The position numbers and the translations under genes are program-made. From contig JBLXCF010000008.1 of assembly GCA_048265145.1 (NCBI GenBank), positions 67,570 through 131,569 on the forward strand: a stretch of DNA of 64,000 bases, in the 5' to 3' direction. Shown here one piece after another: positions 1 to 64,000 of the stretch. Position 1 is the first letter of the stretch; each line of letters starts with the position of its first letter. The notes beneath the pieces are model-generated. The model had not been told where the DNA came from. It was given only the letters and a program-made list of their open reading frames with translations, and ran no database searches. Source of the stretch: Aequorivita sp. (lineage in GTDB: Bacteria; Bacteroidota; Bacteroidia; Flavobacteriales; Flavobacteriaceae).

Positions 1-2
1 TC

Positions 3-2423
3 ACCAATCTTTTTTATATGAATAATGTCTTCCATGATATTATGTATCAATATGGTTTTGATGAAATAAGCGGAAATTTCCAGGAGAACAATTATGGCAA
101 CGGCGGAAATGGCAGCGATTCCGTGAATGCAGAAGCCCAGGACGGCTCTGGAACTTGCAACGCCAACTTCGGCACTCCTCCCGATGGAAGCAACCCAACC
201 ATGCAAATGTATATCTGTAGTGATAAAGATGGCGATTTTGACAACCTTGTTATAATGCACGAATATGGGCACGGGGTTTCAAACCGTCTGACCGGTGGGC
301 CTGCCGCTTCAAGTTGTTTGCAGAACCAAGAACAAATGGGAGAAGGTTGGAGCGACTTTTTCGGCGTAATCCTAACAATCGAGCCGGGGGACGTTGGCAC
401 AGACGCCCGCGGAGTTGGTACCTATCTTTTTGGCCAGGGCCAAGGCGGAGCGGGAATTCGCGACTATCCATACAGCACAGATATGGGAGTTAACCCACAA
501 ACGTATGATTTTATAAAAACCGCGGCCGTTCCACACGGGGTAGGATCTGTTTGGGCAGAGATGCTCTGGGAGGTTACTTGGGCCTTGATCGACGAGCACG
601 GTTTTGATCCCAATCCATATAATTTTACTGGTGATGTAAACCAGGATGCCGGAAATATACAGGCTTTGGCATTGGTTACTGAGGGTATGAAACTACAACC
701 ATGCAGTCCAGGTTTTGTGGATGGTCGCGATGCCATTTTTGCCGCCGATCAGGCACTGTATGGCGGAGCCAATGAATGTTTGCTTTGGGATGCCTTTGCC
801 AAAAGAGGTTTGGGCTACAGTGCGAGCCAAGGTTCTTCCAGCAGCAGAAGCGATGGCACACAAGCATTTGATACGCCTTCACAGACTGCGGCGCTTTCGG
901 TTTTGGAAGAGGTTTGTGCCACTTCAGGCATACAAACTGGCCTGTCCGGCGGAACCCCAAGTGGGGGAACCTACAGTGGTCCAGGCGTAACCGATGATGG
1001 AAACGGCTCTACCTTTAGTTTTGATCCTGCTGTTGCCGGAGTAGGCGTACATACAATTACTTATGATGTACCTGCGGGCCCCTGCTCCGTTGCATCTTCG
1101 GCAACCGATACTATTGAGGTTTTAGCTGTGCCTGATGGACCTACTACTACAGGAGTTTCAGACTTTTGTGTGGGCGATCCGGTAACCGTTACCGCTACGC
1201 TGAATGATCCAAACAATGTAATACGTTGGTTTGATGCCCCTACAGGAGGTAACTTCCTTTTTGAGGGTACATCCTATACATTTACACCCACCGGTACCAC
1301 AAATGTATATGCACAAGAAAGTGCTCCGGGCCCGCTGTCACAGCTTGTAATTTCTGAAATAAACTTGGAAACCCCAGATAGATTTGAAATTCAGAACGTG
1401 GGAGTGGCCACAGATTATACAGGTTATAAGGTGGCCGTTAGCGACACTCCCTATTCCAATATAAATACCGTAAACAGCATTATTAAAACCCTTGGTAATA
1501 TGCCTGCGAACAGCGTTGTGGATTGGAATGATGACGGCGGTTCAGGATATTGGGGCAACAACCTTTTCTGGGACAACAGCGGCTCGGGATGGATCGTTAT
1601 TATAGATCCAAACGGAAATGTTGTAGATTCTGTGTTCTGGAACTTTAGCGCTGGAGATATTTCAGGATTTAATGTCAATATTTCCGGATTTAACATTACC
1701 GCCGCAGATTTGGATTGGTCCGGAACCGGCGCATCCTTGACCGCTGAGTGTGGTTCCACTTCATTTAGAAGAGTGGGTGATACCAATGGAGCTGCAGATT
1801 GGGCCGATGTATGTCAACCATCCGATTTCGGTACGCCGAATAGTGATATAAATCTTGGTGCCTCGGGTTGTCCGGGCGAGCGAACCTTAACCGAAGTTGT
1901 TGCAGAAACTGAAAATCCGGTTATTACTTGTCCTGCGGACGTTACAGTTTTTGTTCCTGCCGGTGAGCAATATACACTTCCCGACTATACGGGTGATGCT
2001 ACCGCAACCGATAACTGTAACCCAGATCCTGTAATCACACAATCGCCAGCCCCTGGAACTATGGTCGGAATAGGCGTAACCACCATGACGATGACTGCTA
2101 CAGATGCCGCAGGCAATGAAGACAGCTGTACCTTCACGGTAACGGTAGATGTTTTGGTGGGAATAGAAGATGCTAATTTTGCGAATAATCTGCTATTGTA
2201 TCCAAACCCTACCAACGGCGCCATTACCCTGAAAAACAATACCGCTGCGGTATTAGATTCTATGGTGATAACCGATGTGAAGGGAAGAATTATTAAGAAT
2301 ATCACTCTTACCGAAATGGGTTCCGAGGCAGTCTTCTCTATAAATGATCTTGCAACAGGTCTATACTTTGTGAGGATTAATGCTCAGAATGCCAGCGTTG
2401 TGAAGCGCATTGTGAAGCTTTAG
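3..2423 (+). CDS. M36 (fungalysin) metallopeptidase with Ig-like/LTD-like/HYR domains and T9SS type A sorting domain; 5'-partial
   Basis: HEYGH zinc motif and EGWSD. The frame is open to the window edge (TNLFYMNN). HYR-like PVITCPADVTV repeat. C-terminal LYPNP...GLYFVRI...KRIVKL. Confidence 0.9.
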   Translation, partial: TNLFYMNNVFHDIMYQYGFDEISGNFQENNYGNGGNGSDSVNAEAQDGSGTCNANFGTPPDGSNPTMQMYICSDKDGDFDNLVIMHEYGHGVSNRLTGGPAASSCLQNQEQMGEGWSDFFGVILTIEPGDVGTDARGVGTYLFGQGQGGAGIRDYPYSTDMGVNPQTYDFIKTAAVPHGVGSVWAEMLWEVTWALIDEHGFDPNPYNFTGDVNQDAGNIQALALVTEGMKLQPCSPGFVDGRDAIFAADQALYGGANECLLWDAFAKRGLGYSASQGSSSSRSDGTQAFDTPSQTAALSVLEEVCATSGIQTGLSGGTPSGGTYSGPGVTDDGNGSTFSFDPAVAGVGVHTITYDVPAGPCSVASSATDTIEVLAVPDGPTTTGVSDFCVGDPVTVTATLNDPNNVIRWFDAPTGGNFLFEGTSYTFTPTGTTNVYAQESAPGPLSQLVISEINLETPDRFEIQNVGVATDYTGYKVAVSDTPYSNINTVNSIIKTLGNMPANSVVDWNDDGGSGYWGNNLFWDNSGSGWIVIIDPNGNVVDSVFWNFSAGDISGFNVNISGFNITAADLDWSGTGASLTAECGSTSFRRVGDTNGAADWADVCQPSDFGTPNSDINLGASGCPGERTLTEVVAETENPVITCPADVTVFVPAGEQYTLPDYTGDATATDNCNPDPVITQSPAPGTMVGIGVTTMTMTATDAAGNEDSCTFTVTVDVLVGIEDANFANNLLLYPNPTNGAITLKNNTAAVLDSMVITDVKGRIIKNITLTEMGSEAVFSINDLATGLYFVRINAQNASVVKRIVKL

Positions 2424-2447
2424 TTTCTAATGGATTAATTTTTAAGG

Positions 2448-2479
2448 CCCGCGCCAATTTTTTTGGCGCGGGTTTTTTT
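2448..2479 (+). terminator. Intrinsic terminator
   Basis: CCCGCGCCAA/TTGGCGCGGG stem followed by a T-run, just after the M36 stop. Confidence 0.85.
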
Positions 2480-2495
2480 ACGTCTTCCTTTTGAA

Positions 2496-2503
2496 TAACT
2501 TTG
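2496..2503 (+). promoter_or_regulatory. Bacteroidota -7 promoter element (TAACTTTG)
   Basis: Exact TAnnTTTG 5 nt before the ATG at 2508. Confidence 0.7.
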
Positions 2504-2507
2504 GCAA

Positions 2508-3050
2508 ATGAAAAAAATCCTCTGTTTCGCGGGAAGCAATAGCAGTTCTTCCCTTAACCATAAATTGATCCGTTTCGCTGCCTCGCAAATTAGCGGGCAT
2601 CAGGTGTCCATCCTTAAACTTACCGATTTTGAATTGCCGCTGTTCAGCGAGGATCTTGAACGGGAAAATGGCTATTCCGTCAATTTAAGAATGCTTCACA
2701 ATAAAATCAAGGAAGCCGATGGGCTGGTCATTTCCGTTAATGAACACAACCGGACGGTTTCGGCTTATTTTAAAAACACATTGGATTGGCTTTCCAGGCT
2801 CGATTATCAATTTTTGGAAGGAAAGAAAATTTTATTGATGAGCACTTCAAACGGAAAGCGCGGTGCGGCATCCGCTTTGGAATATGCAAAAATGGTGCTT
2901 CCAAGATTTGGGGGCATTGTGGTGGAAAGTTTCAGTTTTCCCTCTTTTTCGGAAAATTTTTCTGAAGAATCCAATTCAATTTCCAACGAATTGCTTTTGC
3001 TTGGTTTCACCGACGTTATCCAAAACTTTGTCCATCAACTTGAAAAATGA
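2508..3050 (+). CDS. NADPH-dependent FMN reductase
   Basis: FAGSNSSSS, LPLFSEDLE, EHNR..SAYFKN..DWLSR and STSNGKRG motifs. Confidence 0.9.
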   Translation: MKKILCFAGSNSSSSLNHKLIRFAASQISGHQVSILKLTDFELPLFSEDLERENGYSVNLRMLHNKIKEADGLVISVNEHNRTVSAYFKNTLDWLSRLDYQFLEGKKILLMSTSNGKRGAASALEYAKMVLPRFGGIVVESFSFPSFSENFSEESNSISNELLLLGFTDVIQNFVHQLEK

Positions 3051-4348
3051 TGCGCTCCGTAAAGAAATATCAATATTCTTTAACCGACGAATCAAAAAAG
3101 CAATTTCTACTTTGGGCCCAGCAGTTTGACGAAGTTACTTGGCTGGACAGTAATTGCCATTCCCAAAAATATCAATCCTTTGAGGCAATTTTGGCCGTAG
3201 ATGCTTTCACTGCCTTAAGAACCGATACCCACGGCGCATTCGAAAAATTAAATGAATACCAAACTTCGATCGAGGATTGGCTGTTTGGATATCTTTCATA
3301 CGATTTAAAAAATGATTTGGAGCAGCTTCAATCCAACAATTTTGACGGGTTGGGCTTTCCGGATTTATACTTTTTCCAACCAAAGAAAATTTTTATCTTT
3401 CTTCCAGATGCGGTGGAACTTCATTATTTAAACGTAGTAGCGGACGAAATGGATCGAGATTGGAAGGAAATCCTCGAGACTCCGACGGTGGCCGATGCCT
3501 TCAGAAATTTTTCACCTTTGAAAATTTGCGCTCGCACCTCAAAAGAGGCGTATTTTAAAAAGGTGAATCTTACCTTGGATCATATTCGGCGCGGCGATAT
3601 TTACGAAGCAAACATTTGTCAGGAATTTTATGCGGAAAAAGCACAAATTGACCCTTTGAGCACTTTTTTAAATCTTAATCAAATTTCACGGTCCCCCTTT
3701 TCCGTATTTTTAAAACTTCGGGATTTTTTTGCCCTCTCGGCGTCACCGGAACGTTATTTAAAAAAAACAGGGAATAAGCTCATTTCCCAACCAATAAAAG
3801 GTACCGCCAGACGCTTAAGCAATAGAAAAGCCGATCTGCAAGCGGCGCAACGGCTTAAAAACGACCCCAAAGAACGCAGTGAAAATATTATGATAACCGA
3901 TCTGGTTCGTAATGATCTTTCCCGTTTGGCGGAACAGGGAAGCGTTTTGGTGGAGGAGCTTTGCGAAATCTATTCCTTTCGGCAAGTGCATCAATTAATT
4001 TCAACCATTTCCTGCCGGATGCGCTCTAATTTTTCAAACGTAGAAGCCTTAAAAAAATGCTATCCCATGGGCAGTATGACGGGTGCCCCAAAAATTTCTG
4101 CTATGAAAATCATTGAAGAAATTGAAGATGCCAAACGGGGACTGTATAGCGGAGCAATTGGCTATTTTTCGCCCGCAGGCAATTTTGATTTTAATGTGGT
4201 GATCCGAAGTATTCTATATAGTGCTTCAAACAACTATGTTAGTTTTTCGGTGGGAGGTGCCATTACCGTCAATTCTACTCCCGAGCAGGAATATGAGGAA
4301 TGTTTGGTGAAAGCTGCGGCCATGCGCCGGGTTCTGGAGCATTTTTAG
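3047..4348 (+). CDS. pabB: Aminodeoxychorismate synthase component I (chorismate-binding)
   Basis: GDIYEANICQ, SPERY, PIKGT, ENIMITDLVRNDL, GSMTGAPKI and FNVVIRS motifs. Confidence 0.85.
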   Translation: MMRSVKKYQYSLTDESKKQFLLWAQQFDEVTWLDSNCHSQKYQSFEAILAVDAFTALRTDTHGAFEKLNEYQTSIEDWLFGYLSYDLKNDLEQLQSNNFDGLGFPDLYFFQPKKIFIFLPDAVELHYLNVVADEMDRDWKEILETPTVADAFRNFSPLKICARTSKEAYFKKVNLTLDHIRRGDIYEANICQEFYAEKAQIDPLSTFLNLNQISRSPFSVFLKLRDFFALSASPERYLKKTGNKLISQPIKGTARRLSNRKADLQAAQRLKNDPKERSENIMITDLVRNDLSRLAEQGSVLVEELCEIYSFRQVHQLISTISCRMRSNFSNVEALKKCYPMGSMTGAPKISAMKIIEEIEDAKRGLYSGAIGYFSPAGNFDFNVVIRSILYSASNNYVSFSVGGAITVNSTPEQEYEECLVKAAAMRRVLEHF

Positions 4349-4360
4349 CCTTTCCCTTTT

Positions 4361-4438
4361 TATTAGTTTTTTAGCTTATAAAATGTGTTTATTAGTTTTT
4401 AAACTTATAAATAGGTAGTATTAGTTCAAAAGCTAATA
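4361..4438. promoter_or_regulatory. Three phased imperfect palindromes TATTAG-N8-CT(T/A)ATA
   Basis: Copies start at 4361, 4390 and 4419 (29-bp period), directly upstream of a TAAATTTG -7 element (4445-4452) and the SatD gene. Confidence 0.7.
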
Positions 4439-4468
4439 ATTTCATAAATTTGAAAAAATGCTATTCCA

Positions 4469-5152
4469 ATGTATTCTGTAATTTCCGGTGATATAATTTC
4501 CTCAACAAGTTTAAGGTTGGAAGATAAAAAATTTGTAGAGGAAAACTTGAAATCCATGTTGGCCGATTTGCAAAGGGAATTCAATGTATTCGGCCGCATC
4601 CTGAAGGGCGATTATTTGGAATGTGTGGTGCCCGAGCCCAAAGAGGGCCTGCAGGTGGCATTGGCTATCAAAAGTTTTGTAAAGGCAATTCCTATAGCAA
4701 CCAAAAAATATGAAACCAACGACAACCGACTAAAGCAATTCAAGACCCACGGAATACGGTTGGCAATAGGCTATGGTCCGTTGAGCCGATATGAGCCCGA
4801 GGAAGGAATAATTGATGGAGAGGCCATCTATTTTTCAGGCCGCGAAATTAGTGGCGAATCAACTTACAACAAAGAGCGTATCGTAATAAAAAACACCTTG
4901 TTTTTTGCTTCCAATAACGAAGATTTGAACGAACGCTTAAAACCCTTACTAGCGCTTTTGGATGTTTTGTTGAGCAAGGCAACCGCGCGCCAATGTGAGG
5001 TTCTGTATCAAAAATTATTGAATAATTCGGAAGAGAATATCGCCCAAAGCCTCAATATTGGCCAATCCGCCGTCAACCAACATTCCACAAGCGTAGGCTG
5101 GAATGCCATTGATGAAGCCGTAGGCTATTTCAAAAAAATAATTTCAACCTAA
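4469..5152 (+). CDS. SatD-family protein (nucleotidyl-cyclase-like fold plus C-terminal HTH)
   Basis: ISGDIISS, KGD, IRLAIGYG and DGEAIYFSGR motifs; C-terminal EENIAQSLNIGQSAVNQH helix-turn-helix. Confidence 0.75.
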   Translation: MYSVISGDIISSTSLRLEDKKFVEENLKSMLADLQREFNVFGRILKGDYLECVVPEPKEGLQVALAIKSFVKAIPIATKKYETNDNRLKQFKTHGIRLAIGYGPLSRYEPEEGIIDGEAIYFSGREISGESTYNKERIVIKNTLFFASNNEDLNERLKPLLALLDVLLSKATARQCEVLYQKLLNNSEENIAQSLNIGQSAVNQHSTSVGWNAIDEAVGYFKKIIST

Positions 5153-5153
5153 A

Positions 5154-5861
5154 ATGATGGGGTTAAAGGAATTTTTGCTGCTTCAATTCATTGCCCACCT
5201 TTGCCTGGATTATTTTTTCCAGACCGATGGGTTGGCCAAACAAAAAAACAGTATAGGCTTCAAAAGCTCGTTTTTGTATTGGCACGGATTGGCGTGTTTT
5301 TTCCTTTCATGGCTGTTTTCCTTACAGATAAATTTTGCATTGGGTGCCGCCGTAATAGCCTTTTCACATTTTATAATGGATGGCCTGAAACGCCATTTGA
5401 ACAATAGCAAACATGTTGGCCGGTATGCCTTTTTTATTGACCAAGCAATCCATTTAACAACAATCTTTGTAGTGGTTTTTTTGTTCCAGCAATGGAATGG
5501 CATCAATCCATCTCTGGATGTTCCAATAAATTTTAAATACCTCTTGGTGGTTGCTGGATACTTGGTGTGCCTGAAACCCGCGAATATTTTTATCAGGGAA
5601 GTTTTTAAGGCCACACAAATCCAGGTAAGCAGCGACAATGAAATGCCCAATGCCGGAAAGGTAATAGGCATTCTGGAGCGCATTTTGACTTTAACCCTGA
5701 TTATCGTTTCACAGTATTCGGCCGTTGGATTTTTGATAGCCGCAAAATCCATTTTGCGCTATGGCAATAACGAAACACTAAAAACAGAATATGTGCTGAT
5801 TGGCACCATGCTCAGTTTCGGAATTGCAGTAATTGCGGGAATTATTATAAATTTTTTCTAA
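5154..5861 (+). CDS. DUF3307 family membrane protein
   Basis: AHLCLDYFFQ, SHFIMD, DQAIH, GILER, AAKSILRY and EYVLIGT motifs; several TM segments; starts 1 nt after the SatD stop. Confidence 0.8.
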   Translation: MMGLKEFLLLQFIAHLCLDYFFQTDGLAKQKNSIGFKSSFLYWHGLACFFLSWLFSLQINFALGAAVIAFSHFIMDGLKRHLNNSKHVGRYAFFIDQAIHLTTIFVVVFLFQQWNGINPSLDVPINFKYLLVVAGYLVCLKPANIFIREVFKATQIQVSSDNEMPNAGKVIGILERILTLTLIIVSQYSAVGFLIAAKSILRYGNNETLKTEYVLIGTMLSFGIAVIAGIIINFF

Positions 5862-5870
5862 ACTATCAGT

Positions 5871-7184
5871 TTGTTATCCAATTTCAAAAGAAATATTGAA
5901 AGTCACTTTCCTTTTTTATTGGGAAAAAAAGTACTGGTCGCCTGCAGCGGCGGACTGGACAGCGTGGTCCTTACCCAGTTGATGCATGCACTCAATTTTG
6001 AAATGGCCGTGGCCCATTGTAATTTTTCGCTTCGCGGGAAGGAAAGTGATGGCGACGAAATATTTGTAATAGAATTGGCAAAAAAAATGGCAATCCCCGT
6101 ATTCACCGAAACTTTTGACACTGCCCAATTTGCTGCTGCCCACGGCCTTTCCGTCCAAATGGCCGCCCGTGAACTTCGCTATACTTGGTTTGCGCAGATT
6201 TTGAACGATTTTAATTTTGATTATCTGCTAACCGCCCACCATGCAGATGATGATCTGGAAACATTTTTCATCAATCTTTCGCGTGGCACCGGGCTGAAAG
6301 GTCTCGTTGGCATTCCACAAATAAATGGGAATACGGTCCGGCCACTATTGAATTTTTCTCGACAAGAAATCTTGCAACATGCTCAAAAATCCCAACTAAA
6401 ATGGCGAGAGGACAGCACCAATGAGAAAGGGGATTATCTTAGAAACTCGTTGCGACTGGAGGTCTTGCCCAAATTTAAGAAGCATACGGATTCGCTGCTG
6501 AAAAATTTTAAAAGCACAAAACGAAATCTTTCGCAGACCCAACATCTTTTGGAAGACTATATGGCAATTGTTTTCAAAATGGTTGTCACCGAAACGCCGA
6601 ATTCATATAAAATCGACGTTCAGAAAATAAAAAGTTTGCCACACACCGAGGCATTACTCTATGAATTGTTGCACGGCTTTGGTTTTACGGAATGGAATGA
6701 TGTTTTGGGTTTATTGGATGCGCAAACCGGAAAAAAACTTTTATCCAAAACCCATCAACTGTTGAAAAACCGCAATTTTTTGGAATTAAGCAAATTAAAG
6801 CAGGAAGCTCCTTTTGAGGAATTTATAGTTTCAAGAGTAGGATTGCAATTTCCCATTAATCTAAAAATAGAATCGGCAAAATACATAGGCGAAACCGAAA
6901 AAAATACAATATTTACAGATGCCAAAACATTGAAATTTCCCTTAAAGCTTCGAAGATGGAAAGAAGGCGATCGTTTTCAACCTTTTGGAATGACGGGGAA
7001 GAAAAAAATAAGCAAATTTTTTAAGGATGAAAAATTCTCAATTATTGAAAAATCCGAAGTTTGGTTATTGTTGAGTCAGGGTGAAATTGTTTGGGTGGTT
7101 GGCCACAGAATGGACGACCGCTTTAAAGTGGGCGCAAACACAGAACAAATATTAAAATTTAGTGTAGCGCCGGACCCAACATAA
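5871..7184 (+). CDS. tilS: tRNA(Ile)-lysidine synthetase
   Basis: ACSGGLDS PP-loop, AARELRY, TAHHADD; TTG start. Confidence 0.95.
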   Translation: MLSNFKRNIESHFPFLLGKKVLVACSGGLDSVVLTQLMHALNFEMAVAHCNFSLRGKESDGDEIFVIELAKKMAIPVFTETFDTAQFAAAHGLSVQMAARELRYTWFAQILNDFNFDYLLTAHHADDDLETFFINLSRGTGLKGLVGIPQINGNTVRPLLNFSRQEILQHAQKSQLKWREDSTNEKGDYLRNSLRLEVLPKFKKHTDSLLKNFKSTKRNLSQTQHLLEDYMAIVFKMVVTETPNSYKIDVQKIKSLPHTEALLYELLHGFGFTEWNDVLGLLDAQTGKKLLSKTHQLLKNRNFLELSKLKQEAPFEEFIVSRVGLQFPINLKIESAKYIGETEKNTIFTDAKTLKFPLKLRRWKEGDRFQPFGMTGKKKISKFFKDEKFSIIEKSEVWLLLSQGEIVWVVGHRMDDRFKVGANTEQILKFSVAPDPT

Positions 7185-7186
7185 AC

Positions 7187-7215
7187 AAGAATCCCGACCA
7201 AAGGCCGGGATTCTT
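7187..7215. terminator. Intrinsic terminator, possibly bidirectional
   Basis: AAGAATCCCG/CGGGATTCTT stem right after tilS. Confidence 0.75.
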
Positions 7216-7415
7216 TAACAAACCTAACTTAGTAAACTTTAAAGCGCACTAAGAATATTTTCTATCCCCACAAAAAATATTGCTTTGTGCATTATCCACT
7301 AATTCTATGACCCAAATATATATCAGTTTCAAAGTTTTCGCAATACGTACATACACGTATTTTTTTATGATGGAAATCATTTTGAAATGCGAACAATAAT
7401 AGTATCTTTCAATTT

Positions 7416-8399
7416 ATGAATAAACCGCAGAATATTGGTGTCCTTACCAGTGGGGGCGACGCTCCTGGAATGAATGCCGCAATTAGAGCAGTAGTTAGGG
7501 CCTGTGCCTACAACCAACTTCAATGTACAGGTGTTTATAGAGGTTTTCAGGGCTTAATTGAGGGCGATTTTAAGCCCTTGGACCCAAGATCGGTAAAAAA
7601 TTTGATTAACCGCGGCGGAACCTTTCTAAAATCTGCCCGATCTGAAGAATTTAGAAACCGGGCAGGCCGTAAAAAGGCTTTTGAAAATCTGAGTAACCAA
7701 AATATTGATGCCTTAATAGTTATTGGTGGCGATGGTACGTTTGCCGGAGCGTCGGTCTTTACAAAAGAGTTTCACTTTCCCATCGTTGGCCTTCCAGGAA
7801 CTATTGACAATGATATTAATGGCACCGATTACACCATTGGTTATGATACTGCTCTGAATACGGTCGTGGAGGCGATTGATAAAATCCGCGATACGGCCAA
7901 TTCCCACAATCGGCTGTTCTTGGTGGAGGTAATGGGGCGCGACGCCGGCGACATTGCCCTAAATGCAGGAATAGGTGCAGGAGCAGAGGAAATATTGATT
8001 CCGGAACAAAACATGGGCCGCGAACGGCTCTTGGAATCCTTGGAGCGAAGCAAAAAATCAGGAAAAACTTCCAGTATAGTTGTAATTTCAGAAGGCGACC
8101 AAATTGGAAAGAACATATTTGAATTGGCTAAATACATCGAAGAAAACTTAAAGGAATATGAAGTTCGCGTTACCGTTCTCGGCCATATCCAGCGCGGGGG
8201 CGCCCCCAGTTGTTACGATCGGGTGCTGGCAAGCCGTTTGGGAGTGGGCGCAGTGGATGCGCTATTGCGCGGGCAATCCAACGTTATGATTGGAATAGTG
8301 CACAATAAGGTTACTCCCGTTCCTTTCTCGCAAGCCATTAAAGGCGCCAATGAGATTGATCGCGAATTGATTCGCGTGGCAGATATTATTTCAATTTAA
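7416..8399 (+). CDS. pfkA: 6-phosphofructokinase
   Basis: TSGGDAPGMNA, GGDGT, PGTIDNDI, EVMGR and GHIQRGG motifs. Confidence 0.97.
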   Translation: MNKPQNIGVLTSGGDAPGMNAAIRAVVRACAYNQLQCTGVYRGFQGLIEGDFKPLDPRSVKNLINRGGTFLKSARSEEFRNRAGRKKAFENLSNQNIDALIVIGGDGTFAGASVFTKEFHFPIVGLPGTIDNDINGTDYTIGYDTALNTVVEAIDKIRDTANSHNRLFLVEVMGRDAGDIALNAGIGAGAEEILIPEQNMGRERLLESLERSKKSGKTSSIVVISEGDQIGKNIFELAKYIEENLKEYEVRVTVLGHIQRGGAPSCYDRVLASRLGVGAVDALLRGQSNVMIGIVHNKVTPVPFSQAIKGANEIDRELIRVADIISI

Positions 8400-8414
8400 A
8401 AAATTAAAAAATAA

Positions 8415-9413
8415 ATGAAAACGAAAATAGGAATTAACGGCTTTGGCCGTATAGGTCGAATTGCCTTCAGAATTGCATCACAACGAAATGATTTGGAAAT
8501 TGTGGCCATTAATGATTTGTTGGATGTGGAACACCTCGCCTATTTGCTGGAATATGATTCGGTTCACGGCAAGTTCCCAGGGAAAATCAGCGTTAAAAAT
8601 GGAAAGTTATATGTTGACGAAAAAGAAATTAGGATAACGGCTGAAAAAAATCCAGAAAATCTGGATTGGAAAAGCGTAGCCGCCAAAATCGTTATTGATT
8701 GTACCGGTATTTTTAAAGAAGTGGATTCCGCTTCCGCCCATATAAAAGCGGGAGCGGAGAAAGTGGTTATTTCTGCCCCATCCAAAACCGCTCCAATGTT
8801 TGTAATGGGGGTGAACCATACAGCAATTAAAGCCTCTGACACCATAATTTCAAACGCCTCATGCACTACCAACTGTTTGGCGCCAATGGCAAAAATAATG
8901 CACGATGAATTTGGGATAGTGGAAGCATTGATGACCACGGTGCATTCAGTTACCGCTTCTCAGGCTACGGTCGATCAGCCTTCACGAAAAAACTACCGGT
9001 TGGGAAGAAGTGCCCTAACCAATATTATTCCAACAACCACCGGAGCAGCAGAGGCAGTAACCAAAGTAATTCCGGCGCTAAAGGGCAAGCTTACTGGTAT
9101 GGCCTTCCGGGTGCCCACAACAGATGTATCTGTAGTGGATTTAACCGTGCGGACCGAAAAACCAACCTCCTACAATGAAATTAAGGCCCTTTTCAAAAAA
9201 GCTTCCCAAACCGACTATAAAGGGATTGTAAATTACACCGAGGCAGCAGTGGTCTCGCAGGATTTCGTTTCTGATCCACATATATGCACATTTGATGCCG
9301 GTGCCGGCATTGCCCTTAATGAGAATTTCTTTAAGTTAGTGGCTTGGTATGACAATGAATTTGGATATTCCGCTAAACTGGTGGAACTGGCCGCCCACGT
9401 TGCAACCCTTTAA
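8415..9413 (+). CDS. gap: Glyceraldehyde-3-phosphate dehydrogenase type I
   Basis: GINGFGRIGR, SNASCTTNCL and WYDNE motifs. Confidence 0.97.
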   Translation: MKTKIGINGFGRIGRIAFRIASQRNDLEIVAINDLLDVEHLAYLLEYDSVHGKFPGKISVKNGKLYVDEKEIRITAEKNPENLDWKSVAAKIVIDCTGIFKEVDSASAHIKAGAEKVVISAPSKTAPMFVMGVNHTAIKASDTIISNASCTTNCLAPMAKIMHDEFGIVEALMTTVHSVTASQATVDQPSRKNYRLGRSALTNIIPTTTGAAEAVTKVIPALKGKLTGMAFRVPTTDVSVVDLTVRTEKPTSYNEIKALFKKASQTDYKGIVNYTEAAVVSQDFVSDPHICTFDAGAGIALNENFFKLVAWYDNEFGYSAKLVELAAHVATL

Positions 9414-9416
9414 ATT

Positions 9417-10277
9417 ATGACCCTAATAACAGACGGAGGTTCCACAAAATGTGATTGGGTGCTGCTCGATGCTGCCGGCAAACCATTACTTAAAACGGCT
9501 ACCTTGGGTCTAAATCCAACCGTTGTGCCGAAAGAGGAATTAGCGCTTCGAATAACATCCAACAAATCGTTGAAACCAATTTTTTCAAAAGTGAACACCT
9601 TGGATTTTTTTGGAGCTGGTTGCGGTACCCCCTCGCCCCGGCAGCTTCTAAAAGATGTTTTACAGGAGCTTTTTTTCAAAGCAAAAGTTAACGTATATGA
9701 AGATATTGCGGCGGCGGTATTTTCAGTAACCGAAAAACCTGGCATAGTGTGCATTTTGGGCACCGGAAGCAACAGTTGCTATTTTGACGGAACACAGATC
9801 CACGCGCCCATTCCTTCCTTGGGCTATATTTTGATGGACGAAGCCAGTGGAAATTACTTCGGAAAAAAATTGATCCGCGATTATTTTTACCACAACATGC
9901 CCAAGGAGATAGCTGCGGAATTCAACAAAAATTTCAATCTCAATGCCGATGACATAAAAATGAACCTGTACAAAAAATCCAACCCGAACGCCTATTTGGC
10001 CTCTTTTGCACAATTCATTTTTTCACAGGAGGAAATTACGCCCTATTTTTATTCAATTTTAAAGGAAGGCATCTCCAATTTTATTAATTGTAGAATTCTA
10101 ACCTTCAAAAATGCGCATGAGGCGCCCATTCATTTTGTAGGGTCCATTGCCCATTATTCAAAACCCATTATTGAAGAATGTTTTAAAGAACAACAATTAC
10201 ACCTCGGAAATATCGTTCAAAAGCCAATAGATGGATTAATAGCGCATTACAAAAGAATAATTTTAAAGAGCCATTGA
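9417..10277 (+). CDS. BadF/BadG-type sugar kinase (N-acetylglucosamine kinase-like)
   Basis: DGGSTKCDW, GAGCG, ILGTGSN and DEASG motifs. Confidence 0.85.
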   Translation: MTLITDGGSTKCDWVLLDAAGKPLLKTATLGLNPTVVPKEELALRITSNKSLKPIFSKVNTLDFFGAGCGTPSPRQLLKDVLQELFFKAKVNVYEDIAAAVFSVTEKPGIVCILGTGSNSCYFDGTQIHAPIPSLGYILMDEASGNYFGKKLIRDYFYHNMPKEIAAEFNKNFNLNADDIKMNLYKKSNPNAYLASFAQFIFSQEEITPYFYSILKEGISNFINCRILTFKNAHEAPIHFVGSIAHYSKPIIEECFKEQQLHLGNIVQKPIDGLIAHYKRIILKSH

Positions 10278-10320
10278 AATAGCACATTTGAAATTCCAAA
10301 CCGCCATTTAAAACCCTAAA

Positions 10321-11892
10321 ATGTCCCTACCCAATATAAATCCCACCAATACGGAAGCTTGGAAACAGCTACAACTTCATTTTTCTGAAATTAAGGACCT
10401 TCAAATGCAGGACATTTTCAAAAGGGATCCCGAACGGGCAACTCGATTTTGCATTGAGTGGGACGAAATGTATTTCGATTATTCAAAAAACAGAATTACC
10501 GATGAAACCCTGCGTCTATTGCTGAAACTTGCCGAAGAAGTGAAACTTGCAGAAGCCATAACACAACAGTTTGGCGGTAAAAATATTAACGAAACCGAAA
10601 ACAGGGCGGTACTGCACACGGCCCTTCGGGATTTTGATTCCATGAAACCCGAGGTGAGGGAAACGCTCCAAAAGATGAAGCATTTTGCTGCATCCATCCA
10701 AAGTGGCGCCCACAAAGGGTTTACTGGCAAAAAAATTACAACACTAGTAAATATAGGAATTGGCGGAAGTCATCTAGGCCCTGAAATGGTCACAGAGGCG
10801 CTGCAATTCTATCGGAATGGATTGCAAGTTCATTTTATTGCAAATGTCGATGGCGATGATGTTGCAGAAAAATTAAAGCTATGCCATCCCGAAACAACCG
10901 TGTTTGTTATTGTATCTAAAAGTTTCACGACCCAAGAAACCATCGCGAATGCTACGGTTGTTAAAAATTGGTTTTTAAAAAGCGCATCGCAAAACGATAT
11001 CCCAAACCATTTTGTGGCAGTGTCCGCAAACGTTGATGCAGCCATAGCTTTTGGGATTTCAAGGGAACACATTTTTCCAATGGACAATGGGGTGGGCGGG
11101 AGATTTTCGCTGTGGGGTTCCGTGGGCCTTTCCATTTGCTGTGCCGTGGGTCCCGAAAATTTTGAAGAACTGCTTCGGGGTGCCTTTAAAATGGATCAAC
11201 ATTTTAAAAATGAAAGTTTCCACAAAAACATACCGGTGCTACAAGCCTTGCTATCCGTATGGTACAACAATTTTTTTAAAGCGGAAAGTGAAGCTGTGGT
11301 AGCCTATACCCAATACCTTCAAAAATTGGTTCCCTATCTTCAGCAGGCTGTAATGGAAAGCAATGGCAAAAGTATGGATAGAAACGGTGCAAAAATAAAC
11401 TATCAAACCGGCACCATAGTTTGGGGAAATGTTGGCACCAATGCCCAACACGCGTTTTTTCAGTTATTACACCAAGGCACTAAGCTCATTCCGGTGGATT
11501 TTATAGGCTTTTCCAAACCCTTATATGACCAGGTTGAAAATCACCAAATTTTAATGGCAAACTTTTTTGCGCAAACAGAGGCTTTGTGGGAAGGAACCTA
11601 TTCCACCCAAGTAGAGGCTTATAAATTTTTTGAGGGCAATAGGCCGACAAATTCCTTGCTTATTAAAAAACTAAGCCCCAAAAATCTTGGTGCATTAATA
11701 GCGCTTTACGAACATAAAATTTTCGTCCAGGGAATACTTTGGAACATCTTCAGCTACGACCAATGGGGTGTGGAATTGGGCAAAACTGTGGCAAAGGAAA
11801 CCTTAAAGGCCCTCAAGGAAAAGAAAACCTCACTGATGAAAAATGCTTCCACAGAATACCTTTTGGCCCAATTTTTAAAAAATTCAGAGTAA
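10321..11892 (+). CDS. pgi: Glucose-6-phosphate isomerase
   Basis: IGIGGSHLGP, VSKSFTTQET, GGRFSLW, MESNGK and DQWGVELGK motifs. Confidence 0.95.
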   Translation: MSLPNINPTNTEAWKQLQLHFSEIKDLQMQDIFKRDPERATRFCIEWDEMYFDYSKNRITDETLRLLLKLAEEVKLAEAITQQFGGKNINETENRAVLHTALRDFDSMKPEVRETLQKMKHFAASIQSGAHKGFTGKKITTLVNIGIGGSHLGPEMVTEALQFYRNGLQVHFIANVDGDDVAEKLKLCHPETTVFVIVSKSFTTQETIANATVVKNWFLKSASQNDIPNHFVAVSANVDAAIAFGISREHIFPMDNGVGGRFSLWGSVGLSICCAVGPENFEELLRGAFKMDQHFKNESFHKNIPVLQALLSVWYNNFFKAESEAVVAYTQYLQKLVPYLQQAVMESNGKSMDRNGAKINYQTGTIVWGNVGTNAQHAFFQLLHQGTKLIPVDFIGFSKPLYDQVENHQILMANFFAQTEALWEGTYSTQVEAYKFFEGNRPTNSLLIKKLSPKNLGALIALYEHKIFVQGILWNIFSYDQWGVELGKTVAKETLKALKEKKTSLMKNASTEYLLAQFLKNSE

Positions 11893-11925
11893 ACTCCAAA
11901 CCACAAACCATAAACCACAAACATT
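11891..11925 (+). repeat. Heptamer tandem repeat (AAACCAY-like x5)
   Basis: AAACTCC AAACCAC AAACCAT AAACCAC AAACATT. Confidence 0.8.
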
Positions 11926-11971
11926 TTTAGTATCTTTCAAACGTAAACTCCCCGTTTATACTAACTGAATT

Positions 11972-13513
11972 ATGCTAACAAAAGTTTATGGAAGCGCCGT
12001 TTTTGGCGTGGAGGCAACCACCATTACCGTTGAGGTGAATGTGGATAGCGGCATTGGCTATCATTTGGTTGGCTTGCCGGACAATGCCATTCGCGAAAGC
12101 AATTTCCGCATAGCAGCGGCCCTGCAGAACAACGGCTACAAAATTCCCGGCAAAAAACTGATCCTCAATATGTCGCCCGCAGACCTTCGGAAAGAAGGTT
12201 CTGCCTATGATCTTCCCCTCGCTATGGGCATCCTCGTGGCTACGGAACAAATTCAGGCTGGTTTTCTGCTTTCCAATTTCATCATTATGGGTGAACTTTC
12301 TTTAGATGGAAATTTGCAACCCATTCGCGGTGCGTTGCCCATTGCTTTGAAAGCTAAAGAAGAAGGATTTAAAGGATTTATTCTTCCGAAACAGAATGCG
12401 AAAGAAGCCGCCATTGTTGAGGGAATTGATGTTTACGGAGTAGAAAACATTAAGCAGGTAATCGATTTTTTTAACGAAAAGAGACCGCTTAGAAAAACAG
12501 AAGTTGATCTGGAAGCCGAATTTTATGAGCACCTAGAACATCCCGAACACGACTTTGCAGATGTAAAAGGGCAGGAATCCATTAAACGCTGTATGGAAAT
12601 TGCCGCCGCCGGAGGCCACAATATTATCTTGATAGGCCCTCCGGGCTCCGGAAAAACGATGCTCGCCAAGCGTCTGCCAAGCATCCTGCCGCCCATGACC
12701 CTGCAGGAAAGTTTGGAAACCACAAAAATACACAGTGTTGCCGGACGCACTCTAGAAAAAGGAGGTATTATGACCTCGCGTCCTTTTCGGAGCCCGCACC
12801 ATACCATTAGCGACGTTGCACTCGTCGGCGGTGGGCAATACCCACAGCCGGGAGAGATTAGCCTGGCCCACAATGGCGTGTTGTTTTTGGATGAATTGCC
12901 AGAGTTTAAACGCGGAGTGCTTGAGGTAATGCGGCAGCCGCTGGAAGACCGCGATGTAACCATTTCCAGGGCAAAATTTACCGTTACCTATCCCTCCAGT
13001 TTTATGCTCGTGGCGAGTATGAACCCAAGTCCCGGAGGTTATTTTAACGACCCGGATGCGCCTGTAATGTCCTCGCCCGCCGAAATGCAACGGTATTTGA
13101 GCAAAATTTCCGGTCCGCTGTTGGACCGGATCGATATACACATTGAAGTAACGCCAGTACCTTTTGAAAAATTGAGCGATGAACGCCGCGGCGAATCCAG
13201 TATAGTTATTCGGGAAAGGGTTACCAACGCCCGAAAAATTCAGGCAACCCGTTTTTTAGAATATGAAAATATCCATTACAATGCCCAAATGGGCGTAAAG
13301 CAGATCCGACAATTTTGCAAGCTAGATGAAACTTCATTGCAACTTTTGAAAACCGCGATGGAACGATTAAACCTTTCTGCACGTGCGTATGACCGCATAT
13401 TAAAAGTGGCCCGCACTATTGCCGATTTGGAAGCTTCTGAAGAAATAAACGGCAACCATATTTCCGAAGCAATTCAATACCGCAGCTTGGATCGGGAGGG
13501 GTGGTTTGGATGA
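11972..13513 (+). CDS. yifB: YifB/ComM family Mg-chelatase-like AAA+ ATPase
   Basis: [36 protein letters not shown] and GPLLDRID motifs. Confidence 0.93.
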
Positions 13514-13604
13514 TGAACTGCCTTTCCGTTTTAACTTATTTTTAAGACTGAAACCCACCTCACATAGTATCTTTAAAATTTCCAAAAGATAAAATAGATT
13601 TATT

Positions 13605-16472
13605 ATGATTAAACCTTCCCAATTTCTCGGCGTTGCCGGAATCGTCCTTACAACGCTGGCAATTTTTTCTTGTAAGTCAAAACAAGAGTCGGCTGATGCT
13701 ACAAGCGCCCAGCTATCGGTTCCTTTTGAAAAATATGAACTCGCCAATGGCCTTGATGTTGTGCTCCACCAAGACAAGAGCGACCCCATTGTTTCCGTCG
13801 CCATTCAATATGGTGTCGGGTCCAATCGCGAAAAAAAGGGTCGCACCGGTTTTGCCCATTTATTTGAACATATGCTTTTTCAGGAATCTGAAAACGTGCC
13901 TCAGGACCAATTTTTCAAGACCATCCAGGATGCCGGTGGCACCTTGAATGGGGGCACCTGGAAGGATGGTACAATCTATTATGAAGTGGTCCCGAAAAAC
14001 GCCATGGAAACTGTGATGTGGTTGGAGAGCGACCGCATGGGGTTTCTTATTAACACTGTTACGGAAGCGGCTTTTTACAACCAACAAGAAGTGGTGCAAA
14101 ACGAAAAACGCCAGCGGGTCGACAACAATCCGTATGGGCATACCAGTTATGTGCTCGACAAAAATTTGTATCCCGAAGGACATCCTTACAGCTGGCAGGT
14201 AATTGGCGAACTGGAGGACCTGCAAAACGCGACAGTGGAAGACGTACGTCAATTCTATGATCATTTCTACGGACCCAACAACGCAACATTGGTACTCGCA
14301 GGCGATTTTGACACTGTAGAAGCCAAGGCAATGATCGAAAAATATTTTGGCGAAATTAAAAGACGCCAAGAGGTAGCCCCACTGCAACCGCAGCCCGTTA
14401 CGCTTTCAGAAACCAGAAGACTTTTTCACGAAGATAATTTTGCCACTGCGCCACAACTCAATATGGTTTGGCCCACCGTTCAACACTATACCGCAGATGC
14501 CTACGCGCTTAATTTTTTGGGCGAAATCCTTTCCAGCGGAAAAAAGGCCCCTTTATATAAAATTTTGGTTAAACAAAGAGATTTGACTGCCAAGACCACT
14601 GCCTATAATAATTCAAGTGAACTGGCCGGGGATTTCCAAATCACCATTACCGCCAACAATGGCGTCGATTTGGATTCCATTGAAAGTGGTATTAATGATG
14701 CTTTTGCCCTTTTTGAGAAAGAAGGCGTAACCGACCGCGATATTGAAAGGATCAAAGCGGGTTTGGAAACCAAGTTTTACAATGGCATCAGCAGTGTTTT
14801 GGGGAAATCGTTTCAGCTGGCGCGCTACAATGTATTTACGGGAGATCCTGGCTTTATTGCGCAAGATATTGAAAACATAAAAATGGTCACAAAAGAGGAT
14901 GTGATGCGCGTTTATAACAAATACATTAAAGATAAGCCCTACGTAATGACCAGTTTTGTGCCGAAGGGACAGCTCAATTTAATTGCCGAAAATTCAGAAA
15001 AGGCGAGTGTTGTGGAAGAGCAAATTAAGGAAAATGTAGCCAAAACCATTGAAAATGCTCCCGCTGAAATAGTAAAAACCCCCTCCAAATTTGATAGGTC
15101 CAAGCCACCCGTTCGGGGAACGGCACCCGCGCTCAATATTCCAGAAATGTGGCAGGTAGAACTTGACAATGGTATAAAAGTTTCTGGGATTTTCCAAAAT
15201 GAAATTCCGACCGTAAATTTTAGTTTGGTATTGGAAGGAGGCCATTTGTTGGACGATATGCAAAAAAATGGTGTTGCCAATCTCATGAGCGAAATTTTAA
15301 TGGAGGGTACTACCAACAAAACCCCCGAAGAATTGGAAGAGGCCATCGACCTGTTGGGGGCGAGCATCAATATGTACACCACCAATGAATCCATTGTTGT
15401 TCGGGGCACTTCCTTGACCCGAAATTTTGACGAAACCATGGATCTGGTTACCGAAATTCTCCTGGAACCGCGCTGGGACCAGGCAGAATTGGAGCGTATT
15501 AAAACAAAGACCATTAACGAAATAGAGCGTTCCGATGCCAATCCAAATGTAGTTGCAAATCGGGTCTATAACAAAATCCTTTATGGCGACGACCATATTT
15601 TTAGCTATCCCACAGTCGGTACCGTCGCATCAGTAGGCGCTATTACTATGGAAGATTTAAAGGCTTTTTACTCGAATAACTTTTCACCTTCCATTAGCAC
15701 TTTTCAGGTAGTGGGCAAAATTGGGAAAGATGCCGTTCTAAAGGAGTTAAGAGGCCTTGAAACTCGTTGGGCGGCAAAGGAAGTCACCATTCCGGAATAT
15801 CCCGTGGCCAATACTCGCGAAAAAGCTTCTCTTTATTTTGTGGATATACCCAATGCCAAGCAGTCGGTTATCAATATTGGCTACATTGCCTTGCCTCGAA
15901 CCAATTCCGATTTTTATCCCGCGGAAGTGATGAACTATAAACTCGGCGGTTCCTTTTCCGGCAACGTAAACTTGATCCTTCGGGAAGAAAAAGGGTATAC
16001 CTATGGTGCACGCACCAACTTCAGCGGAAGCAAAAACACCGGAACATTTACCGCTTCTTCCAGTGTTCGAACCAATACCACAGGGGAATCTGTTCAAATT
16101 TTTAGGGATGAAATTTCAAAATATAAGGAAGGAATTTCACCAGAGGATTTGGAATTTACCAAAAATGCTCTGGTAAAGTCCAATGCGCGCCGTTTCGAAA
16201 CCCAGGGTTCCCTTTTGGGCATGTTGCAGGAAATGAACACCTATAACCTGCCTGCAAATTATATTGAAAAGGAAGAGGCAATCGTTCAGAATATGACGCT
16301 GGAACAACACAAATCCTTGGCCAATAAATATTTGGATGCTTCCAAAATGGCGTATCTGGTTGTCGGCGATGCCGCAACGCAGTTTGAACAATTCAAAAAA
16401 ATGGGTTTTGATGAAGTAAAGCTACTGGATAAAAGCGGCGAGGAGATAAAGTTGCAAGATGTGAAGCCCTAA
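13605..16472 (+). CDS. M16 (pitrilysin) family zinc protease, lipoprotein
   Basis: FAHLFEH inverted zinc motif, lipobox-like IFSC, second M16 half with LREEKGYTYG. Confidence 0.93.
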   Translation: MIKPSQFLGVAGIVLTTLAIFSCKSKQESADATSAQLSVPFEKYELANGLDVVLHQDKSDPIVSVAIQYGVGSNREKKGRTGFAHLFEHMLFQESENVPQDQFFKTIQDAGGTLNGGTWKDGTIYYEVVPKNAMETVMWLESDRMGFLINTVTEAAFYNQQEVVQNEKRQRVDNNPYGHTSYVLDKNLYPEGHPYSWQVIGELEDLQNATVEDVRQFYDHFYGPNNATLVLAGDFDTVEAKAMIEKYFGEIKRRQEVAPLQPQPVTLSETRRLFHEDNFATAPQLNMVWPTVQHYTADAYALNFLGEILSSGKKAPLYKILVKQRDLTAKTTAYNNSSELAGDFQITITANNGVDLDSIESGINDAFALFEKEGVTDRDIERIKAGLETKFYNGISSVLGKSFQLARYNVFTGDPGFIAQDIENIKMVTKEDVMRVYNKYIKDKPYVMTSFVPKGQLNLIAENSEKASVVEEQIKENVAKTIENAPAEIVKTPSKFDRSKPPVRGTAPALNIPEMWQVELDNGIKVSGIFQNEIPTVNFSLVLEGGHLLDDMQKNGVANLMSEILMEGTTNKTPEELEEAIDLLGASINMYTTNESIVVRGTSLTRNFDETMDLVTEILLEPRWDQAELERIKTKTINEIERSDANPNVVANRVYNKILYGDDHIFSYPTVGTVASVGAITMEDLKAFYSNNFSPSISTFQVVGKIGKDAVLKELRGLETRWAAKEVTIPEYPVANTREKASLYFVDIPNAKQSVINIGYIALPRTNSDFYPAEVMNYKLGGSFSGNVNLILREEKGYTYGARTNFSGSKNTGTFTASSSVRTNTTGESVQIFRDEISKYKEGISPEDLEFTKNALVKSNARRFETQGSLLGMLQEMNTYNLPANYIEKEEAIVQNMTLEQHKSLANKYLDASKMAYLVVGDAATQFEQFKKMGFDEVKLLDKSGEEIKLQDVKP

Positions 16473-16492
16473 AAAGCAACCCAGAGGCAAAC

Positions 16493-16542
16493 ACCACGAA
16501 AGAGCCAAGCTAACATAGGTTTGGGATTTTCGTGGTTTTTTT
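16493..16542 (+). terminator. Probable intrinsic terminator
   Basis: ACCACGAAA/TTTCGTGGT stem followed by a T-run. Confidence 0.6.
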
Positions 16543-16575
16543 ATTTAATATCTTTAACGCCAAATATTTTAACTC

Positions 16576-17703
16576 ATGCAAAAAGCCCTCTTAATTTTAA
16601 CCGCGCTTGCCCTTTTTTCAAATTGTGAATCAAAAAGAAAGGAAGAGTCACCAGCATCTTCAACCTTTAGAGAAAGCCACTCAAAATCGTTCCCGGAACC
16701 CACTTTCAGTTTGGAAGAAGCAAATAAATTGTTGGCCCTTCCGCTGCATTGCGTCGGCACCAAGTATCCCTACAAGCCTAGTGGTACCCTGCAAAACAAG
16801 GCCGATTTGAAGGAACCGATCGTTTTGCATCCAATTTTTTATGGCTGCTTTGATTGGCACAGCGCGGTGCACGGGTATTGGTCTATGGTTCGCTTGCTGA
16901 AACAATTCCCCGAAATGGAAAACGCCGAGGCCGCCCGTAAAATTTTAAATGAGAGGATCACTCCCAAAAACGTGGCCATTGAAGTGGCCTATTTTGAAAA
17001 GCCAAGCAACAAAACCTTTGAACGGACCTATGGATGGGCCTGGTTGTTGAAACTCTCGGAAGAACTTCATACATGGAACGACCCATTTGCAAACCAGTTG
17101 GCCCAAAACCTGCAACCGCTAACCGATGTAATTGTGCTTCGGTTTAAAGACTTTCTTCCAAAACTTAACTATCCTATCCGGGTGGGAGAGCACACCAACA
17201 CAGCTTTCGGACTAACTTTGGCTTTTGATTATGCGGTGGCAACCCAGGATTTCGAGCTCAGGAATCTAATCGAAAAACGCGCGAGGGACTTTTATTTTAA
17301 GGACGAAAATTGCCCGATAAATTGGGAGCCTAGCGGCTCAGATTTTCTATCGCCTTGTTTGGAAGAAGTAGATATTATGCGTCGAATTTTGCCAAAAAAC
17401 GAATTTCTTGCTTGGATGAAAGCGTTTATGCCCCAATTGGCAATGAAAGATTATCACCTAAACGTGGGTGAAGTTAGTGACAGAACCGATGGAAAATTGG
17501 TGCATCTGGATGGGCTGAATTTCAGTAGGGCCTGGGTATTCTATGGCTTGGCAACTGAATTTCCCCAATATAAACATCTTCACAATCTGGCTAACGAGCA
17601 CGTGGCCTATTCGTATAAGAATTTGGTTGGCGACAGCTATGAAGGCGGCCATTGGCTGGGGAGTTTTGCTATATATGCCTTGAATACATTGCACCAACAC
17701 TAG
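16576..17703 (+). CDS. DUF2891 family lipoprotein
   Basis: HPIFYGCFDWHSAVHGYW, FERTYGWAW, WEPSG.DFLSPCL, HLDGLNFSRAW and YEGGHWL motifs. Confidence 0.85.
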   Translation: MQKALLILTALALFSNCESKRKEESPASSTFRESHSKSFPEPTFSLEEANKLLALPLHCVGTKYPYKPSGTLQNKADLKEPIVLHPIFYGCFDWHSAVHGYWSMVRLLKQFPEMENAEAARKILNERITPKNVAIEVAYFEKPSNKTFERTYGWAWLLKLSEELHTWNDPFANQLAQNLQPLTDVIVLRFKDFLPKLNYPIRVGEHTNTAFGLTLAFDYAVATQDFELRNLIEKRARDFYFKDENCPINWEPSGSDFLSPCLEEVDIMRRILPKNEFLAWMKAFMPQLAMKDYHLNVGEVSDRTDGKLVHLDGLNFSRAWVFYGLATEFPQYKHLHNLANEHVAYSYKNLVGDSYEGGHWLGSFAIYALNTLHQH

Positions 17704-17805
17704 TTGGCTTTAATGGAATTTTACCTTCGGAAATAGGGTTGGCAGCCTAGGGCTGCAAATCCTTAGAAATTTTGGGGTTTGTATGATTTATTCTTACACT
17801 TTCAC

Positions 17806-17840
17806 AGGAAAAACCCTTTTTCGGCAATAGGATTTTCCCT
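17806..17840. promoter_or_regulatory. Pair of AGGA-N4-CCCT boxes, candidate response-regulator sites
   Basis: AGGAAAAACCCT (17806) and AGGATTTTCCCT (17829), 23 bp apart, upstream of the four-gene cassette. Confidence 0.45.
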
Positions 17841-17919
17841 TTTTATTCCTGTTTTGAAATACAAATTTGATTGTTTTTTATACATTCGTCCCAATTAACT
17901 GAATAATTCAATTTTAATT

Positions 17920-18270
17920 ATGTCAAAACCAGCAAATTGTATTCCCGTTTCCGAAGCCAGACAGTTACAGGATAATTGGGTGGCCACGCGCGCCATAGAT
18001 ATTGAACGAGCCATGGGCTCTGCGGATACACGCGAGTTTTTATTCAGCGTGGCCGAACTTCAGCAATTCCTGGATTATATTAAATCAAATGCCGGATTGG
18101 GGGCACAACCCGGAGTCCGTATCTATTTGGCGGCCTATGACAGCCCAACCAATGATAAGGCCACCGTTTTTTTGGCACCGACGAACGGAATTACCGCCGG
18201 AGCCCCGAACAACTATAATTTAGAGCCTTTAAACCGTTCCATTAGTGGTTTTCCACCAACCAATTATTAA
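17920..18270 (+). CDS. Small hypothetical protein (116 aa), first gene of the signalling cassette
   Basis: AT-rich leader and ATG. GVRIY..AY and TVFLAPT core with C-terminal LN..I.GFPP.NY. No signal peptide. Confidence 0.85.
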   Translation: MSKPANCIPVSEARQLQDNWVATRAIDIERAMGSADTREFLFSVAELQQFLDYIKSNAGLGAQPGVRIYLAAYDSPTNDKATVFLAPTNGITAGAPNNYNLEPLNRSISGFPPTNY

Positions 18271-18271
18271 T

Positions 18272-18976
18272 GTGATAGCATCCCTTTTTGCAAATTTTTT
18301 GGAATTATTGGCCTTTGTGGTTGGAATTTATTATTACCAAAAACATAAGGATCGGCCTACTTTTTATTTGGTGGGCTTTTTGGGCTTTACTTTTTTTTCC
18401 GAAGTGTTTAGTTGGTATGCCTATTTCGTCCAGACGGGCCCCTTGGCCTTCCTTCGCGACACTCCTTTTCAGAGCAATTATTGGGCTGGCAATATTTATT
18501 CCTTGGTCAGTTATTTGTTTTATATCAATTATTTCAAATGGTTTCTTTCAACAAAGAGGTCCGTTGTCCTGTTGCATTGGGCCTCTATTTGTTTTATAGC
18601 CCTCAGCTTGCTGGAAATTGTTTTTTCGGGCGACTTTTTCTATCGCTTTATCCCCGTTACAAATATTGTAGGCACGCTGTTCGTTTTTTTGAGCATTGGG
18701 TTTTATTATTTAGAACTGCTAAAGAGCGACCAAATATTGTTGGTGCAAAAGAGTTTGCCGTTTTATGTTTCCGTGGGTGCTCTAATTTTTCACCTGTGCA
18801 CCACGCCTTTGTTTCTGTACAGCGTGTATTATAGCAATTCCGTTGATCCGGGCTTTGTAAGTTTGTATAGACAGATTATCTTTGGAACAAACTACTTGTT
18901 GTACTCCATCTATATTGCTGGTTTTTTGATATGCTTCAGGAAAAAGGACCCTTACTTCCACAAGAAAAACTTTTAA
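18272..18976 (+). CDS. ~7-TM integral membrane protein, putative sensor subunit
   Basis: About seven hydrophobic segments. The GTG at 18272 is preferred over the overlapping GTG at 18245. Confidence 0.8.
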   Translation: MIASLFANFLELLAFVVGIYYYQKHKDRPTFYLVGFLGFTFFSEVFSWYAYFVQTGPLAFLRDTPFQSNYWAGNIYSLVSYLFYINYFKWFLSTKRSVVLLHWASICFIALSLLEIVFSGDFFYRFIPVTNIVGTLFVFLSIGFYYLELLKSDQILLVQKSLPFYVSVGALIFHLCTTPLFLYSVYYSNSVDPGFVSLYRQIIFGTNYLLYSIYIAGFLICFRKKDPYFHKKNF

Positions 18977-19731
18977 TAGTTTATTTTATTGCGATACTTC
19001 TGTTTTTTGCGGTTTTCGCCATTGTATTTGTGATTGCATTCCAACGCCGAAAAAACAAGTTTCTCAAAGACCGCTTTGAAGCTGAAAAACGCTACCAGCG
19101 CGAACTGGCAAATTCACAAATTGAAATTCAGGAGCAGACGCTAAAAAACATTGCCTGGGAACTGCACGATAATGTGGGGCAATTGCTGTCGGTGGCCAAT
19201 ATTCAATTGAATGTACTGATGAATGCCGCTCCCGAAACCTTTCACGGCCAGATAAAGGAAACCAAGGGAATTGTGCAGGAAACCGTACAGGAAATACGCT
19301 CGCTTTCCAAAGTGCTCAACAATGATGTGGTCCTGAAAAACGGACTGCTGAAATCGCTTCAAGTAGAGCTGGACCGTTTTAACCGTTTGGATTATTTAAA
19401 GGCCTCGTTGGAAATTTCGGGAGATATCATCCCGATAAACAATGCCAGTGAAATTATTATATTCCGTATTTTACAGGAATTTCTTTCCAATGTGATAAAA
19501 CACGCCAAGGCTTCCTCACTGACCGTCCGATTGACCTATGGCGATCAATGGCTTGAAATTTTGGCTATTGACAACGGCGTTGGGTTTGAAATTTCACAAA
19601 AAACCGATAGTTCCGGAATGGAAACCATGAAGAGCCGTGCCAATCTCTTAAACGCAGATTTTGCAATAGTTTCCGAAAAGGGAAAAGGTACACAGCTCTT
19701 TTTAAAATATCCCTATAAAAAAATAGCATGA
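18931..19731 (+). CDS. HisKA_3 sensor histidine kinase with a single N-terminal TM and no sensor domain
   Basis: IAWELHDNVGQLL H-box, QEFLSNVIKHA N-box, DNGVGF and GKGT. Confidence 0.92.
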   Translation: MLQEKGPLLPQEKLLIVYFIAILLFFAVFAIVFVIAFQRRKNKFLKDRFEAEKRYQRELANSQIEIQEQTLKNIAWELHDNVGQLLSVANIQLNVLMNAAPETFHGQIKETKGIVQETVQEIRSLSKVLNNDVVLKNGLLKSLQVELDRFNRLDYLKASLEISGDIIPINNASEIIIFRILQEFLSNVIKHAKASSLTVRLTYGDQWLEILAIDNGVGFEISQKTDSSGMETMKSRANLLNADFAIVSEKGKGTQLFLKYPYKKIA

Positions 19732-20381
19732 GCCCCGAAAAAAAAAATACCGTTGCCATTGTAGATGACCATTCCCTTTTTGCATCTTCATTGGAAAAAC
19801 TCATTAATTCCTTCCCCAACTTTCAAGTACTTTTCCACTCCAGGAATGGTGTGGAACTCCAAGATCGGCTTGCCAATATGGCTGAAGTTCCGGATATCAT
19901 TTTGTTGGATATCAACATGCCCGTAATGGATGGTTTTGAAACGGCGGAGTGGTTGAGGGACAACCATCCACAGGTAAAAACGCTGGCACTATCCATGGAG
20001 GACGACGACCAAATTATTTTAAAAATGCTCAGGATGGGGGCCAAAGGTTATCTCTTGAAGGATATCCATCCTGAAATTCTGAACACGGCCCTCGACGAAT
20101 TGATGGAAAGGGGATACTATTATTCTGAAAAAGTTTCGGAAACCATTATCCATACCATAAATCAGGATTCCGAGTTCAAACCTATTGACTTAAAGGAAAA
20201 TGAGATTGCTTTCATCCAATTGGCATGCACGGAAAAAACCTATAAGGAAATAGCCGAAATTATGGGATTAAGCCCCAAAACGATTGATGGTTATAGGCAC
20301 GACCTTTTTAACCGGCTTAAGGTTAAAAATCGTGTGGGGCTGGTCATTTTCGCCTTGAAAAACAATATAATCAAAATTTAG
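19728..20381 (+). CDS. NarL/LuxR family response regulator
   Basis: IVDDH, LLDINMP and GYLLK receiver motifs; KEIAEIMGLSPKTIDGYR HTH. Confidence 0.95.
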   Translation: MSPEKKNTVAIVDDHSLFASSLEKLINSFPNFQVLFHSRNGVELQDRLANMAEVPDIILLDINMPVMDGFETAEWLRDNHPQVKTLALSMEDDDQIILKMLRMGAKGYLLKDIHPEILNTALDELMERGYYYSEKVSETIIHTINQDSEFKPIDLKENEIAFIQLACTEKTYKEIAEIMGLSPKTIDGYRHDLFNRLKVKNRVGLVIFALKNNIIKI

Positions 20382-21007
20382 GAACATACATTCCAAACGG
20401 CATCCAACGGGGGAGGGGCGTCAATTTGAAGTTCCGTTTTTTGGACCGGATGGATAAATGAAATTTGCCTTGCGTGAAGATGAATACTTCCGTCTGGGTT
20501 GCTTCGGTCAAAGCCGTATTTTAAATCGCCCTTTATGGGGCATCCAATGGCTGCCAATTGCGATCGTATTTGATGGTGCCTTCCAGTTTCCAAAACTACT
20601 TCCAGCAAACAGTAATTATCCAACTTTTTTGTCATTCTATAGTGAAGAACAGCCTTTTTACTATTAGGCACCTCCTTGCTGTGGGCGTAGGATTTGTTCT
20701 GTTTTGGATTTCTGTGCAAAAAATGGATCAGGGTTCCCTGCAATGCGGGAGGGGCATTTTTCACGATTGCCCAGTAGACTTTTCTCGTTTCCCTTTCAGC
20801 AAACATTTTATTCAATCTGGACAAGGCCTTCGAAGTTTTTGCGAAAACCACAATGCCGCTGGTAGGACGGTCCAATCTATGGACAACCCCTAAATATACC
20901 GCACCCGGTTTGTTGTATTTTTCAGCAATATAGTTCTTTACCACCTCTGAAAGTGGAGCGTCGCCCGTTTTATCGCCCTGAACGATATCTCCCGGACGCT
21001 TATTCAC
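20378..21007 (-). CDS. rluA: RluA family pseudouridine synthase (true start lies upstream of 21007)
   Basis: VHRLDRPTSG catalytic motif, ETGRHHQIR and GDLKYG. In-frame LQILFEDNHLII precedes the called GTG. Confidence 0.9.
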   Translation of the reverse strand: MNKRPGDIVQGDKTGDAPLSEVVKNYIAEKYNKPGAVYLGVVHRLDRPTSGIVVFAKTSKALSRLNKMFAERETRKVYWAIVKNAPPALQGTLIHFLHRNPKQNKSYAHSKEVPNSKKAVLHYRMTKKLDNYCLLEVVLETGRHHQIRSQLAAIGCPIKGDLKYGFDRSNPDGSIHLHARQISFIHPVQKTELQIDAPPPLDAVWNVCS

Positions 21008-21146
21008 TATAATTAAATGATTGTCCTCAAATAAAATTTGAAGCGTATCCTTAGTGCTATGTGGGCTGGATTTTTGGATGGTGCGATTTTTGGCTTGCGG
21101 AAATTTTCGATTTTAAATATTTTAAAATCAAAAACCCAACTATCTC

Positions 21147-21965
21147 TTAATATTGCTCGCTATCATTAGGGAAATCACCGCTCTTTACATCACTACTGTA
21201 TTTGCTGAAGGCGTTTTTCATTTCGGAATACAGATCTAAATAACGTCGCAGGAACCGCGGATTGAATTCGTGGGTCATCCCCAGCATGTCGTGGGTAACC
21301 AATACTTGCCCATCAACACCATTTCCTGCACCAATTCCGATTACCGGAATACTGATCTTTTCGGCTACTTCCTGTGCCAATTTTGCGGGAACTTTTTCAA
21401 GAACTACCGCAAAGCAGCCGGTTTTTTCCAGCAGGATGGCATCCTCGATTAGTTTGGCGGCCTCTTCTTCTTCTTTGGCCCGAACGGTATAAGTTCCAAA
21501 TTTATAAATGGATTGGGGGGTCAGGCCCAAATGGCCCATCACGGGAATTCCGGCATTCAGGATCCGTTTTATGGATTCCTTAATTTCCTTTCCGCCTTCA
21601 AGCTTTACGGCGTGGCCGCCACTTTCCTTCATAATTCTAATGGCGGAGCGCAAGGCTTCCTTGGGGTCGCTTTGATAACTTCCGAAGGGTAGATCCACCA
21701 CCACCAAACTGCGCTCTATAGCCCTAACTACGGAAGCAGCATGATAGATCATTTGGTCCAGGGTAATGGGAAGGGTGGTTTCGTGGCCCGCCATTACATT
21801 GGACGCAGAATCGCCTACCAAAATAACGTCTATTCCTGCACTATCCACAATTTTTGCCATGGTAAAATCATAGGCCGTAAGCATCGAAATTTTTTCGCCC
21901 TTCATTTTCATATCTACCAAAGTTTTGGTAGTGATGCGTTTATATTCTTTTTTTGCTATTGACAT
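21147..21965 (-). CDS. panB: 3-methyl-2-oxobutanoate hydroxymethyltransferase
   Basis: MLTAYD, LVGDS, DLPFGSY, VKLEGG and GHLGLTPQS motifs; start re-called at MSIAKK. Confidence 0.96.
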
Positions 21966-22036
21966 ATTTAAAGGAAAGATATTTTTAGAAAATGTAAAAG
22001 TACTATTTTTGAAGTGGAACCAAATAAATCTTTCTG

Positions 22037-22501
22037 ATGAAATCCATAATCCTAATACTTTCCCTGTCTCTAACGCTCCAAGGTTTTGCGCAGGAATCAC
22101 TATCAACCCAAAATGCGAAGATCATTATCGATATTTTTATGGATGGCTATCGGACCGGCGATACAATCAAGATGAAGTCCGTAATGCACCCAAACATGAC
22201 CATGAACCGGGCCTATTTAAATAAGGAACAGGAAAATATCCTTATGTATATTAGGACTACAGAACTGTTGAAATATGCTGCAACAAAAGGAAAATCCCTT
22301 AATTGGGACGAGCAACTCACCGATTATATAGTGAACAGTGATGGCAACCTTGCCCACGTTTGGGCCCCCTATGAATATTTTTTGGATGGAAAATTCAGCC
22401 ACTGTGGGGCCAATTCGTTCACCTTGGTCTATACCGATGAAAGCTGGAAGATCCTCCATTTGATAGATTCATTGCGGATTGGCAGTTGTAAAAAGGAATG
22501 A
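22037..22501 (+). CDS. Secreted NTF2-like (SnoaL/DUF4440) protein
   Basis: Signal peptide; [19 protein letters not shown] and WKI motifs. Confidence 0.8.
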
Positions 22502-22505
22502 GAGT

Positions 22506-23930
22506 CTAACAATCGCTAACATTTACCTGCACGGCAAGCCCGCCTTCGCTGGTTTCTTTATATTTTGAAGTCATATCCTTGGCGGTTTCCCACATGGTGG
22601 CAATTACTTTGTCGAGAGGAACTTTTGCTTTTGAAGGATCGCTGTCCAAAGCCATTTCACAAGCATTTATGGCCTTTACCGCACCCATAGCGTTACGTTC
22701 AATGCACGGAATTTGGACCAAGCCGGCAATAGGGTCGCAGGTCATCCCTAAATGGTGTTCCATCGCAATCTCACTTGCCATTAGGCATTGTTCGGGGGTT
22801 CCGCCCATCAATTCACAAAGCGCTCCGGCCGCCATCGATGAGGAAACGCCAATCTCTGCCTGGCAACCGCCCATTGCCGCGGAAATGGTAGCTCCTTTTT
22901 TGAAAAGACTGCCAATTTCGCCAGCAACTAATAGGAATTTCTTTATATCATCAAAATTCGCGTCGTGGTTTTCAATGACCATATAATACATCATAACGGC
23001 GGGTATTACGCCAGCACTGCCATTGGTGGGGGCAGTAACCACGCGGCCCAAGGAGGCATTCACCTCGTTTACGGCCAACGCAAAGCACGAGACCCATTTT
23101 AGGATTTGCCGAAATTTTACCTCGGTATTGCGGATGGCGCCAATCCATTCCGCTGCATCTGAATATTGGGTGTCGCCAATCAGGTTTTTGTTCATCTCGA
23201 AGGCGCGGCGCGTTACATTCAGGCCGCCCGGAAGCGTTCCCTCCGTATGTGCCCCCACGTACATTGATTCCAGCATAACGTCCCAAATTTTTCGTAACCC
23301 CTCGGTGATTTCGGCATCGGTGCGCAGCGAACGTTCGTTTTCGAGAACGATTTCAGAAATGCTCTTGCCTTCTTTTTTGCAATAGGCGAGCAATTCGGTT
23401 CCTTTTTCAATGGGAAATGGGAATCTCGCAAACTTTTCCAGTTTCAGCTTTTGGTTTTTCCGCTCTTTTTTTACGGTGAAGCCGCCCCCGATGGAATAAT
23501 AGGAAGTAGATTTTTTGGAGCCGTCTGTTAAAGTTGCACGGAAGGTCATCCCGTTGGGGTGGAATTCCAAAAACTTTCGGTTGAAGATGATGTTCTCTTT
23601 CGGAACAAAAGCAACTTCGCGCTCGCCGTTGAGGTTCAATTTATTTTCAGTGTTGATAAAATCGATTTCCTTTTCAATATTTTCAATGGGAAACGTAACT
23701 GGGTCAAAACCCGAAAGCCCCAACATGACTGCAATGTCCGTGGCGTGGCCTTTTCCCGTTAAGGAAAGCGAACCGTAAAGGTCTACTGTAATTCCTACTA
23801 CTTCCTCAAATTGCTTTTTTTCCTTCAGTTCACCAATCCATCGCAGGGCCGCGCGCCACGGTCCCAAAGTGTGCGAGCTGGACGGGCCCACACCAATCTT
23901 CAACATATCAAAAACGCTGATGCTTTCCAT
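22506..23930 (-). CDS. sdaA: L-serine ammonia-lyase, Fe-S dependent
   Basis: IGVGPSSSHTLGP, GKGHATD, APTNGSAG, GCQAE and CDP..GLVQIPCIERN motifs. Confidence 0.96.
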   Translation of the reverse strand: MESISVFDMLKIGVGPSSSHTLGPWRAALRWIGELKEKKQFEEVVGITVDLYGSLSLTGKGHATDIAVMLGLSGFDPVTFPIENIEKEIDFINTENKLNLNGEREVAFVPKENIIFNRKFLEFHPNGMTFRATLTDGSKKSTSYYSIGGGFTVKKERKNQKLKLEKFARFPFPIEKGTELLAYCKKEGKSISEIVLENERSLRTDAEITEGLRKIWDVMLESMYVGAHTEGTLPGGLNVTRRAFEMNKNLIGDTQYSDAAEWIGAIRNTEVKFRQILKWVSCFALAVNEVNASLGRVVTAPTNGSAGVIPAVMMYYMVIENHDANFDDIKKFLLVAGEIGSLFKKGATISAAMGGCQAEIGVSSSMAAGALCELMGGTPEQCLMASEIAMEHHLGMTCDPIAGLVQIPCIERNAMGAVKAINACEMALDSDPSKAKVPLDKVIATMWETAKDMTSKYKETSEGGLAVQVNVSDC

Positions 23931-23967
23931 TCAAATAAAATTTAAAAACAAAGATAGTATCTTATTT

Positions 23968-24053
23968 AATTATGAATTATGAATTATGAATTATGAATTT
24001 ATTTTTCAACATTCAACATTCAATATTGAGCATTGAGCATTGCACATTGAATC
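23968..24053. repeat. Two adjacent heptamer tracts: (AATTATG)x4, then TTCAAYA/TTGAGCA units
   Basis: Read directly at 23968-23995 and 24005-24053. Confidence 0.85.
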
Positions 24054-25269
24054 ATCTTCTTCTATTTGGCAAAAGTGGCGGTGGCGCGCCGGTAAAGGGA
24101 TTCCAGCGTCCAATGCTCCTTGCCTCCATTCCGGCGGCGCGCATCACTGCCCGGTCGCCATAACGGTCGCGCATCCTGTCCATGGCGTGGTAGAGGTTGA
24201 TTATCTTTTCGTTATCGTCAAACAGGTCTATCTGGAAACCGCCCTCCACCAAATGGCTGAAGCGCACGCCCACCATGCGTACCAACAACCGGCGCTGGTA
24301 GAGTTTTTTAAATAGTTCCATCACTATGGGAATAATTTTATGGTCTGCCGAGCTGTAGGGTATTTTTTGCTGTACCGTATGGGTCTGAAAATCGGAATAC
24401 CTTATTTTAAAAGCCACACAGCCCGTGAGCTTGTTGCCCCGCCGCAGTTGGAAGACCAGGTTCTCGGCCATGGCAATGATGATGCCCTGCAGTTTTTTTA
24501 CATCGGTGGTGTCGCGGTCAAAACTGCGTTCGGTAGAAATGGATTTGCGCTCGGTGTACTGCTCCACGGGCGTATTGTCTATGCCGTTGGCCTTTTGCCA
24601 AATGGTCTGCCCGTTTTTCCCGAAAACCTTTGCCATCATTTCCACCGGCATTTCCTGTATGGTCTTGATCTGTTTGATGCCCAGATCGCAAAAGGCGCGG
24701 TAGGTAACCTCGCCCACCATCGGGATTTTATTTACGGATAAAGGCGAAAGAAAAGGCTTTTCGGTGCCCCGCAATACGTGCATCTGGTTGTTGGGCTTGG
24801 CCTCGCCCGTGGCTATTTTTGAAACGGTCTTGTTGATGGAAAGCCCGAAGGAAATGGGCAATCCCGTTTCCTTTATGATGCGCTGCCGCAATTCCGAAGC
24901 TAATTTTTCGCAACCGAAGAATTTGTCCATTCCCGTAAGATCAATATAAAATTCATCTACCGACGATTTTTCGTAGAGCGGCACGCTTTCCTTTATAACG
25001 TCTGTAACCGTATCGGAAAACTTGCTGTAGGTGCCGGCATCGCCCCGAACCACAATGGCCTCGGGGCAAAGCTGCCGCGCCAGTTTCATCGGCATGGCAG
25101 AGTGGATGCCGAAACTGCGCGCCTCATAACTGCAGGAGGCCACCACCCCGCGGTCGCTCGTGCCGCCAATAAGCACGGGCTTGCCTATCAGGCGGCTGTC
25201 CAGCAAGCGCTCGCAGGACACGAAAAAGGTGTCCAGGTCCATGTGCACTATGTTTCTTTTGTCGTTCAT
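24052..25269 (-). CDS. dinB: Y-family DNA polymerase IV
   Basis: HMDLDTFFVSCE, SYEAR.FG and SVDEFYID motifs. Confidence 0.93.
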   Translation of the reverse strand: MNDKRNIVHMDLDTFFVSCERLLDSRLIGKPVLIGGTSDRGVVASCSYEARSFGIHSAMPMKLARQLCPEAIVVRGDAGTYSKFSDTVTDVIKESVPLYEKSSVDEFYIDLTGMDKFFGCEKLASELRQRIIKETGLPISFGLSINKTVSKIATGEAKPNNQMHVLRGTEKPFLSPLSVNKIPMVGEVTYRAFCDLGIKQIKTIQEMPVEMMAKVFGKNGQTIWQKANGIDNTPVEQYTERKSISTERSFDRDTTDVKKLQGIIIAMAENLVFQLRRGNKLTGCVAFKIRYSDFQTHTVQQKIPYSSADHKIIPIVMELFKKLYQRRLLVRMVGVRFSHLVEGGFQIDLFDDNEKIINLYHAMDRMRDRYGDRAVMRAAGMEARSIGRWNPFTGAPPPLLPNRRR

Positions 25270-25280
25270 TTTTTTAAATT

Positions 25281-25431
25281 GACATAGGACGATAGGACAT
25301 AGGATGTAAGACCAATAAATTTATTCATAACCCACAACTCACAACTCACAACTCACAACTCACAACTCATAACTCATAACTAACCTTTTTAATCCTACGT
25401 CCTATAGCGCAGCGGTCTTAAGTCTTAAGTC
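25281..25431. repeat. Nested heptamer repeats: (CAYAACT)n inside complementary GACNTAR / YTANGTC arms
   Basis: CACAACT x5 plus CATAACT x2, flanked by GACATAG-type units on the left and GTCCTA/GTCTTAA units on the right. Confidence 0.8.
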
Positions 25432-28400
25432 ATCGGCCTTACCGTCTTTCGCCTGTTATCCGTCACGGTTTTTCCTTCAAGCGTTGGGGAGGCGGAACTA
25501 TACCGCGGATCCTGGATTATCGCCAAGCGTTCCATTTTTAGTACTTCAATAGTGATACAATCAAATTCTTCCATCACCTTGCCCGTGATGCTATAAACCC
25601 CTTTTCCGCGGAAGCGATATTGGTGCGCTACCGGCGGAAAGTGCACCGTATCCACAAAATGGCCGTCGCGGTCCACAAAATTCCCGAAGAACATATAGTC
25701 GCCGCGCGAGGTTCTGGTTCGTTTTGTTGTTACCAAATAGCCCTCAATGGTAACCGTTTTCCCAACCAGATCGGGAAGATGCACGGCCCGCAGTTTGTTT
25801 TCGGAAGGGTTTTGCAGCAGCCCAAAAGGGTTGCAGAGCGGAAACCCCAACAGTTCCATTTCGTCAAAGGCGTCCTCCATGGCCGTGTGCGGCAGCGAGG
25901 GCGTTTTATAGTCCATGCGTTTCGGTTTGAAAAGGGTAGGGGCGTTCTCCTCAAAACTCACCTTATTTATCTTCATATAGGCTTCCCACAGCAGTTCGCG
26001 CTTGTTTCTTCCCGTAAAACGGAAGGCGTTTATTTTTATGAGAATGGTAACCTGCTCCATCCCAATGGGCACGCGCTCCAAAAAATCGTCTAAGCTTTCA
26101 AAAGCGCCGTTTTGGTTGCGTTCCGTTATTAACTTTTCGACCAGTTTTGTTTCTACGGACTGTAAAAACCCAAACCCGATGTAGATATCCTTTCCATAAA
26201 TGACCGTTTCGTTATAACTTCGGTTTATGCAGGGCTGCAGGATGTTCCCGCCCCGCATCCGCGCTTCGTGCACATACAGTTCCACGCTGTAAAAACCCCC
26301 GCCGTTGTTGAGCGTGGCCACCATATATTCCAGCGGAAAATAGGCTTTCAAGAAAAGGCTTTGGTAGCTCTCTACAGCGTAGGAAGCGGAATGGCCCTTG
26401 GCAAAGGCATAGCCGGCAAAGCTCTCTATCTGCCGCCACACCTCGGCCGTGAAAGCTTCGTCCCTTCCGGTATTTTTACAGTTGCTGAAAAACTGGTCCT
26501 TCACTTTTTGGAATTCCTCCCGCGAGCGGAATTTCCCGCTCATCCCGCGCCGCAGCATATCGGCCTCGCCCAGATCGAGCCCGCCAAAATGGTGCGCCAC
26601 TTTTATAACATCTTCTTGGTACACCATCACCCCGAAGGTCTCGGGCATAATGTCCAGCAGCACGGGGTGGGCGTCCCTGCGTTTTTCGGGGTGGCGGTAG
26701 CGCAGCACGTACTCGCGCATCATGCCGCTCTTTGCCACGCCGGGACGGATTACCGAGCTGGCGGCCACCAGCCCTAGATAGTCGTCTACCTGCAGTTTGC
26801 GCAGCAGCATCCGCATGGCGGGCGACTCTACATAAAAACAAGCGATGGCCTCTGCGTTGCGCAGCAGCGTTTTTATCTTTTCATCTTTTTTGAAACGCGC
26901 AATATCGTGGATGTCAATGGGTTTTTTCCCGGGGTGGTTGTACTTCACTATTTCCACGGCGTCCTTTATTTTTCCCAGCCCGCGCTGGCTTAAAATATCG
27001 AATTTATAAAGTCCCACGTCCTCTGCAATTACCATATCAAATTGCGTGGTGGCGTAACCTTTTGGCGGCATAAAGGTGGCGGAATAGTAATGGATGGGTT
27101 TTTCCGAAATCAGGATGCCGCCGGCATGTATGCCCAGATAATTGGGGAAGCCTTCAATATATTTGCCGTACATGACCACCAATTGCGAAAGTTTGTCCAG
27201 CGTATCAAAATTGTAATCGCCAGCGGAGAGTCTGTCTATTTCCTCTTTCGGCAACCCGAAAACCTTTCCCAGCTCGCGTACCGAGGCCTTGTATTTAAAG
27301 GTATTGTAAACGGCGATGAGCGCGGTATTCTTAAAAGTTTTAAAAATGAAATCGGTAATATCGTCGCGGTCCTGCCACGAAAAATCAATGTCGAAATCGG
27401 GCGGGTTTTTCCGGTACAGATTGATGAAACGCTCAAAATAAAGGTCCAGTTCCACGGGGTCCACATCGGTAATGCGAAGCAAATAAGCTATTATACTATT
27501 GGCGCCACTGCCACGGCCCACGTAAAAGTAGCCTTTGCTGCGGGCGTACTTTAAAATTTTCCAATTGATCAGAAAATAGGACACGAACCCCTTTTCGCGG
27601 ATGATCTCCAGTTCCTTTTCCATCCGCTTCAGCACACGTTCGCCGGGCCTTTTGTACCGGTAGGGGATGCCGGCGTAGGCCAGTTTTTTCAGCAGTCGGA
27701 AATCCAGCGACTCGTTTGCCGTATACGATTTTTGGTTACAGGTCTTTTCCTTTGAAAAGTCGAAATGTACGTGGCAGCGCCGCAAAAGCTGTTGGGTGTT
27801 TTCAATGAGTTTCGGAAATTCCGCAAAGGATTTTTTCAATATTTCTTCGGAAACAAATACATCGGCCTGGCTGCCCTGTTCCGAGGCGGGCAGTTTGCTG
27901 AGCAGCGTATTGTTGTCAATAGCGCGCAGCAGGCGGTGGGTATTGAAACCCTTTTTGTTCTGAAAGGTTACGGTCTGCAGTACCACCAATTTTTCCTGTC
28001 TGTTTTTCCATTTTGAAAATTTCAGGCGGTTGAGGTCTTCCATTTTTACGCCGAGGAATTCGTTTTCCAAAAGTGTTCCGTCTTCAAAGGAAGCGAACGG
28101 ATATATACTATAGGTATGCGGCAGCTGTTTTGCGCGCGCGGGAATTTTCAGTTGTTCGGTGCCTTTTCGCTCGTGCAGAAATCCCGATAAGTATTCATTT
28201 ATATATTGAAATCCCTTGTTATTTTCGGCCAGCATCACAAACTGCTGCTGCGCACCTTTTCGAAAATCTACGCCCAGAATGGGTTTTATCTTAAATTCCG
28301 GCGCCACGCGGACAAATTCCAAACTCGCCGAGGTGGAATTGATGTCGGTAAGCGCCATGGCCATTGCTCGTGTGCGTTGCCCAAGCGACAGCAACTCACT

Positions 28401-28454
28401 TATTTTCAGCGTTCCGAAGCGAAGGCTGTAGTAGGTATGGCAATTCAAAAACAT
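25425..28454 (-). CDS. dnaE2: Error-prone DNA polymerase III alpha subunit
   Basis: PHP start HTYYSL, GRGSGANS, PDFDIDF, KFDILS and FAGYAFAKGHS motifs; paired with dinB and SOS boxes. Confidence 0.9.
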   Translation of the reverse strand: MFLNCHTYYSLRFGTLKISELLSLGQRTRAMAMALTDINSTSASLEFVRVAPEFKIKPILGVDFRKGAQQQFVMLAENNKGFQYINEYLSGFLHERKGTEQLKIPARAKQLPHTYSIYPFASFEDGTLLENEFLGVKMEDLNRLKFSKWKNRQEKLVVLQTVTFQNKKGFNTHRLLRAIDNNTLLSKLPASEQGSQADVFVSEEILKKSFAEFPKLIENTQQLLRRCHVHFDFSKEKTCNQKSYTANESLDFRLLKKLAYAGIPYRYKRPGERVLKRMEKELEIIREKGFVSYFLINWKILKYARSKGYFYVGRGSGANSIIAYLLRITDVDPVELDLYFERFINLYRKNPPDFDIDFSWQDRDDITDFIFKTFKNTALIAVYNTFKYKASVRELGKVFGLPKEEIDRLSAGDYNFDTLDKLSQLVVMYGKYIEGFPNYLGIHAGGILISEKPIHYYSATFMPPKGYATTQFDMVIAEDVGLYKFDILSQRGLGKIKDAVEIVKYNHPGKKPIDIHDIARFKKDEKIKTLLRNAEAIACFYVESPAMRMLLRKLQVDDYLGLVAASSVIRPGVAKSGMMREYVLRYRHPEKRRDAHPVLLDIMPETFGVMVYQEDVIKVAHHFGGLDLGEADMLRRGMSGKFRSREEFQKVKDQFFSNCKNTGRDEAFTAEVWRQIESFAGYAFAKGHSASYAVESYQSLFLKAYFPLEYMVATLNNGGGFYSVELYVHEARMRGGNILQPCINRSYNETVIYGKDIYIGFGFLQSVETKLVEKLITERNQNGAFESLDDFLERVPIGMEQVTILIKINAFRFTGRNKRELLWEAYMKINKVSFEENAPTLFKPKRMDYKTPSLPHTAMEDAFDEMELLGFPLCNPFGLLQNPSENKLRAVHLPDLVGKTVTIEGYLVTTKRTRTSRGDYMFFGNFVDRDGHFVDTVHFPPVAHQYRFRGKGVYSITGKVMEEFDCITIEVLKMERLAIIQDPRYSSASPTLEGKTVTDNRRKTVRPMT

Positions 28455-28460
28455 TCTGCT

Positions 28461-28490
28461 GGATTTATTCCAAAATTATGGAAATATTCC
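28461..28490. promoter_or_regulatory. Two tandem Bacteroidota SOS boxes (GGA-N5-TCC)
   Basis: GGATTTATTCC (28461-28471) and GGAAATATTCC (28480-28490), 7-36 nt upstream of the dnaE2 start; both extend to TGGA-N5-TCCA. Confidence 0.8.
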
Positions 28491-28616
28491 AATATCGAAA
28501 AGAGAATTCTAAATAAAAATTTCAAATTAAAACAGTGCAGAATCTATTTTTTCATAGAATTTGGATTTTGAGATTTGGCGCTTAACTACGGCCAGCAACA
28601 TATTCAATAAAAATTT

Positions 28617-28657
28617 CTGACATCATGGCAGTCGTCATCCGCTGGCACAATCATTGT
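28617..28657 (+). promoter_or_regulatory. Candidate sigma54 promoter plus upstream inverted repeat for dnaK
   Basis: TGGCAC-AATCA-TTGT (28643-28657) and CTGACA-TCA-TGGCAG (28617-28631). Confidence 0.5.
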
Positions 28658-28711
28658 CTTATACAGACCGTAAAATAAAATTGAATTAACTTAATATATA
28701 ACACAATAGAT

Positions 28712-30634
28712 ATGAGTAAAATAATCGGAATCGACTTAGGTACAACCAACTCCTGCGTTGCCGTAATGGAAGGTAGCGAGCCCGTGGTTATCCCTAACGC
28801 CGAAGGAAAAAGAACAACTCCTTCCGTAATAGCCTTTGTGGAAGGTGGCGAAATTAAAGTAGGGGATCCTGCAAAACGGCAAGCAGTTACAAACCCAACA
28901 AAAACCATCAGCTCCATAAAACGTTTTATGGGGAACAAATATTCTGAGTCAAAGACCGAAATGGAACACGCCGCCTACAAGGTGGTAAAAGGCGATAATG
29001 ATACCGCCCGTGTGGATATTGACGGACGTTTGTACACGCCCCAGGAATTGAGCGCGATGATCCTTCAAAAAATGAAGAAAACCGCCGAGGATTATTTGGG
29101 ACAGGACGTTACCCGGGCGGTAATTACCGTACCTGCCTATTTTAACGACAGTCAGCGGCATGCAACCAAGGAAGCGGGTGAAATTGCCGGTCTTAAAGTA
29201 GAGCGTATTATTAATGAGCCTACTGCCGCTGCACTTGCATACGGCCTTGACAAGAAAGGAACCGACCAGAAAGTGGTAGTGTTCGACTTTGGTGGTGGAA
29301 CGCACGACGTGAGTATCCTTGAATTGGGCGACGGCGTTTTTGAAGTACTTGCTACCGATGGTGATACCCACTTGGGTGGTGATGATGTTGACCAAAAAAT
29401 TATCAATTGGTTGGCTGATGAATTCAAAAAAGAAGAAGATTTTGATTTGAAAAAGGATCCAATGGCGCTTCAACGTTTGAAGGAGGCTGCTGAGAAGGCA
29501 AAAATTGAGTTGTCCTCTTCTACCCAAACCGAGATCAATCTGCCATACATTACGGCTACGGCCAGCGGCCCAAAACACTTGGTAAAAACGTTGACCCGCG
29601 CCAAGTTTGAGCAATTGATCGACGATTTGGTAAAAAGAACCATGAAGCCTTGCGAAACAGCCCTGAAAGCAGCCGGACTAAGCAAAAGCGATATAGATGA
29701 AGTAATACTTGTGGGTGGTTCTACCCGTATTCCTGCTGTGCAGGAAGCTGTGGAGAAATTCTTCGGAAAGAAACCGCACAAAGGGGTAAACCCAGATGAA
29801 GTCGTTGCCGTTGGTGCCGCCATCCAAGGTGGTGTATTGACTGGAGATGTGAAAGATGTATTGCTTCTGGATGTTACTCCACTTTCCCTTGGTATTGAAA
29901 CTATGGGTGGTGTAATGACCAAATTGATCGAGGCCAATACTACCATCCCAACCAAGAAAAGTCAGGTATTCTCTACAGCGGCCGATAATCAGCCGAGTGT
30001 TGAAATCCACGTATTGCAAGGAGAGCGTCCCATGGCGAACGACAACAAAACAATCGGTCGTTTCCACTTGGATGGTATTCCACCAGCTCAGCGCGGTGTA
30101 CCACAGATTGAGGTAACGTTTGATATTGATGCCAACGGTATCATTAAAGTAAGCGCTACCGACAAGGCGACCAACAAAACGCAGGACATCCGTATTGAAG
30201 CTTCTTCTGGTTTGACGGAAGAGGAAATCAAGAAGATGAAAGCGGATGCCGAGGCAAATGCCGAAAGCGATAAGGCTGCAAAGGAGAAAGTTGAAAAACT
30301 GAACGAAGCCGATGCGATGATTTTCCAGACTGAAAAGCAGTTGAAAGAGTTTGGCGATAAATTATCTGACGATAAGAAAAAGCCAATCGAGGAAGCTTTG
30401 GAAGAGTTGAAAAAAGCGTATGAAACCAAAGAGGTGAGCAACATTCAACCTGCTTTGGACAAGATAAACGAAGCTTGGAAAGTTGCTTCTGAAGAAATGT
30501 ACAAAGCCCAGGCCGATGCCCAACAAGGCGCCCCAACCGGTGATGCCGGCGATGCGGGAGCACAGCAGGGCAGTACCGGCGGCGGTTCTGAAAACAGTGA
30601 TGTTGAGGACGTAGATTTTGAAGAGGTGAAGTAA
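28712..30634 (+). CDS. dnaK: Chaperone DnaK
   Basis: [22 protein letters not shown] and GGGTHDVS motifs. Confidence 0.99.
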
Positions 30635-30644
30635 GCAGGACGTT

Positions 30645-30698
30645 GGTTTTGCGCAGCAAAACCTTACGTATCGCTTATCCCGAGCGCAGTCGAGGGAT
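30645..30698. repeat. GCA-triloop hairpin plus a single REP-like unit CGAGCGCAGTCGAG
   Basis: GGTTTTGC-GCA-GCAAAACC (30645-30663) and ATCC-CGAGCGCAGTCGAG-GGAT (30677-30698). Confidence 0.65.
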
Positions 30699-30731
30699 CT
30701 TTACAAGTATAATGATTAATAGTTAAAAGCG

Positions 30732-30766
30732 AAAACCGCAACCTGAAAGGGTTGCGGTTTTTTTTA
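30732..30766 (+). terminator. dnaK terminator, probably bidirectional
   Basis: AAAACCGCAACC-TGAAAG-GGTTGCGGTTTT followed by a long T-run. Confidence 0.9.
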
Positions 30767-32386
30767 TTTTTTTTTGATTATCCTTTTCTTGTTTATAGTT
30801 CTTGTTTCAAATTTTTTACCAGTGTTGAAAGCTTTTTGTAAACCGTAATGAATTGAATAGCGTACTCCCTCTTTAACTTTAGGATTAATATTTGAATAAG
30901 TTCTTTCTCTAAAAGACCAATGTATGTGAGGTTCTGAATCTTCCATATCTTGTATATAACATATTATATTTAAATCAAATAGAAATTGAAGGAATTTGTC
31001 ACTTGATTCAAAAAAAACAGGAACTTCAATTTCATTTTTTTCAATATGATTAGCAAATAAATTATAAGTATACATAAATTCAGCATAGCTGAAATGTGCT
31101 TTACCATTAAGAAATTCAAAAAATTTCAAGAAAATTTCATAATCAGAATCAGAATGATAAAACGCTAAATAATCCTTGATTTCACCAAGTAAATAATCCG
31201 AGTATTTAGTTCTAAATGATGGAGTTTCGAAATCCTTTGAATCTACTACTGGCAATTTTCTGTTTGATTCTTCTGAAATATTTTCTTGTAATATTTTCAT
31301 CATTGTAATGATATCTCTAGGGCGAAACATTGAAAATCTCAAAAAGGAAATGAATGAATCATCTTTTGATTTATTTCGAGCTGTATTTTTAAATGGAAAA
31401 TAAAAATCCCAACTGTCTCCTAGCTTGTTATATGAATCTTGTTGGGATTTTAAAATTGTATCTGCCATTTTGAACAATGCAGAATCTCTATATCTTGGAT
31501 AGGTAGTTCTCCAATCTAAAAGAATTCCATTATCTCTTATTTTATTATTCATATTCTGTAAGCCCAATTGAGAAAATATATCTGGTCTGACTAACATCAT
31601 TACTTTTAATCTCCCTCGGGAATCTTTAATCTGAGAAAAAAAATCCACATTTATTGTCCAAATAGCATTTGCTAATCCTTTAACACATTCTAGGTAATCT
31701 TCAAACTCAATCTTTCGAGGTCTTATATCTATTCCGTCAATAAATAATATATGATTTTTTTCCAATTTTAATGAACTAAAAGCCTTTTCAAACTTATTTT
31801 GAATGTAAAGTAAATTTATCTGAAATTTACTTTCTGAAAATGATTCACTATAATTTTCTTCACCTGCTATTTTGAAATTTTTATGTAATAATTCTGCAAC
31901 TTCTTTTGTTTGTTCAATTATATTTAAAGCATATATAATTTCAGGAGAAAACGCAGATTTATAAAAGGTGTTAATTGCATCCTGTAAAGGTTTAAATTTT
32001 GAAAATCTAGAGAAAATTGTTGTTGATTTTTCACCTTTTTGAATTTGTTGCGAAAGTAATAAGTAGAGTAATACTTTCCATATATTAGTATATTCAGTTA
32101 ATGTTAAATGCTTATCTTTTTTTAACTTAATAAATTTCACATATTCCGTTTCCCTAATATAACTTAAAGACGAATTAGTATTTCCAAACTCATTATTGGC
32201 TAGATATAATGAATATGCGGTTTTTCCAGTACCCTTGTCGCCAACAATAAAATAATTTGTGGATTTTAATATAGAATATAATTCATCATTTCTTATAAAA
32301 TACTTATTGAAAACTTCTTTGTTTTCCTTTTTCTTGTAATTTTCAGCATCACTGAATCCTAAATTTAATTTTGTAAAATCTTTCAT
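30764..32386 (-). CDS. funZ: FunZ-like / Sll1717-family P-loop ATPase, AT-rich
   Basis: LGFSDAENYK N-terminus, Walker A GDKGTGKT, Walker B ILFIDGID, RPDIF, RPRD and YLLGEIKD motifs. Confidence 0.75.
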   Translation of the reverse strand: MKDFTKLNLGFSDAENYKKKENKEVFNKYFIRNDELYSILKSTNYFIVGDKGTGKTAYSLYLANNEFGNTNSSLSYIRETEYVKFIKLKKDKHLTLTEYTNIWKVLLYLLLSQQIQKGEKSTTIFSRFSKFKPLQDAINTFYKSAFSPEIIYALNIIEQTKEVAELLHKNFKIAGEENYSESFSESKFQINLLYIQNKFEKAFSSLKLEKNHILFIDGIDIRPRKIEFEDYLECVKGLANAIWTINVDFFSQIKDSRGRLKVMMLVRPDIFSQLGLQNMNNKIRDNGILLDWRTTYPRYRDSALFKMADTILKSQQDSYNKLGDSWDFYFPFKNTARNKSKDDSFISFLRFSMFRPRDIITMMKILQENISEESNRKLPVVDSKDFETPSFRTKYSDYLLGEIKDYLAFYHSDSDYEIFLKFFEFLNGKAHFSYAEFMYTYNLFANHIEKNEIEVPVFFESSDKFLQFLFDLNIICYIQDMEDSEPHIHWSFRERTYSNINPKVKEGVRYSIHYGLQKAFNTGKKFETRTINKKRIIKKK

Positions 32387-32524
32387 TAATTAAAATATAT
32401 TTTGAATGAATTATATCCCTAAAAAATAAGTTTATTCCTTAGATAAAACATAAATATAGCCAAAAAATGTTTTGAAATTGTAAAATGTTTAAAAGCAAAA
32501 TCCAACACTAATTGCGAAAAATGA

Positions 32525-34801
32525 TTATTTTAAATCCAAACTCATAGAATACGGCGCATCCTCTTTTGCAGTACCGCGTGTTGTATTCGGTTCGGCATTC
32601 ATTTTAAAATTCAAACTCCCCCCATCCATCACGGTTTTATACGTTAAAAAGTTTTTGGAATAACTTTTTCCGTTTAGCGTGGCTTCTTCAATATAGCGCG
32701 TTTCGGCAGTATTGTTTGGCGCAGCAATAGTAAAGATTTTGCCGTTTTCCAATTTCAAGGTAACCTTTTTAAATAGTGGCGAACCCAAAACATATTCATC
32801 GGTTCCGGGCGTTACGGGATACATGCCCATTGCCGAAAAAACATACCACGCACTGGTTTGCCCGTTATCCTCATCGCCACAAAGTCCGTCGGGGTTTGGT
32901 GTGTATAGCTTGTCCATAATTTCGCGCACGTGCCATTGCGTTTTCCAGGGCTGCGCGCCGTAGCAATACAAATAGGGCATATGCTGTATGGGCTGGTTGC
33001 CGTGGGCATATTGGCCCATATTGGCGATGAGCATTTCGGCAATTTCGTGAATCTGCACGCCGTAATAGGAATAATCAAACGTGGGCGCTGCGGTAAAAAC
33101 CGAATCGAGTTTGGTAGTAAACGCTTCGTTGCCGCCCATTAAATTTTTAAGCCCTTCCACATCGTGGAATACGCACCACGTCCAGTGCCACGCATTACCT
33201 TCGGTAAAGGCATCGCCCCACTTATCGGCTCGAAAAGGCGATTGAAAACTGCCGTCTTTGTTTTTGCCACGCATAAAATTGGTGGATTTGTCAAAAACAT
33301 TCCGATAGTTTTGGGCGCGTTTTTTAAAAGTTTCAATTTCAGCTTGCGGGCGGTTCAATGCCTTTGCGAGTTTCCAAATGGTAAAATCGTCATAGGCATA
33401 TTCCAGCGTTCGTGCCGTATTTTCGGGGATTTCCACATCATACGGAATGTAGCCTAATGTATTGTAATAATCCACGCCCAGCCTGCCCACGGAGGAAAGC
33501 GGTCCGGCATTTTCAGCATTTTTTAGAATCGCTTCGTAAAGGGTATTTATGCTTTCAATTTCATTGTTTTTCAAATACGCATCGCTAATGATGGAAGCCG
33601 AATTGCTGCCAACCATACAATCGCGATGCCCCGGGCTGGCCCATTCCGGTAGCCAACCGCTTTCTTTGTAGGTATTTGCGAGGCCTTCCATTATCTGGGA
33701 ATTCATTTCGGGATACATTAAATTGAAGAAAGGAAATACGGCGCGAAAAGTATCCCAAAAACCGTTGTCGGTAAACATATAGCCTTTTTCAACCTTTCCG
33801 TTGTAGGGGCTGTAATGCACAATATTGTTTTTGGCATCAAATTCATAAAATTTTCTGGGGAAAAGCATCGTGCGGTACAGCGCGGTGTAAAATGTGGTTT
33901 TTTGCGCCACGGTGCCGCTTTCTACCGTGATTCGGTTTAAGTGTTTGTTCCAAAGGGTTTGTCCTTCGTTTTTTATTTCGTCAAAAGTTTTGTTGCCGAT
34001 TTCCCGTTGCAGGTTCAATTCGGCCTGTTCGTAACTTATAAATGAAGAAGCCACTTTTAGATTGACCTGCTCGCCATTTTTTGTTTTAAATTGAAGAATG
34101 GCGCCGCTGTGCCCGCTTTCCATTTCCAGTTTTCCTTTGGTGATGGTATCGTTTTCTACTCCATAAATGCCTTCAAAATCCTTATCGGCGTAAATCACGA
34201 AATAGTTTTTGAAATTCTCAGGCACGCCGCCGCGGTTGTTTCGGGCATAGCCGATTATTTTGCGTTCCTTCGGAAACACTTTCACATAACTGTTTTTGAA
34301 AAAGGCATCCACAATCAAATACGCCTTTTCGGTTTCGGGATAGGTGATACGGAAACGTGCCGCGCGTTCGGTGGGCGTTATTTCCACGGAAGTATTGTAA
34401 TCGGCGAGATACACTTTGTAATAATGCGGAAGTACGGTTTCGGCTTTGTGCGAAAACCACGACTCGCGCTTTTCCTCATTAAAAACCAACGAATCGGTTG
34501 TTGGGAATATTGAAAAAGCTCCATAATCGTTGATCCACGGCGAAGGCTGATGCGTTTGTTTAAAACCACGGATTTTATTCGCCGCATATTGATACTGCCA
34601 GCCGTTGCCCATTTTGTTGGTTTGTGGCGTCCAGAAATTCATTCCCCAAGGAAGTGCAATGGCGGGATAGGTATTGCCGTTGGAAAGCTCGTATTTAGAA
34701 TCTGTGCCGACGAGCGGATTTACGAATTGTGTTAATTCGGCATTTTGTGCGAAAGAGGAAAAGGATAAAAAAAGAAGGCAATAGCGAAGGACATTTTTCA
34801 T
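32525..34801 (-). CDS. GH92 alpha-1,2-mannosidase
   Basis: SNGNTYPA..LPWGMN.WTPQT, HQPSPWINDYG, WDTFR, TEGNAW and GDEDNGQTSAWY motifs; signal peptide. Confidence 0.95.
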   Translation of the reverse strand: MKNVLRYCLLFLSFSSFAQNAELTQFVNPLVGTDSKYELSNGNTYPAIALPWGMNFWTPQTNKMGNGWQYQYAANKIRGFKQTHQPSPWINDYGAFSIFPTTDSLVFNEEKRESWFSHKAETVLPHYYKVYLADYNTSVEITPTERAARFRITYPETEKAYLIVDAFFKNSYVKVFPKERKIIGYARNNRGGVPENFKNYFVIYADKDFEGIYGVENDTITKGKLEMESGHSGAILQFKTKNGEQVNLKVASSFISYEQAELNLQREIGNKTFDEIKNEGQTLWNKHLNRITVESGTVAQKTTFYTALYRTMLFPRKFYEFDAKNNIVHYSPYNGKVEKGYMFTDNGFWDTFRAVFPFFNLMYPEMNSQIMEGLANTYKESGWLPEWASPGHRDCMVGSNSASIISDAYLKNNEIESINTLYEAILKNAENAGPLSSVGRLGVDYYNTLGYIPYDVEIPENTARTLEYAYDDFTIWKLAKALNRPQAEIETFKKRAQNYRNVFDKSTNFMRGKNKDGSFQSPFRADKWGDAFTEGNAWHWTWCVFHDVEGLKNLMGGNEAFTTKLDSVFTAAPTFDYSYYGVQIHEIAEMLIANMGQYAHGNQPIQHMPYLYCYGAQPWKTQWHVREIMDKLYTPNPDGLCGDEDNGQTSAWYVFSAMGMYPVTPGTDEYVLGSPLFKKVTLKLENGKIFTIAAPNNTAETRYIEEATLNGKSYSKNFLTYKTVMDGGSLNFKMNAEPNTTRGTAKEDAPYSMSLDLK

Positions 34802-34853
34802 ACAATAGATTATAAATAATATCCTTTAAAACTACTGAAATAAATTTGAAAAT

Positions 34854-35852
34854 CTATTCTTTTAAAAACTGGATAAACGGCGTTATAAATTCCTGGAAAG
34901 CTTCAATATGCGGCAGATGCCCCACATTTGGAATTTCAACCAACTGAGAATTTGGGATTTTCGACTTGGTTTGTTTCCCCAATTCATTGTAAAGCCCCAT
35001 GGTTTTTCGGGTTTCTGCATCCACTAAATTTTTTCCTAAGGCTGTTCGGTCTCGTGTTCCAATAATAAGCAGGGTTGGTACGGTTATGTTTTCAAATTCG
35101 TAAACGACAGGCTGGGTAAAAATCATATCATAAGTTAGGGCGGCGTTCCAAGCAATTAAAGGGTAGTTTTCGTTTAAAGTCCACCCGGCAAGTAGCTGCA
35201 CCCAGGGTTCGTATTCCGGTTTCCAGTTGCCATCGTAATAGCTTTCCTTTTGGTAAGCTTTTAGTTTTTCATAATTTTTATCGAGTTCGCCTTTGTACCA
35301 ATCGTCCACGCTTTGGTAAGGAACCTTTATTTTCCAATCCTCTAAACCGATTGGGTTTTCAAGGATTAGTTTCTCAGTAATTTCAGGATACATTAAAGCG
35401 AAACGAGTTGCAACCATTCCGCCCATGGAATGGCCGAGTACTGCAATTTTTTTTATCCCTAAAGAATCGAGCAGCATCTTAGTATTTTCCGACAACTGTT
35501 GAAAAGTATATTGAAAATGTTCGGGCTTGCTGGATTTTCCGAAACCTATTTGATCGGGAACAATTACACGGAATCCTTCTTTTGTTAATTGGTTTATGGT
35601 TATTTGCCAATACGCTCCGTTGAAATTTTTTCCGTGAAGCAGCATAACATTTTTTCCATTATAATTTTCGGGTTGTATATCCATAAAAGCCATTTTAAGT
35701 TGCTGTTGCTGGTTTTCTATATTCAGAAAATTGACGTGAAAGGGATAAGTGTAGTTTTCAAGATTGATATCAAGTTTAGTCACTTTTTCATTTTGGGAAT
35801 AAAAAGTAATAAAGAAGAACAGCAGTGTTATTGTAGGAATTATCTTTTTCAT
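34854..35852 (-). CDS. Secreted alpha/beta hydrolase
   Basis: LLHGKNF, PDQIGFGKS, GHSMGG and VGHLPH motifs. Confidence 0.9.
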   Translation of the reverse strand: MKKIIPTITLLFFFITFYSQNEKVTKLDINLENYTYPFHVNFLNIENQQQQLKMAFMDIQPENYNGKNVMLLHGKNFNGAYWQITINQLTKEGFRVIVPDQIGFGKSSKPEHFQYTFQQLSENTKMLLDSLGIKKIAVLGHSMGGMVATRFALMYPEITEKLILENPIGLEDWKIKVPYQSVDDWYKGELDKNYEKLKAYQKESYYDGNWKPEYEPWVQLLAGWTLNENYPLIAWNAALTYDMIFTQPVVYEFENITVPTLLIIGTRDRTALGKNLVDAETRKTMGLYNELGKQTKSKIPNSQLVEIPNVGHLPHIEAFQEFITPFIQFLKE

Positions 35853-35922
35853 AATCTATTTAAGGATTTCGGTTTTCTATAAAATTAACTGTTATGAACT
35901 GGATCCATATTAAGATTTTAAT

Positions 35923-35953
35923 AAAAAAAAGAACGGCCCAAAAGGGCCGCTCC
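35923..35953 (-). terminator. Intrinsic terminator (minus strand)
   Basis: Minus strand GCGGCCC-TTTT-GGGCCGT followed by a T-run. Confidence 0.8.
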
Positions 35954-36102
35954 GTTTAAAAGCTTGTTTATTAACCAAATATTAAGCTTTATGGCCTTTA
36001 TCGTGGGTGGGGGCCACTAAAACAAAGACCGTGGGCAAGCTACTAATTTTTTTTAAAGATGCAATGCTTTTTACCGATAAAAGTTGACTTTAGTCGCATT
36101 TT

Positions 36103-36130
36103 AAAAAATAAACGGCCCACGAGGGGCCGT
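36103..36130 (-). terminator. Intrinsic terminator of the LRR gene
   Basis: Minus strand ACGGCCC-CTCGT-GGGCCGT followed by TTATTTTTT. Confidence 0.8.
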
Positions 36131-36154
36131 CGGAAAATGAGGAGTATTAATTGC

Positions 36155-36862
36155 TTATTCTTTAGATTCGTCGCGTTCAATTGCAATTATTGTGTGGGCT
36201 GGTGGCGCGGGTTGCTTTGTTAAATCCAGAGTGGGCGATCCGTTGGAAAGCACAACAATTGAAAAATCCTCCGGATTGGTAAAATGGTTTTCGGCAACCA
36301 TTAACTGTCTTAGATTTCGACATTTGGCCAAACTTTTGGGGAGTGCTCCGTTCAAATTGTTATCAAACACATTAAATACTTCGATAGCCGCAAGATTTCC
36401 CAAGTTTTCGGGAATGGTACCGCTTAATCTATTACTGCTTAAATGCAATTCTTTTAACTGTGAGAGCTTGCCGATAGAAGAGGGTATGCTGCCTTCCAAA
36501 TCGGTACCATTGCAAGCCAGAAATTCAAGGTTGGCTAAATTCCCAATGGATTCGGGAAGATTGCCGGTAATGGGGTTAAAGGAAAGCTCCAATTTTCGCA
36601 GACTTTGTAATTGGCCCAAACTGGAGGGCAATGTCCCTTTAACATTGTTGAACAGCATCGAAATTTCCGTTACCTCATTATTAGTAATGGTCACTCCGTA
36701 CCACTCGCTGACGGGGGCCTCCAGGTTCCACGTGTTTTTCCAATTGGTTCCATCGGTAGCGTTATAAAAATCGAGAAGGGCTTGTTTTTCTTGAGGGCTT
36801 ATTTGTGCTAGGCTTATACCAGCAACCAACAAACACAGGCAGGTTAGTGTAGTCTTCTTCAT
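36155..36862 (-). CDS. Secreted leucine-rich repeat protein (plant-specific-like LRR)
   Basis: Signal peptide, AL..FY..T.G..W cap, and LxxLxLxxNxLxGxIP repeats. Confidence 0.9.
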   Translation of the reverse strand: MKKTTLTCLCLLVAGISLAQISPQEKQALLDFYNATDGTNWKNTWNLEAPVSEWYGVTITNNEVTEISMLFNNVKGTLPSSLGQLQSLRKLELSFNPITGNLPESIGNLANLEFLACNGTDLEGSIPSSIGKLSQLKELHLSSNRLSGTIPENLGNLAAIEVFNVFDNNLNGALPKSLAKCRNLRQLMVAENHFTNPEDFSIVVLSNGSPTLDLTKQPAPPAHTIIAIERDESKE

Positions 36863-36957
36863 AGTTTGGGGCTATTCAGTTGTTAATGTGAAGTAAAAGA
36901 AAAACAAAAGAATTAAAAACCCAAAATTATTCGATGAAATACACGACGAGACCAACC

Positions 36958-37605
36958 TTATTGGGCAATTTCCTTTAAAAAATTCCGGTTTACCTCGTGC
37001 GCACCCTCAAACACCTTGATCGACAATCGCTCATTAAATAAATTTTCCGCCCTAAGCCTTTCTTCCGTTTCGCGTGCCTCGGTAACATATCGGTCGTTGT
37101 TTCCGTATAAATAAATTACCGAGGTCTCTTTATTTAAAAATTCAAAATCAGCGGGTTGCAGTTCGTTTGGAATTCCTCCGGAATGTAGAATCATTTTATC
37201 ACACTGAATTTTTCGGCTAGCTACCCACCGAGCCGCAATGGAAACCCCTTGCGAATAACCCATAACGAACAACTGTTTTTTTGGGAATCCGGCAGGAAAT
37301 TCTGCGTTGAAAACGGCATCAATATAGTGCAGCACATTCTGAATTTCCATAGCTGTGTTTTCACGCGTCAACCAAGAGGCTCCCACGTGTTTAAAGGTAT
37401 TGTCCTGATAATATTTTGACGGCGCTTGGGGCGCTATAATAAAGTTTTCGCTTTTGTCCAATTCTGAAAAATAATTGATGAAATAGTGGCTTAGATAGCC
37501 CATCCCGTGGAATACCATCCAAATATTCCTGGTGTTTTCCGTTAATCGATTTTGGGTGTGATACGTGTTTGTGGCCTTATAGGCAACCTGTTTTTGAACG
37601 CTCAT
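36958..37605 (-). CDS. Alpha/beta hydrolase (esterase)
   Basis: FHGMGY, GYSQG nucleophile elbow, G..D and GAHE motifs. Confidence 0.85.
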   Translation of the reverse strand: MSVQKQVAYKATNTYHTQNRLTENTRNIWMVFHGMGYLSHYFINYFSELDKSENFIIAPQAPSKYYQDNTFKHVGASWLTRENTAMEIQNVLHYIDAVFNAEFPAGFPKKQLFVMGYSQGVSIAARWVASRKIQCDKMILHSGGIPNELQPADFEFLNKETSVIYLYGNNDRYVTEARETEERLRAENLFNERLSIKVFEGAHEVNRNFLKEIAQ

Positions 37606-37650
37606 TTTGTAAACTTCAATTTTGTATTTTTACAAAAGTAAACCAATAGC

Positions 37651-38076
37651 ATGAACTACACCAATGCCCAAATTCTCGCAATTTCAAAAAAAATGTGTGA
37701 GAATACCCTAATGGAAACCCTTCAAATTGAATTCACCGAGGTTGGAGCCGATTATATAATTGCCAAAATGCCAGTTACACCAAAAGTTCACCAACCCGAC
37801 GGCGTTTTGCACGGAGGTGCCTCCGTGGCCCTGGCCGAAAGTGTAGGCAGTGCGGGTGCTTACTTTTTTTTAAATTCTGATAAAATAGTAATTCGCGGAA
37901 TTGAAATTTCGGCAAACCATATTAAAAGTGTGCGCAACGGGTACGTTTATGCCCGGGCCACCATAATCCACAAAGGGCGTACTACGCAATTATGGCAAAT
38001 AAATATAACGAACGAATCTGGCGAATTGGTGTCATTAGTGAAACTTACAACCCTTACCTTACCTAAAAATGTGTAA
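37651..38076 (+). CDS. menI: PaaI/hotdog thioesterase, DHNA-CoA thioesterase-like
   Basis: QPDGVLHGGASVALAES motif; adjacent to menF and menD. Confidence 0.75.
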   Translation: MNYTNAQILAISKKMCENTLMETLQIEFTEVGADYIIAKMPVTPKVHQPDGVLHGGASVALAESVGSAGAYFFLNSDKIVIRGIEISANHIKSVRNGYVYARATIIHKGRTTQLWQINITNESGELVSLVKLTTLTLPKNV

Positions 38077-39143
38077 TGGAATACCAGCATTTACTTGAGA
38101 AGATTTTAGATCATCATACTAAAAATCTGCCTTTCGTTATCTTCGCACTGCCCAATAGTGATAGGCTCCAAGCCCTTTTTCAAAAGGATGCCCATCAACA
38201 TTCATCCGAAAGATTTACTGAAAACGGATTCGTGCTTTCGCCCTTCGATTCTCAAGATCAGTCCTATTTTATTGGCGAGCAATTTTCGGAATGTGCAACA
38301 TGTGCATTCCCAAAACCCGACGAAACCATTTCCCAGGTCAAGGCAGCAGTGAAAACGGGCCAAAAGGAGCACTACATACGGTTGCTCGGAAAGGCGATTG
38401 ACGCAATCAAAAAAAGAAACGCAACCAAAATTGTCCTTTCCAGAAAAAGTGACTTTGAGCTAAAAAATTTTTCAATAGAAATCTTGGCGGATAGACTGTT
38501 TGCGTCCTACAAAACCGCGTTTCGGTACATTTGGTATCACCCAGAAACGGGTTTATGGTGTGGAGCGACACCAGAATTGTTGGTGCAAATTGAAAACAAC
38601 TCGTTCAAGACCATGGCCCTGGCCGGTACCCAACCGGTTAGCAATAGGTTGCCGATCCATTGGGGCCCCAAGGAAATGGATGAACAACAACTGGTTACCG
38701 ACTCCATTATAGACAGTTTGCAACGGGTTACTTCAGTTTTGAAAATTTCCAATCCACATACGCACCAGGCCGGATCCCTGCTACATTTGCGTACGGATAT
38801 CACGGGCATTCTCAAAACGGGAAAGGCAACCTTGCACACCATAGCCGCCGCCTTGCACCCAACTCCTGCCGTTTGTGGAAGTCCAAAAAAATTTGCAAAG
38901 GAATTTATTCTTGAAAATGAAGGCTACGACCGTGAGTTTTATACGGGATTTTTAGGGCCCATCCATGACGGCGGCAAATCTGCCTCAATAATGGTCAACC
39001 TTCGGTGTATGAAAATTGTGGACGGACGTGCCCGAATTTATATTGGTGGGGGCGTCACTATTGGATCGCAGCCCCAGGAAGAATGGGAGGAAACGCAAAA
39101 TAAAATGCAAACCATGCTCCATCTATTGCAACCAATGTTATAA
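38076..39143 (+). CDS. menF: Isochorismate synthase
   Basis: KIVLSR, GATPELL, ALAGT, EQQLV, LHPTPAVCG and NLRCM motifs. Confidence 0.9.
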   Translation: MEYQHLLEKILDHHTKNLPFVIFALPNSDRLQALFQKDAHQHSSERFTENGFVLSPFDSQDQSYFIGEQFSECATCAFPKPDETISQVKAAVKTGQKEHYIRLLGKAIDAIKKRNATKIVLSRKSDFELKNFSIEILADRLFASYKTAFRYIWYHPETGLWCGATPELLVQIENNSFKTMALAGTQPVSNRLPIHWGPKEMDEQQLVTDSIIDSLQRVTSVLKISNPHTHQAGSLLHLRTDITGILKTGKATLHTIAAALHPTPAVCGSPKKFAKEFILENEGYDREFYTGFLGPIHDGGKSASIMVNLRCMKIVDGRARIYIGGGVTIGSQPQEEWEETQNKMQTMLHLLQPML

Positions 39144-39161
39144 TAGTTTCGGCACACTTCG

Positions 39162-39169
39162 TACCTTTG
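39162..39169 (+). promoter_or_regulatory. -7 promoter element TACCTTTG before menD
   Basis: Exact TAnnTTTG 7 nt before the ATG at 39176. Confidence 0.7.
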
Positions 39170-39175
39170 TATTTT

Positions 39176-40840
39176 ATGAAATTTTCAGACAAGATTCTCT
39201 CCCAAACCCTTGTTCAGCTCTGCTTAAATAAGGGTATAGACCATATCGTCATTTCTCCGGGCTCCCGGAACGCCCCTTTAACCATTGGTTTTTCAGCCAA
39301 CCCGGATTTTAGGTGTTTTAGCGTGGTGGATGAACGTTGTGCCGCATTTTTTGCATTGGGAATTGCCCAACAGTTGCACAGGCCTGTGGCCGTTGTCTGT
39401 ACTTCCGGCTCGGCATTGCTCAATTATTATCCGGCTATTGCGGAAGCATACTATAGCGATATTCCATTGGTTATACTTTCAGCCGATCGCCCCGCAGATT
39501 TTATTGATATTGGCGATGGACAGACCATTCGTCAGGAAAACGTTTTTGCGAACCATATTCTATATAGTGCCAATTGTCTGGAAGGGGAGGAATTTCAGAT
39601 TAAAAATGAAACTGAAATCAATATTGCATTAAACACGGCTATTGAACTGAACGGCCCCGTTCATGTTAATATCCCCTTTTCGGAACCGTTGTATAGAACT
39701 GTGGAGCACCAACAAGTTTGGCCTCAGGAAGTAAAACCTCGCGCGTTGGATGGTGGCGGGGAGCAGCCTTTGGATTCCTTCGTTTCGCAATGGAATGCAA
39801 GCCACCGCAAAATGATTTTGGTTGGCGTGTTGCAACCCAACAGCTTGGAAACCCGTTTTGTTGAACAACTGGCCCAGGACGAAAGCGTTTTGGTATTGAC
39901 AGAAACTACCTCGAACCTTCATAACCCAAATTTTGTGAGCGCTATCGACCAATTGATTGCGCCCATGGATGAAAGTGATTTTAAAAAACTGCAACCAGAA
40001 ATTTTGCTAACCTTTGGAGGTATGGTGGTTTCAAAAAAAATAAAGGCCTTTTTGCGCACATACCCACCCAAGGCGCATTGGCACGTGGATCCCAAAAATG
40101 CATTTGACACTTTTTTTGTGTTGAAACATCACTTTAAAAGTACGTTGAATACGTTCTTTGCTGAATTTCTTCCTAAAACCAGTTCGAAAAATAGCGATTA
40201 CCAAGCCCAATGGCTGGAGGTAAAAAACCGCCGATTGCAGCGACACGCGAGGTACAAACTCGAAATTCCCTATTCAGATTTTATGGTTTTTTGTGAAATT
40301 TTCCACACCCTTCCACAAAATATCCAACTCCAATTGAGCAATAGCGCCACCATTCGTTATGCCCAACTTTTCGAAATTGCACCGTCTATTGAAGTATTCT
40401 GCAACCGCGGGACGAGCGGCATTGACGGTAGCACGAGCACAGCAGTGGGAGCAGCCTATGCCTCAAAATTACCGACCGTTTTGTTGACTGGCGATTTGAG
40501 CTTTTTTTATGACAGCAATGCCTTGTGGAACGACCATATTCCCAAAAACTTCAAGATTATAGTAATCAACAATGGCGGTGGGGGCATATTTAGAATTCTA
40601 CCCGGGCAGAAGAATACCGAGGTTTTTGAGACTTTCTTTGAAACCAAGCATAACCACACGGCAAAGCAATTAGCTGAAATGTACGGTTTTGATTACAAGG
40701 TTGTGAAAACCAAGGATACCTTGGCGCCCACGCTCGGGCAATTTTTCAAAAAGGAAACAAGACCCGCCCTTCTGGAAATTTTCACGCCCTCTTCGGTAAA
40801 TGATGAGGTGCTTCTGAATTACTTCGAATATATTTCATAG
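39176..40840 (+). CDS. menD: SEPHCHC synthase
   Basis: SPGSRNAPL, DERCAAF, CTSGSA, NRGTSGIDG, GDLSFFYD and NNGGGGIF motifs. Confidence 0.95.
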   Translation: MKFSDKILSQTLVQLCLNKGIDHIVISPGSRNAPLTIGFSANPDFRCFSVVDERCAAFFALGIAQQLHRPVAVVCTSGSALLNYYPAIAEAYYSDIPLVILSADRPADFIDIGDGQTIRQENVFANHILYSANCLEGEEFQIKNETEINIALNTAIELNGPVHVNIPFSEPLYRTVEHQQVWPQEVKPRALDGGGEQPLDSFVSQWNASHRKMILVGVLQPNSLETRFVEQLAQDESVLVLTETTSNLHNPNFVSAIDQLIAPMDESDFKKLQPEILLTFGGMVVSKKIKAFLRTYPPKAHWHVDPKNAFDTFFVLKHHFKSTLNTFFAEFLPKTSSKNSDYQAQWLEVKNRRLQRHARYKLEIPYSDFMVFCEIFHTLPQNIQLQLSNSATIRYAQLFEIAPSIEVFCNRGTSGIDGSTSTAVGAAYASKLPTVLLTGDLSFFYDSNALWNDHIPKNFKIIVINNGGGGIFRILPGQKNTEVFETFFETKHNHTAKQLAEMYGFDYKVVKTKDTLAPTLGQFFKKETRPALLEIFTPSSVNDEVLLNYFEYIS

Positions 40841-41239
40841 AAATCCGTGGCCCCAGACCACGGCTTCGTGTAGATTGTCAAATATCCGGAACGGCTTTTT
40901 GCAGAAATTGGATTCCAGTTCTGCGTTTGAGTGTCCCATTTCACTATAGGTAACAATTCCAACGCATTTCAACGAGGGGACCTTATTCAAATATTTGTAA
41001 TCCATGGGTTTTATGGAATAGGAATTTGTCCTATTTGAAATGTAAACGAACGGCTTTGTGCCAACAATGGAAAGTCCTTTCAGCAAAATGGAAAAACCTG
41101 TTTTATAGGAAAGGGTCACTCCTTCAAAAGCTTCAAAAACCACGATATTTCCATAAAAATAGACAATGCCGATCGGGGTGTCCAGAATTTCTTTTAACTG
41201 GAATTCCTGTGGTAACCTATGTGGTGATATTTTTTCCAT
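40835..41239 (-). CDS. Hypothetical protein, STAS/SEC14-like
   Basis: 134-aa ORF, YISNRTNSYS motif, ends F.NL.EA..W. Confidence 0.7.
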   Translation of the reverse strand: MEKISPHRLPQEFQLKEILDTPIGIVYFYGNIVVFEAFEGVTLSYKTGFSILLKGLSIVGTKPFVYISNRTNSYSIKPMDYKYLNKVPSLKCVGIVTYSEMGHSNAELESNFCKKPFRIFDNLHEAVVWGHGFL

Positions 41240-41323
41240 TTCAACGTGAATTTACATTTTAAGTTTGATTTGGATATACGTGTTTTACAAATTTTTTCAC
41301 TTGAAAAGAGTACCTTTGCGGCT

Positions 41324-42154
41324 ATGATAAAACTGGGCGAATTCAATACTTTAGAGATACTTCGGGAAACCGATCCGGGACTCTATCTGGGCGATGGGGA
41401 AGATAATGTGGTCCTGCTGCCACATAAATACAAGCCGGACCACTATGAAATTGGCGATTCCATTTCTGTTTTTGTCTATCTTGATAATGAGGAAAGGCCC
41501 ATTGCTACCACTCTGCAGCCTTATGTTGCTCTAAACTCCTTTGGATACCTCCATTGCAGCGATGTAAACAAACATGGGGCCTTTATGGATTGGGGGCTGG
41601 AAAAGCAACTTTTTGTACCGTTTAAGGAACAGGCCAGACCGATGAAAAAGGGAAGTTGGTACATAGTGTATCTTTATATTGATGAACAAACACAGCGGTT
41701 GGTGGGCAGTAGCAAGACAAACCGTTTTCTTCAAAATGAAAACCTCACCGTTGAACCCTTTCAGGAAGTGGATATTCTTGTAACCCACCTTACCGAAAAG
41801 GGCGCGAATGTGATTGTAAACGGAATCCACAAAGGTTTGATCTATATTGAGGACATTTTTGAGGATATTCGCACCGGCGATACCATGAAGGCTTTTGTGA
41901 AAAAAATCCGCCAGGACAACAAAATTGACATTGTTCTCCAAACTCCCGGCTACAGAAGTATTGAGCCCAATGCAAACTTTATCCGTGAGGAATTGGAAGC
42001 CGCCGGCGGTTTTCTACCGCTTCACGATAAATCCGAGCCCGAGGAAATCAAAAATCTTTTGGGAATGAGCAAGAAAAGTTTCAAAAAAGCAATTGGAACA
42101 CTCTACAAAGACAAGCAAATAACAATAAAGGAAGACGGTATTGAGCTATTGTGA
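41324..42154 (+). CDS. cvfB: CvfB family S1 RNA-binding protein
   Basis: GAFMDWGLEKQLFVPFKEQ and MSKKSFKKAIG motifs; -7 element TACCTTTG at 41311; start re-called at MIKLGE. Confidence 0.88.
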   Translation: MIKLGEFNTLEILRETDPGLYLGDGEDNVVLLPHKYKPDHYEIGDSISVFVYLDNEERPIATTLQPYVALNSFGYLHCSDVNKHGAFMDWGLEKQLFVPFKEQARPMKKGSWYIVYLYIDEQTQRLVGSSKTNRFLQNENLTVEPFQEVDILVTHLTEKGANVIVNGIHKGLIYIEDIFEDIRTGDTMKAFVKKIRQDNKIDIVLQTPGYRSIEPNANFIREELEAAGGFLPLHDKSEPEEIKNLLGMSKKSFKKAIGTLYKDKQITIKEDGIELL

Positions 42155-42634
42155 TGGTGCCGGATAACAATCGCCCCCAAAATTAACATAAAAAGCACTG
42201 CGCCGGGAACCTTGTCGGTAACTTCCATAGTTATAGGGCAGTAGTTCTGGTCTTAAATACCCAAGCGATTCCTTGTAGGCAATATTTTTAACAGATGTCG
42301 CACCATCAGCGGAATAGCTGCTATTGCCTCCATAAATACCATATTCACGGGGATCAAGGGAAATTTGAATATTGGTTGGAATGTAACTTTCATTCTTGAC
42401 CATGGCTTCAAACATACTTACCGGTTCACGATAATTACTTTTGTCCATTTTAAATGACGGCAATTTGTTTAAACCTTTCTTGTCAAAAGAGGTATTTACG
42501 GGCAGAGAGGTACTCAGTAAGCTCTCAATTTCGGGTAGGCTAACAAAATCCAATTTATATTTATTGGACTCAAAATCCAACTGTGCATTGGATAGAAGCG
42601 GAAGTAAAAAAAGAAGATAGATCAGTTTTTTCAT
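42146..42634 (-). CDS. Secreted hypothetical protein
   Basis: MKKLIYLLFLLPLLSNA signal peptide; minus-strand TACCTTTG at 42640-42647. Confidence 0.75.
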   Translation of the reverse strand: MKKLIYLLFLLPLLSNAQLDFESNKYKLDFVSLPEIESLLSTSLPVNTSFDKKGLNKLPSFKMDKSNYREPVSMFEAMVKNESYIPTNIQISLDPREYGIYGGNSSYSADGATSVKNIAYKESLGYLRPELLPYNYGSYRQGSRRSAFYVNFGGDCYPAPSQ

Positions 42635-42708
42635 CAGCGCAAAGGTAACAAAAGTCGAGCCAACTTGGAAACTACCCGCTGTGCAAAAATCCACATTGAA
42701 ATTCTGTT

Positions 42709-43827
42709 TTAAAGCCTGAGTTTTTCTGTAGTTTTTTTAGGTAGCGCGTCCTTGTGCAGGGTAACGCTTATGGCCTTCAACCGCATATATGCCTCACTGA
42801 AATACACGTATCCGCCATAGGCAACCTTGTTTTCATCGGCGCCCCAGCTGTTTTTTACCTTGTAATATTTCGTTCCGTTTTGGTCGCGCAGCATTCCGGT
42901 AATGTGCATCAAATGATCATCGGTGGTGGCATAATTTTCGAACTCCTGTTGGCGGTATTCCTGCGTTATCTTTTTTTCGGGATATATGCCCTGCAATGCC
43001 TTAATATTGTTTTCGGCATTTTCCGGAATAATGGCCACTCCATCTTTAGCCGAAAATGACTTTTCGCTCACGTCGCAGTCCAGTTCCACCGTAAATCCTT
43101 TTTCCAAGGCATTGTCGATAGTTGCCATCAATTCATCCAAAGGAAGATTGTAAAAACTTCCATTGCTCCAATTGTCGGGAATGTTCAAAATAAATTCCGA
43201 ATAAAACGGAGCTTGTGTAAAGCTGGTGATGTTCACGTAATCCTCAGGTTTTATTTTCGTCATTGCCAAAAAGGATTTTGGTGTGTATTGCTTACCTTCA
43301 AACGTGAAATTTGTTATGTTTTTTCCAATATACACATCCAGAACGCCTTCAATCACTTGTTTCCAGTGTGGACTCAATCTTCGACCGGGATTGTCGATAT
43401 AGGTTTTCAACATTGCTTCCAAAACGGCAACCATCTCGGCGTGGTTGTGGATTTCTTGGCCTGTTGAAAGCCCGCTGAAGGCCTCCACTGGCACAAGACC
43501 GTTTTTTGAAACGGAATTCATCACGTCGTGGGCAAGGCCGCCCTCGCTGAACTGTGCCTTTCCCTGTCGCATCACAAAGTTTTCAGCTTTCACCGGATAC
43601 GTGTTGCGGACTTGGTACATTTCGCTCAAGTCGATTTTCCTTCCCGTAAGCCGGATAATTTCACTCTCCAAAAAGGAGGTGCTGCTATAGCTCCAGCAGG
43701 TGCCGGTAACGCCCTGGCTTATAACCGGCGTGGCTTCCAAATCTGTAATGGTGGTAAATTTATAGGCTTCTTGGGCGGATAGGTTGAGGGTGAAAAGTAT
43801 GCCGAGGGAAAAAAGTAAATGTTTCAT
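42709..43827 (-). CDS. pepC: Aminopeptidase C (C1B, bleomycin-hydrolase family)
   Basis: QG.TGTCWS catalytic Cys, DDHLMHITG His and VKNSWG Asn; signal peptide. Confidence 0.88.
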   Translation of the reverse strand: MKHLLFSLGILFTLNLSAQEAYKFTTITDLEATPVISQGVTGTCWSYSSTSFLESEIIRLTGRKIDLSEMYQVRNTYPVKAENFVMRQGKAQFSEGGLAHDVMNSVSKNGLVPVEAFSGLSTGQEIHNHAEMVAVLEAMLKTYIDNPGRRLSPHWKQVIEGVLDVYIGKNITNFTFEGKQYTPKSFLAMTKIKPEDYVNITSFTQAPFYSEFILNIPDNWSNGSFYNLPLDELMATIDNALEKGFTVELDCDVSEKSFSAKDGVAIIPENAENNIKALQGIYPEKKITQEYRQQEFENYATTDDHLMHITGMLRDQNGTKYYKVKNSWGADENKVAYGGYVYFSEAYMRLKAISVTLHKDALPKKTTEKLRL

Positions 43828-43832
43828 TTCTT

Positions 43833-43907
43833 GTGTCAGGTCGAGCGCAGTCGAGCCCTTTTCAATTTACAAAGTTGAAGTACCTCTCGACTGCGCTCGA
43901 GGGGACA
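43833..43907. repeat. REP/REPIN-like inverted repeat
   Basis: TCGAGCGCAGTCGAG (43841-43855) and its perfect reverse complement (43886-43900), extended by TGTC/GACA and an inner TTCAA/TTGAA pair. Confidence 0.85.
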
Positions 43908-43956
43908 TTCGTTCTTTAATGGTGGGATTTCATATATTTACGCTAAAATAAGAAAT

Positions 43957-44796
43957 ATGAATCCAATCCATTGGAAAACCGCCAAAGAATATACCGATAT
44001 AACCTATAAAAAATCAAACGGGGTGGCGCGAATTGCCTTTAATCGCCCCGATGTTCGCAATGCCTTTCGCCCGAAAACTACTTCCGAATTGCTCGATGCC
44101 TTTCACGATGCGCAGGAAGATACTGCTATTGGCGTGGTACTTCTTTCTGCTGAAGGGCCTTCCAGCAAGGATGGTATTTATAGCTTTTGCAGCGGCGGCG
44201 ACCAAAAGGCTCGCGGCCATCAAGGCTATGTTGGCGATGATGGCTACCACCGGTTGAATATTCTTGATGTGCAACGCCTCATCCGTTTTATGCCGAAAGC
44301 CGTTATCTGTGTGGTTCCCGGGTGGGCCGTGGGCGGCGGGCACAGCCTGCACGTAGTTTGCGATTTGACCCTGGCAAGCAAGGAACACGCCATTTTCAAA
44401 CAGACCGATGCCGATGTTACCAGTTTTGACGGTGGCTACGGAAGCGCCTATCTCGCCAAAATGGTAGGGCAGAAGAAAGCACGCGAGATCTTTTTCCTCG
44501 GAAGAAATTACAGTGCACAGGAGGCTTTTGAAATGGGAATGGTGAATGCCGTAATTCCGCACGATGAGTTGGAGGATACTGCATACCAATGGGCGCAGGA
44601 AATTTTGGCAAAAAGCCCCACGTCCATTAAAATGCTGAAATTCGCTATGAACCTTACCGATGACGGAATGGTGGGCCAACAGGTTTTTGCCGGTGAGGCT
44701 ACGCGATTGGCCTATATGACTGAAGAAGCCAAGGAAGGCCGCGATGCCTTTTTGGAAAAGCGGAAGCCCAATTTCCAAAAAAAATGGTTGCCGTAG
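43957..44796 (+). CDS. menB: 1,4-dihydroxy-2-naphthoyl-CoA synthase
   Basis: FCSGGDQ, GWAVGGGHSL and SFDGGYG motifs. Confidence 0.97.
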   Translation: MNPIHWKTAKEYTDITYKKSNGVARIAFNRPDVRNAFRPKTTSELLDAFHDAQEDTAIGVVLLSAEGPSSKDGIYSFCSGGDQKARGHQGYVGDDGYHRLNILDVQRLIRFMPKAVICVVPGWAVGGGHSLHVVCDLTLASKEHAIFKQTDADVTSFDGGYGSAYLAKMVGQKKAREIFFLGRNYSAQEAFEMGMVNAVIPHDELEDTAYQWAQEILAKSPTSIKMLKFAMNLTDDGMVGQQVFAGEATRLAYMTEEAKEGRDAFLEKRKPNFQKKWLP

Positions 44797-44842
44797 TTTA
44801 ATTTGAACAGCCGGTATTTTTGATTCTAATAGCTCGTATGTC

Positions 44843-45715
44843 ATGAAAAAATCATCCAAACTTCGCGATATCTGGTATTCCCTATCCGCAAACCAGCGTT
44901 TTTTTATCAGAAGGCTATATTATTTGCCCAAGGACACGGTGGACTCAATTAGTGGAAGACGCCATAAATATGTACCTCCGCGCGGCTATATTTATACGGG
45001 CTCCCCTGCGAGCGCCCAGGATTTTTTAGGCCAAAGCCAACACCAGCTGCAATTGCTGAAGGAGTTCGCAGGACTAAAACCACACCACCATATTTTGGAT
45101 ATCGGCAGTGGCATTGGCAGGACTGCCATCGCCCTGACCGATTATATGGATGAAACCGGGAGCTATCAAGGTTTCGATGTGGTTGAAAGGGGCGTGCAAT
45201 GGTGCAATTCGCGGATTGGGAAAGATTTTAAAAATTTCACTTTTAAATATATTCCGCTCTTTAATGACCTATATAATACTGCAACTCTCAAAGCTTCCGA
45301 ATTTATTTTTCCATATACCGATAGTTCCATAGATGTGGCTTTCTCGTTTTCGGTATTTACCCATATGCAGCTTGATGAAATCCAGCACTATTTCAAACAG
45401 ATCCATCGCATCTTGAAACCGGGAGGGGTATGCCTATCCACTTTCTTTTTGTATGATGATGCCTCCGAGGCCTTCATTTCCGGAAATAGGGATTTCAGTT
45501 TTCCTGTAAAAAAGGAGGGCTATCGCTTAATGAACGATACTGTGAAATCAGGAAACATTGCCATCCATAAAAACAAACATTTCCAAATGTTGAGTGCGGC
45601 CAAATTTGAAGAGGTTAAAATTATTGATGGATTTTGGAAGGATGAAGTACGCGATTCAGCAAAAACCGAATATCAGGATGTCGTAGTTTTAAGGAAAAAC
45701 AGTAACGAGAATTGA
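44843..45715 (+). CDS. Class I SAM-dependent methyltransferase
   Basis: ILDIGSGIGR and SFSVFTH motifs. Confidence 0.88.
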   Translation: MKKSSKLRDIWYSLSANQRFFIRRLYYLPKDTVDSISGRRHKYVPPRGYIYTGSPASAQDFLGQSQHQLQLLKEFAGLKPHHHILDIGSGIGRTAIALTDYMDETGSYQGFDVVERGVQWCNSRIGKDFKNFTFKYIPLFNDLYNTATLKASEFIFPYTDSSIDVAFSFSVFTHMQLDEIQHYFKQIHRILKPGGVCLSTFFLYDDASEAFISGNRDFSFPVKKEGYRLMNDTVKSGNIAIHKNKHFQMLSAAKFEEVKIIDGFWKDEVRDSAKTEYQDVVVLRKNSNEN

Positions 45716-45933
45716 TAAAACGAAAACGGTAGGGTAACACTCAAAAACCAAATAGGACATTGGAAGGGATCAAACAAAGGATTGTATTGGGAAAGTTTTT
45801 CTGAGAAATTTCTGCACAAATTGTTTCGGCTTCACGAAAAAGTCCGTTATTTTTTGGTTTGTGGACCCGATTGGTCAAAATAAACAACCAACTCTTCTGG
45901 ATACCTAAAAACGTAGGCCCTTCATTTCAATAC

Positions 45934-46932
45934 TTAATCTCCCCCATAAACCAATTCAATAAAATCAATTTTTGGAATGTCGCCAAAATATTCTTTTATC
46001 TCAATATCCTTGAGCAATTCGGAAATGTCTTCTTTTTCGTATCGGGCGCCTTCCAAGAGTTTTTCTAGCTTTTCCACAGGTTCTTTTCCGAAGAAATCGC
46101 CGTAGATTTTGAATTCCTTAATATGCCCTTTTTCAACAAAAATGCGAAGATCTATTTCGCCCACTGCGAATCGTTTGGTGCGTTGGATGTTGAATTTTGG
46201 CGACTTGCCAAAATTCCAGTCCCAAGTGCCGTATTTCTCTTCTTTCAATTCGTGGACAGCTTTCCATTCCTCAGGCGTTAAATGATAGCTCTCAAACGGT
46301 TCGCTTTCCTCGTATAATCCTTCCAAAAGAAGCGACCGAAATTCTTCGATGCTCTTGTTTTTTTTTAAAAATTCAGAAATATTGGCAACACGGCTCCGCA
46401 CGGATTTGTGCCCTTTGCTTTCAATTTTGCTCATTTTTACGTTTAGGGCATTCACAACTTCGCCCAAATCCGTATCAAACAAAAGTGTGCCGTGGCTTAC
46501 CATTCGCTTTCCGGTTGAAAACTGCGCCGTACCCGAGATTTTCCTTTCATCCACCTGAATATCGTTGCGGCCCTTTAGTTCCGCATTCAGGCCCAAACTG
46601 TTCAAAACTTTTATTACGGGCGCGGTAAACTTTTTAAAATTGTTCAAACTTTTCACGTCGTGATTGGTGATAAAGCTGAAATTGAGGTTCCCGAAATCGT
46701 GATAAACAGCACCACCGCCGGAAATTCTTCGCACTACGTGAATATTGTTCTGTTCAATATATTCGTGGTTTATTTCCTCCAAGGTGTTTTGGTTGCGACC
46801 AATAATGATGGAAGGCTCGTTGATGTAAAACAACAAATAGTCGTTCTCCGCGCTAAAATTGCGCAGGGCATATTCTTCGAGTGCAAGGTTGAGGCGAGGA
46901 TTGGTGTTGCCTTCATTTTCTATAAAAATCAT
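45934..46932 (-). CDS. lplA: Lipoate-protein ligase A
   Basis: NLALEEY, IIGRNQN, RR.SGGGAVYHD, GRND, KISG.AQ and HGTLL motifs; start re-called at MIFIEN; -7 element at 46951-46958. Confidence 0.93.
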   Translation of the reverse strand: MIFIENEGNTNPRLNLALEEYALRNFSAENDYLLFYINEPSIIIGRNQNTLEEINHEYIEQNNIHVVRRISGGGAVYHDFGNLNFSFITNHDVKSLNNFKKFTAPVIKVLNSLGLNAELKGRNDIQVDERKISGTAQFSTGKRMVSHGTLLFDTDLGEVVNALNVKMSKIESKGHKSVRSRVANISEFLKKNKSIEEFRSLLLEGLYEESEPFESYHLTPEEWKAVHELKEEKYGTWDWNFGKSPKFNIQRTKRFAVGEIDLRIFVEKGHIKEFKIYGDFFGKEPVEKLEKLLEGARYEKEDISELLKDIEIKEYFGDIPKIDFIELVYGGD

Positions 46933-46979
46933 GCTGTAACCTATTTTTTGCAAAGATAAATAATACTTTTTCGGGAGCC

Positions 46980-47021
46980 ATTGATTGAAATTTGGAATTT
47001 GTGATTTCGAGATTATAATTT
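46980..47021 (+). repeat. Degenerate heptamer tract (NNNATTT)
   Basis: GAAATTT GGAATTT GTGATTT CGAGATT ATAATTT. Confidence 0.5.
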
Positions 47022-47064
47022 GAAAAGTTTTCATTTTCGATTTAACACCTATCTTTACGTCCAT

Positions 47065-48624
47065 ATGAGCAGACTGGTCCAAATAGCCGTGTTGCCGAGC
47101 CAACAAGAGGATTTCAACTTCATTCTTCAGCTTTCGCTTCAGAAGGAAAATCTTCGGAGGGAACAGATTGCCGATTGGCGTATCCGAAAACGTTCTATTG
47201 ATGCACGCCGGAAACCCATAAAAATAAATCTGCAGATTGAATTATGGATGCAAGGTGAAAAACGGGAGTGTATATCGCCGTTTATTCCGAAAAATGTAGC
47301 CTCCGCGAAACCCATTGCAATCATTGGCGCCGGTCCAGCTGGACTTTATGCAGCCTTGCGCGCTGTGGAGGCGGGACTGAAACCCATAGTTTTTGAACGC
47401 GGAAAGGACGTCCGCGAGCGCAGGAGGGATCTAGCGGCAATCAATAAAGACCAAATCGTAAACCCGGAAAGCAATTATTGTTTTGGCGAGGGCGGCGCTG
47501 GAACCTATTCCGACGGAAAACTTTACACACGTTCAAAAAAGCGGGGCAATGTGCTGAAGGCCTTGGAATGGTTTGTGCACTTTGGCGCCGATGAAAATAT
47601 ATTGGTTGATGCGCATCCGCATATTGGCACCAATAAACTGCCCAAAATAATTACCGCAATGCGCGAGGCTATTATTGAAAATGGAGGGGAAGTACATTTC
47701 AATTCAAAATTGACCGATTTAAAGCTGAAAGCGAAGGTTATTGAAGCCATTCAAATAAACAAGGAAAAATGGTTTGGGTTTGATAATGTAATTCTCGCCA
47801 CTGGCCATTCCGCACGGGATATTTTCTATTTGCTTCACGAAAAACATATTAAGATTGAAGCCAAACCGTTTGCCATTGGGGTTCGGGTGGAGCACCAACA
47901 GGAACTTATCGATTATATTCAATATCACGGCGAGGTGGACAATCCATTTTTGCCACCGGCCAGTTATGCCTTGGTGGAGCAGGTGGATGGATTGGGCGTA
48001 TATTCTTTCTGTATGTGTCCCGGCGGAATAATAGCGCCCTGCGCCACCGAGCAGGAAGAGGTGGTTACCAACGGATGGAGCCCAAGCAAGCGCAACAATC
48101 CGTATGCAAACAGCGGTATTGTGGTGAGTGTGGAACCGAAGGATTTGCCAAACTATAAAAAAGACGATCCTTTTGTATGCTTAAATTTTCAGAAGGAAGT
48201 GGAAAAGCGATGTTGGGAAGCAGGAGGGAAGACCCAAAAAGTACCTGCCCAACGGATGATTGATTTTGTGGAGGGAAAGGTTTCAAAGGATTTCCCGAAG
48301 ACTTCGTATCAGCCTGGCATTGTTTCGGCAGACCTAAATGAAATTTTGCCCCCTTTGCTTGCGTCACGATTGAAAAAGGCGTTTGTGGCTTTCGGAAAAA
48401 AGATGAAAGGATATTACACAAATCAAGCTGTGTTGCACGCCCCGGAAAGCCGTACCTCCTCACCTATTTCCATTCCACGGAACTCTGAAACGCTCGAACA
48501 TATCGAAATAAAAGGCTTATATCCTTGCGGTGAAGGTGCTGGTTATGCAGGCGGTATTATTTCCGCAGCGATTGATGGGATTAATTGTGTTGATGCGATT
48601 GTTCTGAAAAATGCTTTAGGATAG
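47065..48624 (+). CDS. NAD(P)/FAD-dependent oxidoreductase
   Basis: IIGAGPAGL, GEGGAGTYSDGKL, ATGHSARD, FCMCPGG and GEGAGYAGGI motifs; start re-called at MSRLV. Confidence 0.88.
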   Translation: MSRLVQIAVLPSQQEDFNFILQLSLQKENLRREQIADWRIRKRSIDARRKPIKINLQIELWMQGEKRECISPFIPKNVASAKPIAIIGAGPAGLYAALRAVEAGLKPIVFERGKDVRERRRDLAAINKDQIVNPESNYCFGEGGAGTYSDGKLYTRSKKRGNVLKALEWFVHFGADENILVDAHPHIGTNKLPKIITAMREAIIENGGEVHFNSKLTDLKLKAKVIEAIQINKEKWFGFDNVILATGHSARDIFYLLHEKHIKIEAKPFAIGVRVEHQQELIDYIQYHGEVDNPFLPPASYALVEQVDGLGVYSFCMCPGGIIAPCATEQEEVVTNGWSPSKRNNPYANSGIVVSVEPKDLPNYKKDDPFVCLNFQKEVEKRCWEAGGKTQKVPAQRMIDFVEGKVSKDFPKTSYQPGIVSADLNEILPPLLASRLKKAFVAFGKKMKGYYTNQAVLHAPESRTSSPISIPRNSETLEHIEIKGLYPCGEGAGYAGGIISAAIDGINCVDAIVLKNALG

Positions 48625-48682
48625 AAGCTTTAAGCAATAAGCTTGTACATTTTATATTTGCCTACAGCCTACAGCCTAAAGC
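48613..48682. repeat. Complementary heptamer tracts forming an imperfect hairpin
   Basis: GCTTTAGG...(NNNAAGC)n on the left and (GCCTACA)2 GCCTAAAGC on the right. Confidence 0.55.
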
Positions 48683-48732
48683 AAAAAAAAACCACCTCTC
48701 GGCAGTCTTTTTTTTAAAAATATATTTTAGAA

Positions 48733-49161
48733 TTACTTAATTTCTAGTAATTCAAGTTCAAAGGTCAGGTCTTGACCGGCCAATGGATGGTTGGCATCAA
48801 CGATGATAAAACCGTCTTTTACATCGGCAACGCGCAATTGACGCTCACTACCATCTGGATTTTTGGAAACTAGTCCCATACCTACTTCTGGTTTTATATC
48901 CTGTGGCAAGTTCTCACTTGGTATTTTTTGAAAAAGTTCTTTTTGAACTTCGCCGTAAGCTTCTTCTTTAGGAATGGTAATGGTTTTCTTTTCGTTTTCC
49001 TTCATATTTACCAATCCTTTTTCAAAACCAGGAATTAAACGGCCTTCCCCCAGTTTTACCTCCAATGGTTCTCGCTCTAGGGAACTGTCGAACACTTGTC
49101 CGTTGTTCAATTTTCCTGTGTAGTGAAGTTTTACGGTTTCATTTCCTTGTACTTGACTCAT
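48733..49161 (-). CDS. slyD: FKBP-type peptidyl-prolyl isomerase (SlyD-like)
   Basis: HYTGKL..G.VFDSS, LIPGFE and DANHPLAG motifs. Confidence 0.9.
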   Translation of the reverse strand: MSQVQGNETVKLHYTGKLNNGQVFDSSLEREPLEVKLGEGRLIPGFEKGLVNMKENEKKTITIPKEEAYGEVQKELFQKIPSENLPQDIKPEVGMGLVSKNPDGSERQLRVADVKDGFIIVDANHPLAGQDLTFELELLEIK

Positions 49162-49365
49162 AATTTTGTTTTTTCAATTATTGTTCAATAAGGGGGCAAA
49201 ACTATGGGTTTGCATTGCCAATTCCACAGAAGAGAACCATTAATCCTGAGATTTATGGAAATATTAACGGATTTACCCTTGAATATAAGAGGTGGTGTGG
49301 GATAATGAAGAGAACTGATTTAAAATTTGTAAATTTAGTTTTTACACTACATCAGTAATTAAGCA

Positions 49366-50193
49366 ATGGACCAACCAGTAAAAATATTTAGGTTTGACGT
49401 TGAAGAGGCAAAAAAAGTTGCTTCTTCAACTAATGAACCTCATATCCACGATTTTGAAGAAATCCTTATAGGAATGGAGGGTTCTATTGAGCATTTCATA
49501 GATTTTGAAACCACAACCGTAGATGCTCCCTATGTTTGTTTTGTAAGCAAAGGTAAGGTTCACAGAGTAAAGCCTATAGTAAAAGATGGTAAGTGCGATG
49601 TTTGGGTAATTAGGTTTGGTAGTGAATTTGCAGCTGAAATTATTTTTCAACTTTACGCTGCATTCCACAATACGGCTAATATATTTTGGCCGGTGGAAAG
49701 GTTTACCGGCCGCCTTCCGGTTTTGACTGAAATGATGTATAATGAATTAAGACAATCAAATCCTGATTTTTCCGTCATTCGCCATTTGCTCAATGCCGTT
49801 ATTTCGATTGTATTATCAGAAAAACAGAAACAGCAGCCCACAGCTATTTCCTCAAACCAAAATGAGACGTTTACCAATTTTCTCGCCATTTTGGAAGAAA
49901 ATTTTCGGCGCCCCTTGAGCGTGGGATATTATGCGGAAAAATTGTTTATGAGCACCCGGAACTTAAATTTAATTTGCCAAAATATTCTACAGCAAAGTGT
50001 TTCGGAAATCATTGAAACCAGAAAATTGACTGAAGCCAAAAACCTTCTGACTTCCACGGATAAAACCATTGCCGAAATAGCCTACGAATTGGGTTATAAT
50101 GAAAATTCTTATTTTTCTAATGTTTTCAAAAAAAAATCGGGTCAAACACCAGGTGAGTTTCGGGATGAAATGCGAAGCCTGTTAACTCCCTAA
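49366..50193 (+). CDS. AraC family transcriptional regulator
   Basis: N-terminal cupin-like H.HDF; C-terminal IAEIAYELGY...YFSNVFKKK.GQTP. Confidence 0.92.
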   Translation: MDQPVKIFRFDVEEAKKVASSTNEPHIHDFEEILIGMEGSIEHFIDFETTTVDAPYVCFVSKGKVHRVKPIVKDGKCDVWVIRFGSEFAAEIIFQLYAAFHNTANIFWPVERFTGRLPVLTEMMYNELRQSNPDFSVIRHLLNAVISIVLSEKQKQQPTAISSNQNETFTNFLAILEENFRRPLSVGYYAEKLFMSTRNLNLICQNILQQSVSEIIETRKLTEAKNLLTSTDKTIAEIAYELGYNENSYFSNVFKKKSGQTPGEFRDEMRSLLTP

Positions 50194-50285
50194 AATTATA
50201 CCTCTACTACCGGAAAGTGTAATTCTTAAAATCCTTTGTGCTACTATTTTTGTAATCAAATAATTAATTAACAATTTAATTTTAA

Positions 50286-50861
50286 ATGATTATGAAAAAA
50301 GTACTGATTTTAGTTGTAATGTCCCTATTTACAATAGGAGCTTTTGCACAGACCCAATGGCAGGTAGACCCAAACCATTCTTCGCTAAACTTTAGCATCA
50401 AGCATTCAGGCATTAGTTTGGTGAATGGCAAGTTTTTAGACTACACAGGTAGTTTAACCACCAATGGCGAGGCCTTGCGTGATGCACAATTTAATTTTAA
50501 CGTGCAAGTGGCAAGTATCAACACCAATGTAGATGCGAGGGACAAACACTTGAGAAGTGCCGATTTTTTTGAGGTGGAAACCTATCCGACGATGACCTTT
50601 AATAGCACTAAAATTTTAGCGACGGGTAAACCAGAACATTTTTTATTGTATGGCGAGCTTACTATTAAAGGAGTTACAAAACCAGTAATTTTTGATGTGT
50701 ACTACGGGGGAACGGCCAAGAGCGACCAAGGTGAAAAATTAGGTTTGAAAGCGAAAACCACTATCAACAGGTTTGACTACAACATTAATTTTGACCCTAC
50801 CGCAGCTGGTATTGGTAAGGATGTGGATATTGTAGTTCATCTACAGTTCGCCAAACAGTAA
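50286..50861 (+). CDS. YceI family protein
   Basis: Signal peptide; W.VDPNHS, SINT...RD.HL.S.DFF and GELTIKGVTK motifs. Confidence 0.92.
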   Translation: MIMKKVLILVVMSLFTIGAFAQTQWQVDPNHSSLNFSIKHSGISLVNGKFLDYTGSLTTNGEALRDAQFNFNVQVASINTNVDARDKHLRSADFFEVETYPTMTFNSTKILATGKPEHFLLYGELTIKGVTKPVIFDVYYGGTAKSDQGEKLGLKAKTTINRFDYNINFDPTAAGIGKDVDIVVHLQFAKQ

Positions 50862-50981
50862 AACTATTTAAAGGGAAGTTATTCATATTTTGAATTTAGA
50901 AATCATGAAAAAGTTTAAAATCCAAAAGATAAGCAGAGAAGACGTGTATGGCAAAGCAAGTTTCGTAGTTAGATTACGTGA

Positions 50982-51863
50982 ATGAATAGAAAACAATTTT
51001 TAAAATCAATGGCACTATTGCCGCTAATAGGTTCAAGTATGAAATTGAAAGATTTAAATAAAATGACAGCAACAATGAGTAGTACAGAAAAAATGCCTGT
51101 ACTATTCTTGGGTCATGGAAGCCCTATGAATGCCATTGAGGAAAATGAATTTGTGGCAAATTTTAGACGGCTGGGAAATGAATTGGTACGCCCCAATGCA
51201 ATACTCTGTATTTCTGCCCATTGGGAAACGAATGGCACATATGTAACAGCAATGCAAAATCCTCCTACCATTCATGACTTTGGAGGTTTCCCACAGGAGC
51301 TTTTTGAAGTACAATACCCAGCACCGGGAAGCCCTCAACTGGCAAAACAGACCAAGGCGATAATAACAAAAACAAATGTAGGATTAGATGATAAATGGGG
51401 GCTCGACCACGGAGCGTGGAGCGTTATAAAACATCTCTATCCCAATGCCGATATCCCGGTAATTCAAATGAGTATTGATTATACACAGCCTGCAAAATAT
51501 CACTATGAATTAGCAAAGGAATTGAATGGCCTTCGCACAAAGGGTGTTCTAATTGTGGGAAGTGGAAATATGGTACACAATCTTCGCATGGTTTCGTGGA
51601 AAAGGTTAAACGAAGTATATGCCTACGATTGGACTATTGAGGCCAACGAAAAGATGAAACACTTTATCGTTAACGAAGATCACAAAAGTTTAATTGACTT
51701 TAAATCCCAAGGAAAAGCTTTTGAGTTAGCCATCCCAACGCCCGAACATTATATGCCGTTGATTTACACCTTGGCATTAAAGACCAAAAATGAAGAAATA
51801 ACAATATTTAACGACAAACCTGTTGGAGGCTCACTGACTATGACTTCAGTAAAGATAGGTTAG
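50982..51863 (+). CDS. ygiD: 4,5-DOPA extradiol dioxygenase
   Basis: FLGHGSPM, SAHW, DHGAW, GSGNMVHNL and PTPEHY motifs. Confidence 0.9.
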   Translation: MNRKQFLKSMALLPLIGSSMKLKDLNKMTATMSSTEKMPVLFLGHGSPMNAIEENEFVANFRRLGNELVRPNAILCISAHWETNGTYVTAMQNPPTIHDFGGFPQELFEVQYPAPGSPQLAKQTKAIITKTNVGLDDKWGLDHGAWSVIKHLYPNADIPVIQMSIDYTQPAKYHYELAKELNGLRTKGVLIVGSGNMVHNLRMVSWKRLNEVYAYDWTIEANEKMKHFIVNEDHKSLIDFKSQGKAFELAIPTPEHYMPLIYTLALKTKNEEITIFNDKPVGGSLTMTSVKIG

Positions 51864-51880
51864 AAACAAAACAATGAATT

Positions 51881-52303
51881 ATGAAAAAATTACTGAATAT
51901 TGAATTAAAAGAGAACACAGTTGGTATGGCTGTCTTATTATTAAGGTTGGGTGTGGGTATAATGATGCTTGTTCATGGAATTCCAAAACTATACATGCTG
52001 TTTAGCGGAGATATTCAGTTTCCCATTGTTATGGGGATGAGCGCAACGTTTTCATTAGTATTAACTGTGGTTGCAGAAGTTTTATGCTCTATATTACTGC
52101 TAATTGGACTTTTTACCAGAATAGCGGCCATTCCATTAATTATAACCATGTTGGTAGCCGTATTGATGATTCACGGTAGCGATCCATATGCCTTGAAAGA
52201 ATTAGGACTGTTTTACTTGTTGGCCTATGTAGTTTTGTTAATACTTGGCAGCGGTAAATATTCTTTTGATGCTATTTTGAAAAACTATCAATTAGAAAAA
52301 TAG
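51881..52303 (+). CDS. DoxX family membrane protein
   Basis: LLLRLGVG.MM..HG..K, LLIGLFTR and G.GKYSFD motifs. Confidence 0.9.
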   Translation: MKKLLNIELKENTVGMAVLLLRLGVGIMMLVHGIPKLYMLFSGDIQFPIVMGMSATFSLVLTVVAEVLCSILLLIGLFTRIAAIPLIITMLVAVLMIHGSDPYALKELGLFYLLAYVVLLILGSGKYSFDAILKNYQLEK

Positions 52304-52324
52304 ATATTGTTAATATTTACAGCT

Positions 52325-52891
52325 ATGTCCGTGTCAAAAACCATATTGGTTAGGTCACTTGTGCTTTTTCAAACCCATGGAATCAAGACCGTTAGAATGG
52401 ATGATATAGCCCGAGAAATGGGTTTATCAAAGAAGACCATTTATCTTCATTATGGCAGTAAAAAGGAATTGGTTCAAAAATGTATTCACCATCTTTTTGA
52501 TTTACATTTTTCAAATATCAAAAGGATTCAAGATGAAAGGGGAACACCGATAGAGAAAATAAAAAAGATTTATGAATACGCCGTAAAACATTTAATAAAA
52601 GTTACACCTAATTTTTATTTTGATTTAAAAAGAGGTTATCCGGAAACCTATCAGTTTTATGCCCTTCAACGCGGTAAAATAGTTTTTGGTATAATTAAAA
52701 CCTTATTGAAAAAGGGGCAAAGGAGTGGTGAAATAGACCCCACAATCAATACCCAGTTGTTTTGTGAATTTCATCTGATAAATCTTGATCAAGTAATAAG
52801 CCATAAAACCGCGCTTATGGAATATAGCTTGCAAGACCTATTTGACAACACTATTAGAGTGAGCCTGAATGGTATTATTAAAAGACAATAA
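52325..52891 (+). CDS. TetR/AcrR family regulator
   Basis: GIKTVRMDDIAREMGLSKKTIY HTH. Confidence 0.9.
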   Translation: MSVSKTILVRSLVLFQTHGIKTVRMDDIAREMGLSKKTIYLHYGSKKELVQKCIHHLFDLHFSNIKRIQDERGTPIEKIKKIYEYAVKHLIKVTPNFYFDLKRGYPETYQFYALQRGKIVFGIIKTLLKKGQRSGEIDPTINTQLFCEFHLINLDQVISHKTALMEYSLQDLFDNTIRVSLNGIIKRQ

Positions 52892-53076
52892 TTTATTCAG
52901 CTCTTTTTAAATTTAAATCCTGCATGTTAATGAAGGCAAGTTACTTTCCGATGCAAAATGTAATGTATGTCTGATTATCAGTTAATTAGCTATCAATAGA
53001 TACAAATAAGCAACAAGAAGTGTTGAATTATAGCTAATTAAAGACTAAAGATAAGAAAATCGGGAGGTGTAAAGAT

Positions 53077-53107
53077 AAAAAAACCGCCCCCAAATGAGGA
53101 CGGTTTT
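53077..53107 (-). terminator. Terminator of the DUF6266 gene
   Basis: Minus strand AAAACCGTCC-TCATTTG-GGGGCGGTTTTTTT. Confidence 0.8.
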
Positions 53108-53128
53108 CCAAGAAAACGTCAATCGCTT

Positions 53129-53770
53129 TTACGCAACTGTTACAGAACCTAAATAAGCGTTATTGGACACTTTAGAACCATCTTCGGAAATAAACCCTAA
53201 GAACACCTCCACATCTTCGCCGGTATATTCAGGTGGTACTGAAATACTTTCTGTTCCGGCTGACCTTGTTGGTCCAGCGGTGGTAAATACTACTTCTCCT
53301 CTTGTCCCGTTATAGAGCAAAATCAAAGTTTTGTCTGTTACCATTGCACTTCCACTGCCTGAATTGTCAGTCCAGTTAATGTCAACCGTTGATGCGACTG
53401 TGGAAGCCGCGGCACCGCCAACTACTCCGGTTAGATTACCACGGGTTACCAAAGCGTTTCCATAGTCAATGGAATAGTTAGGATAGGATCCTGTTACTCC
53501 ATTGTACAAGTTGTAAGACATTGCAGCATTGAATTGGGTCATCTTGTTTGCATACAATTTGAAACCAACCCGTAGGAAGTCTGTCATAGGTTGCAGGAAA
53601 CGAAGCACGGTTGAAAACTTTGAGCGCTGGTCAACTTGTCCTTCGGTTTTGGGGTTCGCTACGCTGGAAGGTTTGATTCGTAGGTAATCGATGCCCTTCC
53701 AGGTCCCACCGATTACATTCCCGATTTTTCCGGATACACCGCCGAGAATACCTTGATTGATGATTGCCAT
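53129..53770 (-). CDS. DUF6266 family protein
   Basis: N-terminal G.LGG.SGK.GNV.G..WKG, NP.T..Q..QR.KF and L...G.L motifs, C-terminal SN..Y.G; recognised from memory. Confidence 0.8.
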   Translation of the reverse strand: MAIINQGILGGVSGKIGNVIGGTWKGIDYLRIKPSSVANPKTEGQVDQRSKFSTVLRFLQPMTDFLRVGFKLYANKMTQFNAAMSYNLYNGVTGSYPNYSIDYGNALVTRGNLTGVVGGAAASTVASTVDINWTDNSGSGSAMVTDKTLILLYNGTRGEVVFTTAGPTRSAGTESISVPPEYTGEDVEVFLGFISEDGSKVSNNAYLGSVTVA

Positions 53771-54218
53771 AATTTATATGTATTTATGGGTTAAACAAAT
53801 GTTCGGACTTGGCACGGACTTGACTCGGCTTTTGCCCTTTCATTCAAAATTACTTCAATATATATGCTATGATTCGGGCAAGGGAATTGTTGCTTCTATT
53901 TGCTTTTGTTTGCCTTGTGGAATTTGATTTTTTGTCAGGTACCGGGTTCAGGATGTGAATGATTGGCTAAATAGTTTCTACAAGATAATCTGTCTCCCGG
54001 AAGTCAATCCCTTATTGTGGATAAAAAAAAGGGGGTTGGAATAAGTGTCAACCGGCCGATGAGGTCTGATTTGAAACGTTTTCCTACAGTGAGCTATTAA
54101 AACCTTGCCTTCCGCGATTGCTCACTTCAATATTAATTTTCAAAGATGTTCGCAAATTCAACAGCCATCCATTTCCCATATTTTTTTTCAAAAGAGAAAA
54201 GAAAAAAGGAAAAAAAAT

Positions 54219-54385
54219 AAAAGAGAAAGCTTTTAATAAGGCGGGTCTGGGAGGGTTGTCAAGGTTTTTGGAAAAAATACTACCCGGAGGGTGGAGATTT
54301 TTTGCAAAACCCGTAGGGCTTGACCTTTACAATCCTTTTGTGCGGCTTGCTGGTGCGGACCCGCCTATCTTCGCTTTTCTCTTTT
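54219..54385 (+). promoter_or_regulatory. Long hairpin 1, candidate single-strand (Frpo-like) promoter
   Basis: Arms pair: AAGAGAAAGC with GCTTTTCTCTT, AGGCGGGTC with GACCCGCCT, TCAAG with CTTGA. TATCTTCG (54366-54373) lies across a mismatch bubble. Confidence 0.6.
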
Positions 54386-54432
54386 AATTTTCACTTGAAA
54401 AAACATTGCACTAATTTTCTTTGAAAATCGGG

Positions 54433-54723
54433 TTAATGTCGCAGTTCATTTGCTTTTAATTGTGCGATTAACTCTTTTTTGTTGTAATACCGTCTGTTGC
54501 CCAAACCGTAACATTTAATTTTTCCTTTGTTAGTCCATTGCCAAAGGGTTGAGGAATTGATTTTTAGAAAATCAGCTGCTTCTGTTCTGGTCAGAAAGAC
54601 GTCCACTTGGCCGGAATGTAAATCATCTAAATAATGTTTGATTTTTTGCAGCAATTTTTCTGCTACAATATCTGTTAACTCGTCAACGTATACTTCTGTA
54701 ATTTCGATTGTTCGCGCTACCAT
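54433..54723 (-). CDS. Excisionase-like (HTH_17/MerR-like) DNA-binding protein
   Basis: LTRTEAADFLKINSSTLWQW..KG.I..Y..G.RRYY, typical of Bacteroidota integrative elements. Confidence 0.85.
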   Translation of the reverse strand: MVARTIEITEVYVDELTDIVAEKLLQKIKHYLDDLHSGQVDVFLTRTEAADFLKINSSTLWQWTNKGKIKCYGLGNRRYYNKKELIAQLKANELRH

Positions 54724-54960
54724 TTCTTCTGAATTAAGGTTTCTTAAATGTAAATTTTCCTGTTACGAGAAAAAAAAGAACTCCCTAAAAAGGGAGCTCT
54801 GACAATGAAAGCTCTAGCCAAAAGAGCCGAACGGTATAATCTACAACACCGCAACGAACCACGCCCGCAAAGAAAGGACGACCTGACAACCGAACGCCCG
54901 CCAACAACCAACGGCTGCCACAACGGACTGAAAACAATGATTTGTACATAAATGAAAGAT

Positions 54961-55125
54961 TTAAATTAAACAAAATGCCGCACCACAGGATCGGTGCGAT
55001 TGACGCAAGGGCTGTGGACAAAAAATACTACCCGATAGGGTGGAGATTTTTTTTCCAACAGGCGAAGCGAACCCTTGCGGCTCTCGCATCCGCACGCCTG
55101 TACCTTTGCTTTTTGTTTGAGTTAA
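54961..55125 (+). promoter_or_regulatory. Long hairpin 2, candidate single-strand (Frpo-like) promoter
   Basis: Arms pair: AAACAAAA with TTTTGTTT, ACAGG with CCTGT, GGTGCGA with TCGCATC, CGCAAGGG with CCCTTGCG. TACCTTTG (55101-55108) lies across a 6x6 bubble. Confidence 0.62.
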
Positions 55126-55334
55126 TTCTTCTTCCGAAATTCTATTCGGTGGATTAATTGAAGTATTTTAATCCTAAAGAGTTAAGATATTTGTGCCATT
55201 ATAAAACACATAAAAACGATGAAGGCCACTATCAATATTTTGACCTATAACGGACTGTCGGTATCAGTTTTATAAACACCTTCTTCATCCTTTGGGAAAA
55301 GTAAATAGTAGAAATCTTCAAATAGACTTTTCAT
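55122..55334 (-). pseudogene. Possible decayed small membrane protein gene
   Basis: MKSLFEDFYYLLFPKDEEGVYKTDTDSPL*VKILIVAFIVFMCFIMAQIS*... reads in one frame with two internal stops. Confidence 0.35.
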
Positions 55335-55748
55335 CGGTTACTAAATTACTAAAAATATGGAAACGTAAATGTGCGCAAACGCAGGTAAACTAGCGTAGCT
55401 ATAGTGGAAGCACGCAATGGAGAGTAATGGAATGGAGTGCTGGAACTATAAAGCGAGCCGCCTGCGAGCGGAGCAAGGGTGGTGGCTGCAGAAGCCCGAG
55501 GAAGGAGGGCGGCAGACGCCTACCGTTTACGGCAGGGCTGGCGCGATTTTTTGCTTCAGCGGCGGAAAAGGCAAGTGTGGCGTTTGAACGAAACGAAGCG
55601 GTGCCGGAGCCGTAATGGAGCAATGCCTAAAGAGTTACAATTTTGATGAGTGTTTTGTTTCGTTTATTAAGTTAAAAGTTAATTGAAGTAGACATTGGGG
55701 CATTGCGAAATGGAGGTACGAAGGCTCGCGCAGTGTAGTGAAATAGCC

Positions 55749-56317
55749 ACTCTTGTGTGCGTTGCTGAAAGTGGGTGATTGTAGAGAGAGAGGCACGAAC
55801 GAACGAAAAGAACCTACTGAAAGCAAATGGCGGATTGCAAAAAACGTGACAGCCCGATCAGCCCGCAGCGACCCGCAGGCTCGCACAATTAACAAGTGGC
55901 GGCAGACCCCCAATTAAAAAAGTGGTGAGCGGAGCGAACACCTTATCGGGGTTTGGGGGGATGGAGTAGCCACGGGTGAGGAAGGAGAGTAGCGTGTGAA
56001 GCAAAACAAGTGAACGGCAGGTGGCGAGCACCCACTGGAGCGCAAGGCACCTGGTAAGTGAACGGTATATGCAAGGGCGACCGCAGGGAGTTCATTTTAC
56101 CCTTGCAGATATGTTTTTGCGGAACAAAGCGGAACGACTGACGAACACCGCTTTACCTGCGTTGGGATGTGCGTGGGGAAAAGCAAGGGTGCGACTGATT
56201 GAGGTGGAGAGTAACGGAACCGATTGAAGGAGTACTCTTGCTGCGCGTTGCTGGAAGTGGGTGATTGTAGAGAGTGAGGCACGAACGAACGTAAAGAACC
56301 GACTGGAAGCAAATGGC
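55749..56317 (+). repeat. ~84-bp imperfect direct repeat, 2 copies (55749-55831 and 56234-56317)
   Basis: Shared core GTGGGTGATTGTAGAGAG.GAGGCACGAACGAACG; about 6-7 differences counted by eye. Confidence 0.9.
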
Positions 56318-56419
56318 TGTGCGGTGGGTTTTTTTCCTTAAATTGGAATCATCTAATTCCGCTATAGAAGGAATAAGGTTAGCTTTAGTGGTGAGGAAAT
56401 TAGGGTCAGTATATTAAGC

Positions 56420-56790
56420 ACAATAATACAATATGATTAGTGATGTTAAAACCAAACTGGAAGTTCAACCAATGGTTCAATAATTAATGATAATGCAATT
56501 AATGGTTCATAAGAAAAAGCAGAAACGGCAATGGCTAATGAAATAGGTGAATTTCTTGCCGTAGTAGTTAATGTCAGGCTTACCCTGTCTGAATAGCTAA
56601 ACTTTAGGGATTTGCCTGAGGATTTGACCAATAATAAATATCACAATGAAAAATATCAGTAGAGGAATGAGCAATTTATAAATGACATCTGGGTTGTCTA
56701 TTAAGTTTTTGATGCGAACATAGCAACAACCGCTAGAGCAAGGAACATTTTTTTCGTTCGAGAAAAACAATCTTTTTGAAGCCAAGATAA
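56420..56790 (-). pseudogene. acr3: ACR3/SBF-family arsenic-resistance transporter, 3' fragment with frameshifts
   Basis: Three frames give FLALAVVAMFAS / NLIDNPDVIYKLLIPLLIFF / SLTLTTTARNSPISLAIA...EPLVELPV. Confidence 0.75.
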
Positions 56791-56801
56791 GTATGCGGAT
56801 G

Positions 56802-58706
56802 TTATAAATCCTTCCGTTGTATTCTCACAGCATTCAATATAGCCAAAAGAGCTACACCCACATCTGCGATAACGGCTTCCCATAAAGTAGCAACACCGCC
56901 TGCACCTAATGCAAGTACTATAATTTTGACTGTCATAGCGAGAATGATATTTTGCCAGACAATGTTTTTGGTGATTTTACCCGCCTTTATTGCTGCAACG
57001 ATCTTTGACGGCTGGTCGTTTTGAATAACTACATCTGCTGTTTCGATGGTGGCATCACTACCGAGACCGCCCATTGCAATACCAACATCGGCGAGGGCAA
57101 TAACCGGAGCATCGTTAACACCATCGCCTACAAAGGCCAATTTTACTCCTTCTTTTTTAAGAGCCTCCACTTTCTCCACTTTTTCGTCCGGAAGCAGTCC
57201 ACCATAAGCTTCATCAATTCCCAAAACTTTTGCCACCTGATCTACCACTGTTTGTTTATCACCAGATAACATTACGGTTTTTATGTTTAGACGGTGCATT
57301 TCCTTGATGGCCTGATATGCATCTTCCTTTATTTCATCGGCAATAGTGATATAACCGGCGTACTTATTATCAATGGACAATACCACTATGGTATCTACAA
57401 TCTGTTCGACTTCGGCAGGATAAGCTATGTCATATTTCTTTAAAAGTTTAAGGTTTCCAGCCAATACTTCCTTATTACCAACGATGCCTTTCAAGCCGTG
57501 TCCTGCTATTTCTTCAATGTTTGAAGTTTGTAGGCCTTGGTGTTTATTATCGGCATAATCCGTTACAGCTATGGCTATGGGATGGGTCGAGTTCTTTTCC
57601 AAAGCTGCTGCTACTTTGATCAGTTCTTCTTTTTCAATTCCTTCGGATACTACTTGCTGAACTTTAAAGACCCCTTTGGTCAAGGTGCCTGTTTTGTCCA
57701 TCACCACTGTTTTTACTTGGGTCATAACATCCAAATAGTTTCCGCCTTTGAACAGGATTCCATTTCGGGAAGCAAGGCCGATACCTCCAAAGTAGCCCAG
57801 AGGTATGGAAACAACCAATGCACAGGGACAACTGATCACCAAGAATACCAAGGCACGATAAAACCATTCCCGAAACACATAATCATCCACAAAAAATATT
57901 GGGGTTACACAAAGTGCCAGTGCAAGGAAAAATACGATTGGGGTATATACTTTGGCAAAACGGGATATGAAGAGTTGGGTCTGTGATTTACGTGCGGTGG
58001 CATCCTGTACCATTTCCAAGATTTTGCTGAGTTTACTATCCCTAAACAGGGCGGTTACCTTTACTTCTGCAAGTGTATTTTGATTGATCATCCCGGCCAG
58101 TACCTGTTCACCTTTATATTTGGTATCTGGTTTGCTCTCCCCTGTTAATGCCGCAGTGTTGAAAGAGGCTTTTTCAGAAATGAGATCACCATCCAAGGCA
58201 ACCTTTTCACCAGGTTTCACTTGTATCTTTTCTCCTATTTCTACTTCTGAAGGATGTATAACCTGTGATTTTCCGTTTCTTAGAACGATAACTTCATCAG
58301 GCCTTATATCAAGCAAGGCTTTAATGCTTCTTTTGGCGCGCTTAACTGCCGAGTCCTGAAACCATTCGCCTATTTGGTAAAATACCATTACGGCAACACC
58401 TTCTTCATATTCTCCAATGATGAATGCGCCGATTGTTGCCACACTCATCAATACAAATTCATTGAAGAAATCGCCTCTTTTTGACTTTCGCCAAGCGAGA
58501 TCTAAAACTTTTCTTCCGGCGAGAAGATAAGCAATGAGGTTAATTGCCAATAAAGGTATAGTGGGTATGTCGAGGTTAAACCCATATTCCAATGTTAACA
58601 GTATAACCAAAATCAGCAAGGCAAGCAGAAGGTCCCAGTGGGTTTTCCAGCCTGTTTTTTCTTTATTAACTTTTGGGCTTAAGGGCCGGGATGTAGCTGC
58701 TTTCAT
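56802..58706 (-). CDS. cadA: P1B-type heavy-metal ATPase (Zn/Cd/Pb, CPC type) without an N-terminal metal-binding domain
   Basis: TGES, SCPCAL, DKTGTLT and GDGVNDAP motifs. Confidence 0.9.
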   Translation of the reverse strand: MKAATSRPLSPKVNKEKTGWKTHWDLLLALLILVILLTLEYGFNLDIPTIPLLAINLIAYLLAGRKVLDLAWRKSKRGDFFNEFVLMSVATIGAFIIGEYEEGVAVMVFYQIGEWFQDSAVKRAKRSIKALLDIRPDEVIVLRNGKSQVIHPSEVEIGEKIQVKPGEKVALDGDLISEKASFNTAALTGESKPDTKYKGEQVLAGMINQNTLAEVKVTALFRDSKLSKILEMVQDATARKSQTQLFISRFAKVYTPIVFFLALALCVTPIFFVDDYVFREWFYRALVFLVISCPCALVVSIPLGYFGGIGLASRNGILFKGGNYLDVMTQVKTVVMDKTGTLTKGVFKVQQVVSEGIEKEELIKVAAALEKNSTHPIAIAVTDYADNKHQGLQTSNIEEIAGHGLKGIVGNKEVLAGNLKLLKKYDIAYPAEVEQIVDTIVVLSIDNKYAGYITIADEIKEDAYQAIKEMHRLNIKTVMLSGDKQTVVDQVAKVLGIDEAYGGLLPDEKVEKVEALKKEGVKLAFVGDGVNDAPVIALADVGIAMGGLGSDATIETADVVIQNDQPSKIVAAIKAGKITKNIVWQNIILAMTVKIIVLALGAGGVATLWEAVIADVGVALLAILNAVRIQRKDL

Positions 58707-58743
58707 TTTATTAAAATTTTCTTTAAAGATACTTTAAAAGGTT

Positions 58744-58760
58744 ATGCACAGGAATTGCAT
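58744..58760. promoter_or_regulatory. ATGCA-N7-TGCAT palindrome, candidate metalloregulator operator
   Basis: ATGCACAGGAATTGCAT lies just upstream of a minus-strand TATCTTTA -7-like element (58724-58731). Confidence 0.4.
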
Positions 58761-58765
58761 TTGCA

Positions 58766-58975
58766 TCAGCATTCATCTTTTCTTGTTAACTGGATAGGAG
58801 GACAGGGCAAAGAACCATAAGAACAGTAAACGCAACAGTCACCTTCTTTTGGTTTTAGAACAGTTTTACACTTCTCACATTCATAAAAGAATTGACAGGA
58901 ATTTGTTGGCATATCTTCTACTTTTTTGTGTCCGCAGTTTGGACAGGTAATTTCTGATTTTAATATAGCTTCCAT
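58766..58975 (-). CDS. GDCCVxC domain small Cys-rich protein
   Basis: ITCPNCG, CQFFYEC..C and GDCCVYCSYGSLPCPP motifs. Confidence 0.9.
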   Translation of the reverse strand: MEAILKSEITCPNCGHKKVEDMPTNSCQFFYECEKCKTVLKPKEGDCCVYCSYGSLPCPPIQLTRKDEC

Positions 58976-59140
58976 TGATTTTTATTTTTTCTTGTTACCT
59001 TGTAATTTGTTGCATTAATTGCTTCCTCAATTTTCACCTTCATTCGTTTTAGTATCGTCAAACTCAATGATCGCGTTACCATTTTCGTAAGGATTTAGGT
59101 TATCCAGTTCGGTTTTAAAATCTTCAAACATCCAGTCCAT
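58960..59140 (-). pseudogene. Chimeric remnant: N-terminus of a small MDWMFEDF protein fused to an HMA (MerP-like) C-terminus, frameshifted
   Basis: MDWMFEDFKTELDNLNP|YENGNAIIEFDDTKTNEGE(N*). Removing one A gives ...EIEEAINATNYKVTRK. Confidence 0.65.
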
Positions 59141-59149
59141 AACATTAGA

Positions 59150-60466
59150 TTAATGGTTAAAAAGCTCCTTTTCTTTTTCAGGGTCTATTTCATCTTTTGA
59201 CTTTTTGTCCAAAAAATAATCCAAGATAATGCCTACTGCAATCGCTCCCACAAACGCGGCATAAACTTTCCAATCAAATTGTATGACCAAAGAGAGGCTT
59301 ATGATTATCGCCAAAATTGGCAGTATCGGAACTTTCCCAACAGATAAAGGAACTTTAAAGGGCCTGTCTTTATCTGGTGCTCTGAAACGCAATACGATAA
59401 GGGCAATGTTCACGGCGACAAAGACGAGCAACGCACCCAATGACGACATTCCCGCTACGATTTTAATATCGCCCAATAGCATAAAACCCGCAACTGCCGC
59501 CATAACCACAATGGTAGTAACCCACGGCACTTTATGTGCATTGGTTTTGGTCATAAATTTCGGAAGTTCGCCCACGCTTGCCATTCCAAACAGCAGCCTG
59601 CTGATAGAGATAATACCGCTAAAGGCCGCATTGGCAGTAGCAAAAAGTGCTGCGACCGCCAATGTCACGGGCAACCAACTGTTGAGATTTGATGCCGCAA
59701 GTGAAAGTGGCGAATCTACTTTTGCCAGTTCTGACGGGTCGGCAATGTTAAGTACCGTAAAAGCTATGAGCAGATAGATAACGGTTGTAAAAACCATTGT
59801 CAGTAGAAAGGCACGAGGAATGGTCTTGCCAGGGTTTTTTACTTCAGAACCCAATGCAGCCATATGCTCAAAACCTGTATAGACAAAAAACAAGGTTGCG
59901 GTAGCCGCCAAAGTACCGGAAAAGGATTCAACTTTAAAAAATTCAGCCTTTGGCGGGCCAGTTTCTGCAAGCCCGACCACAATAAGAATGAACAATCCCA
60001 AAAGTTGTATGCTAACCATTATAATATTGGCAGTAGATGATTTCTTGATTCCCGTAATGCTTATCAATGAAAGAATTATCAATACGCCATAACTTATCAA
60101 TAGGGAAGGCACACTAAAAAAAGTGTTGAAATAACCTGAAAAGGCCAGCAATACAGCGGCTATCGTGGCAGAACTGTGAAAGGCAATTGTCCAGCCAGTG
60201 AGAAAGGAAGGAATGTCAATTTTCGGAAACGCTTTGCGTACAAAAATGAATTCGGCACCTGCATTGGGATAGGTAGAGGATAACTCTGCATAAGACAATG
60301 CCGAAACGCTGGCAGCAATTGCAGCGAAAACAAAACTCAACCAAAGGTCGGTACCTGCTTGTCCAGCTGCTGCGCCTATGACAGTATATATTCCTGCACC
60401 CACGATAGTGCCTACTCCATAAAAGGTAAGGCGAATTGTTCCCAATGATTTTTTTAATTCTGCCAT
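59150..60466 (-). CDS. APC family amino acid permease
   Basis: GVGTIVGAGIY, SYAELSS..P.AG.E, FVYTGFE and PDKDRPFKVP motifs. Confidence 0.92.
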   Translation of the reverse strand: MAELKKSLGTIRLTFYGVGTIVGAGIYTVIGAAAGQAGTDLWLSFVFAAIAASVSALSYAELSSTYPNAGAEFIFVRKAFPKIDIPSFLTGWTIAFHSSATIAAVLLAFSGYFNTFFSVPSLLISYGVLIILSLISITGIKKSSTANIIMVSIQLLGLFILIVVGLAETGPPKAEFFKVESFSGTLAATATLFFVYTGFEHMAALGSEVKNPGKTIPRAFLLTMVFTTVIYLLIAFTVLNIADPSELAKVDSPLSLAASNLNSWLPVTLAVAALFATANAAFSGIISISRLLFGMASVGELPKFMTKTNAHKVPWVTTIVVMAAVAGFMLLGDIKIVAGMSSLGALLVFVAVNIALIVLRFRAPDKDRPFKVPLSVGKVPILPILAIIISLSLVIQFDWKVYAAFVGAIAVGIILDYFLDKKSKDEIDPEKEKELFNH

Positions 60467-60547
60467 AATATTTTTTAAGTTAGAGAAGGTGGAAGAAACC
60501 TGAACCTGACCATTGGACCCAAGGGTTCAGAATTCTGAAACTTCCAT

Positions 60548-60985
60548 CTAATATTTTTGCCTGCATTTTTCACATATTCCCTTTAATATCAGGTTCACAT
60601 TTCTCACTTCATAATCGTCTGGCAAGCTTTCTTTCGATATCTTATTCGGTAAACAGATTGTTCTTCTGCAATCGGTACAATGAAAATGCAGATGTAAATC
60701 TATACCGTATTTATCTTTGGCGTTTTCATCAGAAATAGCATATTTTGCCACTCCGACCCCATCATTAATCTGATGAATCAGCCCTTTATCCTCGAAAATC
60801 TTGAGATTTCGATAAAATGTCGTTCTGTTTGCTGTTTTATTGGTTTCGCTCTTTTGAACAAAAGCCTTTTTCAAATCGGAAAAGGACACGGCACTTTGCT
60901 TCCTTTTCAGGAACTTGTATATCTTCAACCTCATTTGAGTAGGTCGAATACCGTGATTTAATAGTATCTTTTCCGTTTTAGTCAT
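60548..60985 (-). CDS. Fur family transcriptional regulator
   Basis: GIRPTQMR, TTFYRNLKIF, HLHFHC..C and C..C motifs. Confidence 0.9.
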   Translation of the reverse strand: MTKTEKILLNHGIRPTQMRLKIYKFLKRKQSAVSFSDLKKAFVQKSETNKTANRTTFYRNLKIFEDKGLIHQINDGVGVAKYAISDENAKDKYGIDLHLHFHCTDCRRTICLPNKISKESLPDDYEVRNVNLILKGICEKCRQKY

Positions 60986-61035
60986 TGCAATATTAATTCA
61001 AAAGCAAACCCTTTTTTCAAAACATATATTTGATG

Positions 61036-63564
61036 CTATTTCTTATAAGCCAAAAGCCTTAACGCATTAAAAACCACAAGTAATGTTGAGCCTTCGTGGA
61101 TGACCACTGCAATACCGATATTGGCCCAACCCATAATGGTCGATGGGATAAGCAATGCCACAATACCGAGGCTTACCCAAAGGTTTTGCTTGATAATTGC
61201 CTTTGCCTTCCTGCTCAAGCCTATGGCAAAGGGCAGGGTTTCCAATTTATCGGCCATTAGGGCAATGTCTGCAGTTTCCAAGGCCACATCACTGCCCGCT
61301 GCACCCATTGCGATACCTACTGTGCTGTTTGCCATTGCAGGGGCATCGTTCACACCGTCGCCTACCATTGCGACTTTGGATTCCTGTTCTTTTAATTTTT
61401 TAATGGCATCTACCTTTTCCTCTGGCAACAGGCTTCCCCAGGCATCGGTCAACCCAATTTCTTTAGCAACGGCATCGGCAACCTTTTGATTATCCCCGGT
61501 TAGCATTATCATCCGCTTGATACCGATTTCCTTTAATTTTTTCAGTGTTTCCTTGGCCGCTTCCCGTGGGGTGTCCATCAGGGCGATGATACCTATATAT
61601 TCTTTGTTCCTTCTTATGAGCATCGTAGTATTTCCACCACCTTCAAGTTCTTTTACTTTATTCGATATATCTTCGGATGGTTTTGCTTCATCGAGGTCTT
61701 CGTACAAGTCAAGGTTTCCAATATAGATTTTATCCTTGCCCAAAGAAGCTTTGATACCTTTTCCGAGAACTGCTTCCAAATCTGACGCATCGATAATATC
61801 AGTACCTTTCAGACGCTCTTTCCCATCCCTTACGACGGCTTTGGCCAAAGGGTGGTCGCTCAAGTTTTCAACGGCAACGGCTATCTTTAACAGTTCATTT
61901 TCTTCAATATCCCCCAATGGTACTACTTCGGTAAGTTTGGGCTTGCCTTCGGTAAGCGTGCCTGTTTTATCAAAAGCCAAAGCGGTTATGACCCCTAAAT
62001 CCTCAAGTGGTCGCCCACCTTTGATGAGCACGCCGCCACGTGCTGCCCTTGCCACACCGCTCAATACGGCACTTGGTGTTGAAATGGCCAGTGCACAGGG
62101 ACTTGCAGCTACCAATACCGCCATTGCACGATAAAAGCTGGCACTAAACGGTTCGTCAATGACCAGAAAGGCAAAGAGTAGGATACCAACCAGTATCAGT
62201 ACGGATGGCACAAAGTATTTTTCGAACTTATCGGTCAGCAGTTGCGTGGGGGACTTCTGGGTCTGTGCCTCGTTGACCAATTTGACCAGTCGGGACAGGG
62301 TAGAGTCTTTGGCTTCTTTGATTACCTTTATTTCCAGCGTGTTATTACCGTTGATAGTTCCGGCAAATACCCGATTTTCATCCTTGATATCATCGTCTGC
62401 CGAATAGTCCCTGCCTGTATCTTCCACGGGAAGTTTATCCACGGGTACACTTTCCCCAGTAATAGGGGCCTGGTTTACACTGCTTTTTCCGTTGACCACG
62501 ACGCCATCTGCGGATATTTTACTATTGGGCTTGACCACTATAATATCGCCAATACTCAATTGCTCAATTCCAACTTCTTCGGTCTTGCCATCTTTTTTAA
62601 GCAATGCTGTTTTTGGTGCAAGGTCTGCAAGCGCAGCAATGCTTTTTCTTGCTTTGTTCATTGCGTAATGTTCCAAGGCGTGCCCAAGGCTAAATAAAAA
62701 CAACAACAGTGCACCTTCTGCCCATTCTCCCAGAATGGCGGCACCAATGGCAGCGACCAGCATTAAAAAATCAATTTCAAAACCACCCTTGGCCACAGTT
62801 TGAACCGCTTCCTTGGCCGTAAAGAAACCACCGAAAAAGTACGCGCCAATGTACAAAGTAAGACTGACCCAATCCGGGATGGATTCCACATAAGAAAGCC
62901 CGAAACCTATCCCGAGAAGTGCCCCACAGATAATGGAAAAAATAAGCTCCGTATTTTTACCGAAAACCCCACCGTGGGCGTGCTCTTCTCCTTCCTCGTG
63001 GGTCTCGCCCTCCTTGTGCTCGTGGCCCTCTGTGGAAGTTTGCTCTTTAGTATCTTCCTTCTTTGAACGTTCCTGTTTTTTTTTGGATGCTTCGGTGTAA
63101 TTATTTTCGTTTGAAGAACTCCGCTTAACCTGAAGGTCTTCCTTTTCAATCTGTTTACTTATTTCATCAAAATTTGTTTGCTTTTTATCAAACTCAAGGC
63201 GCACCATTCCAGAGACCGAAACGGAAGCCTCCAAAACCCCATTGATTGCCAAAAGACTTTTCTCTATGGAACGTGCCTGTCTTGTATGTCTGATTCCTTT
63301 AACCTCTATGAGCAAATGCCCGTATTTTTCGGTAATCTCGGCACCCGTCTGTTCTGCGAGAGATTGAATGCGGTCTATAGAAATGATATCGGGGTCATAA
63401 TGAAAACAGAGCTGTGGTGTGTCATCTTCCTTTGTATCGGCAACGTGTACTTTTTCGATGCCCTCTTTAGCCTGTAATTCTTTTATAAGCCGCTCAACAC
63501 AAGTATCTTTTTCGTTTGGAACTTGCGGAAGGATAACTGGAATTTTTAGTTGTATTTTTTTCAT
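61036..63564 (-). CDS. zntA: P1B-type heavy-metal ATPase (SPC type) with N-terminal metal-binding domains and a His-rich linker
   Basis: HEHKEGETHEEGEEHAHG linker; TGES, ASPCAL, DKTGTLT and GDGVNDAP motifs. Confidence 0.9.
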   Translation of the reverse strand: MKKIQLKIPVILPQVPNEKDTCVERLIKELQAKEGIEKVHVADTKEDDTPQLCFHYDPDIISIDRIQSLAEQTGAEITEKYGHLLIEVKGIRHTRQARSIEKSLLAINGVLEASVSVSGMVRLEFDKKQTNFDEISKQIEKEDLQVKRSSSNENNYTEASKKKQERSKKEDTKEQTSTEGHEHKEGETHEEGEEHAHGGVFGKNTELIFSIICGALLGIGFGLSYVESIPDWVSLTLYIGAYFFGGFFTAKEAVQTVAKGGFEIDFLMLVAAIGAAILGEWAEGALLLFLFSLGHALEHYAMNKARKSIAALADLAPKTALLKKDGKTEEVGIEQLSIGDIIVVKPNSKISADGVVVNGKSSVNQAPITGESVPVDKLPVEDTGRDYSADDDIKDENRVFAGTINGNNTLEIKVIKEAKDSTLSRLVKLVNEAQTQKSPTQLLTDKFEKYFVPSVLILVGILLFAFLVIDEPFSASFYRAMAVLVAASPCALAISTPSAVLSGVARAARGGVLIKGGRPLEDLGVITALAFDKTGTLTEGKPKLTEVVPLGDIEENELLKIAVAVENLSDHPLAKAVVRDGKERLKGTDIIDASDLEAVLGKGIKASLGKDKIYIGNLDLYEDLDEAKPSEDISNKVKELEGGGNTTMLIRRNKEYIGIIALMDTPREAAKETLKKLKEIGIKRMIMLTGDNQKVADAVAKEIGLTDAWGSLLPEEKVDAIKKLKEQESKVAMVGDGVNDAPAMANSTVGIAMGAAGSDVALETADIALMADKLETLPFAIGLSRKAKAIIKQNLWVSLGIVALLIPSTIMGWANIGIAVVIHEGSTLLVVFNALRLLAYKK

Positions 63565-63923
63565 TTTTTACTATTTTTTTTTATCCATTCTTTGGCATCG
63601 TCTTTTTCTTCTGGCTTATAAAATTTTATATGAGCTTCTGAAAAAGGAAGCAATGCCTCGGTAAATTGCTCCTGCCATATAACGCTACCCACTAAAGCAA
63701 CACGCTTTAAATGCGTTTCATTCGGAAGATTTAATTCAATGCCCTTCCAATATGCGTTTGCCGTCCAGCCTTCAAAATTATGCATTTCGATGTACCAAGA
63801 AACTTCCTGATATGCAGTTATATGTTCTATTAAGACCGGTATCAAGTTTTCATAATCCTTGGCATCCAGCTTATTCTCTGCCACCATATATACAGTAGCC
63901 TCTTTTTTATAGATTGTTATCAT
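63561..63923 (-). CDS. STAS/SEC14 (SpoIIAA-like) protein
   Basis: KL...DYE...P, F.GW, RVALVG and A..W motifs. Confidence 0.85.
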   Translation of the reverse strand: MITIYKKEATVYMVAENKLDAKDYENLIPVLIEHITAYQEVSWYIEMHNFEGWTANAYWKGIELNLPNETHLKRVALVGSVIWQEQFTEALLPFSEAHIKFYKPEEKDDAKEWIKKNSKK

Positions 63924-63967
63924 TGCTCACTATTTATAAATGATAATTGAATTTAAAAACCAAACGT

Positions 63968-64000
63968 TTAATCCAGATTGTCGCTGCATTTTTCGCAAAT
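63968..64000 (-). CDS. C-terminus of a probable second Fur-family regulator (partial)
   Basis: ICEKCSDNLD* matches the ICEKC end of the Fur protein at 60548-60985. Confidence 0.55.
   Translation of the reverse strand: MCEKCSDNLD

Follow-up and report, generated by a model that had tools for sequence, protein, structure and literature searches.

The window, which is the whole 64-kb stretch of Aequorivita sp. DNA that was analysed, contains two long imperfect hairpins, el1 and el2, that are true members of a large, phylum-wide family found on the mobile elements of Bacteroidota. This hairpin family is apparently previously undescribed. Each of the two hairpins is probably a single-strand DNA (ssDNA) promoter for early genes that is folded from the transferred strand, an assignment reached by computation only. 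The initial annotation of this DNA had proposed a Frpo-like ssDNA promoter fitted to the Bacteroidota sigma factor, and the predictions that this proposal makes at the sequence level were borne out on more than 100 independent relatives. The coordinates of the two hairpins and of their parts are as follows.

54217..54386, + strand: el1, whole hairpin; match to covariance model (CM) R1 of 146.6 bits, E 4e-34, and DNA fold
54276..54301, + strand: el1 apical core AATACTACCCGGAGGGTGGAGATTTT; exact pattern match, with an ACCC/GGGT stem and a GGA (GNA-type) triloop
54310..54324, + strand: el1 3'-arm mini-hairpin CCCGTAGGG; second GNA triloop, with CTTGAC next to it
54337..54356, + strand: el1 side hairpin, looped out of the 3' arm; MFE fold, aligned by the CM as an insertion that the family consensus lacks
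54366..54373, + strand: el1 -7 element TATCTTCG; positions 2-7 unpaired, opposite 54231-54238
54965..55120, + strand: el2, whole hairpin; match to CM R1 of 64.6 bits, E 2e-13, with an MFE stem that reaches ~54956-55130
55024..55050, + strand: el2 apical core AATACTACCCGATAGGGTGGAGATTTT; GATA tetraloop variant
55075..55077, + strand: el2 candidate -33 TTG; within CCCTTGC, which is paired with GCAAGGG of the 5' arm
55101..55108, + strand: el2 -7 element TACCTTTG; exact consensus

The initial annotation had delimited two imperfect hairpins of ~165 nt, at 54219-54385 and 54961-55125. When folded as ssDNA with DNA parameters, both regions folded far better than shuffled sequences. The folding energies were -41.6 kcal/mol for el1 and -42.7 kcal/mol for el2 vs. 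about -21 kcal/mol for dinucleotide shuffles, the z-scores were -6.2 and -7.5, respectively, and none of 200 shuffles folded equally well. In addition, a CM built from relatives had exactly two matches in the 64-kb window, both on the + strand. The fold scores and the CM matches thus confirm both hairpins. The architecture of el1 comprises a basal stem, a -7 bubble, a middle stem, a three-way junction, an A/T-rich upper stem and an invariant apical hairpin. Its apical core AATACTACCCGGAGGGTGGAGATTTT also possesses a conserved T.G pair and a 2-nt bulge, and the mini-hairpin CCCGTAGGG, which is present in the el1 folds, is conserved in the family consensus as cccgnagggcttgacCTTg. The apical core common to el1 and el2, 26-27 nt in length, was absent from the initial annotation.

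The -7 octamer lies at an internal loop in the MFE folds of el1 and el2: its positions 2-7 constitute the 3' side of the loop, and the flanking T and G are paired. In el2, ACCTTT is one side of a 6x6 internal loop whose other side is CGCACC. The earlier statements that -7-type elements begin at 54366 and 55101 in the 3' arms (TATCTTCG and TACCTTTG), that a mismatch bubble faces each of them, and that the loops opposite them in the 5' arms are TATTAAAA and TGGTGCGG when read on the minus strand were all exact. The -7 box of el1, TATCTTCG, is TAnnTTcG and has one mismatch to the strict TAnnTTTG. The candidate -33 region of el1 would be CTTGAC together with the paired CCTTTAC that lies 3' of it, in which the paired -33 is TTTAC. 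Both this -33 and the imperfect -7 box count against el1 as a promoter. With the side hairpin of el1 included, the linear distances from TTG to the -7 element are 43, 25, and 16 nt, all outside 19-21 nt, and a usable -33/-7 spacing is obtained via the folded path only. The TTG-to-(-7) distance of el2 is 23 nt on the 3' arm and ~19-20 nt between the matching positions of the 5' arm.

The consensus of sigma-ABfr consists of a -7 TAnnTTTG and an upstream TTG/TTTG (PMC7366714, PMC2483708), of which that of PMC7366714 was used for motif scoring. The hairpins agree with the -7 TAnnTTTG and -33 TTTG/TTG of sigma-ABfr promoters, el2 with an exact -7 box and el1 with one mismatch in it and a usable spacing along the folded path. 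The family consensus is CAAG...CTTG-N21-TAnnTTTG, with a 6-nt bubble at the -7 element, 21 consensus positions past the paired CTTG. The strict TAnnTTTG was found in the + strand 3' arm of 103 of the 139 copies, vs. 1-2 of 139 in three control placements, and was practically the sole -7 box within 400 nt to either side on either strand (95/114 in that spot). Positions 2-7 of the octamer were paired in 24-57% of copies vs. 80-97% for the flanking positions. Conservation of the -7 element is thus confined to the folding strand, where the element occupies the bubble of the 3' arm, as the proposed promoter predicts. A linear TTG-N21-(-7) also suits a rightward duplex promoter, so the consensus geometry does not by itself establish ssDNA specificity. 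In copies with an insertion in the 3' arm, such as el1, the geometry does point to ssDNA specificity. The idea that correct spacing generally needs folding was dropped, since the linear spacing of the consensus is already 21.

The apical core of the family, AATACTACCCG(N1-2)AGGGTGGAGATT, is identical in both hairpins and invariant across the phylum. GTDB species genomes with the exact core number at least 119 and are nearly all from Bacteroidota, and 48 IMG/VR contigs also contain it. The 139 unique instances fall into 62 clusters that share less than 88% identity. The two conserved loops are triloops of the C-GNA-G type, which has unusual stability in DNA. When MAFFT and RNAalifold were applied over all hairpin types, the inner stems alone were aligned, and pairing was instead tested with a subfamily alignment, with the CM and with chimeric arms, a test that needs no alignment. 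When 108 distinct copies were aligned to the CM, 90.1% of the cells paired and 50 of the 53 pairs were compensatory, with 1126 compensatory cells vs. 330 for shuffled and at most 375 for slid controls. The covariation of the arms that the initial annotation had asked to see is therefore present. A sequence-only MAFFT alignment of 17 copies likewise contained compensatory changes at 26 of 53 pairs (118 cells vs. 44 shuffled and at most 40 slid). Native arm pairs were also more stable than chimeric arms in the alignment-free test (-0.205 vs. -0.113 kcal/mol/nt, p 4e-26). The apical pairs are invariant, and compensatory variants are rare there. Moreover, the + strand, on which the hairpin is written, was the better folder in 127 of the 139 copies, and the invariant T.G pairs become A.C mismatches if the other strand is folded. 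No meaningful Rfam match was found at E<=1 over 52000-58000, and 12 loci covering all hairpin types had 0 Rfam matches at gathering score. Our literature search found no description of ssDNA promoters, single-strand origins or pBI143 hairpins for Bacteroidota.

The genes beside the hairpins are arranged in a fixed manner. In 104 of 125 cases, the nearest gene on the 5' side was on the opposite strand and read away from the hairpin; the median distance was 62 nt. The nearest 3'-side gene was on the opposite strand in 73 and on the + strand in 52 of the 125 cases, and many of the + strand ones are spurious ORFs. The families encoded on the 5' side included DUF6943 (15), RadC (8), DUF6266 (6), ArdC (3), SSB (3), and ArdA (2), and further DUF932, PcfK/PcfJ and N6 methylase. 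The DUF6266 genes were found at six non-redundant loci besides the window. ArdA, ArdC, SSB, RadC, and DNA methylase are classic leading-region functions. The claim that the target genes of el1 and el2 lie on the minus strand and on the correct side agrees with this family-wide arrangement. The two genes are the following.

54433..54723, - strand: HTH_17 (excisionase-family DNA-binding) gene; Pfam PF12728, E 7e-12
53129..53770, - strand: DUF6266 gene; Pfam PF19781, E 2e-99; terminal gene of the island

The HTH_17 gene, which also has a weak match to the TIGR01764 excise domain, is the predicted target of el2, and the 5' end of its RNA would be near 54972 on the minus strand. Similarly, the DUF6266 gene is the predicted target of el1, and its RNA would start, also on the minus strand, near 54225. 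At ~53077-53105, 3' of the DUF6266 gene, lies a terminator-like hairpin with a T-run after it. The DUF6266 gene may also have a duplex -7 box of its own at 53845-53852 on the minus strand, which counts against the hairpin as its promoter. Sequence searches of PHROGs, NCBIfam and PDB returned nothing useful for DUF6266, DUF6943 and a 574-aa neighbour. A G-rich conserved non-coding region of 1 kb (55360-56340) always lies 3' of el2-type copies (~25 loci) and is absent from most family members.

In 6 of 7 cases, mob genes, which code for a relaxase or a coupling protein, had the hairpin strand as their template. These cases include pFTRAC01, pES183-2, a CTnDOT-like circle and the integrative mobilizable element (IME) inserted in it. 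The exception was one MobV gene on the same strand as the hairpin, 9.7 kb apart. Two of three further loci were also template-strand cases, one of them judged by a coupling-protein gene rather than a relaxase; with only three informative 8-kb loci, relaxase orientation there is too sparse for statistics. The relaxase lies in the lagging region and enters last (PMC11541004), and by this rule the hairpin strand is the strand predicted to be transferred. In the CTnDOT-like circle, the hairpin is ~28 kb after oriT in the inferred entry order, so the hairpin of CTnDOT-like elements is not "leading" in the strict sense. In plasmids of 2.8-14 kb, hairpin copies adjoin mob and rep genes. For instance, the copy of pES183-2 (2.77 kb) lies between repL and mobV, that of pFTRAC01 (4.9 kb) is ~300 nt upstream of mobC-relaxase, and that of pA5BP1 is upstream of rep.

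We propose that, when the + strand of the island becomes single-stranded during conjugative transfer or rolling-circle displacement, ~165 nt would fold back and recreate a duplex promoter for the primary sigma factor of Bacteroidota, sigma-ABfr. The 5' arm would supply the CAAG that pairs with the CTTG (-33), and TAnnTTTG, ~21 consensus positions on, would be pre-melted in the 6-nt bubble. RNA polymerase would then initiate in the basal stem, copy the 5' arm and proceed toward the 5' end of the + strand, which would yield minus-sense RNA for HTH_17 from el2 and for DUF6266 from el1. RNA from the hairpin could also prime complementary-strand synthesis, like Frpo and the rolling-circle single-strand origin (sso). 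The copies found beside mob and rep genes in small plasmids led us to widen the reading in this manner, and the hairpins may thus also serve as a replication primer site or single-strand origin. The invariant apical hairpin and the A/T-rich stem might, speculatively, be a docking or nucleation module for a phylum-conserved factor. A broader version of the proposal, which is possible yet on the doubtful side, is that the hairpins form a phylum-wide class of ssDNA promoters and single-strand origins in which the 24-nt apical hairpin (T.G pair, bulge, and GNA loop) docks a conserved host factor, such as an RNA polymerase subunit, a primase or an SSB-like protein, as a protein-gated, fold-dependent switch. 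In essentially all conjugative and mobilizable elements of Bacteroidota, such a class would mark both the transferred strand and the anti-defence operons that are expressed early, and DUF6943 and DUF6266 would be candidate anti-defence proteins.

It is rather unlikely that the hairpin is primarily a single-strand origin (sso/ssi), which would make a short primer RNA after conjugative entry or during rolling-circle replication, with gene expression incidental or secondary. Copies beside mob/rep in the very small plasmids pES183-2, pFTRAC01, and pA5BP1 are consistent with such an origin, and the repL-hairpin-mobV order of pES183-2 resembles the ssoU-oriT-mobM gene order of pMV158. Frpo was also reported to have both functions, as cited in PMC12672017. 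However, a single island can have at least two copies separated by a few hundred nt, the copies are tightly tied to the starts of opposite-strand genes (median 62 nt) that otherwise have no -7 box, and the gene set consists of anti-restriction genes and SSB. The origin and the ssDNA promoter are mutually compatible. Much less probable is an ordinary duplex promoter at -33/-7 that fires rightwards on the + strand, with the inverted repeat as a site of regulation. Its products would be a transcript of the G-rich region (55360-56340) from el2 and an antisense RNA to HTH_17 from el1. The consensus linear spacing TTG-N21-TAnnTTTG fits a promoter of this kind, no strict -7 box other than that of el2 precedes the G-rich region on the + strand, and this region follows the el2-type copies without exception. 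A duplex promoter, however, gives no reason for an arm of 60-70 nt that covaries at 50 of 53 pairs, and leaves the preference for G.T over A.C and the bubble exactly at the -7 box without explanation. Moreover, only 42% of the 3'-side neighbours are on the + strand, many of them spurious ORFs, most members have no G-rich region, and the linear spacings of el1-type copies are 16, 25, and 43 nt.

The two remaining alternatives are both highly improbable. One is that the hairpin acts as a structured RNA of the + strand, either an sRNA or an antisense RNA, or as a large intrinsic terminator that works in both directions between minus-strand genes; its length, its T-rich or A-rich flanks and its good fold with RNA parameters too are in keeping with this. 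However, the + strand has no upstream -7 box from which such an RNA could be made, Rfam gave no match with either cutoff (E<=1 or gathering threshold), RNA of the minus strand folds worse, and neither an sRNA nor a terminator explains a conserved -7 octamer in a bubble. The other is that the core serves as oriT or as the site of a relaxase, or that the element is a MITE-like mobile palindrome. The hairpins are confined to mobile elements, where they often lie close to mob genes and in some cases at the ends of islands. Against this, the same core is found with unrelated mobilization proteins (MOBP relaxase, MobV, MobB, and BfmA/DUF5712), several copies occur per island, and their orientation to the genes is fixed. 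In addition, the arms diverge and the core is invariant, the opposite of what recently spread MITE copies would display.

The ssDNA promoter that we favour can be compared with several known systems. In ssoA/ssoU of rolling-circle plasmids, which are characterised by conserved RSB and CS-6 motifs, and in the minus-strand origin of filamentous phages, host RNA polymerase makes a primer on ssDNA hairpins that are strand- and orientation-specific. Similar to ssoU, which adjoins oriT/mobM, the hairpin of pES183-2 adjoins mobV, a likeness by position. Different from the sso, whose primer ends in the loop, the predicted transcript of the Bacteroidota hairpins exits the hairpin base into genes, and the hairpins are mostly on large integrative elements, where they head operons. 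The ssDNA promoter classes of IncF/IncI plasmids of Enterobacteria include Frpo/ssi1-3, ssp2 and the ardA/klcA and M.EcoGIX promoters (PMC11541004, PMC12672017, PMC13478746). Similar to the Frpo class, the Bacteroidota hairpins are long and imperfect, and are predicted to rebuild a promoter with mismatches in the melting region; their RNA is likewise predicted to copy the 5' arm and to continue into genes templated by the T-strand. The predicted targets are also like those of the Frpo class (ssb, ardA, methylases, and other anti-defence genes), and a dual primer role is proposed for both. The promoter elements, however, are the -33 TTG/-7 TAnnTTTG of sigma-ABfr rather than the -35/-10 of sigma-70, and on account of the conserved TTG and TAnnTTTG we kept the Bacteroidota hairpins out of the Frpo sequence family. 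Moreover, neither a three-way junction that bears a GNA mini-hairpin nor an apical module of 24 nt that is invariant phylum-wide is reported for Frpo-type hairpins. The Bacteroidota hairpins sit on ICEs, IMEs and small plasmids, far from oriT in CTnDOT-like elements, and Bacteroidota are unmentioned in these ssDNA-promoter sources (PMC11541004, PMC12672017, PMC13478746). Ordinary sigma-ABfr promoters of Bacteroides and Flavobacterium have the same -7 TAnnTTTG and upstream TTG/TTTG (PMC7366714, PMC2483708). Unlike them, the hairpin promoter is written opposite to the genes served and would face these genes only after fold-back.

Bacteroidota elements are the main gut carriers of tetQ, erm and other genes. 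The ssDNA promoters demonstrated in the papers cited here are all from sigma-70 plasmids of Enterobacteria, and those papers leave unaddressed how genes of Bacteroidota elements are expressed before second-strand synthesis. If our proposal is true, a searchable conserved hairpin built on the unusual -33/-7 promoter of the phylum would explain such expression and would allow the transferred strand and the early operons to be recognised computationally. DUF6943, DUF6266 and small ORFs, which belong to large uncharacterised families, would become candidate anti-defence or establishment genes. The invariant apical module is a separate mechanistic question.

Finally, the DUF6266 gene lies next to one end of the island:

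52941..52963, no strand: left end of the mobile island with el1 and el2; genomes and metagenome contigs diverge here, with contig break points and loose ends

An identical DUF6266 protein in other assemblies has different outer flanks. In the direction in which its conjugation genes were sought, the island has ~20 kb of metal-efflux cargo and a GmrSD gene. The public runs that contain the locus were available as Logan contigs, some of them labelled "METAGENOMIC RNA-Seq"; they were flat and undirected and yielded no start sites, and they exposed the left end of the island.

The two long imperfect + strand hairpins that the initial annotation had placed at 54219-54385 and 54961-55125, and had read as Frpo-like promoters active on single-stranded DNA, were recovered by both DNA folding and a covariance model. 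They are referred to as el1 and el2, and each carries in its 3' arm an octamer resembling the -7 box of sigma-ABfr, the primary sigma factor of Bacteroidota, at the position first annotated:

54217-54386, + strand, el1 hairpin (fold and covariance model)
54366-54373, + strand, el1 octamer TATCTTCG
54965-55120, + strand, el2 hairpin (fold and covariance model)
55101-55108, + strand, el2 octamer TACCTTTG

With DNA parameters, the fold energies of el1 and el2 were -41.6 and -42.7 kcal/mol, respectively, vs. about -21 in dinucleotide shuffles (z of -6.2 and -7.5), and none of 200 shuffles folded as well. In both minimum free energy folds, octamer positions 2-7 formed one side of an internal loop and the first T and last G were paired, which bears out the proposed mismatch bubble. 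On the minus strand, the sequences of the opposing loops are TATTAAAA and TGGTGCGG, also as described. Absent from the initial annotation was the apical core, a module of 26-27 nt at the hairpin tips with the sequence AAAAAATACTACCCG(N1-2)AGGGTGGAGATTTTTT, which was identical in el1 and el2 although their arms were largely different. Trained on 17 el1-type copies, the covariance model matched the window just twice, at el1 and el2, both on the + strand.

The pattern AATACTACCCGN{1,2}AGGGTGGAGATT had exact matches in at least 119 species-representative genomes spanning Flavobacteriia, Cytophagia, Bacteroidia, Sphingobacteriia, Chitinophagia and Saprospiria, as well as in 48 IMG/VR contigs. Among the matches listed there were 139 unique instances, forming 62 clusters below ~88% identity. 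The covariance model identified 121 copies in the window and 99 loci, some of which lacked the exact core, and many of these copies were tandem el1-to-el2 pairs ~360 nt apart. Such tandems (L005, L041, L062, L064, L113 and others) had only tiny ORFs between the hairpins; unlike them, el1 and el2 of the window are 748 nt apart with an HTH_17 gene in between. BLAST matches in PLSDB were found in conjugative elements of Bacteroides and Parabacteroides and in small plasmids of Marivirga, Empedobacter, Elizabethkingia and Flavobacterium, and the covariance model confirmed every one that was retrieved for scoring. No hairpin type matched an Rfam family. The exact core also occurred in metagenome-assembled genomes labelled Peptostreptococcaceae, Spirochaetota, Rickettsiales and Variovorax (L044, L048, L078, L082), which are probably contaminated by Bacteroidota contigs during binning. 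In the core-bearing IMG/VR contigs (L120-L167), the genes 5' of the hairpin were RadC and ArdC-like, and a PHROG search of the tested neighbours gave no informative matches; these contigs look like integrative or conjugative elements filed as viruses.

The arms covaried in every test applied. In a sequence-only MAFFT alignment of 17 copies, 91.6% of the cells paired, both sides had changed in 26 of 53 pairs, and compensatory cells numbered 118 vs. 44 after shuffling and at most 40 when partners were slid. The corresponding values for a model-based alignment of 108 distinct copies, which was fitted to the structure and thus leans towards it, were 90.1% of cells, 50 of 53 pairs compensatory, and 1126 compensatory cells vs. 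330 (shuffled) and at most 375 (slid). Without any alignment, native 5'/3' arms folded at -0.205 kcal/mol per nt and chimeras joined from arms of different clusters at -0.113 (p = 4e-26). The apical stem also varied in a compensatory manner, to ACCT...AGGT in pES183-2. Moreover, of the two strands it was the + strand that gave the better fold in 127 of 139 copies, and invariant T.G pairs of the 108-copy alignment become A.C mismatches on the complementary strand. Comparative sequence analysis thus indicates that the fold is under selection, on the + strand.

A strict TAnnTTTG was present in the + strand 3' arm of 103 of 139 copies, compared with 1-2 for 5'-arm or complementary-strand placements, and octamer positions 2-7 were paired in 24-57% of copies vs. 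80-97% for the flanks, so both box and bubble are conserved among relatives. A ±400-nt map of -7 boxes in 114 copies placed 95 of them in a single 3'-arm spot, and almost none lay elsewhere on either strand except in the second hairpin of tandem pairs. The opposite-strand genes adjoining the hairpin therefore generally lack a canonical duplex -7 box. The family consensus reads ...CAAGgttTTtgg-core-ccaAAAcccgnagggcttgacCTTg-(21 consensus positions)-tAncTTTgc, of which CTTG pairs with a conserved 5'-arm CAAG. Promoters of sigma-ABfr contain TAnnTTTG at -7 and TTTG near -33 (PMC7366714, PMC2483708). The consensus fits such a promoter. In el1, whose 3' arm carries a looped-out insertion, the linear spacings are 43, 25 and 16 nt, with 20 nt on the 5' arm. 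The usual spacing between the -33 and -7 elements is 19-21, and since the linear spacing of the consensus is already 21, specificity for single-stranded DNA does not follow from geometry alone. In copies with a looped-out 3'-arm insertion, such as el1, it does follow from the geometry.

A promoter in the 3' arm takes the 5' arm as template, so that RNA polymerase would exit the stem base towards the 5' end of the folded strand. The nearest gene on that side lay on the opposite strand, reading away from the hairpin, in 104 of 125 cases (median distance from the stem base, 62 nt), whereas the strand of the 3'-side gene showed no preference (73 to 52). The gene placement noted in the window thus holds across the family. 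The 113 non-redundant 5'-side proteins included DUF6943 (15), RadC (8), DUF6266 (6), ArdC (3), SSB (3) and ArdA (2), as well as DUF932, PcfK, PcfJ and N6 DNA methylase, a set closely resembling plasmid leading-region genes (PMC11541004). The predicted target of el2 in the window is the HTH_17 gene (54723-54433, minus strand), and that of el1 the DUF6266 gene (53770-53129, minus strand). A strict TAATTTTG at 53845-53852 lies on the same strand ~75 nt upstream of the DUF6266 start without a well-spaced TTG, and may be an additional weak duplex promoter.

At 52941-52963, metagenome contigs and other assemblies with an identical DUF6266 protein diverge from the window, marking the left boundary of a mobile island at whose end the two hairpins are located. 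The outer flanks are TetR/DoxX in the window and beta-lactamase/TrkA or DUF8199 in the other genomes. From 53129 to the window end the island encodes two P-type ATPases, Fur-like regulators, a permease and a SpoIIAA-like gene, and past it metal-efflux cargo (CzcA/B-type efflux genes) as well as GmrSD. The 634-aa P-type ATPase (56802-58706) appears as two pieces of 121 and 528 aa in GCA_900141955.1 (L170, 5064-6969), which suggests a frameshift there. Close relatives of a small Cys-rich protein with a GDCCVYCSYG motif (58766-58975, minus strand) recur 3' of hairpins elsewhere, beside MerA-like and other metal genes.

Strand polarity was assessed from mob genes. The complete CTnDOT-like circle NZ_OR675140.1 carries a minus-strand mobA/B/C and a plus-strand tra operon; its plus-strand hairpin (55039-55163) heads a nine-gene minus-strand operon including PcfK, PcfJ and DUF3873. 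An IME inserted in this circle has plus-strand mob genes and a minus-strand hairpin. The hairpin of pFTRAC01 is ~300 nt upstream of mobC-relaxase, and that of pES183-2 is between repL and mobV. In all four elements the mob genes have the hairpin strand as their template. The same arrangement was seen in two of another three loci, for one of which it was judged by a coupling-protein gene. The relaxase is typically in the lagging region (PMC11541004); if so here, the hairpin strand would be the transferred strand, to which mob-gene orientation points indirectly.

The hairpin is proposed to act as a sigma-ABfr promoter activated in single-stranded DNA, analogous to Frpo. Read instead as a duplex promoter, the -33/-7 pair would fire rightwards; as a + strand sRNA, the hairpin would require a box able to drive it, and none was found within ±400 nt in 114 copies. 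Neither of these readings, nor that of a terminator, an oriT or a MITE, accounts jointly for the covariation, the G.T bias, the -7 bubble and the gene orientation. As a single-strand promoter, the hairpin may also prime complementary-strand synthesis: small-plasmid copies occupy expected single-strand-origin positions, and Frpo is reported to have both functions (PMC12672017). The apical module, with its invariant sequence, conserved T.G pair, 2-nt bulge, GNA/GNNA loop and A/T-rich stem, could, speculatively, serve a conserved host factor as a docking or folding-nucleation site.

In the papers that could be searched, every single-strand promoter described belongs to an IncF or IncI plasmid and has -35/-10 elements, and Bacteroidota are not mentioned in any of them. 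The Bacteroidota hairpins would work on that principle with another sigma factor and another architecture, in a different host phylum, and have the invariant apical module in addition. The evidence for them is computational throughout.

Directly after el2 lies ~1 kb of G-rich DNA (55360-56340, + strand; GC 0.50-0.55, GC skew up to +0.37) that lacks both an Rfam match and any ORF of at least 100 aa. A 76-nt stretch is directly repeated within it (55756-55831 and 56242-56317, 92% identical), and a T-run closes it. In other genera it recurs at ~25 loci with 75-82% identity, in each case immediately behind an el2-type hairpin, and variants missing 352 and 259 nt occur in metagenome contigs. RNAalifold favoured the + strand (-445 vs. 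-365), with 33 of 237 predicted pairs compensatory, and the region may be a large structured RNA or a structured single-stranded DNA region.

What the first reader, a model, noticed from the sequence alone, without database searches (positions are those of the whole stretch)
54272..55052. Near-identical 32/33-nt apex motif caps two otherwise different hairpins
Seen: AAAAAATACTACCC-GGA-GGGTGGAGATTTTTT (54272-54303) and AAAAAATACTACCC-GATA-GGGTGGAGATTTTTT (55020-55052) differ only in the loop, while the surrounding arms share little sequence. The same internal mismatches (T.G, A.A/G) are kept in both. Each hairpin also has a GNA mini-hairpin side branch (CCC-GTA-GGG at 54310; GC-GAA-GC at 55062). 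Inference: this is a specific recognition site, for example for RNAP or an element-encoded protein, a primase or a relaxase, that works in folded nucleic acid.
Basis: partly seen in the sequence, partly recalled or inferred. Interest (0 to 1): 0.62.

Follow-up and report, generated by a model that had tools for sequence, protein, structure and literature searches.

The report
Conserved cap on single-strand DNA promoters
The shared 32-nt motif is the tip of a hairpin found on mobile DNA throughout the phylum Bacteroidota; the hairpin rebuilds a host promoter on a single DNA strand and probably switches on "arrival" genes, a device so far shown only in E. coli plasmids.

Summary
Two ~165-175-nt strand-specific hairpins (window 54213-54390 and 54956-55131, + strand) share only a 32/33-nt apex (54272-54303, 55020-55052).

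The motif is not local. ATACTAYCC-loop-GGRTGGAGATTT occurs in at least 120 Bacteroidota genome contigs, at least 104 IMG/VR contigs, Bacteroides CTnDOT-like elements and a 4.9-kb Marivirga mobilizable plasmid. The loops vary freely and the flanking stems covary.

Across 118 non-redundant copies:
- The motif strand folds better than its complement in 113.
- A perfect Bacteroidota sigma-A -7 box (TAnnTTTG) lies on the 3' arm of the same strand in 82, and never on the other strand.
- The box core tends to lie in a bubble.
- The box sits at a fixed helical distance from the motif: 44-51 nt generally, and 47 nt in both window hairpins.
- The next gene lies on the opposite strand (104 of 127) and is typically SSB, ArdA, RadC, DUF932, DUF6943, ArdC-like or a methylase.

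Best reading (about 0.62): these are Frpo-like single-stranded-DNA promoters adapted to Bacteroidota. The motif is an upstream cap read by a conserved host factor, most plausibly RNA polymerase. Nothing is shown experimentally. The transferred strand is inferred, and copies in true phages are unexplained. I found no published description.

The parts
54213..54390 (+). Hairpin 1 (whole fold-back, about 178 nt)
   Evidence: DNA fold -41.6 kcal/mol, z -5.3. Homologous hairpins in L008-L010, L025 and L046 at 83-89% identity. Consensus fold with compensatory pairs.
54272..54303 (+). Apex motif of hairpin 1: AAAAAAT/ATTTTTT stem, A x AG internal loop, CTACCC/GGGTGG stem with T.G wobble, GGA loop
54310..54318 (+). 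C-GNA-G mini-hairpin side branch (CCCGTAGGG) on the 3' arm
   Evidence: Forms in the fold. Present in 65 of 119 copies, with covariation in helix 4.
54319..54324 (+). CTTGAC (candidate -33 TTG), held in duplex with TCAAGG at 54259-54264
   Evidence: CAAG on the left arm and CTTGAC on the right arm are both conserved in alignment A2; fold
54336..54358 (+). 23-nt extra segment on the 3' arm with no partner on the 5' arm. If it loops out, the -33 to -7 spacing measured on the template arm is about 20 nt.
   Evidence: Fold. Right arm 73 nt against left arm 47 nt. The spacing argument is inference.
54366..54373 (+). -7 box variant TATCTTCG (relatives have TAACTTTG or TATCTTTG). ATCTTC is unpaired, opposite 8 unpaired nt at 54231-54238.
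54219..54230 (+). Lower stem, template side of hairpin 1, pairing with 54373-54385. The predicted start of leftward transcription is about 54222-54226.
   Evidence: Fold and alignment fold. The start site is inferred from the usual position of the box.
53993..54097 (-). Remnant of a DUF6943 gene (first 35 codons, 54% identity), the usual first gene behind this hairpin type
   Evidence: tblastn. DUF6943 is the left gene in 30 loci.
53129..53770 (-). DUF6266 gene, the next intact gene downstream of hairpin 1
   Evidence: Pfam E 2e-99. Syntenic in L008-L011, L025 and L046.
54433..54723 (-). HTH_17 (Xis/AlpA-like) gene between the hairpins. It is absent from relatives in which the two hairpins lie 363 bp apart.
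   Evidence: Pfam
54770..54800 (-). Terminator-like stem-loop plus T8 on the - strand, about 200 nt downstream of hairpin 2
   Evidence: conserved in L025, L027, L046 and L114
54956..55131 (+). Hairpin 2 (whole fold-back, about 176 nt)
   Evidence: DNA fold -42.7 kcal/mol, z -6.2. Homologues in L011, L025 and L046.
55020..55052 (+). Apex motif of hairpin 2 (loop GATA)
55062..55068 (+). GCGAAGC mini-hairpin side branch
   Evidence: Fold. From memory, d(GCGAAGC) is the classic very stable DNA mini-hairpin.
55072..55079 (+). CCCTTGCG with the candidate -33 TTG (55075-55077), paired with CGCAAGGG at 55004-55011. The spacer to the -7 box is 23 nt.
55101..55108 (+). Perfect -7 box TACCTTTG, with ACCTTT in a 6 x 6 internal loop
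54968..54978 (+). Lower stem, template side of hairpin 2, pairing with 55108-55119. The predicted start of leftward transcription is about 54970-54974.
   Evidence: Fold. The start site is inferred.

Best explanation
**What the hairpins are.** Each hairpin is a promoter that exists only when the + strand is single-stranded. It would be a Bacteroidota counterpart of the Frpo/ssi promoters of F and IncI1 plasmids.

**How the fold builds a promoter.** When the + strand folds, the 3' arm supplies the non-template strand of a host sigma-A promoter. The -33 TTG is held in duplex. The -7 box TAnnTTTG has its AnnTTT core in a bubble, so it is already melted. The 5' arm serves as the template.

**Direction and output.** RNA polymerase starts in the 10-12-bp lower stem. 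It runs out of the base of the hairpin leftwards into the - strand genes.
- In this window hairpin 2 leads to a ~200-nt terminated RNA and then HTH_17.
- Hairpin 1 leads to a DUF6943 remnant and then DUF6266.
- The same transcript could also prime complementary-strand synthesis.

**Role of the shared motif.** The 32-nt motif is the upstream cap of this pseudo-duplex, at roughly -50 to -62. A sequence-specific factor common to the phylum probably reads it. That factor is most plausibly RNA polymerase itself, in an UP-element-like contact, or a host protein that helps it load on folded DNA.

**Shown by computation.** The structure, strand specificity, box position, bubble, fixed distance, gene orientation and gene content.

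**Inferred.** That the + strand is the transferred strand, that transcription happens from it, and who binds the cap.
For: 1. **Spread.** The motif occurs across the phylum on mobile DNA with free loops: 5 other genera among 400 genomes of the window's own family, at least 120 contigs, 118 of them labelled Bacteroidota, 13 of 300 sampled genomes with 1-4 copies each, a CTnDOT-like circle and the plasmid pFTRAC01.
2. **Structure under selection.**
   - 87.9% of cells are paired against 78.5% in shuffles.
   - The covariation score is 0.248 against 0.111 (0 of 500 shuffles reach it), and no more than 0.123 when partners are slid.
   - There are compensatory pairs along the full hairpin.
3. **Strand specificity.** The motif strand is more stable than its complement in 113 of 118 copies, by a mean of 11.4 kcal/mol, p = 2e-19.
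4. **Promoter on the 'wrong' strand.**
   - A perfect TAnnTTTG lies on the 3' arm in 82 of 118 copies, and at least 5 of 6 bases match in 109.
   - There are 0 perfect boxes on the opposite strand of the 3' arm or on the 5' arm read on the - strand, and 4 in shuffles.
   - The downstream genes therefore have no perfect -7 box of their own in the ~155 nt checked on the motif's 5' side (the 5' arm and its near flank).
5. **Bubble.** Box positions 2-7 are paired in 39-46% of folds, against about 70% upstream and 88-94% at the final G and the next base. The same bubble appears in the consensus fold.
6. **Fixed geometry.** The template-arm distance from motif to box is 44-51 nt in 52 of 77 copies and 47 nt in both window hairpins. 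The 3' arm is bimodal, at 48-59 or 64-75 nt.
7. **Gene orientation and content.** The next gene is on the opposite strand in 104 of 127 cases. These genes are DUF6943 (30), SSB (7), RadC, ArdA, DUF932, LPD11 and N6 methylase. This is the gene set seen in plasmid leading regions (PMC11541004).
8. **Relaxase orientation.** Relaxase genes lie on the strand opposite the motif in 4 of 4 testable elements. This is expected if the relaxase enters last and the motif strand is transferred.
9. **DNA-type loops.** 3-nt apex loops occur in 50 of 119 copies, 31 of them GNA, plus C-GNA-G side hairpins.
Against: - No transcription or transfer data were available.
- The transferred strand is inferred only from the relaxase-last rule.
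- The box is a perfect consensus on the + strand. In duplex DNA the same promoter could fire rightwards in many copies that have a normal 19-23-nt spacer. A duplex function is therefore not excluded.
- The motif also occurs in a real tailed phage, with a head maturation protease on the same contig. No entering single strand is expected there.
- In the window's own island no relaxase or oriT was found, and hairpin 1 now faces a gene remnant.
- Invariance of the core is partly built into my search pattern.
Confidence: 0.62

Rival explanations
1. The same fold-back device is mainly a priming signal for complementary-strand synthesis, like an sso or ssi site. Host RNA polymerase or primase would make a short primer on the folded strand, and gene expression would be secondary. 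The apex motif would mark the loading or stop site, like the conserved RSB and CS-6 blocks of ssoA origins.
For: - On the 4.9-kb plasmid pFTRAC01 the hairpin lies about 280 nt upstream of the mobC-relaxase operon, next to the likely oriT. A primer site would be useful there.
- There are only 1-4 copies per genome.
- Frpo itself was described both as a promoter and as a primer source (PMC12672017, citing Masai and Arai 1997).
Against: - The hairpin sits directly upstream of a gene start, typically 85-135 nt from the motif.
- It carries a complete sigma-A promoter.
- Two copies lie 363-750 bp apart in front of separate units.
- There is no CS-6 TAGCGT in the apex, and the loops vary freely.
Confidence: 0.14
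2. It is an ordinary duplex-DNA promoter firing rightwards on the + strand. It would make an antisense or non-coding RNA. The upstream inverted repeat and apex motif would be a binding site for a regulator or a cruciform.
For: - The box is a perfect consensus on the + strand.
- Many copies have a workable linear TTG-to-box spacer of 19-23 nt.
- To the right of hairpin 2 lies a conserved ~1-kb purine-rich non-coding stretch on the + strand.
Against: - The arms covary as an intrastrand helix that includes the -33 box and the start region.
- Folding is strongly strand-asymmetric. A duplex site or a cruciform would not require that.
- The box core is kept unpaired in the fold.
- In the long class, which includes hairpin 1, the linear distance from the conserved CTTGAC to the -7 box is about 40 nt.
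- The gene on the right is usually convergent, in 84 of 124 cases.
Confidence: 0.12
3. It is an RNA element. Either the apex is a bidirectional intrinsic terminator or insulator between transcription units, or the whole hairpin is a structured RNA.
For: - The apex matches a terminator pattern (6-bp GC-rich stem followed by a T run) on the + strand.
- A run of A on the other side would give a U-tract on the - strand RNA.
Against: - No co-oriented + strand gene or -7 box lies upstream to make a + strand RNA.
- On the - strand the invariant T.G becomes a C.A mismatch and the fold is 11 kcal/mol weaker.
- Terminators do not keep 21 nt invariant across a phylum.
- No Rfam family matches at E up to 1.
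Confidence: 0.07
4. It is a recombination or transfer site, such as an oriT-like nick hairpin or a site for a recombinase, or simply a selfish repeat spread by gene conversion.
For: - In L009 one copy is a chimera: the left arm of the hairpin-2 type is joined exactly at the motif to the right arm of the hairpin-1 type.
- An IntDOT-like integrase lies 1-2 kb away in 14 loci.
Against: - The chimera no longer folds (z = -0.56). It looks like an accident of homologous exchange and not a product of a dedicated system.
- A relaxase is nearby in only 1 of the ~125 loci.
- This reading does not explain the promoter, the bubble or the fixed spacing.
Confidence: 0.05

Closest known systems
Frpo / ssi single-stranded-DNA promoters of F, ColIb-P9 and pESBL (Masai and Arai 1997; PMC9849209; PMC12672017; PMC11541004)
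   Same: - A long imperfect hairpin on the template strand of the downstream genes.
- Host sigma boxes rebuilt in the stem, with the melting-region box mismatched.
- The hairpin sits in front of ssb, ardA-type and methylase genes.
- All of those genes lie on one strand.
   Different: - The boxes are the Bacteroidota -33 TTG and -7 TAnnTTTG, not the sigma-70 -35 and -10.
- There is no sequence relation to Frpo.
- A phylum-wide invariant apex cap sits at a fixed distance. I know of no counterpart in Frpo.
- There are C-GNA-G side hairpins.
- The box is a perfect consensus on the folded strand, so a duplex-state rightward promoter is possible.
- The device also occurs on integrative elements, a 4.9-kb plasmid and phages.
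- Activity is untested.
ssoA-type single-strand origins of rolling-circle plasmids, and the Sso of ICEBs1 (from memory: Kramer/Khan/Espinosa work; Wright, Johnson and Grossman 2015)
   Same: - An orientation-specific ~150-200-nt hairpin read by host RNA polymerase.
- Short conserved blocks shared by otherwise unrelated hairpins.
- A role after conjugative entry.
   Different: - The conserved blocks RSB and CS-6 (TAGCGT) are absent, and the apex loops here vary freely.
- A full promoter points out of the hairpin base into genes.
- The hosts are Bacteroidota.
6S RNA and other open-complex mimics
   Same: A fold-back nucleic acid that offers RNA polymerase a pre-melted promoter-like bubble flanked by helices.
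   Different: - This one is probably DNA, not RNA.
- It is not a sequestering decoy.
- There is no Rfam match, including the 6S families.

Membership tests
Frpo/ssi-type single-stranded-DNA promoter | Long imperfect hairpin that forms on one specific strand | tested here: met
   z = -5.3 and -6.2. The motif strand is more stable in 113 of 118 copies. Covariation.
Frpo/ssi-type single-stranded-DNA promoter | Host primary-sigma promoter boxes rebuilt in the stem, with the melting-region box in mismatches | tested here: met
   TAnnTTTG on the 3' arm in 82 of 118 copies. CAAG/CTTG are held in duplex. The box core is paired in 39-46% of folds against about 70-90% for its flanks. This is computational only.
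Frpo/ssi-type single-stranded-DNA promoter | The folded strand is the template strand of the downstream genes, which are establishment or anti-defence genes | tested here: met
   The left gene is on the opposite strand in 104 of 127 cases. The genes are SSB, ArdA, RadC, DUF932, LPD11, methylase and DUF6943.
Frpo/ssi-type single-stranded-DNA promoter | It lies on the transferred strand in the leading region next to oriT | tested here: inconclusive
   Relaxase orientation fits in 4 of 4 elements under the relaxase-last rule. No nick site is known. Many copies lie near an integrase at an element end, and one is in a phage.
Frpo/ssi-type single-stranded-DNA promoter | Transcription from single-stranded DNA but not from duplex DNA | not testable with these tools
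   This needs in vitro transcription or transconjugant 5'-end mapping.
Frpo/ssi-type single-stranded-DNA promoter | Sequence homology to F or ColIb-P9 Frpo | not tested
   No Frpo sequence was compared. The boxes differ in kind (sigma-70 against Bacteroidota sigma-A), so homology is not expected.
ssoA-type single-strand origin | Conserved CS-6 (TAGCGT) in the terminal loop, and RSB | tested here: not met
   Apex loops are 3-12 nt and vary freely (GGA, GTA, GATA, GCCAGTTGGC and others). None is TAGCGT.
Intrinsic terminator | GC-rich stem-loop plus T run at the 3' end of a co-oriented transcription unit | tested here: not met
   The pattern matches on the + strand. However, the upstream genes are on the - strand, and the sequence, not only the shape, is conserved.
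Any Rfam RNA family | Covariance-model match | tested here: not met
   cmscan of 50000-64000, both strands, E up to 1, gave only a chance lncRNA hit elsewhere.
oriT nick-site hairpin | Inverted repeat next to a nick site beside a relaxase gene | tested here: not met
   A relaxase lies within the held DNA (a block of at most 8 kb per locus, 20 kb for five) in 1 of the ~125 loci. None is in the window's island as far as I examined it. The hairpin is far larger than typical oriT repeats.

The most novel reading that the evidence does not exclude
Bacteroidota mobile elements of every kind (ICEs, mobilizable islands, small plasmids and some temperate phages) share one portable module that senses whether the DNA is single- or double-stranded. 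A phylum-specific 21-nt cap would let the host RNA polymerase, or a conserved helper, load on a folded single strand at a fixed 47-nt distance from a pre-melted -7 box. The single box would fire leftwards into arrival and anti-defence genes while the DNA is single-stranded. Once the DNA is duplex it would fire rightwards, or fall silent. If so, the motif is a one-line search key for unannotated anti-defence genes across the phylum.
Probability: 0.3. Interest if true: 0.82.

Novelty: new variant of a known kind. Interest (0 to 1): 0.68.

Why it matters
**State of knowledge.** Single-stranded-DNA promoters are shown experimentally only for enterobacterial IncF and IncI plasmids. In the paper library no paper holds both 'ssDNA promoter' and any word beginning 'Bacteroid'. 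No paper in it on bacterial mobile elements holds the motif strings.

**If this reading holds:**
- The dominant gut and marine phylum has its own version of the device, built on its unusual sigma-A boxes.
- The invariant cap is a concrete protein-DNA recognition problem that can be tested with a 35-nt oligonucleotide.
- The cap is a simple handle for finding arrival genes. DUF6943, DUF6266, the PRTase-like protein and ArdC-like genes become candidate anti-defence factors.
- It could improve conjugative delivery tools for Bacteroides and Flavobacteria.

Tried and rejected
- **Rfam.** A search of 50000-64000 found no family.
- **Link to DUF6266.** Only 1 of 6 other DUF6266 loci in 150 genomes has the motif within 1.5 kb. 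The motif is tied to a position in the element, not to that gene.
- **A -7 box on the - strand inside the apex complement (TAGTATTT...).** The bases needed after TATTT are not conserved, so I rejected it.
- **A -7 box within the apex 3' arm (GAGATTTT).** Only 4 of 6 bases match and there is no room for a -33 box, so I rejected it.
- **'The promoter geometry exists only in the fold'.** This holds for the long class, including hairpin 1. It does not hold for the short class, where the linear spacers are normal. I do not claim it in general.
- **Literature on the CTnDOT nick strand.** I could not retrieve it.
- **The ~5.7-kb contigs with the motif at both ends.** These are two different hairpins flanking a giant methylase gene, not small circles.
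- **Two hits labelled as other phyla** (Flexilinea and Faecousia MAGs). One is nearly identical around the motif to a Segatella contig. This is probably a binning error.
Full report
**1. Observation.**

A pattern covering the core finds only these two copies in the window, with none expected in shuffles. It also finds only these two in the whole 2.9-Mb genome.

Each copy caps a long imperfect hairpin on the + strand. Hairpin 1 spans 54213-54390 (-41.6 kcal/mol, z = -5.3). Hairpin 2 spans 54956-55131 (-42.7 kcal/mol, z = -6.2). BLAST between the two aligns only the ~33-nt apex, so this is not a recent longer duplication. The GNA side hairpins lie at 54310-54318 and 55062-55068, as stated.

**2. 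The motif is widespread and is part of a selected structure.**

- The exact core with different loops occurs in five other genera among 400 genomes of the window's own family.
These cover Bacteroidales, Flavobacteriales, Sphingobacteriales, Cytophagales and Chitinophagales. Two hits are labelled as other phyla and are probably binning errors.
- A covariance model built from 119 copies finds the element in 13 of 300 other sampled Bacteroidota genomes, at 1-4 copies each.
- The motif is also present in Bacteroides, Parabacteroides and Phocaeicola plasmid records. One of these is a circular CTnDOT-like element. It is also on the 4.9-kb mobilizable plasmid pFTRAC01 of Marivirga.
- It occurs in at least 104 IMG/VR contigs.

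Loops range from 3 to 12 nt, and one copy has 59 nt. The stems flanking the core differ between copies yet stay complementary:
- 87.9% of cells are paired, against 78.5% after shuffling.
- The covariation score is 0.248 against 0.111, and 0 of 500 shuffles reach it. It is no more than 0.123 when partners are slid.
- One core pair covaries: C-G in 95 copies and T-A in 15.
- The T.G wobble and the A x AG internal loop never change. My pattern fixed most core bases, so that invariance is only partly independent evidence.

**3. Which strand, and DNA or RNA.**

With RNA parameters the motif strand folds better than its reverse complement in 113 of 118 non-redundant copies. The means are -73.3 and -61.9 kcal/mol, p = 2e-19. 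The function therefore belongs to one single strand.

No -7 box lies upstream on that strand to transcribe the hairpin as RNA. The invariant T.G would become a C.A mismatch in RNA from the other strand. Three-nucleotide loops (50 of 119, 31 of them GNA) and C-GNA-G side hairpins (65 of 119; GCGAAGC in hairpin 2) are typical of stable DNA mini-hairpins (the stability is from memory). No Rfam family matches.

**4. A host promoter sits inside the fold.**

The Bacteroidota primary-sigma consensus is -33 TTG or TTTG and -7 TAnnTTTG. I take this from memory of Bayley et al. 2000, Vingadassalom et al. 2005 and Chen et al. 2007.

- A perfect -7 box lies on the 3' arm of the motif strand, 30-90 nt past the motif, in 82 of 118 copies. 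At least 5 of 6 bases match in 109.
- There are no perfect boxes on the opposite strand there, or on the 5' arm read on the - strand. Shuffled arms give 4.
- A conserved CTTGAC on the 3' arm pairs with a conserved CAAG on the 5' arm. The -33 element is therefore double-stranded in the fold.
- Box positions 2-7 (AnnTTT) are paired in only 39-46% of the folds. This compares with about 70% upstream and 88-94% at the final G and the next base.
- In hairpin 2, ACCTTT lies in a 6 x 6 internal loop. In hairpin 1, ATCTTC faces 8 unpaired bases. The 18-sequence consensus fold shows the same bubble, with compensatory changes in the stems on both sides.
- A 10-12-bp lower stem follows the bubble.

This is the design of an open-complex mimic.

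In the fold the 3' arm is the non-template strand, so the polymerase must copy the 5' arm and leave the base of the hairpin leftwards. That is the direction of the neighbouring genes. The next gene on that side is on the opposite strand in 104 of 127 cases, often 85-135 nt from the motif. It has no perfect box of its own in the ~155 nt checked on the motif's 5' side.

**5. The cap is at a fixed distance.**

Counted along the template arm, the motif starts 44-51 nt from the partner of the box's G in 52 of 77 copies. The distance is exactly 47 nt in both window hairpins. The 3' arm is bimodal, at 48-59 or 64-75 nt, because it carries the side hairpin and sometimes a further ~20-nt insert.

The cap would therefore occupy about -50 to -62 of the rebuilt promoter. 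That is the upstream edge of a polymerase footprint, and the T-run next to it falls where UP elements lie in E. coli (inference). This coupling is why I favour RNA polymerase, or a helper that loads it, as the reader of the motif.

No element-encoded protein is common to all carriers. The neighbouring genes fall in more than 10 families. pFTRAC01 encodes only Mob, Rep and HicAB proteins plus three hypothetical proteins.

**6. Gene content and context.**

The first genes behind the hairpin are:
- DUF6943 in 30 loci, SSB in 7, DUF6266 in 4, and a giant N6 methylase in 4.
- RadC, ArdA, DUF932 and LPD11 in smaller numbers.
- In IMG/VR contigs: a PRTase-like protein in 28 of 60, ArdC-N-like proteins in 18, plus RadC and LPD11.

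This mirrors the leading-region anti-defence and establishment sets of plasmids (PMC11541004).

Relaxase genes lie on the strand opposite the motif in the four elements where both are visible. That fits the motif strand being transferred if the relaxase enters last. This is only a rule of thumb.

In the window, the module DUF6266-(DUF6943 remnant)-hairpin 1-HTH_17-terminator-hairpin 2-purine-rich region is syntenic with Flavobacteriaceae and Cytophagales relatives. It forms the far end of a ~38-kb island whose genes all lie on the - strand. The island ends outside the window with two HTH_17 genes, an integrase and primase-like genes, and it carries metal pumps and defence genes. No relaxase was seen in the part I examined. 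Conjugation genes lie on other contigs.

**7. What does not fit.**

- One carrier contig is a true tailed phage: a head maturation protease lies upstream of the hairpin-PRTase-RadC module. No entering single strand is expected there. Replication-exposed single strands, or a duplex-state role, may explain it.
- The box is a perfect consensus, so in duplex DNA it could fire rightwards in copies with a normal spacer. To the right of hairpin 2 there is a conserved purine-rich non-coding kilobase. I cannot exclude a direction switch between the single-stranded and duplex states.
- In L009 one copy joins the hairpin-2 left arm to the hairpin-1 right arm exactly at the motif, and it no longer folds. 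The shared core can evidently mediate exchange.

**8. Comparison and novelty.**

The device works like the Frpo/ssi promoters (PMC9849209, PMC12672017). It uses different boxes and has no expected homology to them. It adds an invariant cap and GNA side hairpins.

It is not an ssoA origin (no CS-6), not a terminator in context, and not an Rfam family. The library holds no paper that combines 'ssDNA promoter' with any word beginning 'Bacteroid'. No relevant paper holds the motif strings.

Earlier notes of this scan reached the same hairpin-promoter idea in other genomes. They are leads and not evidence. The new point here is the phylum-wide cap and its fixed spacing.

**9. Verdict.**

The binding partner, the activity and the transferred strand remain to be shown.

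Noticed in passing
window 54770-54975, - strand: Between hairpin 2 and HTH_17 lies a ~200-nt stretch with no convincing ORF. It ends in a strong terminator-like stem-loop plus T8 (54800-54770). The stretch is conserved at 75-77% in Marivirga and Fontibacter relatives, where the two hairpins are 363 bp apart. It is a candidate small RNA made from hairpin 2.
   Followed up: partly
window 53993-54097, - strand: A remnant of a DUF6943 gene: the first 35 codons at 54% identity to the intact gene in L009. The usual first gene behind hairpin 1 has been lost here, which is a sign of decay of the module.
   Followed up: yes
window 55365-56330: A purine-rich non-coding kilobase with two ~84-bp direct repeats (55749-55831 and 56237-56316). 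It is conserved at 78-84% in L008-L010 and lies on the + strand to the right of hairpin 2. Its function is unknown. It could be the product of the same box firing rightwards in duplex DNA.
   Followed up: partly
window 56802-58706, and L009 12678-14579: The P-type ATPase is 99.8% identical at protein level to one in a genome of another genus (G345). The adjacent permease is 93% identical. This points to recent transfer of the island between genera.
   Followed up: partly
own genome C8:131000-158681 (beyond the window's right end): The island continues with genes all on the - strand. It carries an RND pump, a DUF262 protein, a Piwi-domain (pAgo-like) protein, three ORFs sized like type I restriction-modification subunits (not searched against any family), DUF3987/PriCT_2 and BT4734-like primase-type genes, two HTH_17 genes and an integrase. 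An ORF that looks like dnaN (first residues only, not searched) follows. No relaxase was seen in the part I examined.
   Followed up: partly
L009 9857-10047: A chimeric hairpin: the left arm of the hairpin-2 type is joined at the motif to a copy of the hairpin-1 right arm. It does not fold (z = -0.56). This is evidence of exchange between copies at the shared core.
   Followed up: yes
L166 (IMG/VR contig, 37.6 kb), motif at about 7227: The capped hairpin, followed by a PRTase-like gene and RadC, sits in a contig that also has a phage head maturation protease. All genes are co-oriented. A single-strand promoter in a tailed phage is unexplained.
   Followed up: partly
L154 2919-3045: A copy upstream of the closest DUF6266 homologue carries a 59-nt insertion in the apex loop while the core is intact. 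The loop is therefore not part of the recognised site.
   Followed up: no
L017, L032, L034, L107: Gut Bacteroidales contigs of about 6 kb have a motif copy near each end, about 5.7 kb apart, flanking a giant N6 methylase gene. Assemblies seem to break at these repeated hairpins.
   Followed up: partly

Follow-up and report, generated by a model that had tools for sequence, protein, structure and literature searches.

What does a block of ~950 bases without genes do on a bacterial integrative island? In the window analysed here, 64,000 nucleotides of Aequorivita sp. DNA, such a block lies at 55378-56330. It is GC-rich (0.52-0.575 versus 0.32-0.35 in the flanks) and purine-rich, with a GC skew of +0.17 to +0.43 and an AT skew that is also positive, as the preliminary description of this DNA had stated, and its homology borders (55378/55381 and 56316-56330) agree with the coordinates 55380-56330 given there. 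The longest ORFs in the block encode 92, 74 and 71 aa on the - strand and 68 aa on the + strand, no internal ORF had a Pfam match, and homologues of the block differ by indels and compensatory changes, not codon-wise, in agreement with the claim that this ~1-kb region holds no credible ORF. We looked for a decayed protein-coding gene and found no trace of one. Such a gene, or chance structure in biased sequence, is an extremely improbable explanation: low-complexity ORFs of up to 92 aa speak for it and nothing more, and it is opposed by the missing Pfam matches, by the pattern of indels and by phylum-wide conservation together with helix covariation.

The block was compared with Rfam 15, including GOLLD, ROOL, OLE, group I/II introns, RNase P, tmRNA and HEARO. 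There were 0 matches at the gathering score in the 64-kb window, only chance-level matches at E values up to 10 in the region 54700-56900, and 0 matches in the elements from 16 diverse loci; a group II intron or RNase P identity was rejected because no model matched. The family was not found in Rfam or the searchable literature, and the literature on DUF6266, DUF6943, ornate RNAs in Flavobacteria and Bacteroidota single-stranded-DNA promoters yielded nothing relevant.

The block is a copy of an uncatalogued, phylum-wide family of folded 0.5-1.1 kb elements on Bacteroidota integrative islands. A scan of a genome collection (one genome per species), with conserved island B of the element (Table 1) as the pattern, found homologues at 118 loci or more, with few exceptions in Bacteroidota, and spread over the orders Flavobacteriales, Cytophagales, Bacteroidales, Chitinophagales and Sphingobacteriales. 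Between orders, identity exceeds 97% for some copies (98.8% between a Bacteroidales MAG and Algoriphagus), and this near-identity shows recent horizontal transfer by some route. The element belongs to the backbone of an island that also encodes a tyrosine integrase, an Xis-like HTH protein, a BT4734-like plus DUF3987/PriCT_2 primase-helicase, DUF6266, and DUF6943 or HTH_17, and whose variable cargo consists of metal-resistance and defence (anti-phage) genes. DUF3987/PriCT_2 was present in 6 of 13 carriers versus 3 of 47 non-carriers (Fisher p = 0.002); in five genomes (G000, G005, G013, G028 and G050) primase and element share a contig at a distance of 10-30 kb, and both are present twice in G050. 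Searches of 72,556 plasmids, of phage records and of IMG/VR gave no match to the element.

The element consists of two parts (Table 1), a core (55378-56163; 0.5-1.1 kb across the family) closed by a 12-bp helix, P1, whose strands lie 762 nt apart, and a 146-nt tail, module C (56179-56324). The leader consensus was derived from a position matrix of 68 distinct 5' flanks, and its GTGCG(G/T)TGGG motif was found again between the core and module C and 3' of module C. The linker is kept as GTTGGGG.GTGCGTTGGGAAAAGC in 50 of the 78 distinct cores that have module C next to them. The 5' arm is absent, or a short hairpin takes its place, in L007, L015, L032-34, L054 and L012; where present, its triloop stem covaries (AGC/GCT, GGC/GCC, CGC/GCG) and the N varies. 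Conserved island A is almost invariant in every member, distant ones included, and since its helix (3/4) is mostly invariant, covariation support for it is weak. Element size varies by hairpin insertions in loops.

Domain D2 includes a long arm whose AT-rich loop (55627-55699) is variable and unalignable across homologues, and an internal module C copy with helices at 55571-55581/55746-55756 and 55762-55776/55812-55826, within the paralogous stretch 55565-55835. It also holds a 76-nt direct repeat, D1, with 92% identity to 56242-56317. A diversity-generating retroelement (TR/VR) reading of this 76-84-nt repeat, prompted by differences at A sites, was rejected: the neighbours yielded no reverse transcriptase, neither copy is coding, and the two copies differ at the N of GNA loops. 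Module C is present a third time at a distance of 15 kb, outside the window (G000:C8:138702-138847). Each arm of module C carries GNA/GNA internal loops or tiny GC-NNN-GC hairpins. Homology stops at 56316-56328 in L005, L007 and L015; other genomes go on into the same cargo.

Table 1. Parts of the element, with positions in the window
Feature	Sequence	Positions	Strand	Description
G/T-rich leader	aaatGTGCGCaa	55366-55377	+	Family consensus ..TGYGG(G)AAACG, immediately 5' of the closing helix
P1, 5' strand	AACGCAGGTAAA	55378-55389	+	Perfect 12-nt complement to 56152-56163
Optional 5' arm		55391-55450	+	Mini-hairpin AGC-GTA-GCT (55392-55400) and TATAGT/ACTATA stem with purine-rich loop
Conserved island A	GCGAGCCGCCTGCGAGCGGAGCAAGGGTGG	55453-55482	+	GCCTGCG pairs with CGCAGGC at 55874-55880
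Two local hairpins		55481-55532	+	55481-55520 (purine-rich loop); 55523-55532 (CCG-TTTA-CGG)
Domain D2	GGCTGGCGCGATTTTTTGC / GCAAAAAACGTGACAGCCC	55535-55855	+	Closed by the two sequences given; helices 9-18
Conserved island B	AGCCCGCAGCGACCCGCAGGCTCGCA	55856-55885	+	Only the N of CGNAG varies
Domain D3	GTGGCGGCAGACCCCC ... GGGGGGATGGAGTAGCCAC	55896-55973	+	Two small hairpins inside
Domain D4		55975-56149	+	Long-range helices 55976-56006/56115-56148, inner arm 56010-56063, hairpin 56065-56112; helices 24-36
P1, 3' strand	TTTACCTGCGTT	56152-56163	+	Invariant GAACACC immediately 5'
G/T-rich linker	GGGATGTGCGTGGGGAAA	56164-56181	+	Between core and module C
Module C, two arms		56182-56313	+	Arms ~56182-56242 and ~56247-56313; 31 predicted pairs
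3' G/T-rich tail and T run	ATGGCTGTGCGGTGGG	56314-56330	+	Right homology border in G005 and G050

An alifold consensus built on 18 homologues gave a structure of 176 pairs with 91.6% of cells paired, in agreement with the multi-branched structure described earlier. Both sides had changed at 67 of the 176 pairs versus 32.7±3.6 in shuffles, none of 500 of which reached 67, and versus 26-40 pairs in a partner-sliding control. The covariation score was 0.210, versus 0.114 for shuffled and 0.03-0.065 for slid partners. P1 carries compensatory changes phylum-wide, with the variants TA:44/AT:14, AT:52/TA:7, AT:40/TA:18 and CG:34/AT:10/GC:2 in 60 distinct versions. Compensatory changes were also present at 16 of the 31 predicted pairs of module C and at 7 of the 14 pairs of D3 helices 19-20 (98-100% of cells paired), and helices 5-8, the two local hairpins, had changes on both sides at 9 of 15 pairs. 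A MAFFT alignment of 41 diverse 3' domains across types, which was of too low a quality for covariation, gave 39 predicted pairs, of which 18 had changed on both sides versus 15.8 in shuffles. The fold and its modular architecture are thus those of a conserved structure: covariation among homologs, whose absence would have spoken against the preliminary description, is abundant and there is no decayed gene, so the conserved strand-specific fold stands, and so do both readings offered there, a single-strand origin or priming region and a large structured ncRNA; the ssoA version of the first is not supported (see below).

The individual stems proposed earlier fared unequally. TATAGT/ACTATA is correct and is part of the 5' arm, and TGCAAGGG/CCCTTGCA is also correct and covaries (GCAAGGG/CCCUUGC to ACAAGGG/CCCUUGU); it closes the D4 hairpin GCAAGGG...CC-GCA-GG...CCCTTGC (56065-56112), in which the N of CC-GNA-GG is C, A or T in homologues. 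For GCAGGT/ACCTGC, ACCTGC at 56156 does pair, but with GCAGGT at 55381 in P1 and not with the unconserved GCAGGT at 56016. GCCGCC/GGTGGC, ACGCC/GGCGT and AAAGCGG/CCGCTTT are supported by neither the consensus structure nor covariation.

The purine-rich + strand is the strand that folds, because G·U pairs outnumber A·C pairs: G·U occurs at 32 pairs and A·C at 15 when only pairs predicted on both strands are counted. The corresponding numbers with the + strand alone folded, 157 and 21, come from a count biased toward the + strand. In module C there were 37 G·U versus 3 A·C, and P1 taken alone had no such asymmetry. The folding energy was -268 kcal/mol for the + strand versus -216 kcal/mol for the - strand. 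In the window and at most loci, every flanking gene is on the strand that does not carry the fold; at some loci the fold shares its strand with adjacent DUF6266-like or DUF5675 genes, and there it is possible that fold and genes are co-transcribed. An argument from the fold being always antisense to flanking genes is weakened, as one backbone is common to all loci and some neighbours lie on the same strand.

We infer that the folded molecule is RNA, and the reading that we prefer, with confidence about evenly balanced, is that the element represents a new class of large ornate structured non-coding RNA. The element has the conserved multi-domain structure and the covariation on one strand by which ornate ncRNAs are recognised. 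Several features point to RNA: its size, its frequent G·U pairs and its A-rich loops; the covariation of core, P1 and module C together with the + strand bias; a GC-rich island in AT-rich DNA whose size varies through hairpin insertions in loops; and a single-stranded-DNA phase that is not evident, the relaxase being missing from 7 carriers and TraG from 9 of 10. G·U pairs make up ~6-7% of paired cells, some of them are kept in 17 of 18 sequences, and single pairs show a G-C / G·U / A-U series. Unpaired positions are 38-42% A, 30-32% G, 17-21% U and 9-10% C; such an A-rich unpaired composition is known from rRNAs.

Under the RNA reading, the block would be the gene for, or at least the template of, a large strand-specific folded nucleic acid of the island backbone. 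Its purine-rich + strand would be made as RNA, consisting of a 0.5-1.1 kb multi-domain core closed by P1 and usually followed by the two-armed 146-nt module C, which also exists as free-standing copies. Since no promoter or terminator flanks the element, we propose that the RNA would be cut out of a longer transcript. It might hold island-backbone proteins as a scaffold, or it might regulate how the island replicates or is maintained, and the many GNA and GGA-rich loops that it exposes would be contact sites. DUF6266 has an FN3-like sandwich structure, which does not discriminate RNA from DNA binding.

To our knowledge, very few bacterial non-coding elements are this large and complex (rRNAs, group II introns, RNase P, OLE, GOLLD and ROOL), and each earlier large structured element opened a line of structural and functional work. 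GOLLD, ROOL and OLE RNAs resemble the element in their 0.5-1 kb size, in a many-helix multi-domain fold supported by covariation, in being GC-rich islands and in having a function that is unknown; GOLLD and ROOL are also carried by mobile DNA. Unlike these, the element resides on Bacteroidota integrative islands and not on phages, has a repeatable 146-nt sub-module, matches none of them in sequence or structure (Rfam 15), and has neither GNRA tetraloops nor transcription signals that can be recognised. As an RNA, the element would add a new ornate class that is tied to integrative islands and not to phages.

Four observations count against the RNA reading. The first is the lack of transcription signals: in 68 distinct flanks, the 60 nt upstream of P1 contained no Bacteroidota -7 box (TAnnTTTG), although a few members of the GCAGGTAAT subtype, in small numbers, have TTTG 4-5 nt before P1; intrinsic terminators 3' of the core or of module C were present at 2 of 73 loci versus 3 in shuffles, and no hairpin precedes the T run of the 3' tail. 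The second is the position of the fold opposite to all flanking genes in the window and at most loci. The third is that the element has no conserved GNRA or UNCG tetraloop: C-G-closed GNRA loops numbered 4 versus 14 expected, unlike the 23S rRNA of the same genus (GNRA 18 versus 8 expected, UNCG 6 versus 2). The fourth is the abundance of GNA loops with N free. In 23 members, C-GNA-G hairpins (stem ≥2 bp) numbered 87 versus 22 expected, and on the + strand of 51 non-redundant elements the heptamer GCGNAGC occurred 66 times versus 11.2±3.4 expected, a six-fold enrichment, and 12 times on the - strand, which bears out the dense GNA-triloop mini-hairpins noticed earlier. All four bases serve as N on the + strand (T16/C12/A19/G19), and the density is 1.39 per kb in the elements versus 0.17 per kb genome-wide. 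Symmetric GNA/GNA internal loops, with N free, are present as well. d(GCGNAGC) is a hyper-stable DNA mini-hairpin, and this GNA-loop signature is the best argument for a fold at the DNA level.

These loops bear on an alternative that we hold to be unlikely though serious, namely that the element is a folded single-stranded-DNA site for replication of the excised island, a putative priming platform. The exposed + strand would let the core and the copies of module C fold and keep SSB off, and the G/T-rich linkers (GTGCGGTGGG) would be start sites for the PriCT_2/DUF3987 primase-helicase of the island, as in RSF1010 ssiA/ssiB or the Ff/G4 complementary-strand origins on a far larger scale. The element might then, as a tentative proposal, be the largest conserved single-stranded-DNA fold yet seen, a platform for loading of and priming by PriCT_2/DUF3987, with the free-standing 146-nt modules as extra priming sites next to cargo; possibly, at a similarly low likelihood, this fold on the excised replicating island is largely built from d(GCGNAGC) mini-hairpins and GNA/GNA zipper loops. 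Besides the GNA loops and the lack of GNRA/UNCG loops, of promoters and of terminators, such a site would account for the co-occurrence of primase and element and for the two of each in G050, and the helix-bundle domain of the pRN1 primase, which is PriCT-related, reads a GTG template motif. The ssiA/ssiB sites and the Ff/G4 origins are likewise strand-specific non-coding folds, rich in small stable hairpins, of mobile replicons that encode or recruit a dedicated primase, and like ssi sites of the RSF1010 type, the element is linked to a primase encoded by its own mobile element; the Ff intergenic region is also ~0.5 kb long with several hairpins. However, each known site of this kind comprises one hairpin of 40-150 nt or a loose set of independent hairpins, and none has a long-range closing helix like that of the element. 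We know of no primase ssi sites or Ff/G4-type origins in Bacteroidota, nor of any single-stranded DNA that conserves a 0.5-1.1 kb fold whose closing helix joins strands hundreds of nt apart. The frequent and conserved G·T wobbles, the RNA-like composition of unpaired positions and tiny hairpins with non-GNA loops (TAA, CTT, TTC and TTTA) also argue against single-stranded DNA. Variable cargo lies between the primase gene and the element, and their co-occurrence may reflect only a shared backbone. A DNA fold would change the view of the degree of structure that selection can build into single-stranded DNA and of how island primases find start sites. With either molecule, the family is widespread in Bacteroidota, moves between orders on metal-resistance and anti-phage islands, and is a marker for the backbone of an island type that has been little described (integrase, primase-helicase, DUF6266 and DUF6943).

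A different single-stranded-DNA function is improbable, in which the element would work with two upstream hairpins as a single-strand origin or promoter module of the ssoA or Frpo type, on the strand that a conjugative or mobilisable element transfers. Synteny with the two hairpins is real, in nearly all homologues, as is the use of the folding strand as template of the neighbouring genes in the window; both agree with such a function, as do the GNA loops and the recent horizontal transfer. A conjugative single-stranded phase is not supported: the PF03432 relaxase was absent in the 7 carrier genomes examined and the Bacteroidota TraG (TIGR03783) in 9 of 10, and plasmids had no match. Like ssoA, the element is non-coding and orientation-specific, with an imperfect-palindrome structure, and TAGCGT does occur at 55391 and 55990. 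In homologues, however, the first hexamer reads AAGCGT, AAGCGG or AGGCGA and the second AAGCGT, CAGCGT or AGTGTG. Neither a conserved CS-6 in a terminal loop with RS-B nor a rolling-circle replicon with Rep was found, the island encoding an integrase and primase-helicase and no Rep; the element, at 0.5-1.1 kb, is 3-6 times larger than ssoA and belongs to another phylum, and the link to Gram-positive ssoA is not supported. As with Frpo-type promoters, the element in the window adjoins genes that have the folding strand as template, and two long hairpins lie near it; Frpo, however, is one long hairpin and not a multi-domain fold. By inspection, neither TAnnTTTG nor TTTG-N19-TAnnTTTG was found in the 3' arms of P1 or module C, and these arms hold no -33/-7 promoter boxes; on the relaxase and TraG counts given above, the carriers appear to lack genes for conjugation. 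Several loci have conserved neighbours on the fold's own strand. Downstream of the module C copy at C8:138702 lies a gene equipped with a TATCTTTG -7 box of its own; the gene next to the element at L002 is served by a separate duplex -7 box.

The borders of the element raise the question of whether it acts as duplex DNA. G/T-rich GTGCGGTGGG motifs lie exactly at the borders where cargo differs among genomes, copies of module C bracket cargo in four genomes (G000, G028, G013 and G026), and the element contains short direct repeats (GCGAG twice and CCCGCAG twice). These features would suit a double-stranded-DNA element, for example a replication origin with iterons or a series of sites for protein binding or recombination where cargo joins, in which the apparent fold is incidental. 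We regard this as highly improbable, since double-stranded-DNA sites produce neither compensatory changes hundreds of nt apart nor an excess of G·U over A·C that distinguishes one strand from the other.

The element, a folded non-coding block on the + strand, starts sharply at 55378/55381 by homology and ends at 56316-56330, in agreement with the 55380-56330 of the preliminary description. Within 55378-56330 the GC content was 0.52-0.575 versus 0.32-0.35 in the flanks, and the purine excess was strong (GC skew +0.17 to +0.43). The largest ORF there measured 92 aa and none of the internal ORFs matched Pfam, which bears out the earlier statement that no credible ORF is present. Rfam 15 gave no match to the 64-kb window at gathering scores, and at E up to 10 only chance-level hits to the element. 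The element contains a perfect 12-nt inverted repeat with a spacing of 762 nt (AACGCAGGTAAA at 55378-89 and TTTACCTGCGTT at 56152-63), whose arms form the closing helix P1, and a 76-nt direct repeat whose copies, spaced by 486, are 92% identical. Two short pieces of the unconserved spacer on its left (55154-55191), TTAATTGAAGTA and CCTAAAGAGTTA..., recur, in swapped order, in the AT-rich loop of domain D2 (55626-55690).

Alignment A1 of 18 alignable homologues (cross-type alignment was too poor for extension) yielded an RNAalifold consensus of 176 pairs in 36 helices, with standard pairs in 91.6% of cells. Covariation, named as a check in the preliminary description, was present: 67 pairs had changed on both sides, versus 32.7±3.6 in 500 column shuffles (0/500 as high) and 26-40 when partners were slid by 1-3 columns, and the covariation score was 0.210 versus 0.114 shuffled and 0.03-0.065 slid, figures obtained with sequences that are related to one another and with a structure taken from this very alignment. 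Chance, or decay of a gene, is an exceedingly improbable explanation. The fold is nested, with P1 outermost, enclosing the 5' arm, the long-range helix, the two local hairpins and domains D2, D3 and D4. P1 is the best-supported helix; among the matches listed, its registers in 60 distinct versions phylum-wide read TA:44/AT:14, AT:52/TA:7, AT:40/TA:18, GC:55/AT:4 and CG:34/AT:10/GC:2, and with outer extensions, unrelated in sequence, it reaches 16 bp. Of the stems first proposed, TATAGT/ACTATA and TGCAAGGG/CCCTTGCA were right, the ACCTGC of GCAGGT/ACCTGC (56016-56161) pairs from 56156 with 55381 instead, and GCCGCC/GGTGGC, ACGCC/GGCGT and AAAGCGG/CCGCTTT found no support.

Features of the element and gene order of its island read on the - strand (window coordinates unless contig C8 of the source genome is named)
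Feature	Coordinates	Description
5' arm		within P1; optional
Long-range helix	55460-66 with 55874-80	between two invariant islands
Two local hairpins		inside P1
Domain D2	55535-55855	AT-rich loop 55627-99 unalignable
Domain D3	55896-55973	
Domain D4	55975-56149	
Module C	56179-56324	146-nt tail; two arms
Island, 1st	C8:157237-158331 (integrase)	tyrosine integrase, DUF6617-like protein, HTH protein
Island, 2nd		BT4734-like + DUF3987/PriCT_2 primase-helicase
Island, 3rd		type I R-M, Piwi-domain Argonaute (703 aa), GmrSD
Island, 4th		module C copy, then metal-efflux cargo
Island, 5th		module C + core, then HTH_17, then DUF6266

The purine-rich + strand is the folded one, as indicated by an excess of G·U over A·C. 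Among pairs predicted on both strands, G·U occurred in 32 and A·C in 15 (53 versus 25 cells); folding the + strand only gave 157 versus 21, a count biased by folding one strand, and module C gave 37 versus 3. Many single pairs showed a G-C / G·U / A-U series. P1 taken alone was uninformative on strand, and an element acting at the duplex level is very unlikely.

From its sequence, we consider the chance about even that the product of the element would be an RNA. Its size and closed, nested, multi-domain plan argue for RNA, as do G·U pairs at 6-7% of paired cells, some conserved in 17 of 18 sequences, and unpaired positions with 38-42% A and 9-10% C; unpaired positions of rRNAs are similarly A-rich and C-poor. 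At some loci the fold also shares its orientation with DUF6266-like / DUF5675 genes, and the carriers gave no sign of an ssDNA phase (no relaxase in seven, no TraG in 9 of 10). However, we counted for DNA that, among the matches listed, TAnnTTTG was absent within 60 nt of P1 (68 distinct flanks) and intrinsic terminators were effectively absent (2 of 73 loci versus 3 in shuffles), and that the element has no conserved GNRA or UNCG loops. A G/T-rich leader, GTGCGG(T)GGG, precedes P1, and the same motif recurs on both sides of module C, once in the linker to the core and once beyond the module.

The element lies within a ~38-kb integrative island adjoining mnmE (C8 ~120,600-158,900; from ~53,030 of the window past its end), and could, though we hold this to be rather doubtful, be folded ssDNA that the island primase uses for priming or as an origin. 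The integrase and primase genes of this island are situated just beyond the window. DUF3987 occurred in 6/13 carriers versus 3/47 non-carriers (Fisher p = 0.002), on the contig of the element and 10-30 kb off; one genome, G050, has two elements and two primases. GCGNAGC was found 66 times on the + strand versus 11.2±3.4 expected, and 12 times on the - strand, in line with the dense GNA mini-hairpins noted previously; in the element N is evenly T, C, A and G, and the density is 1.39 per kb versus 0.17 per kb genome-wide. d(GCGNAGC) is a classic hyper-stable DNA mini-hairpin. Symmetric GNA/GNA internal loops with free N also argue for ssDNA. Unlike the element, which lacks conserved GNRA and UNCG loops, same-genus 23S rRNA showed the usual loop enrichment (GNRA 18 versus 8.3, UNCG 6 versus 2.2, GNA 17 versus 14).

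A conjugative sso/Frpo version of the ssDNA reading is improbable. The link to the CS-6 motif of ssoA fails, since TAGCGT, although present twice, is not conserved in homologues. No PF03432 relaxase was found in seven carriers looked at, and Bacteroidota TraG was absent from 9 of 10 carriers. The sole TraG-like (TIGR03783) piece among these 10 carriers, below cut-off, lies at a contig end of the source genome (C20:27-1211), whose assembly may contain part of a conjugative element.

The source genome carries one full element and an extra 146-nt copy of its 3' part 15 kb downstream (C8:138702-138847). Homologues, 69-92% identical and patchily distributed, were present in 13 of 60 relatives and, in an order-wide sample, in 19/401 genomes and 13/106 genera. 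Scanning the collection with a degenerate 23-nt pattern, built on the stretch that is conserved best, identified at least 118 loci in Flavobacteriales, Cytophagales, Bacteroidales, Chitinophagales and Sphingobacteriales. A 3' anchor, GAACACC...CCTG, followed 220-360 nt beyond the pattern in nearly all matches listed, among which the core measured 480-1071 nt (median 742; 80 loci with a placeable P1). Some copies from different orders were 97-99% identical (98.8% between a Bacteroidales MAG and Algoriphagus); therefore, carrier islands moved between orders recently. Plasmid, phage and IMG/VR collections contained no match to the element. A Cryomorphaceae MAG copy matches, at 100% identity, the core at locus L119, whose record is titled Rickettsiales MAG; the L119 contig is probably mis-binned Bacteroidota DNA.

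Module C follows 50 of 78 distinct cores among the matches listed, and its fold has 31 pairs, 16 with compensatory changes. The inner part of D2 is its paralogue, and this relationship explains the 76-nt direct repeat; the two copies differ because the N of the GNA/GNA loops is free. The ArsR, MerT-HMA and CDF genes at element borders are inserted cargo. In the source genome, G028 and two genomes of the same genus (G013, G026), 11-16 kb of metal-resistance cargo lies between two direct module C copies (86% identical), in the source genome from window 56330-64000 on to the extra copy (L002 1501-1646). Cargo differences between genomes fall exactly at G/T-rich GTGCGGTGGG borders, which, with the bracketing by module C, hints that these are insertion or recombination points. 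Left of the free-standing copy, a 131-aa gene has a canonical Bacteroidota -7 box (TATCTTTG; L002 1433-1500) between that copy and its ATG, and so does not need module C there as a promoter.

Conserved neighbours over ~80 loci among the matches listed were DUF6266 (42 loci) and DUF6943 (39 loci), and synteny with the two upstream hairpins, with which the element was first grouped, proved real. A C/A-rich stretch directly left of hairpin 2 (54880-54945; CAACCAACGGCTGCCACAACGGACTG) is kept as CAACAACCACCGGCTGCCGAAACGGACTCTGAATAA in many distant loci. At 55250-55334 (- strand) a small gene survives as a truncated remnant of ~28 codons (MKSLFEDFYYLLFPKDEEG...); in L108, L109, L157, L119 and L121 its start (MKELFEDFYYLIFPRDEE) is intact and is found ~45 nt left of P1. 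In the AlphaFold model of DUF6266 (53129-53770; pLDDT 72, pTM 0.70), residues 1-39 are predicted to be a disordered Gly/basic arm at the N-terminus and residues 43-91 a helical hairpin, with an FN3/Ig-like beta sandwich at the C-terminus; Foldseek matched the model to FN3 domains (E about 1e-4), and its sequence had no match in PHROG or PDB. Other loci have in its place, and on the opposite strand, a 252-aa paralogue that is paired with DUF5675. A tRNA gene of Cecembia rubra (L081 1941-2022) lies ~0.7 kb from the DUF6266-like island end and is probably the island integration site.
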